Positions 1 through 64,000 of a DNA stretch of 64,000 nt are shown here, piece after piece (within the stretch, counting starts at the first letter, position 1; the number at the start of each line of letters is the position of its first letter). The stretch is from Schmidtea polychroa (lineage: Eukaryota): NCBI GenBank assembly GCA_044892525.1, contig CM097885.1, positions 14,324,001 through 14,388,000 on the forward strand, given 5' to 3'. Below the pieces are notes generated by a model. The model worked only from the letters and a program-made list of their open reading frames with translations. It ran no database searches and had not been told where the DNA came from. Position numbers and translations under genes: made by a program.

Positions 1-591
1 CGACACTCGCCTCCAAAAGATCCAATAGAATATAGGAAATCAAGGCAATACACCTATCCTCAACTTGCACTGGTCGCCAAACAATTCTGTGCTTCTCCTC
101 CTTCCAGCGTGGATAGTGAAAGAACCTTCAGTTTGGCTGGTCTTATATGCGATGACCGTCGATCAAACTTAACACCAGCCAAAACTGAGATGCTTCTATT
201 TTTAATGAAAAATCTCGATGTGGTCCGTTTTGACTACTAATAAACTAATGAAGATGTATATATTTATATAAACACATGTATTTTTTTATTTTTTCGTTTC
301 ACGTTACTTTGCTTGTTGCGAACAGATCTATGTTATATAATTTACATCCATGTTTCAAAAGACAACAAAATGAACGCTTCTCAATATCTTGTATTATCAC
401 CCATTGTATAATTTTTTCAGTTTTATTGATATGATTCATTTTAATAAATCGCCGTAGGTCATTGCAGTAGGTACAGGTCCCTAAATTATTTTCACGCACC
501 AGACATTTGATTCGACTTCGGCTTCGGCCAAATAGTAATTTAAAAATTTGAACTTCGGATTTCGGCAAAAAAGTCACTTCGGCAGGCCCTA
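1..591 (+). mobile_element. 3' end of a hAT DNA transposon (transposase C-terminal dimerisation domain plus right TIR)
   Basis: Frame 1 of 1-240 reads ...DPIEYRKSRQYTYPQLALVAKQFCASPPSSVDSERTFSLAGLICDDRRSNLTPAKTEMLLFLMKNL..*, a hAT dimerisation motif. It ends in TTCGGCAGGCCCTA (TAGGG-type TIR) at 591, directly against fold-back arm sequence. Confidence 0.8.
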
Positions 592-650
592 GCACCTAGT
601 TAAAAATATTTAGTAACCGATTGTTGGTAACTGTTGAATTATTATTATTA

Positions 651-743
<93 letters not shown>

Positions 744-3700
744 CATTAAAATTTCACTTTGACTTTGAAAAATATTTCATTGAAATTAACTTAAAAAATT
801 ATTTCATTAAAATTTACTTTTAAAATTAACTTTAAAAAAAATTCCATTTAAATTTTTATTAAAAATTACATTTCTCAAAAAAGTTGGTGGTTATTCAATC
901 TTTTGATAATAAATTTAAAAATCTTAGTTTAATTTACTTATTACATTACTTATTTAAAAATTATTACTCTAATTTACTCATTTAGCTTTAATTTAAAATT
1001 TGAACCATTGGTTACTTAATTTAAAATTTTGAACCTTAATTTACTTATTTAAAATTTTTAACATTAATTTACCTAATTATTCTTTATTTCTTAATTTTAC
1101 ATCATAATTTACTTAACAACTAATTATAACCATTATTTTCATATTTAACCAATAATTTCATGTGGTCATCTGGTTGGTATCTAGTTGACAGTGCTTAGTA
1201 CTAGGTATGTTGTACTTGGTTTTTAGTACTTGGTAGGTGGTTAATAATGCTTAGTACCTGGTTGTTGTTGGTTGTAAGTAGTTGGTAGCTAGTTGGTTGT
1301 AGGTACTTAGTAGTTGGTTAATAATGCTTAGTACCTGGTTGTTGTTGGTTGTATGTAGTTGGTAGGTGGTTGTAGGTAGTTGGTATCAGGTAACTGGTTG
1401 TTAGTAACTAGTTGTATGTACTTGGTATCAGGTAACTGGTTGTTAGTAACTAGTTGTAAGTACTTGGTATCTAGTTGTTAGCTGGTTGATAGTACTTGGT
1501 AGGTTGATAATGATTAGTACCTGGTTGTTGTCGATTGTGAGTAGTTGGTATCAGGTTGTTAGTAACTAGTTGTAGGTATCTGGTTGTAAATACATGTTCG
1601 TAAGTTACTGGTTGTTGGTACTAAGTTGTTGGTATCTGGTTGATGTTGGTTGTATGTACTTGGTGGGTGGTTGTAGGTACTTAGTAGTTGGTTGATGATG
1701 CTTAGTACCTTAGGGTTGTTGTTGGTTGTTAGTACTTGGTAGGTTGTATTTAGTTGGTTGTAGGTTGTAAGTAGTTGGTTGATAATGCTTAGTACCTGGT
1801 TGTTGACGGTTGTTAGTACTTAGTAGCTAGTTAATGGGTAGGTGGTTGTAGGTACTTGGTAGGTGGTTGTAGGTACTTAGTAGTTGGTAATTAATGCTTA
1901 GTACCTGGTTGTTGTCGGTTGTTAGTACTTGGTAGGTTGTAGTTAGTTGTTAGCTGGTTGTTGTGGGTTGTAAGTACTTGGTACCTAGTTGTTAGCTGGT
2001 TGTTGTCGGTTGTTAGTACTTGGTATGTGGTTGTAGGTACTTGGTTGATAATGCTTAGTAGCTGGTTGATGTTGGTTGTAAGTAGTTGGTATCAGGTTGT
2101 TAGTAACTAGTTGTAGGTATCTGGTTGTTAATAAATGTTCATAAGTTACTGGTTGTTGGTACTAAGTTGTTGGTTTGTTGTTGAATTTTTATTAAAATTT
2201 GTCTTTGAAAAATATTTCATAAAAATTTACATTAAAAATTACTTAAAAATTATTCTATTAAAATTTCCATTAAAAAATTTTCATAAAAAATTTTCATTAA
2301 AAAATTTCAATTCTCAAACACCTTCTATTATTTCAACTTTTTGTTAATAAATTTAAAAATCTTACTTTAATTTACTTATTACATTACTTATTTAAAAATT
2401 ATTACTTTAATTTACTTATTTAAAATTTTTTACCATTGATTACTTAATTTTAAAATTTGGACCTTAATTAACTTTAATTTAATTTTTTAGAACCTAAATT
2501 TACTTTAATTTTAAAATTTGGACCATTATTTACTTTAATTTAATTTTTTAGAACCTAAATTTACTTTAATTTTAAAATTTGGACCATTATTTACTTTAAT
2601 TTAATTTTTAGAACCTTAATTTACTTTAATTGAAAAATTTGGACCATAATTTACTGTAATTGAAAAATTTGGACCTTGATTTACTTATTTAGACCATAAT
2701 TTACTGTAATTTAATTTTTTAGGACCATTATTTACTGTAATTTAATTTTTTAGGACCATAATTACCTTATTTGAAAAATTTGAATTTTTTTTTTTGAATT
2801 TTAATTTTTTAGGACCATAATTACCTTATTTGAAAAATTTGAACCATAATTTACTTTAATTCAATTTTTAGACCCATAATTTACTGTAATTTAATTTTTT
2901 AGGACCATTATTTACTGTAATTTTATTTTTTAGAACCATAATTTACTTTAATTTAATTTTTTGAACCATAATTTACTTTAATTTAAAATATTTGGACCAT
3001 TGATTACTTTAATTTTATTTTTTAGAACCATAATTTACTTTAATTCAAAAATTTGGACCATAATTTACTTTAATTTAATTATTTAGAACCTTAATTAACT
3101 TTAATTTAAAATTTTGAACCTTAATTAACTTTAATTCAAAAATTTGGACCATAATTTACTTTTAATTTAATTTTTAGAACCTTAATTTACTTTAAGTTAA
3201 AAAATTTACCACGTTTTTTAGTGTAGACCACCTATTTCTATTGAAGTTCTCAGGACCAAGGAGACCCATGTCACTATAGTGTGATAAATCCTTGGCTTTT
3301 TTAGTGGTAGTCGGATTTTTGTATTGAAAAAAAATTTTTTTGTATTGCAAATCCCAGGACCAAGGAGATCCCCTCGCTATAGTGTGAAAATTCCATGCTT
3401 TTTTATTGAGACCGCCTTTTTGTATTGAAAATCCCAGGATCAATCGAGACCCCCTCACTATAGTGTGATAAATCCTTGGCTTTTTTAGTGGTATTCGGAT
3501 TTTTGTATTGAAAAAATTTTTTTTTGTATTGCAAATCCCAGGACCAAGGAGATCCTTAATTAACTTTAATTTAAAATTTTGAACCTTAATTAACTTTAAT
3601 TCAAAAATTTGGACCATAATTTACTTTTAATTTAATTTTTAGAACCTTAATTTACTTTAAGTTAAAAAATTTACCACGTTTTTTAGTGTAGACCACCTAT

Positions 3701-3930
3701 TTCTATTGAAGTTCTCAGGACCAAGGAGACCCACGTCACTATAGTGTGATAAATCCTTGGCTTTTTTAGTGGTAGTCGGATTTTTGTATTGAAAAAATTT
3801 TTTTTGTATTGAAAATCCCGGGACCATCGAGACCCCTCACTATAGTCTAATAAAAAAATTAAATTGGACCAAAAATCCCTGAACGCAAAAAATGTGAGTT
3901 GCAACAATTGCGTAATAAGAAGTTGCAACA
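592..3930. mobile_element. Truncated right arm of a second copy of the giant fold-back (Maverick-like non-autonomous) element
   Basis: Same module order as 45705-48890: (ATT)n, GT-rich degenerate repeats (~1180-2180), ~30-bp AT-rich GGACCATAATTTACT repeats (~2450-3190), CCCAGGACC/CACTATAG repeats, then GGACCAAAAATCCCTGAACGCAAAAAATGTGAGTTGC. The last ~40 bp of the terminus are missing. Confidence 0.85.
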
Positions 3931-5988
3931 ATTTTTAAAATTTTTTTTTTAAATTCAAGTCTACGTTTTCTGGATTATTGTAATTGTTTATTTTAGTGTT
4001 GCGACTAATGGTGAGTATGTGAGAGGACAGGGAAGCGGCCCTGGTGTTGGCCAAGAAGCTGCAGTTTAGAGTTGAAAAACTTAAAGGTCGGTGGAGGGAA
4101 ATGGAACACTCCTGGTTTCGAATGAAAGATATGAAAAGCGCATACATCAGATCCGATATCTGCAGGCGCAGAATGCCCAGCACTAGGTGGATCTCAGGAC
4201 ACTAAGAATTAGAATACGACAAATTGAGATCCGGATATCAGTGAACGGTTGATGATCACGTGGCGAAGCTGATTGAGTTGCTAGTTCCGATGGAACTATT
4301 TCCCACGAAGGACGGATCGACCGTGTATACAAATCAAGAACCCGAAATGTCAAGCAGTAATGCACTGTTATCCGGGAAAACTGGAGCGAACCAGGCAACA
4401 CATGCTGAAAGAAGCGCAAATTTTAGGCTGATTGGAACGGGCATTAAACTTGAATAAATGTGCTGTCTTCCATTAAGTTTTTAGAAAGCTTAAACCCGAA
4501 TTTTGTTTTTCGCACATCCTGATAAAATTCCAACTCCCAATGATATAAACATTGTGTAATTTAATCAAATCACCTCAATCTCAGTAAAAAAACAAGTCCA
4601 AACAATCCCATACAATCGCCATGAACATGATCATAGAACCAGGGAAGAGGTATGAGCGAGTACGCGGAACATCAGTCGAACTTTCTTGTGTCATGTTATA
4701 GACTTAGAATAAAATCTTGTCCTTGTTATTCTAAACATTAATGGGGAGAACTAATCAATATCGGAGACATGCCTTCTAACGGTAGTCGTCGAACCCCCTC
4801 GAATACTTTAACTTTACACGAGTATTCACCGATTCAATACAGTGCCAACGATGTATCCTGGGTTACACTGGACAGAGCACTGAGGGATATAGTTTGATTA
4901 CGTGTAACACTCAACAAATAAACTTTCATATTCCCAGCTAAAAATGAGACATATAGAGGTATAATAATAAAGATTAGGAATAGGAATTGTCCATGAACCC
5001 TAGGATTATCAGGGCGTTGGCAGTTCTATTTTCAAACATCATTTCTTACTGACAACCACCGACTTGATAAGTTATTTAATTATGACGTCAGGTGGTGGTT
5101 ACCATTTTTTTGTTGCAAGGTATGTGCAAGGCGATCCTGTAACTTGCAATGTTAATAGCAAGAAACTTTTATTTAAGAAAAAAAATAAATAAACATCTTC
5201 AGTTGAAATTTGAAAAGTACTCATTTTTTGCATCAGCGAAAATCCTAACTGTTTTAACAATCGTTCGGAAGCCGTAAAATTTTACAAAAATTCAAGGCCT
5301 GTTAATTTGTCACAAGAATATCTTTAATATATTCTAACTGTGAAAGTTCACAATAACCACTTACAAACATTACAAACACTTACTAAATTATTTTACCAGA
5401 TATTCTTTCGAAAGCAACAAAAAAGATTTCAAAATTTTTCCAAGCATTGCTTCCAATACATCCAATCTTTTTGGCACATATCATTTGAACCTTTCGATAG
5501 TTAAACATTGGTTTTGACTTGTCCACAACCAATTGCACCATTTTTTAAGAAATACATTAACACAAATAGGAATAAGTCAACTTTAATATTTGAAAAAATT
5601 GAATTTAGTAAACGAATTATTTAAAAATTATTTTTAATTTTCTATAGAACTGTCGAATAGCTGACTGTATAGCAAAATAAATATTCAGAATTTGTAACTT
5701 TACACATGTAATTATTATTCATATATAAACCAGCTTCCAAATTTAATATTAATATCGATCAAATATTAAATATTTCAAACTAGTTATTAGTTTCAAAATT
5801 AACATTCACATATTATAAACAATAAAGGACTTTAGAATATGGTCCGTTCATATAACACGAAAATTATATTTAAATTATAATGAAAAACATTACAAATGAA
5901 AACAAAGCAATATCAAATAAACATCTTTAAATTCTGGAAATTAGCCTTTATGATTATCATTAAAAACCAAGGTACAACCAACATTTGT

Positions 5989-6004
5989 GGTCCTAAAGAG
6001 GACC
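5989..6004 (-). terminator. Histone mRNA 3' stem-loop
   Basis: Minus strand reads AAAC-GGTCCT-CTTT-AGGACC-ACAAA, 35 nt after the H2B stop. 6-bp stem with 4-nt loop. Confidence 0.9.
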
Positions 6005-6039
6005 GTTTAACATTCTCAAACTAAATGAAAATCTACATT

Positions 6040-6411
6040 TTACTTTGAACCAGTGTATTTAGTTACAGCCTTGGTTCCTTCACTGACAGCGTGTTTAGCC
6101 AATTCTCCAGGCAAGATCAATCGGACAGCAGTTTGGATCTCTCTGCTGGAAATCGTTGATTTCTTGTTGTAAGTTGCCAACTTACTAGCTTCAGTTGCGA
6201 TTCTTTCGAATACATCATTAACGAAGCTGTTCATGATTGACATGGCTTTACCAGAAATTCCAGTATCTGGATGAACTTGTCTGAGAACTTTGTAGATATA
6301 GATACCATAGCTTTCTTTACGTTTGTGAGATCTCTTCTTTTTGTCGGATTTCACAACTTCTTTGGAAATTTTCTTAACTGACTTAGCAGCAACTTTTGCT
6401 TTTGGAGCCAT
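6040..6411 (-). CDS. H2B: Histone H2B (replication-dependent type, intronless)
   Basis: 123 aa containing [23 protein letters not shown]...[30 protein letters not shown], with a downstream stem-loop. Confidence 0.98.
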
Positions 6412-6479
6412 TTTCGATATTGTTATATAAATATTTAAATTATCGAATTTATATTTATATGGTTAACTTTTTTTGAAAT

Positions 6480-6499
6480 ATATTACGTTGCGGTATTTT
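6480..6499. promoter_or_regulatory. Conserved H2B upstream motif ATATTACGTTGCGGTATTTT
   Basis: Identical 20-mer ~70 bp upstream of all three H2B start codons (also ~36338 and ~59026), although the flanks of this copy diverge from the other two. Confidence 0.6.
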
Positions 6500-7988
6500 C
6501 AATTAAAAAATTTAATTTCTGAATTAAATGTTATTATTATAGTATAATTTAATTTTTTATGTTACATAATTTAATAATTCTTGTTTAGAGATCAGCATTA
6601 AATAATTTACTAATGCGATAAATGATTATAATCATATTAATGTAGTAATTAGACATAGAATGTCCATGAAATAAATTCAATATGGTTAGTTTTGTCTGAT
6701 TTTTTAAAAACTCAAAACTAAGCGACATTTTTATTTAATTTTGTTATTATTAAGCATTTTAACCAGTAAGTTCTAAAAGAAATTATATTTACAATTCAAA
6801 TGAAAGATAACCAGAAAACGAACTAAATATTTCATCAAATTTATTTTTAAAAGCTCATGGATTAAAGGTTTGCATTAAAGATCTCAAATCCGATACCAAA
6901 TTGAAACATATTTGTAATTGAATTTTGGAAAATCTTTTTATGTTACAAAATTATTGTATAAAATTCGGTTTGACTTTTTATTTGATTTCAAATGATTTAA
7001 ATAAATTCTCCACGACGTCGAAATTATTTGACATTTTTACATGAAATTTCTGCTTATCCAAGCAATATTTAAATTGGCATCAAATAATGTTAAGATTTAA
7101 TACCAAGCAGAAAGTTAGTTAATTGTTTCACAGAAACATTTTCTATTGAAATAAGTTTAATTTTTTCTAATTTACTTCTAAAAAATTTGGTATTTAATAA
7201 TTAAATCTTTTAATGAAATTTTTATTTCCTTAATATCATGTAGGCGATCTTTGCTACATATTAAAACATGAATCCTTCGTATTCTATTAAAAATCTATTC
7301 AAATTTACTGAATAAGTTTCTTAATTTCATCAACTGACAGTTCTTAGTTATTACTTTAATGTCATGCAGTACATAAATAATTGGCCAAAATGTCCGAACT
7401 CCTATTTCATTACCGTTGGATTTAGTAGTTAATGGTCGCGGGTTGTTTTCTATCGGGTGGATGGGGAATTAGCCATGTGGAAAGCATGAGTTCAATTAAT
7501 AAAATCATTTGTTTATATATGATTATGATGACCATTTCTCCCGGATTCTAGCTCAGCATCAAACATAAATACTCGACCTTGAATTAAGAATTCGCTTATT
7601 AAAAGAAATTTAGTTTCTATAATATTGCCACTTAGAGATCATAATTTCATAAAAAGGTTTATATAGGAATTATATAGGAATTTAGGAATTAATGAGTCTC
7701 ATATGGAAAAGTTATTATAAATTTCGGATTCAGTGAGAGTTATCGTGAATTTATTCTTTGATAGATAACTTTAGCATTCAGAGGCTTGATTATGCTAACC
7801 CCGAAGGTTATATCAACAAGGAAGTACAAACTCGACAACATCTTATTAAAATTTTTATTTAGATTTTATTTTTTCTATCCTCATTGAGTGAGTGCAAAGT
7901 TGTTAATGAGATAAAAATTGATAAACAGAAAAATAATTTTATTGAAAATATGTCTCGCAATCTCCTTTCAAAAACCCTTTTAAACAAT

Positions 7989-8617
<629 letters not shown>

Positions 8618-9405
8618 TTAATACAATAATGAAATTGAATAATAAAAATCATAGAAAAGATTGAATATTTATAGTGATTCTGAATTGCATCAAATTCTCC
8701 ACCGTGGATTGAATGACAACGCGTTTCTAAAAATAGTAACAGAAATTTCAACATTTTCTGATTGGTCATTTCGAATAATTAATGCCAATATATCACTGAC
8801 ATAAACAATAGAATTATGACGATCTATTATTATAATTAATATTATTAAAATAGGTTAATATTATACTAAAAATAAAAACTCAAATTTTGATATTTCTGAT
8901 TCGTCGTTCAGAATTATTAATGCCAATCTATCACAGTCTCATATCTGCGTTGATGACCGAGCTATGATTTGCACATCCTGTAGCCAAGAAGTTTAGTTTA
9001 GGATATTTGTTATGTTTAGGACATTTATGTGTAATCATAATATGTTGTGTTTGTGAAAAAAGCCTTACTACAATGAATATATACTTCTAAGACACTTTAA
9101 CGCTCTTTTCACCATACGAGCAATATTGGTGGGGTCTTATATTAATATAGGTAAACTCTTATAAGAAATTTTCGATTTAAATTCATTTCTAGCTACCATC
9201 GTGAAGAAAAAAAAACAAGTGCTAGATTTATTTTTATATACAACTCAAAAGTACTAAAACCTTAGTAATTTTAAATTTTTACACATTTTATCGCGGCACA
9301 CATCTTGGACAACAATGGCATAGAATCATAATAATTATAAGAGCTGTTCTTTTCTATCTTATTGAAATAAAACTTCTGATAATAAAAGGTACATAATAAT
9401 AATTG

Positions 9406-9640
9406 GTGGGTTACAGGTAGACATACATTTTACCTTTTCGTGCTGTTTCCAACGTAATCCAGTATGCAAATAACATTTTCTCCGCTTGATACCCGTTGAG
9501 TGATCAACGTTGGTACTGTATCAAGTGGGTGAGTGCTCGCAAAAAGTGAGCGCGCTATCACCCTATAATTGTCGGGCACTCCTTGGGTTCACGGACTACC
9601 GATAGGAGGTTTATGTCCGATTTTCTATTCAGGTCCCCAC
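9406..9640 (+). other. Structured repeat module (four hairpins), probably from a retroelement LTR/UTR; paralog at 60470-60700
   Basis: Stems TGGGTTAC/GTAATCCA, CTTGATAC/GTATCAAG, GAGTGC/GCACTC and GGAC..ACC/GGT..GTCC are retained in the diverged second copy. Confidence 0.55.
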
Positions 9641-10928
9641 CTATTCCTACCAATTGAATGTTGTTACGTTTCTAGTAAAACACAAAATACAAAACCACGT
9701 TTTCTTTATTCATCGATTTCCAATTTGTCGCTATTCACACACTCCATTTCATGCACATACACGCGTTTAAGCACATAGGTATTCGCCTTCCCATTCATCT
9801 CTTCATATACCTATACACGCACATCTATTCACGCCCACATGCTCACACCCGTAAGCTTGCCGGATTTCCTGGGTCTATTCGATTCGGTTTTTATCATATT
9901 CAAACTTCAAACCTATTCTATTTGAATTTACTGCATTCTCGATCCCCGTTTTTATCAATTAGTTTTTAATTGCCTAATTTGGCTTTTAATTGATCATCGA
10001 TCCTGATGATGATCCGACATTAACTCCCTCTTAAATCCAAATTTATTTCCATTATATCTATAAATTTCAAAGGATTCAATCTATTCAACAATGTTAGCTT
10101 TTAGATGCAATAGTCATTCCAGAAGTTATGAATACATTGCAAATTGTGTAAGATGAAATTATCTTTTTAATTAAATCTTGTACTTTGAGTTTTTTTTGTG
10201 TGTAATATAAATTTGTCTTTTGAATAAAATTAAATTTTGCACTTCTTTTGAGTTTCTCATTTAAGGTGTAACATGAATTTGATTTTTTAATAAAAGTTAG
10301 ATTTTGTACTTTCATTGAGTTTTTTCATTTTAAAGTAGCACTCGTTTGATGTGGGCGTATGTCTATCTACCTATATCTTTCGTTAGAGAATATGAGCAAA
10401 AGCTGAAAAAACGAGGTTGTAGTTGGGGAATTGTGATTGGCTCATTATGTTTGTGAGTATGTGAGGGCTTATTATTATGGTTTAGTTCTTCTGATGATGG
10501 ACGGTTGTTACTCAGAATAGATTTACTATGTTATCGCAACATCATTGGATGGACAATGTGCTGAGGTTTCTAATATTAGTAACCTGGGGAATCAGAATAA
10601 ATAATTTGTTTTAAAATTTAAATACAATAATTAAATCCATATTAATATTATATAATAATTAATAACAATAAAATTAGGGATCACCCATTAAATGGAATAA
10701 TAATAATAGTCATTATAAGAATAATTTACTAATAATAATGATAATGACAAAATAATAAATAATAATAATAATAACTACATTGATAATAATAAGGTGGTAA
10801 TAATAATAGTTAAATCCATCTTTAAATTTCTCAGCAAAAGTATATATTTGATAAAAAGGATTTATAAAATAATAAGTTTTTAATTTTTCACAAAAACCGC
10901 CACTCCAATTATTAAAACAACCAGATAT

Positions 10929-13900
10929 CTAACTTTCCCCTTCTTTTGACTTTTTCCACTTCTTCAGCCACTCGATTCTTCTTTCTTTCGTTCCTTCTTG
11001 TGAATGTAGTTTGACTCGATGAGGTGATAGAAATCTGACGATTTTATATGGACCATCGTATTGCATACCATCCTTGTGCCTGTTCTGCGGCTCTTTACGT
11101 ACGAGTACCTCCTCCCCCACCTCGAAAACACGAGTGCCCCTCTTTGTCTTATCCATAGCTCTCATAGTGTCTGCGGCTTTACTCGAGTTAAATCTCGCGT
11201 CTTCGATTCTTTCGCTTCTTGATATCTCGGCTTGTTTCAGGTTAGAGTGTAGGTTGACACTCCGTCCATAAATTATCTCAAATGGTGATAAACCTGTAGC
11301 ACTTTGTCGACTGCTATTTATAGTGAACTCTATTCTTGGTGGAAGTTCGTGACAGTTTCTCTCTTCACATCCAACTGCCAATGTTGCTGTAATAAGATCT
11401 CTTATGGTCCGTATGGCTCGTTCGGCTAAACCATTTGATTGGTGCTGGTAAGGTGAGCTGAATTCCTGTTTGATTCCAAGTTTCTGTAGCTTCTGTCTTA
11501 GGAAATTCCCTTCGAAATTTCGGCCTCTATCTGTTAAAATGCTCTTCGGTTTTCCAAATCGATAGATCCAACTATTAAGTATTGTTTTGAAAATGGTCCC
11601 TTCGTCTTGCTTTGTGATTGCAGTTAAAGAAATCAGTTTGCTAAAACGGTCCACCATTACTACCATATATTTTTCTATGGCGTTCATTTCTATGTAAGCC
11701 ACATCCATAACAATAAGGAATTCAGAGCTATATCTAGGAATAAATGTTTCCTTGGTTCTTGTCTGATCGATCTTTCTCTTAGCGCAGATCTCGCAACATC
11801 GTAAACAGAGTTGGATTGTTTCTTGCATTTTCGGCCAATATCTTTTTCATATAATGAAATAATTTCTTAACTCCAATGTGACATAGTTCTTCATGTAGGG
11901 TTGTTGTTAATAGGCCTGCAAATGTTTCTGGGACTAACATTAAGATATTTTTGTTCTTTTCTACTGTTATTAATCCTCCATCAATTCGTGCATTTTTTAC
12001 GTTAAAAGGAAAGCAATTCTTTTTCTCCCGTGTACATCCATTTTCCAATATCTCTCGCAGCTCTCGAAACCAAATGTCCTTTTGTTGTTGTTCCCATACT
12101 TTTTCCATAGCTTCTGTTCTTTGGATAGTATATATATATCTAATCTTTGATTTTCCTTCCTTAGCTTCTTCATGTCTTGTTTGACACTGGGTGCAAATCA
12201 TACTTTTTAATCGTGATAGTCTATCTGCATTCGAGTGTTCTTCGCCTTTCCGATATTTTAGTTCAAAATCATATTCCGACAGGTTAGCTAACCATGTTTG
12301 GAACTGCGGACTGATTGGTGTTTTTGTAATGTTCATGAAAACCAGTGCTTTGTGGTCGATGCGAATTATGATTTTTTTCCCGTACAGATATTCTCTAAAA
12401 TGCATGACGTATTCATGTACGGCGAGCAGTTCTTTCCTGGTTACACAGTATGCCTTTTCATGTGATGACATATGTCTAGACCCATAAGCTATGACCGATT
12501 CTTCTCCATCTTCTGTAATTTGACTCAAAACTGCACCAATGGCTCCGAAACTAGCGTCTGTGTCTAAGATAAAAGTTCTATCTTCTCTTGGAAAATCAAG
12601 GATAGGTGCTTCGCACAACCGTCTTTTCAGAGTTTGGAAACTCTCATTGCATTCTTTAGTCCAATTTATATCTTTATCGCATCCAGATGTTGCAGCGTAT
12701 ATTGGTTCGGCGATTTTGGCATCTTCTTCTATAGTAGTTCGTTAATCCGAGAAACGATCTCAATTGTTTTGAACATTTTGGTACTTCTGCTTTCTCGATC
12801 TCTTCCACTTTCTTCCTGTTTGTCTGGATACCCAGGAAACACAATTCTGTTTTATTGAATTTGCATTTTTCTGGATTTATCTTCAGTCCTGCCATTTGAA
12901 TTCTTCTGAATATTTCTCTTAATAGCTCATCGTGGTCTTTTTGACTTTTACCATATACCAAGATATCATCTAGATAAACTACTACTCCCTTGAATAGCAT
13001 TCCTTCTAGCACTGTGTGCATCAGTCTCTGGAATGTCCCAGGGGCTGTTCCTAAGCCAAACGGTGGTCTATTGAAGCAAAATTGTCCTTCTCTTGTACTG
13101 AATGCAGTCATTTCTTGAATTTCTGGAGCCAACTCCACTTGATAATACGCCTGACCTAAATCGATTGACAAAAATATTTTTTGCATTCGCGAGACAGTCT
13201 AGTAAGAATTTGGTGTTAGGCATCGGAAATGACTCTTTTTCTGTTATGGAATTTAATCCACGATAATCTACACACATCCTGATAGATCCATCTTTCTTCC
13301 CTACTATAACTAACGGGGCATTCCAAGGACTCTTGCAACATCGAATAACATTTGCTTTCATTAACTCTTTTATCAGTTCTTTAATCCTTTTCTCCATGTG
13401 CATTGGTTGACGTCGAGGATGTTGCATTATTGGGCCTCCTGTTATCCGTATCTCATGTCGAACTAAGTTTGTAAATTCCAGATCGAATTTCGATGCCATA
13501 AAAATTCCGCCGTATTCCCTGATCATTCCTTCAATATCTTTACTATTCTCACCTGCCATCGTCACTAGTGCTTTATTTATTCTTTCTTCATCAGTGTAAA
13601 TTTTGTTTATCAATGACGTTTCTATATTATTGATTTTCACTAACTTTACTCCAAACTCTTTCATTGTATCATTGCACCCTATGAATTCGGGTTTGATCTC
13701 TTTTACCACTACTACTGTGATTATTTTGGTCTTCTGATTCCATATGGCCGGTATAGTCATGTATTCCATTGCTTATTCACCTTCAGTTGAAAAAACTCCG
13801 CATAATAAAATCATACTACGTTGAAGTTCTGGTTTGCCTATTTTCTCCCACAAATTCTTGCTCATGACTGTTACCGATGCTCCAGAGTCCCATAACATCT

Positions 13901-14490
13901 CTGTTTCGGCATTATTCAACATTATTTTACTCCAATTTCTTCCATCTTCCGTTTGGTACATCTCTTCTTCTGCCTCGTCTCTTCGTCGTTCATTTCTTCT
14001 TTCACAATTTATTGTCTTGACTCCACCGACGAAATGAAACCCATGGAGTCGCTGTTGTTTTTTCCGTCTTCTCTCAATATTGTATATTTTTCAGGGACAT
14101 TGTATCTATCTTCCATGTCGCTGTGAGCAGCTCTGAAATCTTGGCTGTTTTCGGTGTAATCTCTTCTTTCAGATTTTGAATCTTCTTCTTCTATGCACGC
14201 TATTCTTTGATATCGACGTGGAACCTCTTTCCGTAACGAAAAACAATCTCGGAACCCGTGACCTTCCTTGCCACATATCAGGCATTTATTTCCAAGTGGA
14301 CACTCATACATTCTGTATCCCCCTTTGCCACAGCAAAAACAATCACCTACCGTTAATTTTGGGACCGATGCTTGTGGGAGTCCTCTACTTTCGTTGTACA
14401 GCCTCCTTGCTATATTCTTCATGGATATTGTTGGCAGCTTCCTTTCTGAGCTATTCGGGATTTGCATTTGCACTATTACTAGAAAATTTA
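10929..14490 (-). mobile_element. Ty3/Gypsy LTR retrotransposon internal region, decayed gag-pol
   Basis: Fragments in Gypsy order: Gag zinc knuckles (CLICGKEGHGFRDC), protease (LWDSGA), RT (RMCVDYRGLN, YLDD), RNase H (DTDAS), integrase (TDRG..F, SNGLAER, GPY). Polypurine tract AAAAGAAGGGGAAAG near 10933-10947. Multiple frameshifts and stops; paired LTRs not delimited. Confidence 0.93.
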
Positions 14491-14919
14491 TTTAGGACAT
14501 TTATAAATCAAGATTCGACAAACGTATAGGTAGAGTTGGTTCTAGATGATATTTAACCGTTTGCATTAATTGTGAATTGTAGAGTTGTGATTAATTTAGG
14601 TCTGAGATCTACTCCGTTTATTAACTGTAGTGTAATGTTATGCTGTGATTTTAAGTGTTGATTTTATTATGTGAATTATTAGTGCAATAAATAGTCGATT
14701 ACAGAAAGTTGCTTGTTTTCGTGGCCGCACTGTGCTAACTACGACAAGCCCTAGTGTTTATGTAGGTCGATAATATACTATCGACATATAGATACTACCA
14801 TAACGAGTTCCGAGAACTCCGCCGTACCAGAGGGTATTTATCGACGAACCCAGTGGCTTATACCACCGAGTCAGTACGACCTCCGACGACCCCACTCCAT
14901 ATAATACAAATAAGTGCAT

Positions 14920-15835
14920 GTGGTGATCTGCGATCGTAAATGATAAAGTTGAAGGTGCAGGATTGGCTGGGATCTCGTTCCAAAATCAATGATAACCGAC
15001 GATCTCACTCAAACCTACACCTCTATAGTTAAATAGAAAGAGTGAAAACAAGGTTTAAATAATAATAATTTATAATTCACAATAAAATCGTCCTTACTTA
15101 CAATCTCAGAAAAATCAAATTAAAATTTTGGCATAAGAGTAAGCATTGAAAAGTGACGAAATGTGTTAGTTTATTTAGCCTCTGTTTGGTGTGCAAGTAT
15201 GCATGCGTGCATTGATGCAGTAAAACAAATTCGAATTATTTTAATTCTCGAACATTCGATTTTTAATTTTTATCGATTTTGATGGCGATTTTAAGAATTT
15301 TTGTTTTTATTTTTGAAATTTTATTTTTGAATTATTATTTATTAAATTTGTCTCCATGATGGATTTCGGCATTTCCAGAACATTCCATGCTAAATTTAAT
15401 CTATTTCTTATTTTTAAATTGTTTTTTGTGATATCGTTTCTAAAATTTTTATATTTTATAAATTTTATTGGGTCGTTTGGCGGCTATGATGGATTTCGCC
15501 ATTTGTTGGATTATTCTGGATTTTTATTCAAAATTTTGATATAATCTTCTCTCCGTAAGATTTTATGAAGAGTTTCTTTAATTTTTCTTTTTAAATTTTA
15601 CTAATCGCCTTTATTCGAATTTGTTTTTGTAGTTTTATTTCTTTCGGTTATATTTGAGTAAGTTTTCGTGTGATACTTCTTGATCATGTTTTATTTTATT
15701 TTAATATAGATGTTTTATTTTTGGGTATATTATCTCTTTATTATCATTGTTTATTTGGTGTTTTTATATATTTTTATTTAAGTAAACTTAATGCTGGGTA
15801 TGCGTGTTGTGTACTGACACATTTCTTCCCCTTCC
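14920..15835 (-). mobile_element. Possible LTR remnant of another retroelement
   Basis: Minus-strand purine tract AGGAAGGGGAAGAAA followed directly by TG at ~15821. Left boundary uncertain. Confidence 0.35.
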
Positions 15836-16009
15836 TAACTTTGGGTTTAGAAATCAGTTCTAGCTCAATATAATTATGAATTTATAAAATTATTAAAAAG
15901 ACTTGGGGTAAAATGTGAACCATTGAAAGTGAAACAACTGTTCTACTATTATTTAATTAAAATAAATTTCAGACATTTCATTTCAAAGCATTAGCACCTC
16001 CAAGGTAAG

Positions 16010-16384
16010 AGCAACGAATATTTTCAGAGACGGATTAGTCAACAAACACAGCAAGCTACGTGGTTTGAGAAAAAAATAAAGGTTTCTATAAGAGCTCAGC
16101 AAGAAAGTTATCAAGTGGCTGAAATTATAGCCCATACTATTGCGGAATCACTTATTTTGCCTGCTTGTCTGGCAGTTGTAAAAACAATACTTGTTGATGA
16201 AACGGGGTAGGAAATTAAAAAAAATTAAAAATTGTATCCTGTATTGTAATAAAGAAATGTTGTTTTACAGAAATAGACTGATAGAAGCACTTTTTAAACT
16301 GACATTTGATTGTTTCGTCCTGCACCCCCAGAAATCTTATCCCGTACCATTAGCGGTGCATGTACCCCTGGTTAAGAACCCCTG
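16010..16384 (+). mobile_element. hAT (Charlie/Buster group) remnant
   Basis: Translates EYFQRR...SYQVAEII.HTIAESLILPACLAVVKTIL and ends in GGTTAAGAACCCCTG (reverse complement of a CAGGGGTTCTTAACC TIR). Confidence 0.75.
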
Positions 16385-17606
16385 CCACTAAATCAAAACA
16401 AATTTTAAAAAATCAAAATTATTTTCGTGATCGGATTACACTCATTTCATCATGTCAAAGCTTGAACGGGCATGAAAGAAATGATTGTCAAATTGAATCG
16501 AAATTAGTGATGCCAAACAAGTATAAAAGAAATTGCAACACAAATCAATTGGCAGTAATTGTAGAAACTTAAATTGAATAAAGTGACAAAAGTAATAACT
16601 TAAATATTTTGAAACGCCTCAATTCCATTTCTATTGGATGATCGAATTCCACATCTTTGTATCAAGAGAATTTGGCGTTTTGGAGATTTTGCTTCACAAT
16701 ACATTTCATTGAATACGACTTTCGTATTTTTGGGTAGTTTGAATATTATCTGAGAGTAATTGTCATTGACATCTCCATTAACTGGACGTTCTGTGATCCA
16801 TTTTATTTTCTTTTTAAAATTTCAAATAGGATCTGATATTTCCATTAAGTAAACTTTGAACCCTATTAGCACAGAAATATACGAAGAACAGAAAGATTGA
16901 TGTTGATAAATTGGATATGTTACAATTCAAGAGCGTTGAGTACATCTTTTTGTTAGTTTAGAAAAAAAGGTGGCAGATATTTAAACAACGTAATTTTTGT
17001 TTATTTTATCAATAATGCATATTTAATTTTAATTTAAATAATTAAAAAAATTAATAAAATTAAATAAAATTAAATGTGCATGTTTCAGGCACTATATGCA
17101 TAAATTAGAATTGTATAAATATTTTCTCTTATTAATTTCTTTAATTTATTTATTATTATTATTTTTTGATTATCGATCAATGTCAAATATTGTCAAATAT
17201 TAAACAAAATATTGATCGATGGTTTAAAAAAAGAAATAAAAATAAAGAAAATTGAAAAACGATTAATTATGAAAAAAGATAAAAGTTGTTTATTAATTAT
17301 TTTTATTGATTAATTTTCAAAAAAAATGGTTTGTTTGTTTTAATTACATCTTTGGTTCATAATTGAGCACATTCCATCTAGTAACTTACAATAGCAATAA
17401 TTAAATTAATTAATTAAACAAAGTTAAAACATTTTAATCAATAAAACTTGAACCAAAAAAGTGAAATACACACTAAATCAACCGCCATCACATATTTGTT
17501 GAAATTGTTTAAATGCATCTGTTGTTGCTTCCACAAATCAAATATATAATCACAATTACAATAGCTACATAAATTTAATTGCATCAGAAACATTTTCAGT
17601 TGATAA

Positions 17607-18223
<617 letters not shown>

Positions 18224-18480
18224 ACTAATTTTATGTTTTATTGTAATATTATTATTATAATTATTATTATAAGAACTTTTGTTTCAAATTTCACCACTGA
18301 TTTCTTTTCCTTTGACATTGTATTTATTAAAAAGTTTGACTATGAATCAGTAAATATATCGATGTTATTGATATATTTAGTGATTCATAGTCAAACGTTT
18401 TAATGAATACAATAAGATATTTGTTAGAAATATTGTCTTTCATATTGAAGTAAAGTTTTAAATTTATGTAGTGCAAAAAA

Positions 18481-18723
18481 CTAATAATAATCGATAGCTT
18501 TGAATATATCCTGATCTGTTGTGTGTTCTGAAAGAGCATGACAAAGTAAAAGGTTTTCTTCGGCTTCATTGTCTTTTAAATACCTCGCAATAACAAGCAA
18601 AATAGCAAAATTTACTACATCCGTGCTTTCATCAACTTGTATAACGAAAACATTACTATTTTTAATTCTATCAATCACTGTTGCCTCAACATTATCAGAC
18701 ATATCCAAAATTCTTATATACAT
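18481..18723 (-). mobile_element. hAT (Buster/Charlie-like) transposase fragment
   Basis: FVIQVDESTDV..AILLVIARY...EENLLLC...TT..DIF, the region around the first catalytic Asp. Confidence 0.8.
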
Positions 18724-21700
18724 AAAAGGAATATATGATACTTTATAACATGCTTCAATAAGATTTGAATCTTTATCAAGTACATATTTTAAAATCCCTC
18801 TCTAAATACTTTTTTTCTCCTTTGAGGTGTTCAAGAGCAGCTTTTCTATTTTCTCCTTCGTTTTAGCATGTTTGTGATGTGTATTTTGTCATGATCTGAA
18901 ACATTGTACTTTTCATAATTCCAATTGATATACAATTTACAAAACAATACATCTTATCATTATTTTTGATGAGGAAACACTACAATTTCCATTCATCTTT
19001 AGAAACTCTGTTCTCATCCTTCATTCATCTTTTAATTTTTTCCTACATTTGCTGGGTAGAATATATATACGGTTTTTTATAACGCCATTTAACGCGCAGT
19101 TAAAATTGGGCTGTTCTCTTATAACGCGACTTAAATGGCGTAAAAAATTTATCTATGGGAACACTTATTTAATTTTTTGAATTTAAAATTTTCTCTGTAC
19201 ATAGTAGGCATTTAGAGGGGATTTTCCTTTTTCTCAATTTCAATTACGTATTATAAGAATTTTTTTCAAATTTCACCACTGATTTCTTTTCCTTTGACTT
19301 ATTAAAAAGTCTGACTATGAATCAGTAAATATATCGATGATTTTTTGATATATTTACTGATTGATAGTCAAACTTTTTAATAAATACAATGCCAATCACG
19401 TATTAGGAAATTAACAATCTTTAACAAATCCCTTTAATTTATTTTATGTTTAAATGTATTTAGGATACAATTTTTTATTTAGGTTAATTTGAGCACAATT
19501 TATTTATTTCTAAGATTACATACAACTCAGTACGAATTCATTCAATTTATATTAGTTTTCAGTTTCTTATAACACGTTCTCCATATAATTTTATTAGCGA
19601 TCATTGAGTTCTAGAATTTTTTGCGTAAGGTTGAGGAGATTGCTGTTATAATAGTTCTCCTTTATTATGAAATTCATGGCAAAACACCGCTAAAACCTAT
19701 GACTTGAGCTGAAAAGCGTGATTTCTGTATTTTTTACCTTAGTAAAAAATCTATTATTTGCAAAGTTCGAGATCATATAATTTCTCTGGCAAATATCTTG
19801 ATGATGCCTGTAGTAAATGTAATATCTCATGACGAACTGACAACTTGAGGGGTTATGACCTACATCATATTTGGTATTGTTGGGTATTTTGTGCAAGTCG
19901 GTATTACTATCTGTCTCCTTTGTGGTCTTTTTGAAATTAAGTTAAACAACCCAATACAAAATCTTTATTCGAGACTAATACAATTACACTTTGGTTACAC
20001 TTTTTATTGATTCAATCACACTTGATACAACCCTTTTTTGCTCTGCATTTTTCAATACCAATGTTAATCTTACGCAGGGATTAGTCTTCCAACGAAAGAT
20101 ATCCCTTTCTGGTACGCTCGATTTCAAAATATTCAGTTGACACTAAGTTCAAAGTGGTCTTTGTTACTCTCGCTAAATTTCTCATTTATTATATCTGAAC
20201 TCGTCTCATTGTTTGGCATCCGCCCAAACCAGTTTCCCCCGGAAAATATTCATTTTAAATTTTTGATTTTTTTTAATTAATATTTTGTACTTTAAATTAT
20301 TTTTGTGAAATTGGTGTTTTTATTGATTTTTCACCTCATCTTTTGTACCTCTCTTGTTGAACCCCAACTGTATTACTATTTTTCTATCGCGGGAGTTGAA
20401 TTTATATCATTAATATTTTATATTCAAAAATTGCCTGTTCTTTTTATTGATAGTATGCAATTTGTTAATACTTTCAGATCTTCCTTTGACTTCATCTGCT
20501 TTTGAAGGTTCTATCATGAATTGTAAAGATATTTTTCCTTATAATTTTGTTACTACTTTAGAGGTTCTTTAATCTACCTTTGAATTGCCTCCAATCTGGG
20601 ATGGTGTTACGACAGATGAATATACCAATGCTTAATTAATTAATTAAGAATTAAAATAATCTATTGGACTAATATATTAACTTATCTTAAATTAGATGTA
20701 TTTTGAGTTGGAAAATTTATTTTGAGGATTTTTAAGTTTGGATATTTTTTGCGCTTGGAAGATTTTTCTTGTAAATATCCTTGTATAGTTAATAAGAATA
20801 CACGGTTGATTTCCTATGATAAAATAATTTGCTATAATAAAGTGGTGTGACCTACATATTTTTCAAAATTTTCTAAGCATTTTTCGTTGACCTACATATT
20901 TATTTCTTATACTTTTGTTCATTGTCTCACCATGCGTTAAAGAATACGAATCCGTTTCTATTATATAAGTTTATCTATTACTTATAATATATGAAAGTTG
21001 TTATATTATGGCATTTGATTATGATGCTATTCACTGTCTCACCATGTGTTAAAGCATACGATTTTAATTCTATAATAATAGAGTGGTGAGACTTTCATAA
21101 TATATAGAAAATGTTATATTATAGTGTGTTCTATATTTTAATTTGGAGACTTTGGTGCTCATTTCCATGAAAACACACTCCATGGATATACACACCATAT
21201 ATTTTCGTGACCTACATACAATTCTGAGTCAATCTAGACCTTTTCTAGAGGGTAGCGTGGATGGGACACATCCAACTGCTGACGGAATCTACAAATCGCG
21301 ATTGCACGGAAACGAGAAGTTAGAATAGAAGTGAGGAGGCTTCAAGAGCGATTATGGACCGAGGAGGCGACTATGTAGCTCACCTGTCGATTATTGTAGT
21401 TAAAGAATAACATTTTGTTTAATACTGCTTTAAATTTCTGAAATTGAATAAATCATGAGTAGAGGGACCTAATATAAATACGGACTATTATATTCTAAAG
21501 ATTATCTGCGAAGCCGCTCGAATACTTGTAGATTATAGTGTACAAAGGTACACTCAATTTTCTCGATTATTCACCAATCCGGCATAGTTCCAACGTTGTT
21601 CGCGAAACCAGTATCGAATGGTAAAGCAAACTTTTATTCTAAGTTGCTTTGGTGACAACTCGACCGGGTAAAATACAAATGACCTGCATCCCACCATGAT

Positions 21701-21837
21701 TATTTTATTTCAAGGTAAATTTATTTATCAAAATAATCTCAACAAATAAAAGTCAAAATTGAAAAAGGAAAAACAAAAAAAATAATTTTATTGAAAATAT
21801 CTCTCGCAATCTCCCTTCAGAAAACCTTTCCAACAAT

Positions 21838-22466
21838 CTACCGAAATGATTTACAATTCTTCAAGTATTCTGATGATAATTTCCCTGCTGCTTCCAATGC
21901 CTCGTATAGTCCATCACCGGAAACTGCACAACATGCTTGCAGGTGCCATTTGTGAGTGCGCTCCAGTTTCGATAATTCTAACCCTTCCACAATTCTACTT
22001 GGTGACATGGCATTTGGTAAATCTTGTTTGTTTGCAATCACCACTATTGGAATCTGAATCAATGTTAAACATTTCAATTTCCTATCAAATCTAGATTTAC
22101 ATTTCTCATCTCGTCACATTCAGCAATCGTAAATAATTCATCTCTTGATTCCTTCAACCTTTCCACATCATTGCTGTCCACTACATAAATCAATCCATGA
22201 CAATTCGTATAGTAATGTCTCCATAACGGTCGAATCTTCTCTTGACCTCCCACATCCCAAATTGTGAATTTCAAACCTTTCCCAATTGAAACTTCCTCCA
22301 CATTGAATCCGATTGTTGGAATCGTTGTCACAGTTTCATTGAGTTTCAATTTGTATAGAATTGTGGTTTTACCAGCAGCATCCAATCCCAACATTAGGAT
22401 TCTCCGAGAATCAGATTGAGATAACTCGTTTAGCAAATTGTATAATCTACTCAAAAGTATTCCCAT
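21838..22466 (-). CDS. ARF/ARL-family small GTPase, copy 3 (193 aa; exons 22466-22101 and 22053-21838)
   Basis: Same motifs and 47-bp intron as copy 1; reading frame intact. Confidence 0.95.
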
Positions 22467-22670
22467 TTAATACAATAATAAAATCGAATAATAAAAATCA
22501 AAGAAAAGATTGAATATTTATAGTGATTCTGAATTGCATCAAATTCTCCACCGTGGATTGAATGACAACGCGTTTCTAAAAATAGTAACAGAAATTTCAA
22601 CATTTTCTGATTGGTCATTTAGAATAATTAATGCCAATCTATCACAGACTTAAACAATAGATTGATGACG

Positions 22671-22787
<117 letters not shown>

Positions 22788-23797
22788 GAGTAAATAAAAG
22801 AGGTTATTATTGTTGCAGAACGTGCAGGACCAGAGTGGTTACATAGAGATATATGAAATAATCAGAAGATACATTTTATCGCGACATTCGGAGATTTGTA
22901 CGAATTTGATTAAAAAAATACTTTGAGAGTTGTTTATCTAATTGTTTTACTGAGCACATGGAGTCAGAAACACCGACGTTAATAATTATTTATTTAAAAC
23001 TTAACCATATTAATTATATCTTATGTTAGTCCTTTATATGTTGCAATACTGTTCATAATTTATGTTCCTTAGTATATGCGTTAGGGTCATTAAATTTTTT
23101 TAAATTTTTCAAAATGACGGAATGCCTAAGCAACATTTTTGAATTGATATTTTCAAGTTGACGGATTCAATTTTTAAAATTAAAAATACATGAGAAATAT
23201 TATTTTTTCCAATTTTTTATGTTGGTTATTAATAATATACGCTAATATACCACTAATCTTTTTTTGTCACCCTTTTAGTTTAGCGAAAATGTTTCAGTAA
23301 AATAGGTATACATTTAATGTCAGTAAATCTAGTGTTAATTTAAATTAGGGCAACGTAATATGTTGCACTGCGAAGTGTTGATTTAAGTGTTATGTAACAA
23401 ACTCGCAGTTCAACACTATTATGCAATAGTGTCAAACTCGTTACATTTCTCTAATTAACAATAAAAAATAAAAAATCTTTGATATATTAGTTAAGTAATT
23501 ACCTGCAATACAACTAGAAATATTGTAATCACATACAAAGAGAACATTTATGGAGGAAATGGAGAAAAATTATTGAAATATGTTTATTATGGAAATGTTT
23601 AAAATTAAAAATGTTTAATTAAAATTGAAAAATATTATCTTTTAAATTAAATAAAATATTTCCTCCCAAACTTATTGGAGTTTCTAGCTTTCTTTTATAA
23701 ATATTTATAAATTATTATAAATAAATTATAAAGATTTTTATTAAATGGGCTCTCCAGGATGTGTAAAGTTACAATTACCTCAAAAATGCAACATTTA

Positions 23798-26700
23798 TGA
23801 AATAATATTAAGAAATTAATATTATTAAAATTGTTTAAATAAACAGATGTTTTTAAGAATAGATATTTGAATTAAAACGTGTTATTCAATTCACTTCAAT
23901 GGCGTCACGAACAAGATTACCTCCTATAGATCTCACAAATGCAGACCAATGCGAAACGTGGCTACTCACATTCAATGCGCTAATTAGGATAAACCAATGG
24001 ACGGATTCCGAAACAAAATTATCGATTACAGACAACTACATGGCTATTTGTGGGTTCGAGGCACTTAACAAAATCCGATCCGTTCTATCCCAAGAACAAG
24101 AATCAGCAATAAGGAAATACTTACATCCGAAATCAAGGTTGGTTGTAACAGAAAGACGCAGATATTTCAAGATAAAACAAGAAAAATCCGAAAATATTTC
24201 AGATTTCATTGTACGACTTCGGAAAGGCCCACAATTCTGTGAGTTCGAGAAACAAAAAGAATCAAAAGATCCAGTAGAAGATATGATAAGAATGTCAGTT
24301 ACAGCCGGTCTTTATGACGACAAAGCGAAATTATACCTTCTTGAAAAAATAGGACACAGCGAAGTATCGGTGGAACATATTCAAGAGATCATACAAGACA
24401 TGGAACAGGTCAAGATATTCACTGAAAATTTCGAGAAAGCAAATGAAGATGAACAAAATATGAATACATTTTATTCACGAAAAGAATTTATTCCAAGAGA
24501 GAAATGTAAGTATTGTGGTTCTGAACATAGACATTGCACCAAATATGGGAAACTAAATCATTTTGCTGGAGTATGTAGATCATCAAGTAGATCAAATAAA
24601 CCGAATATTCACGTTATGGATCAAGAAAGCATAAACTCAGATATTGGAACAATCGTCGCAATTAATTTGTGTAGAAAAGAGCTAATAAATTGCCAAATAA
24701 ACTTGCACGAGGTGCTTATGCAGGTTAACACGGGTGCAGATGTGTCCATAATATCGTTCAGGATGTGGGAGAATATAAGTAAACCCATTCGAAAGTCAAA
24801 TTGTCAGTATACGATGGTCATACGATGATGTGCCGAGGTCAGTTTCTTGCTGATGTAGAAACTAAAACCAAGCATCAGGTCATAATATTAACTATTATTG
24901 AATCAGATAAAGCATATGGTTTTTAGGCAGAGATCCTTTAGAAGCAGAAACCAGCAATCACAATGAAGAGTACATTTCTTCCCACAATCAAAGGAGTTCA
25001 AGCCACAATGATACAAATAAAAGAGGCCAGGAATGTATTCTGTAAAGCAAGAACCGTGCCGTTGGCAATGAAAACAAGAATCAACGAGGAATTATCACGT
25101 CTTGAGGAAATGGGAGTCATCTCATAATGCAAAGATTCTGTAATGAATTGTTTTCCTGTAGTATGTATAAAGAAAGAGAATGGAGATTTTAGGATGTGTG
25201 TGGATTTCAAAGTTCATATAAACCAAAAAATCAAGACGGAATCATATCCTCTACCCAAGATTGAAACTATATTCGCACGGATGAAAAATGCAAAACGTTT
25301 TGCCAAAGTAGACCTAAAATCGGCCTATTGGCAAATCGAGCTTGATAAAGAGGCACAACAATTATCAATCATTAATACATCAAAAGGTTTATACTATATA
25401 AATCGTCTGCAGATGGGCATGAAAAATGCTTGGGCGATATTTCAGAGAACCATGGAGGAAATTTTATCAGATATAAAAGGTATTCTTACATACCAAGATG
25501 ACGTTCTGGTTTTTGGAGAGAATGATGTTTCGTTAAAAAAACGGTTAGACACAGTTAACCAACGCCTAAAAGAAAAGAAAATCACCGTAAACAAAGAAAA
25601 GTTAATTGAATACGTCGATTAAATTACGTTTCTAGGGTTCAATATATCTAGTCGAGGTGTCCAGGTGGATAAATTAGTAAGAAAATTACAAGACATCATT
25701 GTTCCTACGAATAGGAAAGAAGTAGAAAGCTTTATCGGGCTAACAAATTATTTTGGTAGACTCATTCCCAAAATACTCGGACAAAATTGCATCTTAGAAC
25801 AGCCTGAGAAAGAAAGATAGTATTTTCGTTTGGACGGAGAAATGTCAGGAAAGTTTCGACCAACTAAAGAAGGAATTATCCGATCATCCGATAGTGAAAC
25901 CGTACTCTCTTGAAAAAGAAGTGACTCTGACGACAGACGCATCCTTAAACGCCGTCGGAGCAGTTCTAACTCAAGAAGGTTATCCAGTGATTTATGCTTC
26001 CCGAACTCTGACCCAAGCAGAACGTAATTATTCAAACATAGAAAGAGAAGCCTTAGCTGTTGTATGGTCTGTAACCAGGTTGAGTCATTTCCTTCTAGGA
26101 AGAAAATTCATAATTCAGACCGATCATTGTCCGTTGAAATATTTATTTGGAAGTGACAGGGCAATCGCAGAACAAGTCTCAGCACGGGTAACAAAATGGG
26201 CAATACAACTGATGAAATACGACTATGATATAACATATATCCCGGGAGCACTGATCCCACACGCGGATGCTATGTCAAGACTTAAAATCAAAAATGCAGA
26301 CAAGAAAAATGTTGATTTCGACACGATGAATGCTCCACAAATTTACAACGTCACATTTTGTAATGTTTTAGATCCAAAAGAAATTATAAATGAACTTGAG
26401 ATTGATGAACGGTTGAAAGAAATTATGCAACGAGCTATAAGTGGAAGATGGTCCAAATGCAGTCAATTTGAAACAAAATTTTAAAAAAATTATAAAAGTC
26501 TCACAATCGACAATAACATGCTGTATAATGGCACCATTGAGTGTTCATTCCCGAGAGACTTCGTGAAAAAGCTTTTAATTTAATCCACAATGAAACCCAT
26601 AATGGAGTGCAAACTTGGTGGCCAGGTATGACAAACGACATTGAGAAATTTGTAAAAAATTGTACAATGTGCTCGAAAATCCGACCAAATCCAATCAAAA

Positions 26701-27641
26701 CAGTTCATCGTTGGCCCGATGCTAAGCCGTTCGAACGAGTACATCTTGACTGGGCATACACCAAGGAGGTTGGCAACATTCTAATTATAGTTGACTCGGG
26801 TTTGAATTGGATCGAAGCCTTTAGAACGAAAGAGAGGACCACATCCGGCATTATCAAATGTCTGATAACAGTGTTTACGCGTTTCGGTATCCCTGAATGT
26901 GTCGTAACGGATAACACACCAGCGTTCACATCAAAAGAATTGATGTCTTGGTTAGAGAACCAAGGAGCCCGTAAAATGGAATCTCCGCCATATTTCCTAA
27001 TGGCAAATGGCAGAGCTGAACGAGCAGTTCAAACCATCAAGAGGGGTATAAAATGTTGGAAGGTAATTCAATGCCATACTGAATTTGACGAGTTTCTTCA
27101 AAAGATGCTATTCTATCATCGGATATCTGCTGATTTTGAAAGTAAGTCCCAATCAGAAATGATTTTTGGGAGACTAATACGCAGGCCGATAATACCTCCA
27201 TTCCAACAAGGCGAAGTTGTGGACTACAAATCTGGCTTAACTAATGACACCTCTTGTCAGACTTTTCTCATGCCAAAGGGCAGGAATACATCATGGATCA
27301 TCTCAGAAGATGACTACAACCCGATCATGAAATTAGCAAGTAACAACCAACTATCTCCAAAGGGGCTAAATGAAACAATGGAGAATGAAATGCCGTTATC
27401 ACTAGATGAAACGCCAGACATGAATGACGTTCAGTAAGAAGACGTTATACCCATTGCCTCTCAAAACGAGCTTCGAAAGATCAATCGAATTCGTAGACCT
27501 CCGCAAAGACTGGGAGAATGGGTTTTAGAGGAGGACATGAAATAATATTAAGAAATTAATATTATTATTAAAATTGTTTAAATAAACAGATGTTTTTAAG
27601 AATAGATATTTGAATTAAAACGTGTTATTCAATTCACTTCA
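23798..27641 (+). mobile_element. Ty3/Gypsy LTR retrotransposon with both LTRs and decayed gag-pol
   Basis: LTRs 23798-23898 and 27538-27641 (TG...CA, identical except a 3-bp indel). 5-bp TSD ATTTA. PBS TGGCGTCACGAACAAGAT at 23900-23917 (tRNA-Ser-like). PPT AGAGGAGGA. Gag, protease-like (VNTGAD), RT (YQDD), RNase H (TTDAS) and integrase fragments. Confidence 0.96.
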
Positions 27642-27856
27642 ATTTATGAAAACATTTATCTGCTTTTATTATACATCTATCTTACACATCTAGGTTATAA
27701 ATTTTACAAAAAGAAATCTTTTTTCATTTAATTATTTATGCTTAATCTCACTCCCGTTTTAGTTTTTAGGAGGTCTTAATTGGAAATAAAAAGGTGTTTA
27801 TATAATAAAATGAATTCGGTGTTTGTCCAATTTCCAACAAACAATTTTGCACAATA

Positions 27857-28977
27857 CACTCATACCTCGCTTTACGGCTTAGCTACGTTCCGTGAAAGTT
27901 GGCCGCAAAGCGAAAAGCCGTATAACGAGTCAATTTTTTAGATATAAACCCATATAAATTTAATAGGATCGGTTCCAATTTTTGATAAAATACATAACGT
28001 AGTTTTTATTTTTATATTAATTTATGTCTTTATATGTATTTCATACAAACATTACTTACATATAAAATAAAAATACATAACAAGTATAATATATGTATTA
28101 TAATGAACTGAAACTAACAAACTATTGTACTTCATCATCACTTCCTGCTGTTGTGGATTCACTTGGTTTAAAAAAATTATCATCAGCACTAGCTGCTTTA
28201 CATTTCATTTTTAAGTTGTGCAAATTGTGTCGATTTTTAAAATTTTCAAACCAACCATGGCTTCCTTGGAATGTTACATCTTCCATTGCTTCATTGGTAC
28301 CACCACTCTTCAAATTCATAAAAATACTTTTAGCCCTTTCTTGGATAATCATTTGGCTCATTGACATCCTCCGTTAGTTATTGTCTTCAATCCATATAAC
28401 CAATAATTTTTCCATTTTTTCCATAATGCCGAGTTAAATTTAAGACATTTAAATGTGCAGCAGATTGCGAATGTGCTTTAATTTTTTGTTTGTTATCACG
28501 AATAGTTTGAACGGTAGACTTCGCCAGTTCAAGTGACTTACAATCTTGGACAATTTTCTCACCAGCTTGAATGCGATGTGAAACTGCTAGCTTAGTCTCA
28601 GGTGACATTTTTTTGGCTTCTCATTTTATTTATATCAGTCTCTGAATTCCATGAACGCTTCGGACACATTTTGTCTTGAAAACGGGTTTTAATGAAATTA
28701 TAAATTGCAAAAACACAAACAAAAAACAAACAAGAATAAACACGTCTACTTTTAAGAGTACATGTGATTACACTGTAAATTAAAGCAGTAAAATACATAT
28801 GAGACCGTGCGTGAGCTTGGTATTCCAGCGACGTCTTAACGACACTGGCGGTAATAAAACATCAGAGCCGTAACATCGAAACATTTTGGAACTGTATATA
28901 TAAAAAGGGACATTTGTAAAGAAGGCCGTAAAAGCGAAAAGCCGTATAAAGAGCAGTCGTATAGCGAGGTATGGGTG
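27857..28977 (-). mobile_element. Tigger/pogo-type Tc1-mariner element, internally deleted
   Basis: TIRs CACTCATACCTCGCTTTACGGC and GTCGTATAGCGAGGTATGGGTG, with TA on both sides. Minus-strand HTH/CENP-B-like fragments (LELAKSTVQTI; FQGSHGWFENFKNRHNL). No DDE domain. Confidence 0.9.
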
Positions 28978-29412
28978 TATTATAGGAAACGTATCTAAAT
29001 GGTGTAAAAAAGAGTGTGCATCGAGACTGCGCTTGCGTAAGATTGGCAGCTTGTAGATATATCGACATCGAGAAAAAGTTTTTTTTTGCCTTTATAGAAA
29101 AACATTTTAGGCCGTAAATCAAAAACGTGCCTTAATTGAAGAGGGCTGTTATAACGAAATGCCGTGTAAAGATCGGTCGTATAGCGAGGTATGGGTGTAT
29201 TGAGGACATTTTAAGGCTATTCTGTATAAGCAGTAGAAAGGAATAATAATTCGAATTTTACCCTTAACGACAATACCCCAATGTCAATAAGAGAACAAGC
29301 ACCATCCATAAAATTATTGTTTATCACAACTTCCATCATTAAAAAATTTACATTTTTATTTTCCATTAATCTTAAAATATTATCTTCATCAAAATATTTA
29401 ATGATATTGACA

Positions 29413-29874
29413 CACCGTTCTTTCTTTCTGACGGAACGCTCCGGAACGGCGTTACGGCACCTTTTTTGACATATGTTTTGGTTTTTTGTCATATTTCTAT
29501 TTCTGACATTTCAAATAGTCAATTACAATCAAATTAAAAGTAGTAGTCGTACGCCAAAGCGAGTGAATCATAACTCCGTGCTTCCTATGTGTTATTACTA
29601 TTATATAAAACACGCTCACGGTAAATATACGCCATTAATATACTACATCATTAAAATCGTTCCCTGTCATCGGCGTTTTAAATTCACATTAATTTTTCTT
29701 TACGTTCTTTCTACATTAAAAAATTTATCGGTAATAGGTTACTAATAACTAATAAGTGTATATTTGTGTCCTGCATAATTATTTTATTTGTTAGCTAATT
29801 TCAGCGTCATTTTTTTGCATATAAAGGATAGTACAGATACGTTCCGGAACCTTTTTTTCCAGAAAAAAGCATTG
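29413..29874. mobile_element. Probable non-autonomous hAT element
   Basis: Ends carry CGGAAC/GTTCCGG subterminal motifs and imperfect CA..GCTTTT TIRs. TTGACA is repeated at both flanks. Confidence 0.5.
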
Positions 29875-29898
29875 TTGACAACTATACAGTATCATCAT

Positions 29899-30183
29899 TA
29901 GGGTGACCAATAATCATGCATAATTTTATATTATTTATATTATTAAAATTTTATTTTTATCGATTTTCAATCAACTGATATCACGAAATAATCATAAAAT
30001 GAATTTTGATTAAATTGATAAAAATTAATTTATCGTTTTACCCAAATATATTTATCTATGTTTTTTAATGTTTATATTGAAATTTTTTTATTTTAGATCC
30101 CATGTTTAAAAAAAATAAATGCATAATTCTCAGAAAATAATTGTATAATTGACCAGAATAAGTCCATAATTCTGGTCACCCTA
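29899..30183. mobile_element. hAT-type MITE (285 bp)
   Basis: Perfect 11-bp TIR TAGGGTGACCA/TGGTCACCCTA and 8-bp TSD ATCATCAT. Confidence 0.92.
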
Positions 30184-30900
30184 ATCATCATATTGTCATT
30201 ATTACTACGAAAACACCATGATCCAGATATTACCTTTATCCTACTACTATCATCATCATAATCACTTAAATATCATTATTATAAAAATTATTTGCATTAT
30301 AATTTCATGTTTAAGGGGTCATCCATATATTACGTAGGCGCTGAGAGGAACGGGTGTTGGATTTAAGAGAATTTTCGTAAGGTCTGTATGGAGGAGGGGA
30401 GAAAGCTCATGACAGAATGTGTACGTATACAACGCATACACAACTTTGAAATTCTGACAGCTCATAAATTACCAACCCTCAGCATTAGATGAATTTTAGG
30501 AAAAATATGAAATTAATAAATGAAATAAAATTGGAATAAGATAATATGAATTGAGGTAATTTAAAATACACAAAAAAGTTTACAACCATGAAAGTATGTA
30601 GCCGATTTCAGGACACTTAAAATAAAAACATAATACATGAATTGATGATAGACGTAGTGATGGATGAATTAACGGATGAAGACCCTACCGTCATCTGCAA
30701 AACTATGACTGTAAAATTTCTTCAATACAAATATTATCAATGTTGTACTTTCAAAATAATAATTATCCTCAGCATTTCTGGGGTACTCATACAATTATTG
30801 AGCACTTACATTGCATAAATAATTCTTGTAAAAACAAAACTGGAGAAACAAAATTGTAAATTATAAACATTATTATTATTACTACTATTGCTATCGTTTT

Positions 30901-31126
30901 CAGTGCCGGCCGGCCCGGTGTAAACTTTCCTAGCAAGGCCTTGATTGAAATTTCATACAAGAAATAATAATTTGTTATTTATTAAGTTCAAAATAGTAAG
31001 GAAAACATTTAAATTAATAAAAATAAATTTAACATATCAATTTATTAATAACATTTTATTTAAAAACGTGAACGACACAGGGCCTTGTGCGACCGCACAG
31101 TTTGCACCAGGCTACGGCTGGCCCTG
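30901..31126. mobile_element. Probable hAT-type MITE
   Basis: Imperfect TIRs CAGTGCCGGCCG and CGGCTGGCCCTG; no clear TSD. Confidence 0.5.
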
Positions 31127-31140
31127 ATTATTACTATAAT

Positions 31141-31233
<93 letters not shown>

Positions 31234-31289
31234 CGTCATCAATCTATTGTTTAAGTCTGTGATAGAATGGCATTACTTATTCTAAATGA

Positions 31290-31389
31290 CCAATCAGAAA
31301 ATGTTGAAATTTCTGTTACTATTTTTAGAAACGCGTTGTCATTCAATCCACGGTGGAGAATTTGATGCAATTCAGAATCACTATAAATA
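31290..31389 (+). promoter_or_regulatory. ARF promoter: CCAAT, MEF2-like CTATTTTTAG, C/EBP-ATF-like TGATGCAAT, TATA box
   Basis: Motifs at 31290, 31319, 31363 and 31382. The block is conserved upstream of all five near-identical ARF copies. Confidence 0.55.
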
Positions 31390-31437
31390 TTCAATCTTTT
31401 CTATTAATTTTATTGTTTGATTTCATTATTGTATTAA

Positions 31438-32066
31438 ATGGGAATACTTTTGAGTAGATTATACAAATTGCTAAACGAGTTGTCTCAATCTGATCCTAGG
31501 AGAATCCTAATGTTGGGATTGGATGCTGCTGGTAAAACCACAATTCTATACAAATTGAAACTCAATGAAACTGTGACAACGATTCCAACAATCGGATTCA
31601 ATGTGGAGGAAGTTTCAATTGGGAAAGGTTTGAAATTCACAATTTGGGATGTGGGAGGTCAAGAGAAGATTCGACCGTTATGGAGACATTACTATACGAA
31701 TTGTCATGGATTGATTTATGTAGTGGACAGCAATGATGTGGAAAGGTTGAAGGAATCAAGAGATGAATTATTTACGATTGCTGAATGTGACGAGATGAGA
31801 AATGTAAATCTAGATTTGATAGGAAATTGAAATGTTTAACATTGATTCAGATTCCAATAGTGGTGATTGCAAACAAACAAGATTTACCAAATGCCATGTC
31901 ACCAAGTAGAATTGTGGAAGGGTTAGAATTATCGAAACTGGAGCGCACTCACAAATAGCACCTGCAAGCATGTTGTGCAGTTTCCGGTGATGGACTATAC
32001 GAGGCATTGGAAGCAGCAGGGAAATTATCATCAGAATACTTAAAGAGTTGTAAATCATTTCGGTAG
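31438..32066 (+). pseudogene. ARF/ARL-family copy 4 with a premature stop (exons 31438-31803 and 31851-32066)
   Basis: TGG>TAG at 31956-31958 (HKW>HK*) removes the G5 motif and C-terminal helix. Otherwise near-identical to the intact copies. Confidence 0.88.
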
Positions 32067-32309
32067 ATTGTTTAAAAGGTTTTCTGAAGGGAGATTGCGA
32101 GACATATTTTCAATAAAATTATTTTTCTGTTTTTTTATTTTTATTTTGCATTTTAGAATTATATTTGTAAAAATTTATTTAAATAAAATTCAGAACGATG
32201 CGAATTTGTCAATTAATATCATCACAATTTTATTCATCAAGCATAATTATTGAATTAAATTGAGTAGAAAGATGACAACATGACACGGTTAGAATCTTAA
32301 TAATTTCTT

Positions 32310-33230
32310 ACGGGGGTCCGAATGATACCCTGTCAATTCAATATATTTTTGGGTCATGTAATCAAAAACAAAACGATGAGGCCAGACCCTGATTTTCGGA
32401 GCTCTCAACGCCAACATGAAATCTAGATTTACATTTCTCATCTCGTCACATTCAACAATCGTGATCTGGTATGACATATTGTATGAAATTACCAACCTAA
32501 GCAAAGTTATGCCAAACAATCTAAAAATGACGAATTATTTGACTTGATTATAAAACAAAACTGGAGAAATTGGTGTAAGATTAGGCCCAAGGGCAACATT
32601 ACCCCAAGTACGGCTTAAGCGAAAACGACGGTTTTTGCCATATGAAGGAAATGATTTACCCCTGTATGGATAAGCCAGATATAAACTCGAGGTTTTATTG
32701 CAATAAATAACTTATTAAGTCTCAATAAAAGATTCCAAATACTTGACTCATACAGACAAATAGCAAGATTTAGATGTAAATCAGTTCTGTCCTAAACAGG
32801 AAAGGAAATGATTTACCCCTGTATGGATAAGCCAGATATAAACTCGAGGTTTTATTGCAATAAATAACTTATTAAGTCTCAATAAAAGATTCCAAATACT
32901 TGACTCATACAGACAAATAGCAAGATTTAGATGTAAATCAGTTCTGTCCTAAACATTTTGATCACTTTACCTATTTCAGTGCAAAACGCAGAGTTCATTT
33001 TCCAAATTAAAGCTCATAAAAACGATTGACCTTCCAATCTAGGTGAGGATTCATGATCTTCTTTCGCTTTAATTTATATAGAAAATGAAATAATTAGGTC
33101 ATGAAGTTTTTCTGACTTAATTCTTTAATGAAAAGTCTTACAAACTCAACAGTATGTTATGAAGGAGGTTTGAGTTATTTTAATACGAAAATTCTATACA
33201 AGAAAGTATGATACTGTCGCTGGTGCCCTC
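32310..33230 (+). mobile_element. Heavily deleted hAT transposase remnant
   Basis: IWYDILYEITNLSKVM, RLKRKRRFLPYE and degenerate ILITLPISV..SFSKLKLIKT dimerisation-domain pieces. Partial paralog at 53370-53750. Confidence 0.65.
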
Positions 33231-33277
33231 TCCAAATCTTGCGAAAGTCAGCATCTATGTCATTTTATGGTGTAGAT

Positions 33278-34531
33278 CAGCTATGCACAACCCGCGGTCT
33301 ACGGGCCGCATGCGGCCCTAATTTATTTATAATTTGTATATTTAAATAAAAAAAATTGTTGTATACTAATTGTGAAATTATGCAATTACATTGAAATGCA
33401 TCAGAAAATAATCCGATATGAAATGATACGACACTGAAAAAGTACTCTCAATTGCTGGTTGAGATTTATTTATGTCCGCATATATAAAAAATGAATTCTA
33501 ATTACTTGATATATTTTATGTTATTACTTAAAAAATGAATCTCAGTATGACATGCAAACCCAACATTTTTTAAATGGTGTGATAAAAATTTTAACTTATC
33601 GGAAGAAATTATTTTTACTCTTCTGTTTGAGTTTGTACTTTGCATAGTTTTATTCAGTTTTTTGTTTAATTTGGTCATAAAAAATAATATGTCGGTATCA
33701 AAACAACTTAAGAAACGGAAATTAGAAAATGAAAGACGAGTATTCCAAGAGCAATGGACAGAAAAGTTTTGTCGAGCATAAAGGTAACATTATATGTTTA
33801 ATTTGTAAAGCAACAATTGCTGTGGCGAAAGATTATAACTTAAAAAGACATTTTCAAACTAAACATTTTGATTTTGATGAAAAGTATTCTGGTGTTTTAA
33901 GAAAACAACAAATTACTACAATGGTCCAATCACTACAAGCACAACAAAATATTTTTAAAAAGTGCAATGAGTCCGCTAAGCAAGCAGTTCAAGTAAGCTT
34001 TGAAATTGCTCATTTAATAGCTAAATCGTCACGACCGTATACTGATGGTCATTTTGTAAAAAAAAATGCTTTATCGTGGCGTCGAAAAAAAAAGTTGTAC
34101 AAAATGCACCTCGAAATTTGAAGCACTAAGTTTAAACCGAATGACAATACAACGGCGTATTACTGATATTTCAGCACATATTGTGACTAAATTTTCAACA
34201 ATATTCAAAAATTGTATCAAATTTTCGTTAGCTATTGATGAATCTACCGATGTTACTTCAATTGCTCAATTATGTATATATGCCCGTTGTATAACATCAG
34301 ATTATGAAATCTTTGAAGAGCTTGTCGAACTTTATCCAATGAAAGGTCAAACAAAAATATCGGATTTATTAGAGGCATTACTATCTAGCATGCATAAACA
34401 TAATTTGGATTTATCAAAGCCTTCTGGTATAGTGATAATAATAACTGGTTCTAGAGTAATTGCCTGTCGCCCACATTCAATTATTAATTTGCTAATGTGG
34501 CCCACAGCGTTGAAAATGTTGTGCATGGCTG
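33278..34531 (+). mobile_element. hAT (Charlie/GTF2IRD2-like) element, internally deleted
   Basis: TIRs CAGCTATGCACAAC and GTTGTGCATGGCTG; 8-bp TSD GTGTAGAT. Frameshifted transposase (KKRKLENERRVFQEQWT, CLIC..NLKRHFQTKH, FSLAIDESTD). Confidence 0.93.
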
Positions 34532-35845
34532 GTGTAGATAATAAGAAAAGGTGTGAGGACTATAGAATCTTGGAATGAACTCTTTCAACCTCCTCGCAAC
34601 CTACCGGTGATATTTTACGTGTATAATGAATTGTTGCCACGTGTTATGGTCCTGGTTACAATTTTTTCTAGTGAAATACAACAATAAATGTCTAGCAATA
34701 AATGTCACCTTTTAGTGTCTATACAGATATCTAAAGGAGGCCAAAAGGTTAAATAGAATAATATAATATAATTGCTACAAAAATTAGTTAATTGTTAATT
34801 AATTAAAATAAATCGTCCAAAATATTTGCTTTCAAAGCAAGATCTTTATGTTGAACAGGAGTCTTCGACCTTCGAGCCCAACATTCTTGATCTTTATTAC
34901 TACATTTAGAGTTTAGTTTATGCAATTAGTTTCTGCAACAATTATTTTATAGAAATATGATAACAACCTTTTGCAGGATAAATATTCAGCGGTGAAACAA
35001 TTAAAAGAACTCGAAGGACTCACAATAACTTTAGCTTGAGTCTTTCTACTCTTTCTAACATCACGAGATGACTTTATAAGTTTCTGTGCTTTTTAAACAG
35101 AGAAAGAAGCAGTGTATGGGAGTCTGTTTGCGAATAGGTGGCAGGAGAGCTAATAAAGGAGCTTCCGATGCAACAAAAGAATTGCAATTTGAAGCGTCCC
35201 AAAAAATGCCTCTAGTAAAACGTAATATCAGGCAACACAAACAATAATTTCAAATGAGCAAGATGCCGGATGGAATTATGCTCGTTATATATTTCTAAAA
35301 GGGGTCCGTAAACAGTAAAATATAATTTGTTGCAAACATTGCTTAACAAAAACTAATTAATTATTTATTAATTAAAATAATTATTAATCAAATGAAATTT
35401 AACCAATCACGAGGTAACCCAAATATCATTTGCTTTCAAAGTACATTTACAGGAGCCTTTGACCTTTTGCAATATATTAGTCAGACCTTGTGTCAAGAAA
35501 GAAACCTTCACAATATTTTATCTTGAATTTATATTGATCTCTTGCACTTGAAATAATTAAAAGAACCCGAAGGAATCATAATAACTTTAGCCACTCATTC
35601 TATCACTTCTTGAAGTAGCAATGCCTTCATCAGATTGTCTTTCAAATCTTTTACTCTCTTGCTAAGGACAGAATAGATCACAGGGCCTATTTGCCTTATT
35701 TATTGTTGCCACGTGTAAATGTTCTCATTGCAGTTCAAATACAAAAACAATTTACATGAAATACAAACATTACAAACGTATAAATGTCTATGAGAACATC
35801 AAATAGCATACAAAATCAAACTGTAATATCACAACCAACATTTGT

Positions 35846-35861
35846 GGTCCTAAAGAGGACC
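35846..35861 (-). terminator. Histone mRNA 3' stem-loop
   Basis: GGTCCT-CTTT-AGGACC-ACAAA downstream of H2B copy 2. Confidence 0.9.
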
Positions 35862-35896
35862 GTTGAACATTCTCAAACTAAATGAAAATCAACAAT

Positions 35897-36268
35897 TTAC
35901 TTGGCACCAGTGTATTTAGTGACAGCCTTGGTTCCTTCACTGACAGCATGCTTGGCCAATTCTCCAGGCAAGATCAATCGGACAGCAGTTTGGATCTCTC
36001 TGCTGGAAATCGTTGATTTCTTGTTGTAAGTTGCCAACTTACTAGCTTCAGTTGCGATTCTTTCGAATACGTCATTAACGAAACTGTTCATGATTGACAT
36101 GGCTTTACCAGAAATTCCAGTATCTGGATGAACTTGTCTGAGAACTTTGTAGATATAGATACCATAGCTTTCTTTACGTTTGTGAGATCTCTTCTTTTTG
36201 TCGGATTTCACAACTTCCTTGGAAATCTTCTTTACTGATTTTGTAGCGACTTTTGCTGAAGGAGCCAT
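35897..36268 (-). CDS. H2B: Histone H2B, copy 2
   Basis: Intact 123-aa H2B with a downstream stem-loop. Confidence 0.98.
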
Positions 36269-37964
36269 TTTAATCTGAATTTTATAAATGATAAAAGTTC
36301 ATTCCTTCGTTATATATGATTATCATTTTTTTAAAATATATTACGTTGCGGTATTTTCAATGATAAAAATTAGAAAATTTAAATTTTGTTTCTGAAATAA
36401 AAACTAATTCAGTAATAATTTTTTATTTTACAAATAGAACAAAATGTGCAATTATTACAGAAATGAAGACCTGTTTAGGATTATTGAAATGTTTTTTTTA
36501 ATTAAAATTTTTTATAAATCTTCCGCTTTTATGCGAATTATTTCCACGCAAGAAATTATTACGCTGAGATAACATTTTAAAATTAAAATTTCTTTTAGAA
36601 ACTAATATTAATAATTAATTAATTTTTGTGACAATTTAATGTAATTTTCTAAGTTTTATTTTCTATTAAATACACAAAATGTGAGTGCAAAATAATTAAT
36701 TAATTTTTTTGCCATTTAACTCATGAATTAATTTTAATGTAATTTTCTGTGCTATTTTTATTAATTTTATCAACTTCTGTTGGGGTTAAATACACAAAAT
36801 GTGAGTGCAAAATAGTAGGTAGTTAGGAGCTCCCTGCAGCAATGACCCCCCCCCCGGGGGGGTCTGCTGCAACTTTTGATTACGCAATTGCTGCAACTCA
36901 CATTTTTTGCGTTCAGGGATTTTTGGTCCAAATTTTTTTTCAATACAAAAACGATGGTCCTGGGATTTTCAATACAAAAAATTTTTTTCAATACAAAAAT
37001 CCGACTACCACTAAAAAAGCATGGTAATTTAAGGTCTCAGGATATTTTCAATACAAAAAGCTGGTCTACACTAAAATAGCGTGGTAATTTAAGGTCTCAG
37101 GATATTTTCAATACAAAAATCCGACTATCAATAAAAAAGCATGGATTTTTCGAATTAAATTAAGGTGGGTCTCCTTGGTCCTGAGAAAAAGGTGGTCTAC
37201 ACTAAAAAACATGGTAAATTTTTCAATTAAAGTAAATAATGGTCCAAATTTTTGAATTAAAGTAAATTATGGGTCTAAAAATTAAATTAAAGTAATCAAT
37301 GGTCCTAAAAAATTAAATTACAGTAAATAATGGTCCAAATTTTTCAATTAAAGTAAATTATGGTTCTAAAAATTAAATTAAAGTAAATAATGGTCCTAAA
37401 AAATTAAATTACAGTAAATTATGGTTCAAATTTTTCAATTACAGTAAATTATGGGTCTAAAAATTAAATTACAGTAAATAATGGTCCAAATTTTAAAATT
37501 AAACTAAATTAAGGTTCTAAAAATTAAATTAAAGTTAATTAAGGTCCAAATTTTAAATTAAGTAATCAATGGTAAAAAATTTTAAATAAGTAAATTAAAG
37601 TAATAATTTTTAAATTAAGTAATCAATGGTAAAAAATTTTAAATAAGTAAATTAAAGTAAATTAAAGTAAGATTTTAAAAATTTAATTACAAAATAATAG
37701 AAGGTGTTTGAGAATTGAAATTTTTTAATGAAAATTTTTATGAAATAATTTTTAAGTAATTTTTAATAGAAATTTTAATGAAATATTTTTCAATGGTAAT
37801 TTTTAATGGAAATTTTTATGGAATAATTTTTTAAGTTAATTTTTAATGGTAATTTTTATGAAATATTTTTCAATGATAATTTTAGATGGAAATTTTTAAG
37901 ATAATTTTTAATGAAAATTTTTATGAAATATTTTTCAAAGACAAATTTTAATAATAATTCAACA

Positions 37965-39290
37965 ACAAACCAACAACTTAGTACCAACAACCAGTAACTT
38001 ACGAACATGTATTAACAACCAGATACCTACAACTAGTTACTAACAACCAGTTACCTGATACCAGATACCTACCAACTACTTACAACCAAAATCAACCAGA
38101 TACCTACAACTAGTTACTAACAACCAATTACCTGCTACCAAGTACTTACAACTAGATACCACGTACTAAATAACTCTCAAACAACCAAGTACCTACAACA
38201 AATTACCAGATACCAAGTACCTACAACTAGTAACTAACAACTAGTTACCTGATACTAAGTACCTACAACCACCTAACAAGTACTAACAACCAAAAACAAG
38301 CAACCAACCAGGTACCAGATACCACCTACTAAGTACCAACAACCAACTAGCTACCAGATACCTACAACTAGATACTAACAACTAGATACCAAGTACCTAC
38401 AACCACCTACCCATTATCTAGCTACCAAGTACTAACAACCAGGTCTCAAACAACTAAATACTAACAACCAGTTACCAACTACTAAGCATTAATTACCTAC
38501 AACTAGTTACTAACAACTAGATACCAAGTACTTACAACCAACATCAACCAGGTACTAAGCATCATCAACTAACTACTAAGTACCTACAACCTACAACTAG
38601 ATACTAACAACCAGTTACCTGCTACCAAGTACTTACAACTAGTTACTAACAACCAACCAACTAGGTACTAGACACCAAGTACTTACAACCAACATCAACC
38701 AGGTACTAAGCATTATCAACCAACTAAATACTAAGTACTCACAACCAACCAACTAGGTACTAGATACCAAGTACTCACAACCGACAACAACCAGGTACTA
38801 AGCATCATCAACTAACTACTAAGTACCTACAACCTACAACTAGATACTAACAACCAGTTACCTGATACCAAATACTTACAACTAGATATCAAGTACTATC
38901 AACCAAAAACAACCAACCAACTAGGTACTAGATACCAAGTACTAACAACCAACAACAACCAGGTACTAAGCATTATCAACCAACTAAATACTAAGTACTA
39001 ACAACCAACCAACTAGGTACTAGATACCAAGTACTCACAACCGACAACAACCAAGTACTAAGCATTATTAACCAACTACTAAGTACCTTCAACCAACTAA
39101 CAACCACCTACCAAGTACTAACAACCAGTTACCAACTACTAAGCATTAATTACCTACAACTAGTTACTAACAACTAGCTACCAAGTACATACAACCAGAC
39201 ACTAAGCATTATCAACCAAGTACTAACAACCAAGTAACTTACCTAGTACTGTCAACTAGATACCAAACACTTACAACCAGATGACCACAT
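37965..39290. repeat. CA-rich degenerate minisatellite domain of the left arm (mirrored as GT-rich at ~46230-47125)
   Basis: Shuffled short words such as CAACTAG, TACCAAGTAC, TACTAACAAC and CTAAGCATT. Confidence 0.9.
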
Positions 39291-39577
39291 GAAATTATTG
39301 GTTAAATATGAAAATATGGATTATATTTAGTTGTTAAGTAAACTATGGTGTAGAATTAAGAAATAAAGAATAATTAGGTAAATTAAAGTTAAAAATTTTA
39401 AATAAGTAAATTAAGGTTCAAAATTTAAAATTAAGTATCCAATGGTTCAAATTTTAAATTAAAGCTAAATAAGTAAATTAAAGAAAGATTTTTAAATTTA
39501 TTATCAAAAGATTGAATAACCACCAACTTTTTTGAGAAATGTAATTTATAATGAAAATTTAAATGGAAATTTAAATG

Positions 39578-39673
<96 letters not shown>

Positions 39674-40073
39674 TAATAATAATTCAACAGTTACCAACAA
39701 TCAGTTACTGATTATTTTTTAACTAGGTGCTAACAAATACTTACAACATGATACCACGTACTAACTAACTCTCAAACAACCAGATACTTACAACTAACTA
39801 CTAAATATTCTAAATTTTAAATTAAAGGAAACAATGGTTTAAATTTTAAATTAAAGCTAAATGAGTAAATTAAAGTAATAATTTTTAAATAAGTAATGTA
39901 ATAAGTAAATTGAAGTAAGATTTTAAAATTTATTAACAAAAAAATAGAAGGTGTTTGAGAATTGAAATTTTTTAATGAAAATTTTTATGAAATAATTTTT
40001 AGGATAATTTTTAATGAAAATTTTTATGAAATATTTTTTAAGTTAATTTTTAATGGAAATTTTAATGGAATAA

Positions 40074-40139
<66 letters not shown>

Positions 40140-40610
40140 TAATAATAATTCAACAGTTACCAACAATCGGTTACTGATTATTTTTTAACTAGGTGCTAAC
40201 AAATACTTACAACATGATACCACGTACTAACTAACTCTCAAACAACCAGATACTTACAACTAACTACTAAATATTCTTCACTGTATTTTATGAAATGCTT
40301 TTTAAATTAATTTTTTATCTATCTTCAAAAATATATTTAATTACAATCATTAGAAAAACCTTTTCAAATTTAACAAAAATGTTGATTTTCATCAAAAAAT
40401 GAATAATTGTCAACTCATCACCACATGGAATTCAAAATAATTTTAATTACAATGAAAGACTAATGAATTCTAATTTACAAAACATTCTTCTTTTAAATGA
40501 TAACTACTGACTTATTATTGCAAAGTAAAAATCGCATTCAATAAATACTTATTGTTGATCAGTTTTATTATATATACTCTGAGTTTATCCGACAGGATGT
40601 TTTGACCCCC

Positions 40611-40712
40611 TAAGGGTACAGGTCGTAAGGGTACTGGTCGTAAGGGTACTGGTCGTAAGGGTATTAGTCGTAAGGGTACTGGTCGTAAAGGTACTAGTCG
40701 TAGGGGTATTGG
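40611..40712. repeat. 15-bp tandem repeat GGTCGTAAGGGTACT
   Basis: About 7 copies following CTCTGAGTTTATCCGAC. Related arrays at ~42200, ~45255 (inverted) and ~63385. Confidence 0.9.
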
Positions 40713-43700
40713 TAACACTCTACCACAACCTACCCATTAACTAGCTACTAAGTACTAACCACTAGGTTTCAAACAACAACTACTAACAACCACCATCAAA
40801 ACCCATCGAGAAATTAACAAATATCAACCTACAATTATATAACAACAATCAGTAAACAACACTGTACCAACTACCAAATACAAAATATTCTTCATCGCAT
40901 ACACTATTTTCTTATCAAAATCTAAAAGTCAACCAACTACTTACAACCAACAACTATGTACTAACAAATTGATCTTTAAAAGCAAATACTCTTCACTTGA
41001 AAAATTGGATGAAAAATTATTTGAACTCAAGGCATCAATAACTAGGTAAAAATTGATTAAATAATTGTAAAAAATTTAAATTATTCGAAATAAATATCAT
41101 AAAAATTTAATTAATGGACAAGAAAAAAATTCTAGTCATCCAGTAAATAAAAAAAATACTGATCATTCAAGTTGAATCAACTAAGATAATAAATTAATAA
41201 GATAAGATCTAGTAGATAATTGATTTAGATTGAATAAATTAATTGAAATAAAATTAATTTTAATTATTTTTTTTAAAAGTAATACATGTACTCAAATTGA
41301 TTGACTGATTTCTCAATATATTCAAAAAATCAGTATAAATTCATTACAATTATCAAAGTCAGCAATGTACAATAAAAATAATTATCATTAAATTCCAAAA
41401 GAGACTAGATAACTAATGATAACATCTAACAAACCAGTAAATTCATTTAAATGACAATAATTGGTATATCCAAGTGAATTCTCCAATAAAATCATCTAAA
41501 AAGCATCAAATTTCCCTGAAATATCTATATCTTTTAAGATTAGTATCTAATCGATAAGTACTTGTTAAAGATCATATATTCACCTCAAACTAACAAGATT
41601 CCTTAAAATCCCTTAAATGACTATATTTCAACCCTTGTTATGTAATAAAATAGTCGCGGGTTGTTATGTAATAAACTAGTTTAAATTATATATCCTCCTC
41701 ACTTATATCCCCCCGATTCTCTATTTTCCACTAATTATTATCACTAATATTCCCCCAATTCTCCATTAATTATTCACTTATATCCCCCCGATTTTGATTA
41801 ATTATTCCCCACAAATATTTCTTTTAAAAGTTTTTTTATTAAATTTATGAATTTTATGAAATAATTTTAAATAAATTCAATTAATATATTTGCATTCTTA
41901 TCAACCTTCTTCTTATCTATGCCCATTCAATGATCCATTAATGAATTATTCTACCAATTATTTTCACCCATTTGAATTTATCATCGAGTAATGAATAATT
42001 TCCTCACTTTAATGAAGATTCTTACCACCTTCATTGTTAATTTTATCAAAGTTTAAAGAATAATTGTCTTTTCATTTTACATTGCTTACCACTTTAGAAT
42101 TTTTATCGAAATTTATGATAATTTGACTAATTCAATGAAAAATTTGAATGAGTTAATTAATATATACTCTGAGTTTATCCGACAAAATATTCTGTCCCCC
42201 TATGGGTATTGCTCACAAGGGTACTACTCACATTCAACATATCGCAAGGGTACTGATCATAAAGGTATTTAATGCTTTTATTTGAATGATTATTTAGGCA
42301 AATTTGTTGTTTAAGGCATTCATTGATAATTTTTAGAGTTGATGGTTTTAGTAAATATTCAAGTAAATTTCTATAATTTCTATTATTTTCATGAATTTCC
42401 GTAATTTTTTGTGAATATCAGTAATTTTTGTGGATATCTGTCATTTTCATGAATTTTTATCATTTTTGTGAATTTCTTTGATTTTTGTAAATTTCTATTA
42501 TTTTTGTGGATTTCTAACATTTTTGCAAATTTCATGTTTATTGAATGAATATTTAATAATTTAAAGTTAGTTCTAAGATAAATTTAATTAATTTCTTGAT
42601 AATTGGATGTATTTTTAATTTTAAATAAAAATTATTTTCAATGAGGTTAATAATTAGAGTTTGTACAATAATCAAGTGATAGGATAAATTTTTATGAGGA
42701 TATTGAACAATTTTCTAAGAATTTCATGTTGACTGATAAATTTAATTGATAAATTTAATTAATTTCTTGATAATTAGTTGTATTTTATTGAATAGTTTTT
42801 AAATAAAAATTAATTTCATTGACAATTAGGTTAATAATTAAGTGATAGAATAAATTTTTGATGATAACTTTGTAATATATTTGACTAGATAATTTTTTTC
42901 AATAATTTTCTAAGAGTATTTACTCATTGATGAACTTTTAAAACCTAAGCTAAGAAACCAACTTTATCAATGACTTTAAATTTACTTGATAATTATTGTA
43001 GAATATACTGAAATTTAGTTTGCTGTTATTGCTTGAAAATGATTGGCTGAATAGCTGAAGAATTATCATCAAACAATATATATCATCTCTAGTTAGGTAT
43101 TTGATGGTAAATATTTGTAGAAAATAATGAGTTTATTATATCTTTGTTACATAAGTCGACTTTAGCGTCAAAATGTGTTTTTAAAATATATTTAAAATAC
43201 CGCAACGTAATATTTTTTTCCCTGCCCTTCCATGATTTTGATTGGTTAGTGGGCTCTTATTATTTAGCTTCTAAATTATTTCTTTGGAAGAATGCCTGGT
43301 GTCTATAACAATTAATTAAAAGTCATATTTTTGAAGTTCTCTAAGGATTTTAAGAGGATTGATATATTAAAGTGCTCAAGTGGGTGGAATCTTTGGGGAA
43401 ATTAAGGGATATAATCGGATAGATGTTTAAAAGGGTAGAAATATTTGCTGAGAGATCGGTTAAGATGGGATATTGTCGGTGAGATTTAATGAGAGATCGA
43501 TTAAGATGGGATATAGTCGGTTAATATGGGAATATTTCATTTTAAGAAAGATATAGTCGGTTGCTTTTAATGAGGGAAGGGTTTCGATGGGAATCTTTTG
43601 AATATTTACATGGGAAATGTTGGTCAAATATCAATGTTTTTAAGGAAATTGCAATACATTAGTCAGTTATGAATCAATAATAATTATATCGTTTTATTAG

Positions 43701-45760
43701 GTTGTGATTAATCCATTGTATTTTAATTTAGATTTATGTTTTAGAATAATTTTTTATTAAATTTTCTTTTAATTATCCAGGGTTTTATTAAGTAGTGTTA
43801 ATGACCGATTTACTTGGTTTTGACAATGAAATCTTTATAGATAATTTGGATTGATATCAACTTTAAATTATTTTTATCTTTATTTAGACGGACAACGACA
43901 AAAGTTGACCATTTGAAGAAATATATTTTATTGAATGGATAAATTTAATCTTTCAATGGGACCTAGTCAGTTATATTTATTTTAAATTTCGAGTACAGTG
44001 ATTAACGAAAATTTAATTATAACCGGTTTATTTAGGGTTAATGATTTTACATGTTTTATAGGGAAATATTCGTGATAATAGGAAATAAAGTTAGAATTAT
44101 AGTCATTTAAGGGGGATTTTAAGCAATCTTATTAGTCTGAGGCAAATATATAACCTTTTAAGGATATTTATCGATAAAATACTAATCTTTAAAGTTAGAG
44201 TTATTTCAGGGAAATTTGATGGTTTTTAGATGATTTTAGTAAAATATTTGTAATAATATGAATTAAGGGTCGAAATATAGTCATTTAAGGGATTTTAAGG
44301 AATCTTGTAAGTTTGAGGTAAATATATGATCTTTAACAATTATTTATCATTAAAATACCAATCTTTAAATATTGATATATTTGGGGAGAAAATAATTCTT
44401 TTTAGATGATTTTATTGGAGAATTCACTTGGATATACCAATTATTGTCATTTAAATGAATTTACTGGTTTGTTAGATGTTATCATTAGTTATCTAGTCTC
44501 TTGGAATTTAATGATAATTATTTTTATTGTAGATTGCTGACTTTGATAATGGTAATGAATTTATACTGATTTTTTTGAATATTTTGAGCAATCAGTCAAT
44601 CAATTTGAGTACATGTATTACTTTTAAAAAAATAATTAAAATTAATTTTATTTCAATTAATTTATTCAATCTAAATCAATTATCTACTAGATATTATTTA
44701 TTAACTTAGTCGATCCATATTAACTTGAATGATCAGTATTTTTTTTTATTTACTGGATGATTAGAATTTTTTCTTGTCCATTAATTAAATTTTTATGATA
44801 TTTATTTTGAATAATTTAAATTTTTACAATTATTTAATCTATTTTTATCAAGTTATTGATGCCTTGAGTTCAAATAATTTTTCATCCAATTTTTCAAGTG
44901 AAGAGTATTTGCTTTTAAAGATCAATTTGTTAGTACATAGTTGTTGGTTGTAAGTAGTTGGTTGACTTTTTAGATTTTGATAAGAAGATAGTGTATGTGA
45001 TGAAGAGTATTTTGTATTTAATTGCTATTATTTTTATGTGTTGTTAGTTGATTGTTGGTACTAAGTTGTTGGTATCTTGTATTTGGTAGTTGGTACAGTG
45101 TTGTTTACTGATTGTTGTTATATAGTTGTAGGTTGATAATGCTTAGTACCTGGTTGTTAGTTGATTGTAAGTGTTTAGTATTTAGTTGTTTGAGACTTGG
45201 TTGTTAGTACTTCTTAGGTGGTTAATGGGTAGGTGGGGGGTTGAGAGTTAGCAATACCCTTACGACCTGTACCCTTAGGGGGTCAAGACATCCTGTCGGA
45301 TAAACTCAGAGTATATATAATAAAACTGATCAACAATAAGTATTTATTGAATGCGATTTTTACATTGCAATTAAAAAGTAATTAAAGTAATCAATTAAAA
45401 GAAAAATGTTTTGTAAATTAGAATTCATTAGTCTTTCATTGTAATTAAAATTATTTTGAATTCCACGTGGTGTTTTAAATTGATTGAGTTGTGGTTTTTT
45501 GATGAAAATCAACATTTTTGTTAAATTTAGACATTTTGAAAAGGTTTTTCTACTGATTGTAATTAAACATATTTTTGAAGACATATAAAAAATTAATTTA
45601 AAAAGCATTTCATAAAATACAATAAAGAATATTTAGTTGGTTGTTAGTACTTGGTTGTTTGAGAGTTAGTTAGTACGTGGTATCATGTTGTAAGTATTTG
45701 TTAGCACCTAGTTAAAAAATAATCAGTAACCGATTGTTGGTAACTGTTGAATTATTATTA

Positions 45761-45817
<57 letters not shown>

Positions 45818-48800
45818 TTATTATTCCATTAAAATTTCCATTAAAAATTAACTTAAAAAATATTTCATAATAATTTTCATTAAAAATTATCCTAAAAATT
45901 ATTTCATAAAAATTTTCATTAAAAAATTTCAATTCTCAAACACCTTCTATTTTTTGTTAATAAATTTAAAAATTTTAGTTTAATTTACTTATTACATTAC
46001 TTATTTAAAAATTATTACTTTAATTTACTCATTTAGCTTTAATTTAAAATTTAAACCATTGTTTCCTTTAATTTAAAATTTTGAACCTTAATTTACTTAT
46101 TTAAAATTTTTAACTTTAATTTACTTATCCTTAATTTGCCTATTTATCCTTAATTACTTAATTTTACACCATAATTTACTAAACAACTAATTATAACCCT
46201 TATTTTCATATTTAACCAATAATTTCATGTGGTCATCTGGTTGTAAGTGTTTGGTATCTAGTTGACAGTGCTTATTACTAGGTAAGTTACTTGGTTGTTA
46301 GTACTTGGTTGATAATGCTTAGTACCTGGTTGATGTTGGTTGTATGTACTTGGTATCTAGTTGTTAGTAACTAGTTGTAGGTAATTAATGCTTAGTACCT
46401 AGTTGTTGTCGGTTGTTAGTACATGGTAGATGGTAGCTAGTTGGTTGTAGGTACTTAGTAGTTGGTTGATAATGCTTAGTACCTGGTTGTTGTTGGTTGT
46501 TAGTATTTGGTAGCTAGTTGGTTGCATGTTTTTGGTTGTTAGTATCTAGTTGTAGGTACTTGGTATCAGGTAACTGATTGTTAGCTGGTTGCTTTTGGTT
46601 GTTAGTGCTTGGTAGGTGGTGGTTAGTTGTTAGCTGGTTGTTGTTGGTTGTAAGTACTTGGTAGGTGCTTAGTAGTTGGTAACTGGTTGTTAGTTCTTGG
46701 TATCTAGTACCTAGTTAGCTAGTTGTAGCTAGTTAATGGGTAGGTGGTAGCTAGTTGTTAGCTGGTTGTAGCTAGTTAATGGGTAGGTGTTTGTAGGTAC
46801 TTAGTAGTTGGTAACTGGTTGTTGGTATCTAGTTGTAGGTATCTGGTTGATGTTGGTTGTAGGTACTTAGTAGTTGGTTGTAGGTACTTAGTAGTTGGTA
46901 ATTAATGCTTAGTACCTGGTTGTTGTTGGTTGTTAGTACTTGTTAGGTGGTTGTTGGTAATTATTGCTTAGTACCTGGTTGTTGTTGGTTGTTAGTACTT
47001 GTTAGGTGGTTGTAGGTACTTGGTATCAGGTAACTGGTTGTTAGTAACTAGTTGTAGGTATCTGGTTGTAACTACATGTTCGTAAGTTACTGGTTGTTGG
47101 TACTAAGTTGTTGGTTTGTTGTTGAATTATTATTAAAATTTGTCATTGAAAAATATTTCATAAAAATTTCCATTAAAAATTAACTTAAAAAATTATTTCA
47201 TAAAAATTTTCATTAAAAAATTTCAATTCTCAAACACCTTCTATTATTTGTTAATAAATTTTAAAATCTTACTTTAATTTACTTATTACATTACTCATTT
47301 TTAAATTATTACTTTAATTTACTTATTTAAAATATTTTACCATTAATTACTTAATTTAAAAATTTGGACCTTAATTTACTTATTTAGAACCTTAATTAAC
47401 TTTAATTCAATTTTTAGACCCATAATTTACTTTAATTCAATTTTTTAGACCCATAATTTACTTTAATTCAAAAATTTGGACCATAATTTACTGTAATTCA
47501 AAATTTTTGACCATAATTTACTGTAATTTAATTTTTTAGGACCATAATTACCTTATTTGAAAAATTTGAACCTTAATTTACTGTAATTCAAAAATTTGGA
47601 CCATAATTTACTGTAATTGTAAATTTTGGACCATAATTAGCTGTAATTTAATTTTTTAGAACCATTATTTACTTTAATTGAAAAATCTGGACCATAATTT
47701 ACTGTAATTGAAAATTTTGGACCATTATTTACTGTAATTTAATTTTTTGGGACCATAATTTACTGTAATTGAAAAATTTGGACCATAATTTACTGTAATT
47801 CAAAAATTTACCACGTTTTTTTTTAGTTTAGACCACCTTTTTCTCAGGACCAAGGAGACCCACCTGAATTGACCTAGAAAAATCCATGTTTTTATATTGA
47901 GACCGCCTTTTTCTATTGAAAATTTTTTTTGTATTGAAAATCCCAGGACCATCGTTTTTGTATTGAAAAAAATTTTTTGTATTGAAAATCCCAGGACCAA
48001 AGAGACCCCCTCGCTATAGTCTGAAAAATTCCATGCTTTTTTAGTGGTAGTCGGATTTTTGTATTAAAAAAAATTTTTTGTATTGAAAATCCCAGGACCA
48101 CCTTTTTGTATTGAAAATATCCTGAGACCTTAAATTACCATGCTTTTTTATTGAGACCGCCTATTTGTATTGAAATTCTCAGGACCAATTAGACCCACCT
48201 GAATTGACCTAGAAAAATCCATGCTTTTTGTATTGAAATTCTCAGGACTAAGGAGACCCCCTCGCTATAGTCTGAAAAATTCCATGCTTTTTTAGTGGTA
48301 GTCGGATTTTTGTATTAAAAAAAATTTTTTGTATTGAAAATCCCAGGACCCCCTTTTTGTATTGAAAATATCCTGAGACCTTAAATTACCATGCTTTTTT
48401 ATTGAGACCGCCTATTTGTATTGAAATTCTCAGGACCAAGGAGACCCACCTGAATTGACCTAGAAAAATCCATGCTTTTTGTATTGAAATTCTCAGGACC
48501 AAGGAGACCCCCTCACTATAGTGTGATAAATCCTTGGCTTTTTTATTGAAGACCGCCTTTTTCTATTGAAAAATTTTTTTTTGTATTGAAATTCTCAGGA
48601 CCAAGGAGACCCCCTCACTATAGTGTGATAAATCCTTGGCTTTTTTATTGAAGACCGCCTTTTTCTATTGAAAATTTTTTTTTTGTATTGAAAATCCCAG
48701 GACCATCGAGACCCCCTCACTATAGTCTGAATAATCCATGCTTTTTTATTGAGACCGCCTTTTTGTATTGAAAATCCCAGGACCATCGAGACCCCCTCAC

Positions 48801-49598
48801 TATAGTTTGATAAAAAAAAAATTGGACCAAAAATCCCTGAACGCAAAAAATTTGAGTTGCCGCAATTGCGTAATCAAAAGTTGCCGCAAAAAAAAGGTAA
48901 TTGCGGCAGGGAGCTACTAACTACCTACTCAAAATAGTTAAATTCCCCCAAAATTAATTCAAATTCAAAAGTAAATTAAAGTGCAAAAATTACGAAAAAT
49001 CAAAATTTTAGTGCAAAATAATTAACTAATAAATTTATATTAATAATTAAATTTTATTTAAAATATTATCACATTAATACAGGGGAAAAGTTCTTAAAAT
49101 GTGAATTTCATATTTGTGTAGATTTAACAATGTCACGTGATGTAAAATAATTTTTTATTAATTTTTTATTAAACTTTATCAGATTGAAAATTAATTTATT
49201 TTTGTCTTTTAACTTATTCTGATTAATTATCTCGTGTTATTTTCATATTTATATAGTTTCAACAAGATGAGAGTATACCTATATCATCAAAGTAAAAGAA
49301 ATACATACATTGATTTTGTAATGACTTTAATATTAAGAAAAATTTTTAGAAAGCAAAAAATCCAAAAACCGTAAAATACAATACAATTAACTTTAAAAAT
49401 AATTATTTTGTAACAATTTTTTTTCGGATATTTAGCGCAAATCGAGCGCCTCTAACTTTTTGGAGCCCTTGGCAAATGCTAACTTAGCCCTAAGGAAGAG
49501 CTGGTGTGACCAATATGAAATAATAGGTTACGGATGATTACATTTTTATATATAAATAAGGTGTGTTAGATATACCTGAAGTCACGGATACTCTAGAT

Positions 49599-50095
49599 CA
49601 GGAATGTAGCTAGGGGCATTTACCACCTTCCCCTCAAGTAAATTTTAAAAAATTGAAGAAATTAAAATCAAACCGACTACTGCTGTAGATACATTAGCAA
49701 TATGTGATCCAATTTTTTATAAAAATATTTACATTCTTCGCATATTATTTGCTACTTTGCTGGTATCAACTTGTATATCATAGCGTTATTTTTCATCACT
49801 TAAAAACCTGAAGTCATATTTAAGAAATACTGTGGATGAAAAAAGGTTAAACGGTTTGGCTTTGTTATATATTCATCAAGACATTAATATAAGTCAGGAT
49901 GAAATACTTTCTGAATTATTGAAGAGACAAAGACGAATTAATATTAATATTGTAATATATTCTATGTAATATACATTGTTAATAATTAATAATAAATTTG
50001 TTAATTATCTTAAAATATTTTTTTCTAGTTTTCCGTGTCAACTTTTAATATTGCACGATGAATTCAACAATTAAGAAATCCAGGCTACATCCCTG
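49599..50095 (+). mobile_element. hAT deletion derivative retaining the dimerisation domain
   Basis: TIRs CAGGAATGTAGC and GCTACATCCCTG; degenerate TSD CTCTAGAT/CTTTAAAT. Translates FSSLKNLKSYLRNTVDEKRLNGLALLYIH. Confidence 0.85.
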
Positions 50096-50868
50096 CTTTA
50101 AATGGTTATCAAATAAGAACGCAATAACTATATGACCATGAAATAGCACAAAGAATGGGTTGAGAGGATATTAAATTAATTTTTAATTTTCCTTTTACCC
50201 TTGCAGGATTGTAATCACCTACCAAACCTTATGTATGACTGTTATCCTATTTAACAATTTTATTAGCTTGGTTGAGTCAAATCTTTTGATAGGAACGGAT
50301 TTTATTTCTGATTCCATGTACCCATTTATCCCTACTAACCGCTTTCCCTAGCAATTCGTATGGTCACTAAATGTTTGATTGTAAGCAAGGAGTGAGCTAA
50401 TATAATGAAACTGCAAAATCACTGACAATCCATGAGATTATGAAGGTTTTATTACCGATAGCAAGAAATTAATAGGAAATTAGAAAAATGTCCCAATATC
50501 AAGGATTGTCAGTGATGTCATTCACAAGGATAAATATTGAGAAGTAAGATTAACAGATTGAGAGGAAGGTTTTTTATATTTTGATTAACAGAATGATTTA
50601 TACACTATTGCAAATAATTCATACATTTGTTGAATGTACAGAATATGTGGGCTGACAAGTATGAGATGAATTTGATGAGGTGGGGGGGGGGGGGGGCAAA
50701 ACTTATGCTTGATGAATGAAATTGTGATAATATTAATTGACAAATTCGCATCGTTCTGAATTTTATTTAAATAATCTTTACAAATACAAAATAAAAATAA
50801 AAAAACAGAAAAATAATTTTATTGAAAATATCTCTCGCAATCTCCCTTCAGAAAACCTTTCCAACAAT

Positions 50869-51497
50869 CTACTGAAATGATTTACAACTCTTCAAGTATT
50901 CTGATGATAATTTCCCTGCTGCTTCCAATGCCTCGTACAGTCCATCACCGGAAACTGCACAACATGCCTGCAGATGCCATTTGTGAGTACGCTCCAGTTT
51001 CGATAATTCTAACCCTTCCACAATTCTACTTGGTGACATGGCATTTGGTAAATCTTGTTTGTTTGCAATCACCACTATTGGAATCTGAATCAATGTTAAA
51101 CATTTCAATTTCCTATCAAATCTAGATTTACATTTCTCATCTCGTCACATTCAGCAATCGTAAATAATTCATCTCTTGATTCCTTCAACCTTTCCACATC
51201 ATTGCTGTCCACTACATAAATCAATCCATGACAATTCGTATAGTAATGTCTCCATAACGGTCGAATCTTCTCTTGACCTCCCACATCCCAAATTGTGAAT
51301 TTCAAACCTTTCCCAATTGAAACTTCCTCTACATTGAATCCGATTGTTGGAATCGTTGTCACAGTTACATTGAGTTTCAATTTGTATAGAATTGTGGTTT
51401 TACCAGCAGCATCCAATCCCACCATTAGGATTCTCCTAGGATCAGATTGAGACAACTCGTTTAGCAATTTGTATAATCTACTCAAAAGTATTCCCAT
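50869..51497 (-). CDS. ARF/ARL-family small GTPase, copy 5 (193 aa; exons 51497-51132 and 51084-50869)
   Basis: Intact, same motifs and intron as the other copies. Confidence 0.95.
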
Positions 51498-51700
51498 TTA
51501 ATACAATAATAAAATCGAATAATAAAATCATAGAAAATATTGAATATTTATAGTGATTCTGAATTGCATCAAATTCTCCACCGTGGATTGAATGACAACG
51601 CGTTTCTAAAAATAGTAACAGAAATTTCAACATTTTCTGATTGGTCATTTAGAATAATTAATGCCATTCTATCACAGACTTAAACAATAGATTGATATCG

Positions 51701-51840
<140 letters not shown>

Positions 51841-52200
51841 ATAAAATTATTGGATTTAATTAAAAAATTAACCGATGCGGTTAATTAATTTCAAATTTTA
51901 TTTAAACTTAAAAGCAAATCTTATTTAATTAAGACAATTTCAGTAACTATAAATGCCTTGATAATGGTGTCAGAAATGCCTCAGTTTCTTCAGTTGAAGA
52001 TATGATGAAGTTAAAAATGCTATCAACCTATTAAACTACCGGCATAAAGATATTACTAGAACTTTTAAGATTTTCAAAAACCACTCAAATGGATATTTCA
52101 GTAGCAAACATCATCAGGTCAATAATAGAAGTAAATTTCTTAATTCAGTTGCTAGATCATCAAATCTTTAATATTGCAATTTCAGAATAATAATAATAAT

Positions 52201-52300
<100 letters not shown>

Positions 52301-52504
52301 CGTCATCAATCTATTGTTTAAGTCTGTGATAGAATGGCATTAATTATTCTAAATGACCAATCAGAAAATGTTGAAATTTCTGTTACTATTTTTAGAAACG
52401 CGTTGTCATTCAATCCACGGTGGAGAATTTGATGCAATTCAGAATCACTATAAATATTCAATCTTTTCTGTGATTTTTATTATTCGATTTTATTATTGTA
52501 TTAA

Positions 52505-53133
52505 ATGGGAATACTTTTGAGTAGATTATACGATTTGCTAAACGAGTTATCTCAATCTGATCCTCGGAGAATCCTAATGGTGGGATTGGATGCTGCTGGT
52601 AAAACCACAATTCTATACAAATTGAAACTCAATGAAACTGTGACAACGATTCCAACAATCGGATTCAATGTGGAGGAAGTTTCAATTGGGAAAGGTTTGA
52701 AATTCACAATTTGGGATGTGGGAGGTCAAGAGAAAATTCGACGGTTATGGAGACATTACTATACGAATTGTCATGGATTGATTTATGTAGTGGACAGCAA
52801 TGATGTGGAAAGGTTGAAGGAATCAAGAGATGAATTATTTACGATTGCTGAATGTGACGAGATGAGAAATGTAAATCTAGATTTGATAGGAAATTGAAAT
52901 GTTTAACATTGATTTAGATTCCAATAGTGGTGATTGCAAACAAACAAGATTTACCAAATGCCATGTCACCAAGTAGAATTGTGGAAGGGTTAGAATTATC
53001 GAAACTGGAGCGCACTCACAAATGGCACCTGCAAGCATGTTGTGCAGTTTCCGGTGATGGACTGTACGAGGCATTGGAAGCAGCAGGGAAATTATCATCA
53101 GAATATTTGAAGAATTGTAAATCATTTCGGTAG
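52505..53133 (+). CDS. ARF/ARL-family small GTPase, copy 6 (193 aa; exons 52505-52870 and 52918-53133)
   Basis: Intact, 47-bp GT...TAG intron. Confidence 0.95.
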
Positions 53134-53775
53134 ATTGTTGGAAAGGTTTTCTGAAGGGAGATTGCGAGACATATTTTCAATAAAATTATTTTTCTGTTTT
53201 TTTATTTTTATTTTGTATTTGTAAAGATTATTTAAATAAAATTCAGAACGATGCGAATTTGTCAATTAATATTATCACAATTTTATTCATCAAGCATAAT
53301 TATTGTAATAAATTGAGTAGAAATATGACAACATGACACGGTTAGAATCTTAAGAATTTCTTACGGGGATCCGAATGATACCCTGTCAATTCAATATATT
53401 TTTGGGTCATGTAATCAAAAACAAAACGATGAGGCCAGACCCTGATTTTTCGGAGGCTCTAATGAGCTCTCAACGCCAACATGAAATCTAGATTTACATT
53501 TCTCATCTCGTCACATTCAACAATCGTGATCTGGTATGACATATTGTATGAAATTACCAACCTAAGCAAAGTTATGCCAAACAATCTAAAATTAGGACCA
53601 AGGGCAACATTACCCCAAGTACGGCTTAAGCGAAAACGACGGTTTTTGCCATATGAAGGAAATGATTTACCCCTGTATGGATAAGCCAGATATAAACTCG
53701 AGATTTTATTGCAATAAATACAGTCCAAACTGTCAGGAAACTGCCTTCCTTCGTCTAGTACTCATCAATATATAT

Positions 53776-56700
53776 TGTTAAGAGGTTCCTACTATATTTG
53801 TTTTATATTATATGTATTCTGCTTGTGCTTATGTTCGCGAATGCTGTAAGAAATATGTTAGTACCCAGCCGATTCTCCAGTTAATAAACTGTCTCGGGAC
53901 AGCTGGGGTGAATGTATGTAGGAATGTATAAAAATACAATAATAAATTAACAATAACGGGTACCAAGCAATAAGAACCTTTATTTAAATAATAAAAAAAC
54001 AGTTGACTTACCAAAATTTTAATGAGCAATCATGAAGGGAATTGGAGAAGGAATCATCTTCTTAGTTTTGTAATTTTTATAATTTCCATAATATTCATAA
54101 CAATTTGTAACAATCATATAATTTCATCGTAATTGATTTTTTTCTTTTTGTCGATAGTTGTATAGCGATAATTTACCATAGCAAATTATCGCTATATAGT
54201 ATTTTTTATTCGTTTGCCATTGCGGCCTACACTCGATAAGATGATAAGGCGTCGCAAAACCTTGTTTAAAAATAAATAAAATATATAACAGTACATTACA
54301 CAACTTCCCCCTTTAAAACCGGAGGTTAACATGGATTAATAAAAAGTAACATAAAAAATTACATTCAATAACCTTTTTTTTAGTATGTTTTATATGTTTT
54401 TATGTATTTTGTTTCTGTGTCTTTGTATCTACAAACTGGATAAAACAAAAAATTTACAATTTACTCTATATTTACAACGAAATTGGTAAAAAAACTGTAC
54501 AATTGGTATTGTTTGTGCGTGTGTTTTTTGTGTTGGTGTTTTAATTAAGGCAATCGCTGTATTGTTTTTTGTATAGGGGTGTGATTATTGTATCTTTGTC
54601 AAATAGAGTGATTGAGTTTTTGTGGTTAAATGTGATGTTTTTGTGAATTGGTTGTGTTTTCGTTTGTATTTGTGTTTTGTTTTCTGGTGTATTGTTTTGT
54701 GGGTTTTCGTTCTGGTGATAGGGTTTTATTCGTCTTATGTTTATTTTAATTTTGTTGTTGTTTTTGATTATTGTGGCGACGTTTTTGTTAATTTCTAGGA
54801 GTTTGAATGGACCTTCGTATTTGGATTCGAATCCTTTTGTGAATGGTTTTTTTATTAGGATGAAATCTGTTGTTAGTACTGTTTTTCCATCCAATTCAGA
54901 GTCCGGTTTCCTCTTTAAAATTCCTATTGGTTTCTGTTCAGTGATTTCTTTATTTTTGTTTGTTATTTGTTTGAAGTTTTCGGTGTTTTTATTTGTATCT
55001 GATTTAAGTGATGGCAAGTTTGCTGCTTTTCCGAAAACCTTGTATGCTGGACTTTCATTATCTACTGAGTTAGAGCAATTTCTCAGTCCGATTAGTATTG
55101 TGGGTAGTTGATTTAACCAGTTTTGGTCATTGGCTTTTGTTCTGATGCTTTCTTTTAATGTTCTGTGAAACCGTTCAATTTTCCCGTTTGATTGTGGATT
55201 GTACGCTGTTGTTCGGTTCCTTTTGATGTTGTATTTGTTTTAGAGTATTTTGAACATTTCTGATTCGAACTGTCTGCCTTGGTCAGTTATGATTGTTTTC
55301 GGTTGGCCATAACGAGCTATCCAATTTAATTCGATCATTTCACAGATATTTTTTGAGCTGATTTCTCTTATTGGGATTACTTCAAACCAGTTGGATTTCC
55401 TGTCTATAATTGTCAGCAGGTATTTGAAGTTGTCGTTTGGTGGTAGTGGTCCTACCACACCTGTGTGTATCGTTTCAAAAACTTCGCTGCTTGGGAAGTT
55501 TACTTTTTGTGTTTTGAGTTTTTTTTAGTTGACAGCTGTGACAACTTTTGACATAGTTTTTGATATCTTTCCGCATGTTAAGCCATATATAGTTGTTATC
55601 TATTAACTCGAATGTTACTTTGTTTCCCGGGTGATTAATTATGTGTATCTTTTCGATACAGTTTTGGCGGAATTCCTCCGGGAGTAATATTTGTTTGTTG
55701 CTTTCGTTGGAGATGTCGTGCTATACTCCGCTGAGTTCTTATAGTTTCAAACTGTGTTTAGTGGGGAGTTTGTTAATTGTTTCGTTTTGTTTGGATTTAA
55801 TTTGGTCTAATTCGATTATCTCTTCGAAATCTAGTGAGTTTATGTCACTTTCATTTCTTGATAAAGCGTCCGCTGCTATGTTTGATTTTCCCGCTACGTA
55901 GTTTATTGTGCAGTTGAATTGTGAAATGAAGTTGATTTGTCTGATCTGCCTTGGTGAGGGATTCTTCATTTCGAATGCGTTAGTTATCGGTTTGTGATCT
56001 GTAAATATTTTGAAGTTTCGTCCTTCGAGTAAATGTTGGAAGTGTTTGATTGCTTTTATTGGAGTTCTCTGTCGAATGTTGAGTATCTTGTTTGGTGTGA
56101 CTTTAGTTTTTTAGAGAAGAATCCTAGTGGTTGTTTGCCGTATTTGTTTACCTGGAAAATTGTTGCGCCCATTGCAAAACCTGAACAGTCTGTCGTTAGT
56201 TGGTAATCTAGCTCTGGATCTGGGTAACCGAGTAATGTTGCCGTTGAAAGACTTTCTTTGGCATTCTCGAAAGTATCGGTTGTTTGTTGTGTCCAGTTTA
56301 TTGTGACATTCCGTTTTGTTTTGATGTCATTTAGTGGTGCTAGTAATTTACTGCAGTTTGGGATATAAGAATGGTAAAAGTTTACCATTCCTAGAAATCT
56401 CCTCAGCTCTCTTGTGTTTTTCGGCAGTTTGTAATTTTTTATGCTGTTTATTTTGTTTTCAATTGGTTGTGTTCCTTTGTCGTCCAGCGTGTGACCAAGG
56501 AAATTTATTTCAGCTTTCATGAATTCACATTTTTGTATGTTTATTTTCAATTTTGATTTTTTCAGCGTTTCGAATACTTTTTCGACGTCTTTTAGGTGTG
56601 TTTCTTTGTCTGGGCTAGTTATTAGGATGTCGTCTAGATAAGCGATTGTGTTTTTATTTTTTTTCAATCTTTCAGCGTTCCCATCAAATCAATCCCTTTA

Positions 56701-57598
56701 TCCTCCACATTTGCAATACAATCTCTCGTCGTTACAACAACAAATGCCATTGAATATCAACAATTCGTGTTTCGCTAATGACTCCAATTGCGTCAGTCCT
56801 GGTATCGAAAAATGAAGACCGAATGCCTAAATAATATCCAAAGCTCAATTTTCAATTCAGCATCGTTATCACTAACTGAAGCTGATATAAAAGTTTCTAG
56901 CAATTTGACATCTCCAACATCAGTTTTTTCATCAAATACTGGTCTCAATAACAACAACAATAACAGTAACAACAGCACTAATAAATCATCAATATTGAAT
57001 CAGAATTCTTCTGGTCCCATCAATGCATCGTCAGCGTCCAATCAGGTTACCATATCCGCAATTACTGCCCATTCCCAGTCCACGAATATCAATCAATCAG
57101 ACAAACCCATTATAGACCCGTTGACAAGCAGTAGTCTTAGCAACACATGCATCTCCACAAGTAGTTATCCCACTTCTGACACCAGTTATGTTAAGAGGTT
57201 CCTATTATATTTGTGCTTATTATATGTATTATGCTTGTGCTTATGTTCGTGAATGCTGTAAGAAATATGTTAGTACCCAGCCGAGTCTCCAGTAAATAAA
57301 CTGTCTCGGGACAGCTGGGGTGATTGTATGTAGGAATGTATAAAAATACAATAATAAATTAACAGTAACGGGTACCAAAACAATAACAACTTTTATTTAA
57401 ATAATAAAAAAACAGTTGACGTACCAAAATCTTAATAAGCAATCATGAAGGGAATTGTAGAAGGAATCATCTTCTTAGTTTTGTAATTTTTATAAATTCC
57501 ATAATCTTCATAACGACTTGTAACAATCATATAATTTCATCGTAATTGATTATTTTCTTTTTGTCGATATTTGTATAACGATAATTTACCATAGTAAA
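53776..57598 (-). mobile_element. Ty3/Gypsy LTR retrotransposon lacking gag and protease
   Basis: LTRs 53776-~54302 and 57189-~57598 (truncated). PBS TGGTGTCAGAAGTGGGAT (tRNA-Leu-like) at 57184-57167. PPT AAAGGGGGAAG at ~54304-54314. RT C-terminal half (YLDD), RNase H and integrase (TDQGRQFES, YEGPF) fragments at 54541-56667. Confidence 0.93.
56670..57166 (+). pseudogene. Host-like S/N/Q-rich coding fragment inside the Gypsy, antisense to it
   Basis: SAFPSNQSLYPPHLQYNLSSLQQQMPLNINNSC...PGIEK / MKTECLNNIQSSIF...NNNNNNSNNSTNKSS..., open for ~165 codons allowing one frameshift. Confidence 0.5.
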
Positions 57599-58533
57599 TA
57601 AAAACTTAATAAATAAATTGAACCAAATAATTATCTTGTGGGAAATAACTTAATCCGAAGGTCCCAAAGACATATCCAATCTCGGTCAACACTTGATCTA
57701 TACGTACATCTCTTTAAGGTACATTGCAAAAAGTGAAAACTATACAGAGAAATCAATTTATAAGGTCTATAAAACTTTTAGAATCTTGGAATAAACTCTA
57801 TAAAACCTCCTCACAACCTACCGGTGATATTTTACGTGTATAATGAATTGTTGCCACGTGTTATGGTCCTGGTTACAATTTTTTCTAGTGAAATACAACA
57901 ATAAATGTCACCTTTAAGTGTCTATACAGATATCTAAAGGAGGCCAAAAGGTTAAATAGAATAATATAATGAATTGCATAGATTGCTACAAAAATTAGTT
58001 AATTAATTAAAATAAATCGTCCAAAATATTTTCTTTCAAAGTTTATCTTAAGCAAGATCTTTATGTTGAACAGGAGTCATCGACCTTTTGCAATATATTT
58101 GTAAGATCGTGTCAAGAGAGCCCAACCTTCTTGATCTTTATTACTTTAATTTAGAGTTCAATAAAGCAGCCCAATGATCCTGCAACGATTATTTTAAAGA
58201 AATATGATAACAAACTTTTGCAGGATAAATATTCAGCCCTGAAATAATTAAAAGAACCCGAAGGAATCATAATAACCTTAGCCACTCATTCTATCACTTC
58301 TTGAAGTAGCAATGCCTTCATCAGATTGTCTTTCAAATCTTTTACTCTCTTGCTAAGGACAGAATAGATCACAGGGCCTATTTGCCTTATTTATTGTTGG
58401 CACGTGCCATTCTCATTGCAGTTCAAATACAAAAACAATTTACATGAAATACAAACATTACAAACGTATAAATGTCTATGAGAACATCAAATAGCATACA
58501 AAATCAAACTGTAATATCACAACCAACATTTGT

Positions 58534-58549
58534 GGTCCTAAAGAGGACC
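58534..58549 (-). terminator. Histone mRNA 3' stem-loop
   Basis: GGTCCT-CTTT-AGGACC-ACAAA downstream of H2B copy 3. Confidence 0.9.
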
Positions 58550-58584
58550 GTTGAACATTCTCAAACTAAATGAAAATCAACAAT

Positions 58585-58956
58585 TTACTTGGAACCAGTG
58601 TATTTAGTGACAGCCTTGGTTCCTTCACTGACAGCATGCTTGGCCAATTCTCCAGGCAAGATCAATCGGACAGCAGTTTGGATCTCTCTGCTGGAAATCG
58701 TTGATTTCTTGTTGTAAGTTGCCAACTTACTAGCTTCAGTTGCGATTCTTTCGAATACATCATTAACGAAGCTGTTCATGATTGACATGGCTTTACCAGA
58801 AATTCCAGTATCTGGATGAACTTGTCTGAGAACTTTGTAGATATAGATACCATAGCTTTCTTTACGTTTGTGAGATCTCTTCTTTTTGTCGGATTTCACA
58901 GCTTCCTTGGAAATCTTCTTTACTGATTTTGTAGCGACTTTTGTTGAAGGAGCCAT
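58585..58956 (-). CDS. H2B: Histone H2B, copy 3
   Basis: Intact 123-aa H2B with a downstream stem-loop. Confidence 0.98.
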
Positions 58957-60469
58957 TTTAATCTGAATTTTATAAATGATAAAAGTTCATTCCTTCGTTA
59001 TATATGATTATCATTTTTTTTAAATATATTACGTTGCGGTATTTTCAATGATAAAATTAGAAAATTTAAATTTTGTTTCTGAAATAAAAACTAATTCAGT
59101 AATAATTTTTTATTTTACAAATAGAACAAAATGTGCAATTATTACAGAAATGAAGACCTGTTTAGGATTATTGAAATGTTTTTTTTAATTAAAATTTTTT
59201 ATAAATCTTCCGCTTTTATGCGAATTATTTCCACGCAAGAAATTATTACGCTGAGATAACATTTTAAAATTAAAATTTCTTTTAGAAACTAATATTAATA
59301 ATTAATTAATTTTGTGACAATTTAATGTAATTTTCTAAGTTTTATTTTCTATTAAATACAGAAAATGTGAGTGAAAAATAATTAAATTCCTCCAAAATTA
59401 ATTCAAATTCAAAAGGAAATTAAAGTGCAAAAATTACGAAAAATCAAAATTTTAGTGCAAAATAATTAACTAATAAATTTATATTAATAATTAAATTTTA
59501 TTTAAAATATTATCACATTAATACAGGGGAAAAGTTCTTAAAATGTGAATTTCATATTTGTGTAGATTTTACAATGTCACGTGATGTAAAATAATTTATT
59601 AATTTTTTATTAAACTTTATCAGATTGAAAATTAATTTATTTTTGTCTTTTAACTTATTCTGATTAATTATCTCGTGTTATTTTCATATTTATATAGTTT
59701 CAACAAGATGAGAGTATACCTATATCATCAAAGTAAAAGAAATACATACATTGATTTTGTAATGACTTTAATATTAGAAAAATTTTTAGAAAGCAAAAAA
59801 TAAAAATACCGTAAAATGCGATGCAATTAACTTTAAAAATAATTATTTTGTAACAAATATTATAAATTTTAATTTCATATTTGTGTAGATTTAACAATGT
59901 CACGTGAAGTAAAATAATTTTTAACCCTTTCTAAGGCAAAGGAAACTAAAAGTGACGTAAAACTCAAAGTTACAAATGATCATAAAAAAATAAAAACATA
60001 GAAATTTGTTCTCTTGTGGCTTAAAATGTGAATTTCATATTTGTGTAGATTTAGCAATGTCACGTGATGTAAAATAATTTTTTATTAAATTTTATTGGAT
60101 TGAAAAATTATTTATTTCTGTCTTAACATATTTGGAGTTAGAATGTTATATTAACTCTGTTTAGTGCCGGCTCGAGATCGCTTATCACACACAAAAATCA
60201 GACTAGATATACCAACGCATTTCCGTCACAAATCAATCAAAAAAAAGTAAATTTGAGGCGTATTGAAAGAAAGATTGAGCTAGGCATCATCGATAATATC
60301 GACGGCCACAGTAAGGAATGTCAGAAAGAGCTGGCCTCAATTCAGACTCCAAAAGTGAAGATTCTAGTTTCATGTAGTTTCATGGATACTTGAAGAACCT
60401 CCGTGGATACGTGAACTACCACGGGGTTCTCGGCGAAGCCACTCTACTAAGTAGAGTTTGTAAGCATTT

Positions 60470-60700
60470 GTGGGTTACAGGTAATCAAACGTTTTACGTC
60501 GTCGTGCTGTTTCCAGCGTAACCCAGAATACAATCAAAGTTCAACCTCTTGATACCCGATGAGAGATCAACGTTGGTACTGTATCAAGGGTTTGAGTACC
60601 GGCAAAAAATGAGCATGCTCGGCATATTATAGTTGTCCCGTACTCACTTGGGTTCACGGACTGCCAATAGAAGGCCTGTGTCCAATTTTTCCTGGTCCCT
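60470..60700 (+). other. Second copy of the structured repeat module, within a GC-richer LTR-like region
   Basis: Aligns to 9406-9640 with the stems conserved. Confidence 0.55.
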
Positions 60701-62616
60701 TTATTTTAAATTGTGTTTCCGAATCTCATTTCATATTTCAATCTTACTGAGCAAACAGGTTTAGTACATATACATAAAATTAATTTAATATTACAATCAT
60801 ATTTAATTCTATAACAAGTGTAACGGTCACTACCGGTATTTGATTGCTAGTTAAGAATATGATTTTATAAGGGTCTGGTAACTAGCAGGTGTGCTTGTTT
60901 TCCTTGTCTCAATCTTGCCAGTGCCGCCTTACCGAGACGGATTTTCTTCTTGGGCTAGGCAAGGGGTTCGGAGACACTAGGTGCGTTTATGATTTTTGCT
61001 ATTGGTCGTATCTGGGCGGCCTTGTCTTTATCTACCGCTTGTTAATGCACCTGAGTTTCTAGACTCCTAATTTTCAGACGAAGAGCCCATATCTAGGTTT
61101 GATCTTTGGCACTCTGAAGCTACAGTTGTTATATTAAAGATTACTACAGAGGTAAGAAGGACCATAGGGATCCTGAGCCATACATGCGTGTAAATTAATA
61201 CAAGAATTAAACAGATGAATTCGGTTACACAAGTACATCAGATTTATCACGATTGTCAGGGTTTGAGTCCTTGATATCCCGTATTAATAACTGTTATTGG
61301 ATTTCACTGGCCCGGGATCACCTTTCGCGGTCGCCCCCACTCCTGGGCGCAGTTGGAGTCGGCCTTTGGGACTCGTTCGACTAGACGGCACTGGATGGCG
61401 GAATCGACAACAATTTTATCTAGGTAATTCCTTTTAAGTTATTAAATTGTTTATTTTCAGTAAACTGGGTTTTCCTGATAAAGCCAAATCGGCTACCTCG
61501 CAATGTCACTCCTAGCTCTATGGGCTTGGTTGAACTATGACGATGGATCTATCTCACTAATACTTCTTCTCATGATCTTTTCCAATAACATGTGTGGATT
61601 TTAGTGGATAACGTTTATGATAATAAAATTATTTCTCATTGTCTTAATTAAATTCAACTTTTATGGAAATTCAAAAATTTTCCCCTTTGATTTAAGTTTA
61701 ATTCCGTTTTTCTTTTGATACAGTAATTAAACATAGAATAATGGATGTTGTGTTGCTAAAGGGTTTATGTTATAAATTGCTTAGTAAACTCTGAGGGGCC
61801 CTCTGCTTCGCTTCTGGAGTAAGTGTAGGTTAATTTACGATGCGATTGGGTGTTAAATTGATATTTCCTTATGGCCGATGGTGATTGGTCGATTCGTGGA
61901 ATTGACGCGTTGGGTCTGAATTTATGGTCAATATTCTATAAGGGGTACGTTTCTATTAATAGCACAAGGGTTCGTCACGCGCCTATTGGTCGATCCGAAA
62001 AAATGGAAAATCGATAATTTTACTTGAAATTCCAATCGATAAAATGAACAATGTAGTTTATACATTCAAAAATGGGTTAGTTCATGGTATGGATGTAGCT
62101 ATTACTAATTGAAGTAATTAATATAATTCGTACACAGAGTGGGATAGTAGCAGTAACCTGTCTAATATAATTAATTTGGGTGACCATAATGCATATTAAT
62201 GAGGTAATAAAGGTAATCAAAGTATTAATAATATAACTAATTAACGATTCAAGTAATAGTATTTGAGTATGTTATTAGCCAATGATAACATGGGTTATTA
62301 AACCAGAGTAGTATATAATGAGGACTCCAGCGCACTTCCAAGGTCATGGAATATCAAGATCAAATGTAGACCAATCGAATCATTTTTTTTAAAATTAAAT
62401 TAAATTTCTTCCATCTATTTAATTTATTACTTTTTATTATATTTTTATTATTATTTGATTTTAATTAATACTTTTGTTAATTTTAAATTTATTACACTTA
62501 TTAAGTAATTATTTTATTATATGTTTATTATTATTTTATTTTAATTTAATTAGTTCTATTTAGTTATTTTATTATAATTTATTAATTAATTAAAATAATT
62601 AATTAATAAATAGGGT

Positions 62617-63229
62617 AGTAGGGTAAAGTGTGGACCCGGGAACAAAGAACTATTACGTAATCGACGACGTCACAGGGGAAATTACATCATACCCCTTTAC
62701 CGCGGAGAGGGAATATTTTAAAATTTTTAAAAGTTACGTAACAAAACATATTAAATAATAAAGACACATTACATAACAAAGTCATATTACATAACAAATA
62801 CACATTACACAACAAAGACATGTTACATAACACAGGCATATGGCTCATAAATTTAAACTAAGAACTGTTACGTAACAAAGACATATTACACAACAAAGAC
62901 ATTTCAACGAAGAAGGACATATGTCTAATCAATTTAAACAAAGAAGTATTACACAAGAAAGACATTTTAAGACACATGACTCATTAATTTAAACAAAGAA
63001 ATATTACGTAACAAAAGCATTTTAAGAAAGAAAGACAGATAAATTTCAACAAAGAACTATTACGTAACAAATATATTTACTGCACAAAGAAACATGACTC
63101 ATCATACTTTTTAATTATTAATTATATTACGTTGCGGTATTTTAAAATTCAAATATATTTTAAAACACATTTTGACGCTAAAGTTGACTTAATTACCAAA
63201 GACATAATAAAATTATTGAACATGTTTTG

Positions 63230-63320
<91 letters not shown>

Positions 63321-64000
63321 ATTATATAGTCAGAGTTTATCCGACAAGATATTCTGTCCCCCTATGGATACTTGTTGCAAAGATACTGGTTGTAAAGGTA
63401 CTGGTCGTAAAGATACTGGTCGTAAAGATACTGGTCGTAAAGGTACTGCTAAAAATATTCAAGGCAAAACTTTAACAAAAAATTCTAAATAATATACTTT
63501 AAATATACACTCAAACTAAAATTTATTAACACATTCACACTCATCATCTCCGCATTTCATAACAATTTCAACAACATGATCTATACAATCGTTATATACA
63601 CGCGGTTCAGTATCCGTAAATTCCTCCATAGGTTCATCAATTTCTTAAATGATTTCCTCATCATCTTCTTGAATGTTTTCTTCATCAATTTGTTCAGTTT
63701 CATCAAATCCTGAATCTTCACTTTCTGCTACCCAGTCTAATGCATTTGTAACAGATAATATGTCCTCCATTTTTACACCAGATATTTCTGCTAATTTTTC
63801 CAATAAAAAGTTTATTACAAATTCGAAATATTAAATAATTCGATAATTAACTAATCATATTAACCTTTTTCTGTAGTCATTATTAACACTTTAAAACTAT
63901 AATGTATATTTGTTTATAGAATGTCTTTGTTAAAGTTTTGCATTAATATAGAAAATAAGTGAAAAACAAATATGACTAAATACATTTATTAAATACATCA
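62617..64000. mobile_element. Probable left end of a relative of the fold-back/Maverick-like element, running off the window
   Basis: Starts AGTAGGGTAAAGT, then ATTACATAACAAAGAC-type repeats. 63124-63203 is the reverse complement of ~43141-43213. 63333-63450 matches 42170-42270 and the 15-bp repeat. Confidence 0.55.
63518..63810 (-). pseudogene. Decayed acidic ORF of unknown function
   Basis: LLEKLAEISGVKMEDILSVTNALDWVAESEDSGFDETEQIDEENIQEDDEEII*EIDEPMEEFTDTEPRVYNDCIDHVVEIVMKCGDDECECVNKF*, with one internal stop. Confidence 0.45.

Follow-up and report, generated by a model that had tools for sequence, protein, structure and literature searches.

The window analysed here is a stretch of 64,000 nucleotides from Schmidtea polychroa (contig CM097885.1, positions 14,324,001 to 14,388,000 of the forward strand). 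Positions 36814-48929 of the window are occupied by a fold-back element of 12,116 bp with a GC content of 0.27, which begins with AGTAGGTAG, ends with CTACCTACT and is flanked by CAAAAT on either side. The DNA around the element is AT-rich and holds many retrotransposon remnants. Both flanks belong to the same dispersed repeat, and an insertion-free paralogue of this target repeat is present at window positions 58240-59856. The features of the locus, in window coordinates, are:

36808..36813, unstranded: left copy of the target site duplication (TSD) CAAAAT, 6 bp
36814..37960, + strand: left core of the terminal inverted repeat (TIR), common to full Mavericks and pPolB-only relatives; terminus AGTAGGTAG, GC hairpin at 36835-36871, GGTCCTGGG repeats, 30-bp AT repeats at 37216-37652 and 13/40-bp repeats at 37716-37952
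37969..39232, + strand: CA-rich minisatellite of the gene-free (N) arm, not found in K2, K10 or K8
39300..40150, + strand: re-duplicated 30-bp and 13-bp modules; (AAT)n at 39579-39683 and again at 40069-40149
40571..40713, + strand: near-invariant 23-bp motif TATATACTCTGAGTTTATCCGAC (40571-40593) and, after it, the 15-bp array
40720..41636, + strand: non-repetitive portion of the left N arm, up to the deletion junction
41634..41636, unstranded: junction of the shortened left arm with the inner end of the right arm, 3-nt microhomology CTT
41634..44265, + strand: inner right N arm (the earlier "spacer"), collinear with the K5 N arm; inner-end repeats, second 23-bp motif at 42161-42183, 19-bp repeats and a 176-bp duplication
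42481..43249, + strand: homologue of the DNA that precedes pPolB in pPolB-only elements; its core, with a GATTGG box, at 43145-43249
44265..45825, - strand: non-repetitive portion of the right N arm, free of coding signal, with the third 23-bp motif at 45295-45317 and (ATT)n at 45751-45825
46230..47097, - strand: GT-rich minisatellite of the right arm
47125..48929, - strand: right core of the TIR; expanded repeats that contain CCCAGGACC at 47830-48810, terminus CTACCTACT
48930..48935, unstranded: right TSD copy CAAAAT, 6 bp

A preliminary description of this DNA had recognized a 12.1-kb fold-back element, and its coordinates and ends proved exact. The estimate that about 80% of the element consists of inverted arms was likewise borne out, with inverted self-matches covering 9,689 of the 12,116 bp. 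Global alignment of the left and right arms gave 3,431 matches and 275 mismatches (92.6%) over 5,790 columns, in addition to large indels in repeat number, and the CCCAGGACC block is far longer in the right arm than in the left. The ordered modules ascribed to each arm were all recovered, except that the 15-bp array (6.9 copies) is confined to the left arm. Folding of the terminal hairpins gave z values of -4.5 (left) and -2.6 (right).

The element carries no genes that could be recognized. No stop-to-stop frame of 100 codons exists anywhere in it, and a comparison with 44 ORF products of Maverick-family elements from the same genome returned nothing better than E 0.08. Neither a protein-primed polymerase (pPolB) nor a retroviral-like integrase was apparent as ORF, homology or coding signal, and ATPase, protease and capsid proteins are not encoded by the element. 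A set of 2,243 distinct inner-arm substitutions had synonymous fractions of 0.15-0.32 across frames, compared with 0.43-0.58 for the coding frame of a pPolB control, and 197 of 884 arm indels were multiples of three. With no frame showing a synonymous excess and with indels not in triplets, a hidden or spliced gene in the arm was rejected. A structured RNA was rejected as well, since an Rfam search of the element gave no match at E up to 0.5. No RNA dataset was among the public records listed. Parts of the arm are present in contigs from two public runs presumed to be RNA, which cannot show transcription.

To place the element among its relatives, the genome (781 Mb, 1,012 contigs) was searched with its termini. 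The exact 22-base terminal pattern matched 146 times; a broader terminal pattern gave 5,397 matches in the genome and none in the control. In 30 of 30 fetched ends the base preceding GTAGG was A, and the base before that A varied, which places the end of the element at AGT. Regions surrounding listed termini, or surrounding matches to the polymerase, the integrase or the arm, were then retrieved, and 43 of them contained both termini (the best pair was taken where a region had more than two). These 43 relatives displayed 37 exact 6-bp TSDs, three with one mismatch and three that were worse; the sole exact duplication longer than 6 bp sits in an AAT microsatellite. Five copies are nested in reference Mavericks, and there the target halves overlap by exactly 6 bp. 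Perfect TSDs were also seen for copies of only 2-10 kb, and remnants of about 75 bp (L016 and L020) keep an intact TSD. Thus, the AGT-type ends and 6-bp TSD of the preliminary description hold for the other copies. This combination is the Maverick signature according to the available text of PMC8097293. The 9-bp duplication of Mutator or Foldback type, which had been raised as a caveat, fits the window copy and three others (4 of 43) but not the remaining 39, and is a coincidence of the target site of the window copy. Seven of 40 elements (four of 26 chosen by termini only) lie inside Maverick-family DNA; since a background estimate is missing, no targeting of other Mavericks is claimed.

The same ends were found on full Mavericks. 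Among the first 100 listed terminal matches there were 27 pairs, of which ten with lengths of 14.8-17.5 kb were opened: six were gene-free palindromes, two full Mavericks, one a polymerase-only element and one a chimera, proportions that are size-biased because of this selection. The full Mavericks K2 (C1:1836403-1853479, 17,077 bp) and K10 (16,575 bp) both have 6-bp duplications, and their TIRs show 78-80% identity to window positions 36955-37958 over 0.8-1.1 kb, with the same modules; pPolB-only elements exhibit 80-85% identity to the left TIR core. Both K2 and K10 encode an integrase with rve and chromo domains (in K2 in two pieces), an A32 ATPase, an adenovirus-type protease, a TBP-like protein and a pPolB of 1,433 amino acids. 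K2 has in addition two 340-aa ORFs of penton size and a 408-aa ORF. The latter is likely a capsid protein, since it is 65% identical to an ORF that has double-jelly-roll clusters among its Atlas neighbours (score 0.98, a call in which the family is found on 15-24% of members and recognition is under the threshold of the tool). Genome-wide there were at least 91 pPolB and at least 126 capsid-family matches, and the full Mavericks measured span 15.2-17.1 kb. Copies with the same termini that encode pPolB, integrase and ATPase, and likely capsid, therefore exist, and the earlier view of the element as a satellite of an autonomous Maverick is supported by the termini and repeat-built TIR that it shares with them. 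Two other candidate helpers were superseded by K2 and K10: the MD family has only the first nine terminal bases in common with the element and no DNA match to it, and the PLA2-integrase family has different ends. In a FastTree phylogeny (31 of 52 rows, K2 not included) the PB-type polymerase adjoins the MD Maverick polymerase, and a second polymerase-only lineage is placed elsewhere. None of 80 metagenome loci and one viral contig with related pPolB matched the arms, the closest contigs being too short for architecture.

The family to which these elements belong is modular. Its linear genomes consist of two arms of about 8 kb that are joined at the centre and carry the same terminus. We refer to the polymerase half as A, to the integrase/virion half as B and to the gene-free half as N. 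Arm A has pPolB, arm B has the TBP-like, ATPase, integrase, protease and likely capsid genes, and arm N has no gene. The combinations A+B, A+A, B+B, N+N and N+B were all found integrated with 6-bp duplications, mostly at lengths of 13-17.5 kb, and for one terminal subtype 37 of 43 pairs measured 12.5-16.5 kb. The copies are dispersed, each with its own TSD, and exact matches in the genome amounted to 2,321 N-arm motifs, 1,012 polymerase markers and 213 integrase markers. Coding copies with these TIRs contain Maverick genes or nested unrelated elements (43 of about 2,700 elements opened).

K2 and K10 are of type A+B, and in the first 56 Mb of C1 a polymerase marker lies 8-12 kb from 12 of 17 integrase markers. 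The A+A elements, 11-16.3 kb long, are head-to-head palindromes that carry a pair of pPolB genes and no other gene; of 100 listed polymerase markers, 46 belong to such head-to-head pairs. Single-A forms measure 9-10 kb, and the A arm of both types is 90-94% identical to the polymerase arm of K2. Four inverted integrase pairs were opened. Two of these, B3 (17,433 bp) and B4 (16,510 bp), are complete B+B elements with 6-bp duplications and without pPolB, and B1 and B2 are rearranged or incomplete; the arms of B2-B4 stop at one and the same K2 position. K5 (15,248 bp) is of type N+B and has a truncated capsid-like gene. The window copy, like most others, is the N+N combination of this Maverick family. 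The advance made here is the cognate helper together with the full set of arm combinations.

The history of the window copy could be read from its centre. The preliminary description had placed there a 2.6-kb spacer with no credible ORF; an ORF is indeed lacking, but this "spacer" belongs to the right arm, as its inner portion. Positions 41634-45750 are collinear with the N arm of K5, and symmetric copies carry the "spacer" sequence twice, in inverted orientation, so that the right arm comprises 41634-48929 and is mirrored by a left arm of reduced length. Two arm motifs are spaced by 4.7 kb in the window copy and by 7.5-9.7 kb in 21 of 28 listed pairs. A match spanning the junction at 41634 was absent from 59 other fetched records, and none of the public contigs among the matches listed bridges it. 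We infer that the window copy was once an N+N palindrome of about 15-16 kb and lost about 3-4 kb, the inner left arm and the centre, at the 3-nt microhomology, either before or after insertion. When the arm was divided into 500-bp bins, another locus was a better match than the opposite arm in 19 of 20 bins (some partner loci had been fetched because they matched), and the best partner shifted along the arm. The window copy is therefore a mosaic and not a fresh fold-back.

Part of the N arm has a recognizable source. Positions 42481-43249 are 76.6% identical over 830 columns to PF, in a stretch that precedes the pPolB gene of one polymerase-only subfamily, and the 105-bp core with its GATTGG box was found in three such subfamilies. 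The core (43145-43249) is likely a promoter relic. The segment is missing from K2 and K10 and from the gene-free copies among the ten opened elements, which makes it a relic rather than a requirement. For the remainder of the N arm no source was detectable. The inner N arm has a single 69-bp match to K2/K10 (E 4e-6) and otherwise almost no homology to them, and thus did not arise from the present helper by simple deletion.

Taken together, we consider it probable (about 0.8) that the element is a gene-free member of the Maverick/Polinton group, with mirror-image non-coding arms that bear the ends of the family, and that coding relatives in the same genome supply in trans the polymerase that copies it and the integrase that inserts it. 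Its ends and 6-bp footprint are those of a full Maverick in the same genome, and the halves of the family are doubled and swapped, which makes it a likely passenger on Maverick enzymes. From the shared ends and the N+B chimera K5 we infer that helper proteins would act in trans in both replication and integration. The terminal-protein domain of Polinton pPolB is implicated in protein priming in the available text of PMC11161782, and pPolB from A-bearing elements would be expected to prime at the AGT ends, with terminal-protein-primed strand-displacement replication. The displaced strand could fold back, or switch template, and so duplicate one arm in mirror image, and co-replicating molecules would exchange arms and arm pieces, which would explain the mosaic arms. 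The product would be inserted by the integrase of the B arm (helper). Packaging into the helper capsid, the least certain step, may be what underlies the helper-like lengths of 13-17.5 kb, and would explain why the gene-free arm stays near 8 kb; the suggestion that the element was inflated in size for packaging is unproven. Two 8-kb halves give the helper length anyway, and copies of 2-10 kb have clean TSDs, both of which speak against size selection.

A different origin of the palindromes has to be weighed against this passenger model. The Maverick integrase might move the element with no polymerase-driven replication or packaging, the arms having grown at their chromosomal sites through gene conversion, ectopic recombination and hairpin repair, a scheme modelled on TIR elongation proposals for classical foldbacks. 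Thousands of conversion templates in the genome would favour such a course, as would the central deletion private to the window copy and the 75-bp remnants with intact TSD. Moreover, P12 is an inverted duplication of 9,279 bp (99.8%) that continues about 1.15 kb past the terminus into the host flank, and duplications of this type imply that mirror copies can also arise in the chromosome or in the assembly. On the other hand, palindromes with a shared centre occur at many sites with their own TSDs (PA-PD), and the B2-B4 arms end at a single K2 position. This recurrence, and the abundance of head-to-head polymerase markers (46 of 100), argue that the palindromes were amplified as units, and we regard growth of the arms in the chromosome as unlikely, although it is the chief rival of the passenger model.

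Palindromes are prone to mis-assembly, and the lack of a bridging contig at the inner junction among the matches listed would suit an assembly or long-read artefact. Such an artefact is nevertheless highly improbable, given that 7% of aligned sites, and large indels besides, distinguish the two arms, that the flanks with their exact TSD together restore a target repeat of which the window also contains an unoccupied paralogue, and that contigs from public runs of more than one study cover the inner arm. Least credible of all is a foldback transposon of Mutator or P type that makes 9-bp duplications and has no relation to Mavericks. The modular tandem-repeat arms do resemble those of Tetris (as described in the available part of PMC4079207), and the 9-bp reading suits the window copy and three others, but it fails in 39 of 43 cases, the one exact duplication beyond 6 bp lies in a microsatellite, and full Mavericks are bounded by the same TIR. 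Duplications of 8-10 bp are not the pattern in the TSD table, and the Mutator or P identity is thereby refuted.

Should the passenger model be correct, the doubling in mirror image and swapping of every arm would be a record of strand-displacement and fold-back replication. This matters since the replication mode of Mavericks and their travel in virions have so far been inferred rather than shown. With more than a thousand copies of a gene-free arm kept at a length like that of the helper, the question of packaging becomes testable. Ends sufficient for about 2,700 elements represent a large load of long palindromes in the genome, and repeat annotation that demands Maverick genes would overlook the gene-free class. 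A further idea, which we put forward tentatively and hold to be rather doubtful, is that the family might be a virus-like population of interchangeable half-genomes, with A+A and B+B as complementary segments on the way to a segmented Polinton, and with a repeat-padded, capsid-filling gene-free arm that parasitises and outnumbers both.

Neither giant palindromic Mavericks without genes nor a swapping of arms was found described in the mainly open-access listings and abstracts covered, or in the available text of PMC6431247, PMC11296320 and PMC4028283. With Mavericks/Polintons (polintoviruses), as far as described in the available text of PMC8097293, PMC10748475 and PMC11161782, the element has in common the AGT-type inverted termini, the 6-bp TSD and, within its own genome, the TIR of a full Maverick. 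The length of the family is also close to the mean of 16.9 +/- 1.7 kb for intact vertebrate Mavericks (PMC8097293, available text), and reported TIRs are 46-1,447 bp (same text) or 100-1,500 bp (PMC10748475, in part). The element differs from Mavericks in lacking any gene, in having arms of 4.7-8 kb, and in belonging to a family that also exists as A+A, B+B and N+B.

The foldbacks FB of Drosophila, Galileo and Tetris (PMC4079207, available part) are similarly non-autonomous, with long tandem-repeat inverted arms and a variable middle. According to the same source they have 8-10-bp TSDs and use Mutator or P transposases, and the Tetris TIRs reach about 1.7 kb. The present element, in contrast, has a 6-bp TSD and Maverick ends, and its partner is a self-replicating, virus-like element.

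Snap-back and defective interfering genomes are mirror-image molecules that keep cis signals and depend on a helper. The element resembles AAV snapback genomes (PMC10924063, available text), which are symmetric or asymmetric mirror images, retain the terminal cis signals and are helper-dependent. Unlike snap-back and defective viral genomes, the elements described here occur as thousands of integrated copies that form lasting families, and one of their arms is without detectable coding ancestry.

Bidnaviruses are segmented, with pPolB and structural genes on different linear molecules. The separation of pPolB from structural genes in the present family recalls them, as its linear passengers recall transpovirons; the pPolB origin of bidnaviruses, and transpovirons as linear passengers of a larger virus, are treated in the available text of PMC11161782. 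In contrast to bidnaviruses, unsplit A+B elements are still common (12 of 17 integrase markers), each "segment" is palindromic, and all forms integrate. The element is neither an autonomous Maverick nor a Mutator foldback; in its way of working it is comparable to a non-autonomous Maverick or to a snap-back defective genome.

The polymerase-only elements bear the family's termini and encode pPolB and nothing else. At C1:42570000-42604600, on the contig that bears the window (records L086 and L047-L049), a 9.3-kb inverted duplication begins within a nested element of this kind, crosses the end of the host element and continues for ~1.15 kb into the flank. Fossil inner termini are retained in other polymerase-only elements (L087-L089, L145-L148 and L143), where different copies share the sequence next to them; this suggests that a duplicate of the left end took the place of the working right end.

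The window itself contains several repeats and ORFs:

7911-8847, 21702-22786, 31127-32709, 50697-51816 and 52186-53720: ~1.1-kb dispersed repeat with Arf ORF
17607-17972: additional Arf ORF
5974-6514, 35549-36699 and 58240-59385: dispersed repeat with histone-fold ORF
10929-14491, 23863-27437, 54541-57252 and 33726-34578: disrupted RT/RNase H/integrase regions of Gypsy-like type, together with a zinc-finger plus integrase-like remnant
40571-40593, 42161-42183 and 45295-45317: 23-bp motif

The ~1.1-kb repeat contains an intronless Arf-family ORF and has an (AAT)n tail; its copies in the window are 92-98% alike, and two of them form an inverted pair. One copy of the histone-fold repeat served as the target of the gene-free element at 36814-48929, and a degenerate local duplication of ~118 bp adjoins the insertion site. 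An arm presents the 23-bp motif in two settings that have otherwise diverged, and across dozens of copies the motif is nearly invariant; it may be a binding site or a fossil transposon end.

The outer right arm of a second gene-free element lies near the start of the window (590-3960), and no terminal AGTAGG was found for it. Its inner part is located upstream of the window (L276-L277) and is interrupted by an insertion whose C-terminus appears hAT-like by its motif.

Nesting is mutual between members of the family and other Mavericks (H4, L151-L153; H1, L135-L136; MA, L100-L103), and both flanks lie within Maverick-family DNA for 7 of 40 elements. Related Mavericks, namely MD (L112-L113), which shares only the first 9 terminal bases with the gene-free element, and H2 (L138), carry TBP-like and Bcl-2-like ORFs or a RING-finger ORF. 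In the full Maverick K2 (L249-L250), the integrase and protease frames are broken by short AT-rich GT...AG gaps, which are likely to be introns.

Three elements of ~75 bp (L016, L020 and L021) consist of two termini only, with the 6-bp duplication intact, and are likely collapsed palindromes. One end of K6 (L257-L258), which belongs to the ten 14.8-17.5-kb termini pairs opened, has an extra ACT triplet ahead of the 6-bp duplication. The triplet might be a trace of sliding-back initiation, a mechanism of protein-primed polymerases.

Follow-up and report, generated by a model that had tools for sequence, protein, structure and literature searches.

A putative histone promoter box of Schmidtea polychroa recurs in the terminal repeats of a single Maverick family

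Genes and Maverick pieces in the window

The stretch of Schmidtea polychroa DNA analysed here (64,000 nt; assembly GCA_044892525.1, contig CM097885.1, positions 14,324,001 to 14,388,000; hereafter the window) contains three H2B genes, pieces of Maverick elements of the families here called A and B, and five copies of a 20-bp word, the histone box. Its features are as follows.

590..3930, no strand: single satellite-rich arm of family-B type, related to the giant element, without box
5987..6004, minus strand: histone 3' stem-loop of the first H2B gene
6040..6411, minus strand: first H2B gene, intronless, 123 aa
6480..6499, minus strand: histone box of the first H2B promoter; the gene strand reads AAAATACCGCAACGTAATAT; its ATG follows after 68 bp; no change is listed for it in a second organism (see below)
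35844..35861, minus strand: histone 3' stem-loop of the second H2B gene
35897..36268, minus strand: second H2B gene, intronless, 123 aa
36338..36357, minus strand: histone box in the promoter of the second H2B gene, 69 bp upstream of its ATG
36814..48929, no strand: giant element, a gene-less foldback Maverick derivative of 12.1 kb with family-B ends (AGTAGGTAG) and a CAAAAT target-site duplication
about 36814-41636 and 44265-48929: satellite-rich inverted arms of the giant element
43194..43213, minus strand: histone box in the spacer of the giant element, in a module common to family-A terminal repeats; the two ends of the element are about 6.4 and 5.7 kb away
58532..58549, minus strand: histone 3' stem-loop of the third H2B gene
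58585..58956, minus strand: third H2B gene, intronless, 123 aa, a recent duplicate of the copy at 35897 (98.5% over 1151 bp)
59026..59045, minus strand: histone box in the promoter of the third H2B gene, 69 bp upstream of its ATG
62308-62360: a further Maverick-type end (AGTAGTATA), from a different family, immediately ahead of the family-A one
62617..64000, plus strand: left end of a degraded family-A Maverick, with a AGTAGGGTA end followed by bZIP-type words and then the box
63124..63143, plus strand: histone box in the left terminal repeat of this Maverick, 507 bp from its end

The five exact copies of the word (6480, 36338, 59026 and 63124 as given on the plus strand, 43194 on the minus strand) are those reported in an earlier note on this DNA, and they are real: in 100 shuffles of the window, the average was 0.02 matches when up to three mismatches were allowed. 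The distance of about 70 bp from the three H2B start codons also stands (68-69 bp), but the positions quoted there for the ATGs are the starts of the motif; the ATGs lie at 6411, 36268 and 58956 on the minus strand. The flanks, described as unrelated, do differ between histone and element copies; the two element copies, however, share about 60 bp of homologous sequence downstream of 43194 and 63124. Two of the H2B promoters are recent duplicates, and the first has diverged around an unchanged box. Among the H2B copies lie six first exons of ARF-like small GTPase genes (8225-8617, 17619-17972, 22074-22466, 31438-31830, 51105-51497 and 52505-52897), with which they form a local duplication cluster. 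Three tandem broken H2B copies (loci L035-L037) still have the promoter box.

The label "Maverick-like" given to the elements of the window is borne out. The giant element has AGTAG ends, a 6-bp CAAAAT duplication and an empty paralogous site, and 62617 marks the left end of a coding Maverick, now degraded, which runs beyond the window to about 67640 and includes remnants of a TBP-like gene, the ATPase, the integrase and the capsid region. The three elements do not form one family, as had been assumed: the element at 62617 belongs to family A and the ends of the giant element to family B. For both there are matching autonomous families, with 56-62% identity between polymerases. The giant element contains no ATG-initiated open reading frame of at least 90 aa; because it lacks core genes but has Maverick-type ends and a target-site duplication, we regard it as a non-autonomous derivative. 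Its spacer includes pieces of family-A-type repeat modules, and the box copy at 43194, which is some 6 kb away from both ends of this gene-less element, is probably a passenger. We also considered whether the element at 62617 had captured an H2B gene beyond the window, and rejected this; the polymerase remnant past the element is inverted and only 66% identical to that of family A.

The box at histone promoters

Histone genes of the genome were collected by family and protein searches, and 46 classifiable genes were scored for the 16-bp core of the box, with up to three mismatches, within 300 bp of the ATG. This count omits fragments and unclassifiable frames (L067, L068, L080-L082, L146, L186, L195-L200) and 9/44 low-ranking PF00125 matches. 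The core was found at 31 of the 46 loci, namely at 25/30 genes with a histone stem-loop and at 6/16 others (H1 7/9, H2A 8/12, H2B 9/11, H3 1/6, H4 6/8). The background was 1/1320 control windows taken from 40 evenly spaced stretches, and 6/866 in a Maverick-rich set. When the box was masked, the promoters fell into 34 unrelated lineages, 19 of which carry the box. The word first noticed at H2B is therefore present at other histone promoters of all five classes, and we regard it as a putative promoter box of most stem-loop histone genes.

The box lies 50-115 bp before the ATG at 30 loci and 192 bp before it at one, and is followed by a TATA-like word at most loci other than H1. Its orientation is constant within each class, one way in H2A, H2B and H4 and the opposite way in H1 and H3. 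A matrix built from 22 host sites has an invariant CAACGTA, tolerated changes at inner positions and variable flanks; because of this combination of an invariant core with tolerated inner positions, the box is a candidate factor site. Its GCAACGT core may resemble HINFP selection motifs.

Six genes have the box and no stem-loop (four H1 genes, one truncated H2B duplicate and one H2B gene with a degenerate distal site). Five of the 30 stem-loop genes have no box (three H3 and two H2B; L062-L064, L074, L076); these have TTGTTTA 22-101 bp before the ATG and possibly represent a second class of histone promoter. The box is absent from two H3.3-like genes and from the 1.5 kb upstream of both PCNA loci, and two RRM2 loci were uninformative, their first exon not having been located. 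On this sample (PCNA, 2/2 without), it appears not to be a general S-phase word.

A contig of 1631 bp from a second organism (runs X11 and X15, from two studies) covers the start and promoter of an H2B gene at about 87% identity. Over 163 bp it has 20 other letters and 3 gaps; 14 of the changes are listed, and none of these falls in 6479-6499, with changes at 6478 and 6500 on either side. At 12% divergence, the chance of 20 unchanged bases is about 7%, at a single locus and with 6 of the 20 changes not listed, and taken alone the apparent conservation is weak support for the box. The depth of the contig is low over the box; contig depth does not equal copy number. A metagenome search gave five matches. 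Two lie on A/T-rich contigs (L203, L205) that combine the box, a TATA word, an intronless orphan non-histone frame with a basic tail and the same stem-loop; the protein of L203 has no family and no named relative. The three others (L201, L202, L204) lie in bacterial-looking coding DNA and were taken as chance. The box was found in none of the viral contigs.

In mammals, Oct-1 binds the octamer of H2B promoters and HiNF-P the H4 element, according to the available text of PMC5706932. Like these sites, the box is proximal, lies upstream of TATA, is conserved across paralogues and is tied to stem-loop genes. It differs from the H2B-restricted octamer (ATTTGCAT) in being another word that occurs in five histone classes, and from the mammalian subtype elements in general in being one word of 16-20 bp for all five. 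In planarians, the stem-loop is reported for only a subset of histone genes (PMC10954484 and PMC11663942, available parts). A study of planarian promoters, in the text available, found no motif enriched among stem-cell genes and presents Polintons as being under active repression (PMC10558129); for one stem-cell, S-phase class of genes the box would provide a defined DNA word, with which its putative activator could be isolated directly.

We found no description of the box, or of mimicry of histone signals by Mavericks, in the literature, where logos in figures are not searchable. The letters of the motif retrieved no relevant full text, only one unrelated sheep paper, and do not occur in the text supplements of PMC10558129 and PMC11275719 or in 12 of the 29 files of PMC12660999. 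The available parts of PMC11410931, PMC11275719 and PMC12660999 contain nothing on the box. A histone-wide promoter box common to the ends of one Maverick family thus appears to be new, and is more general than was first read from the window.

Arrays of the box in family-A terminal repeats

The genome contains 4643 exact copies of the 20-mer; its reversed control has none. Among the first 30 matches listed, there were 17 distinct places, and in all 17 inspection of the flanks identified a Maverick end or an end-derived module. Most genomic copies belong to one Maverick family, family A. The earlier note had seen a danger in the motif being part of a ubiquitous unrelated repeat. By number it is part of a common repeat, but that repeat proves to be the Maverick, from which the host copies stand apart as a class of their own. 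The downstream module common to 43194 and 63124 has 1365 exact anchor matches. In another sample, 18 of 30 loci (L040-L048, L050-L055, L057, L059, L060) represent a third repeat context, which holds the box behind ATTATG(A/C)GAGCTG; related loci are L149-L151, L167 and L176, and exons of a duplicated kinase-like gene are found close to several of the copies. An snRNA or other Rfam gene behind this context was rejected (no Rfam match in 13 loci).

The end sequence beside 63124 has 587 exact matches, many of them in inverted pairs about 15.5 kb apart. Six such family-A pairs were analysed, and all six have terminal inverted repeats, AGT-type ends and 6-bp duplications (15.2-15.8 kb). The box is present in all six, as the earlier note expected of other copies of the element, with 2-8 boxes in each terminal repeat, at both ends and pointing inwards. 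Each array is preceded by TGACGTCA-type (bZIP-type) words and a C/G run and begins 142-282 bp from the end; the spacing between boxes is 27 bp in 20 of 39 cases.

Maverick genes were found in five of the six elements, the sixth being a gene-less palindrome. The polymerase (1341 aa) is 58% identical to a PF03175-positive polymerase and has no direct match to PF03175; the integrase matches PF00665 with E 1.9e-7, just under the cut-off, and the packaging (A32) ATPase matches PF04665 over the cut-off. The capsid candidate has no sequence match in Pfam or PDB; by its Atlas features it scores 0.97-0.98 against clusters in which 11-39% of the members have PF21738, and family A likely encodes a double-jelly-roll capsid. 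A cysteine protease was not recognised among the 11 family-A frames scanned. The cargo includes a spliced Bcl-2-like gene adjoining one terminal repeat and a TBP-like gene (L129:2459-2900; L130:3940-4401). Most genes adjoining the ends point towards them, and only the Bcl-2-like gene points inwards. Family A thus shares with Mavericks/Polintons, whose hallmarks are defined in PMC8097293 (available part), the AGT-type ends, terminal inverted repeats, 6-bp duplication, polymerase, integrase, packaging ATPase and probable double-jelly-roll capsid; unlike the Mavericks in the literature searched, it has histone-box arrays at its ends, TBP-like and Bcl-2-like cargo and histone stem-loops in related DNA.

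There are at least five polymerase families, 55-65% identical, and among those checked the box is confined to one. It is absent from the repeats of two other families (0/4 coding elements). In a sample of 20 stretches chosen by polymerase score, which is biased away from family A and covers one side only, 18 have no site; of the remaining two sites, one lies in a nested family-A-type end and the other outside the element. Of 30 module copies picked by the downstream anchor, 8 have the exact box, 7 have it with one mismatch, 4 with three or four mismatches, and 11, all of one subfamily, do not have it. Since other abundant families and these 11 copies lack the box, it is dispensable for spread.

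That a single polymerase family, out of at least five, has the box favours the direction from host to element. We consider it somewhat probable that family A took the box from its host and uses it to recruit the activator of the histone genes in cycling cells. A sequence-specific host factor would read the box at histone promoters; family A would have captured the consensus, or converged on it, and then multiplied it; and the arrays would make the ends accessible and activate early genes at the time when the histone genes fire, in the S phase of stem or germ cells. They may also assist protein-primed replication. The suggestion in the earlier note that the elements mimic or have captured a histone cis-element agrees with this at the level of sequence, a histone-wide box having been amplified in the terminal repeats of one family.

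The opposite direction, an origin of the word in Mavericks followed by its donation to histone promoters, we judge very improbable. Element copies far exceed host copies, and the array unit resembles H1 and H3 promoters in its inward orientation and its A/T-rich flanks. Donation, however, would have required separate events in five histone classes at a fixed distance, Maverick DNA was found at 0/13 histone loci, degenerate variants occur among the host sites, the box is kept in the second organism and only one family has it.

The box could also be real in histone promoters and a functionless hitch-hiker in Mavericks, captured once and spread by slippage and by homogenisation between terminal repeats. 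Other successful families that were checked do without it, and one non-autonomous subfamily has lost it (11/30 copies). The units are parted by A/T runs and vary in number (2-8 per family-A end, in an A/T-rich, slippage-prone context), and other tandem repeats abound in these terminal repeats. Yet the element copies equal the host consensus exactly, across modules with differing upstream flanks, the arrays are kept in six of six family-A elements, and the stem-loop, a second histone-specific signal, also occurs in Maverick DNA (see below). We regard a mere passenger as unlikely.

Recruitment of a histone-gene activator by family A would have a precedent of a convergent kind in adenovirus, which uses an H2B factor at its ends. 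NF-I and NF-III/Oct-1 serve adenovirus replication (PMC6141750, available part), and, like adenovirus, family A is a protein-primed DNA element with a histone-promoter site in its terminal repeats (PMC6141750, PMC5706932). There are also differences: the box is not the octamer and is histone-wide rather than H2B-specific, family A is integrated, and its 2-8 tandem copies lie 142-443 bp from the left end, whereas adenovirus has one site beside the origin. The bZIP-type words (TGACGTCA) of family-A ends may be compared with the ATF sites contained in adenovirus ends.

This precedent bears on a further reading, according to which the arrays are mainly an auxiliary origin, with a host factor helping to load the protein-primed polymerase at the end, as NFI and Oct-1 do in adenovirus, rather than driving transcription. 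The boxes are symmetric at both ends whatever gene adjoins, always point inwards and accompany a polymerase of the protein-primed type. The first box, however, lies 142-282 bp from the end, as opposed to nt 23-36 for NFI in adenovirus (PMC8160523, available part), and families without the box are abundant; we hold a predominant role as origin to be slightly less likely still than a passenger box. If, as we prefer, the box recruits the histone-gene activator, it would offer a Maverick a concrete way of timing its activity to dividing stem or germ cells, the route by which its insertions are passed on. With perfect sites numbering in the thousands, transposon ends might in addition titrate the histone activator away, and the silencing of Polintons by piRNAs would then be linked to histone supply.

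All three elements in the window do lie close to an H2B gene (0.5, 2.1 and 3.7 kb), and the earlier note proposed that the box favours insertion near histone loci. We found no such bias. With at least 300 bp of Maverick sequence per 10 kb as the threshold, evenly spaced controls, and the cluster in the window and the large histone cluster on C1 left out, 0/13 other histone loci scored, compared with 8/40 controls (Fisher p = 0.18). The C1 cluster has one polymerase match about 10 kb from an H3 gene, which together with the three pieces 0.5-3.7 kb from H2B genes is what speaks for steering. Against it stand the 0/13 histone loci, the 587 family-A ends (100 matches listed, spread along C1) as against a few dozen histone genes, and the family-B ends, without arrays, of two of the three elements in the window. 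Steering of integration by the box is extremely improbable, and the closeness is best read as a property of a Maverick-rich duplicated region.

Histone stem-loops in Maverick DNA

The genome contains 62 exact histone stem-loops. We took 27 stem-loop loci that were not assigned to histones, some of them with two loops and one tandem array being sampled once. Maverick DNA lies within 4.2 kb of 17 of the 27, compared with 9 of 40 controls (p = 0.002, on non-independent loci, 15 of which are one family). At these 27 loci the box itself was sought within 300 bp of the start of the gene and rejected, as none has it. One study has reportedly described non-histone stem-loop transcripts in planarian stem cells.

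The main family of these loci (L342-L343, L212-L217, L220, L221, L225, L226, L229, L230) encodes a 108-aa orphan frame, which is preceded by the histone-type word TTTGTTTAA in most copies and followed by the stem-loop; the protein has no family and no named relative. Of five wider contexts, one is a palindromic element of 10.7 kb with AGTAG ends and a CACATA duplication (C2:122855275-122865995), which contains a pair of copies, and the others are nested Maverick debris with unresolved ends. In addition, stem-loop cassettes lie about 250 and 480 bp behind two broken Maverick polymerase genes, on the strand of these genes (L209; L288:3936-4050), with one exact or three degenerate histone stem-loops.

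It is possible, though rather doubtful, that Mavericks are more complete mimics of histone genes, with the box at their ends, a second promoter word and a stem-loop at their cargo and a stem-loop at the polymerase, and that they produce non-polyadenylated S-phase transcripts in stem cells. If this is true, Mavericks would run on the machinery of the host's histone locus, from the activator to stem-loop processing, in pluripotent stem cells. Maverick derivatives of the foldback (palindromic) kind are common in the genome, as are Mavericks nested within one another (L107-L108, L133-L134, L139-L141, and inverted polymerase pairs).
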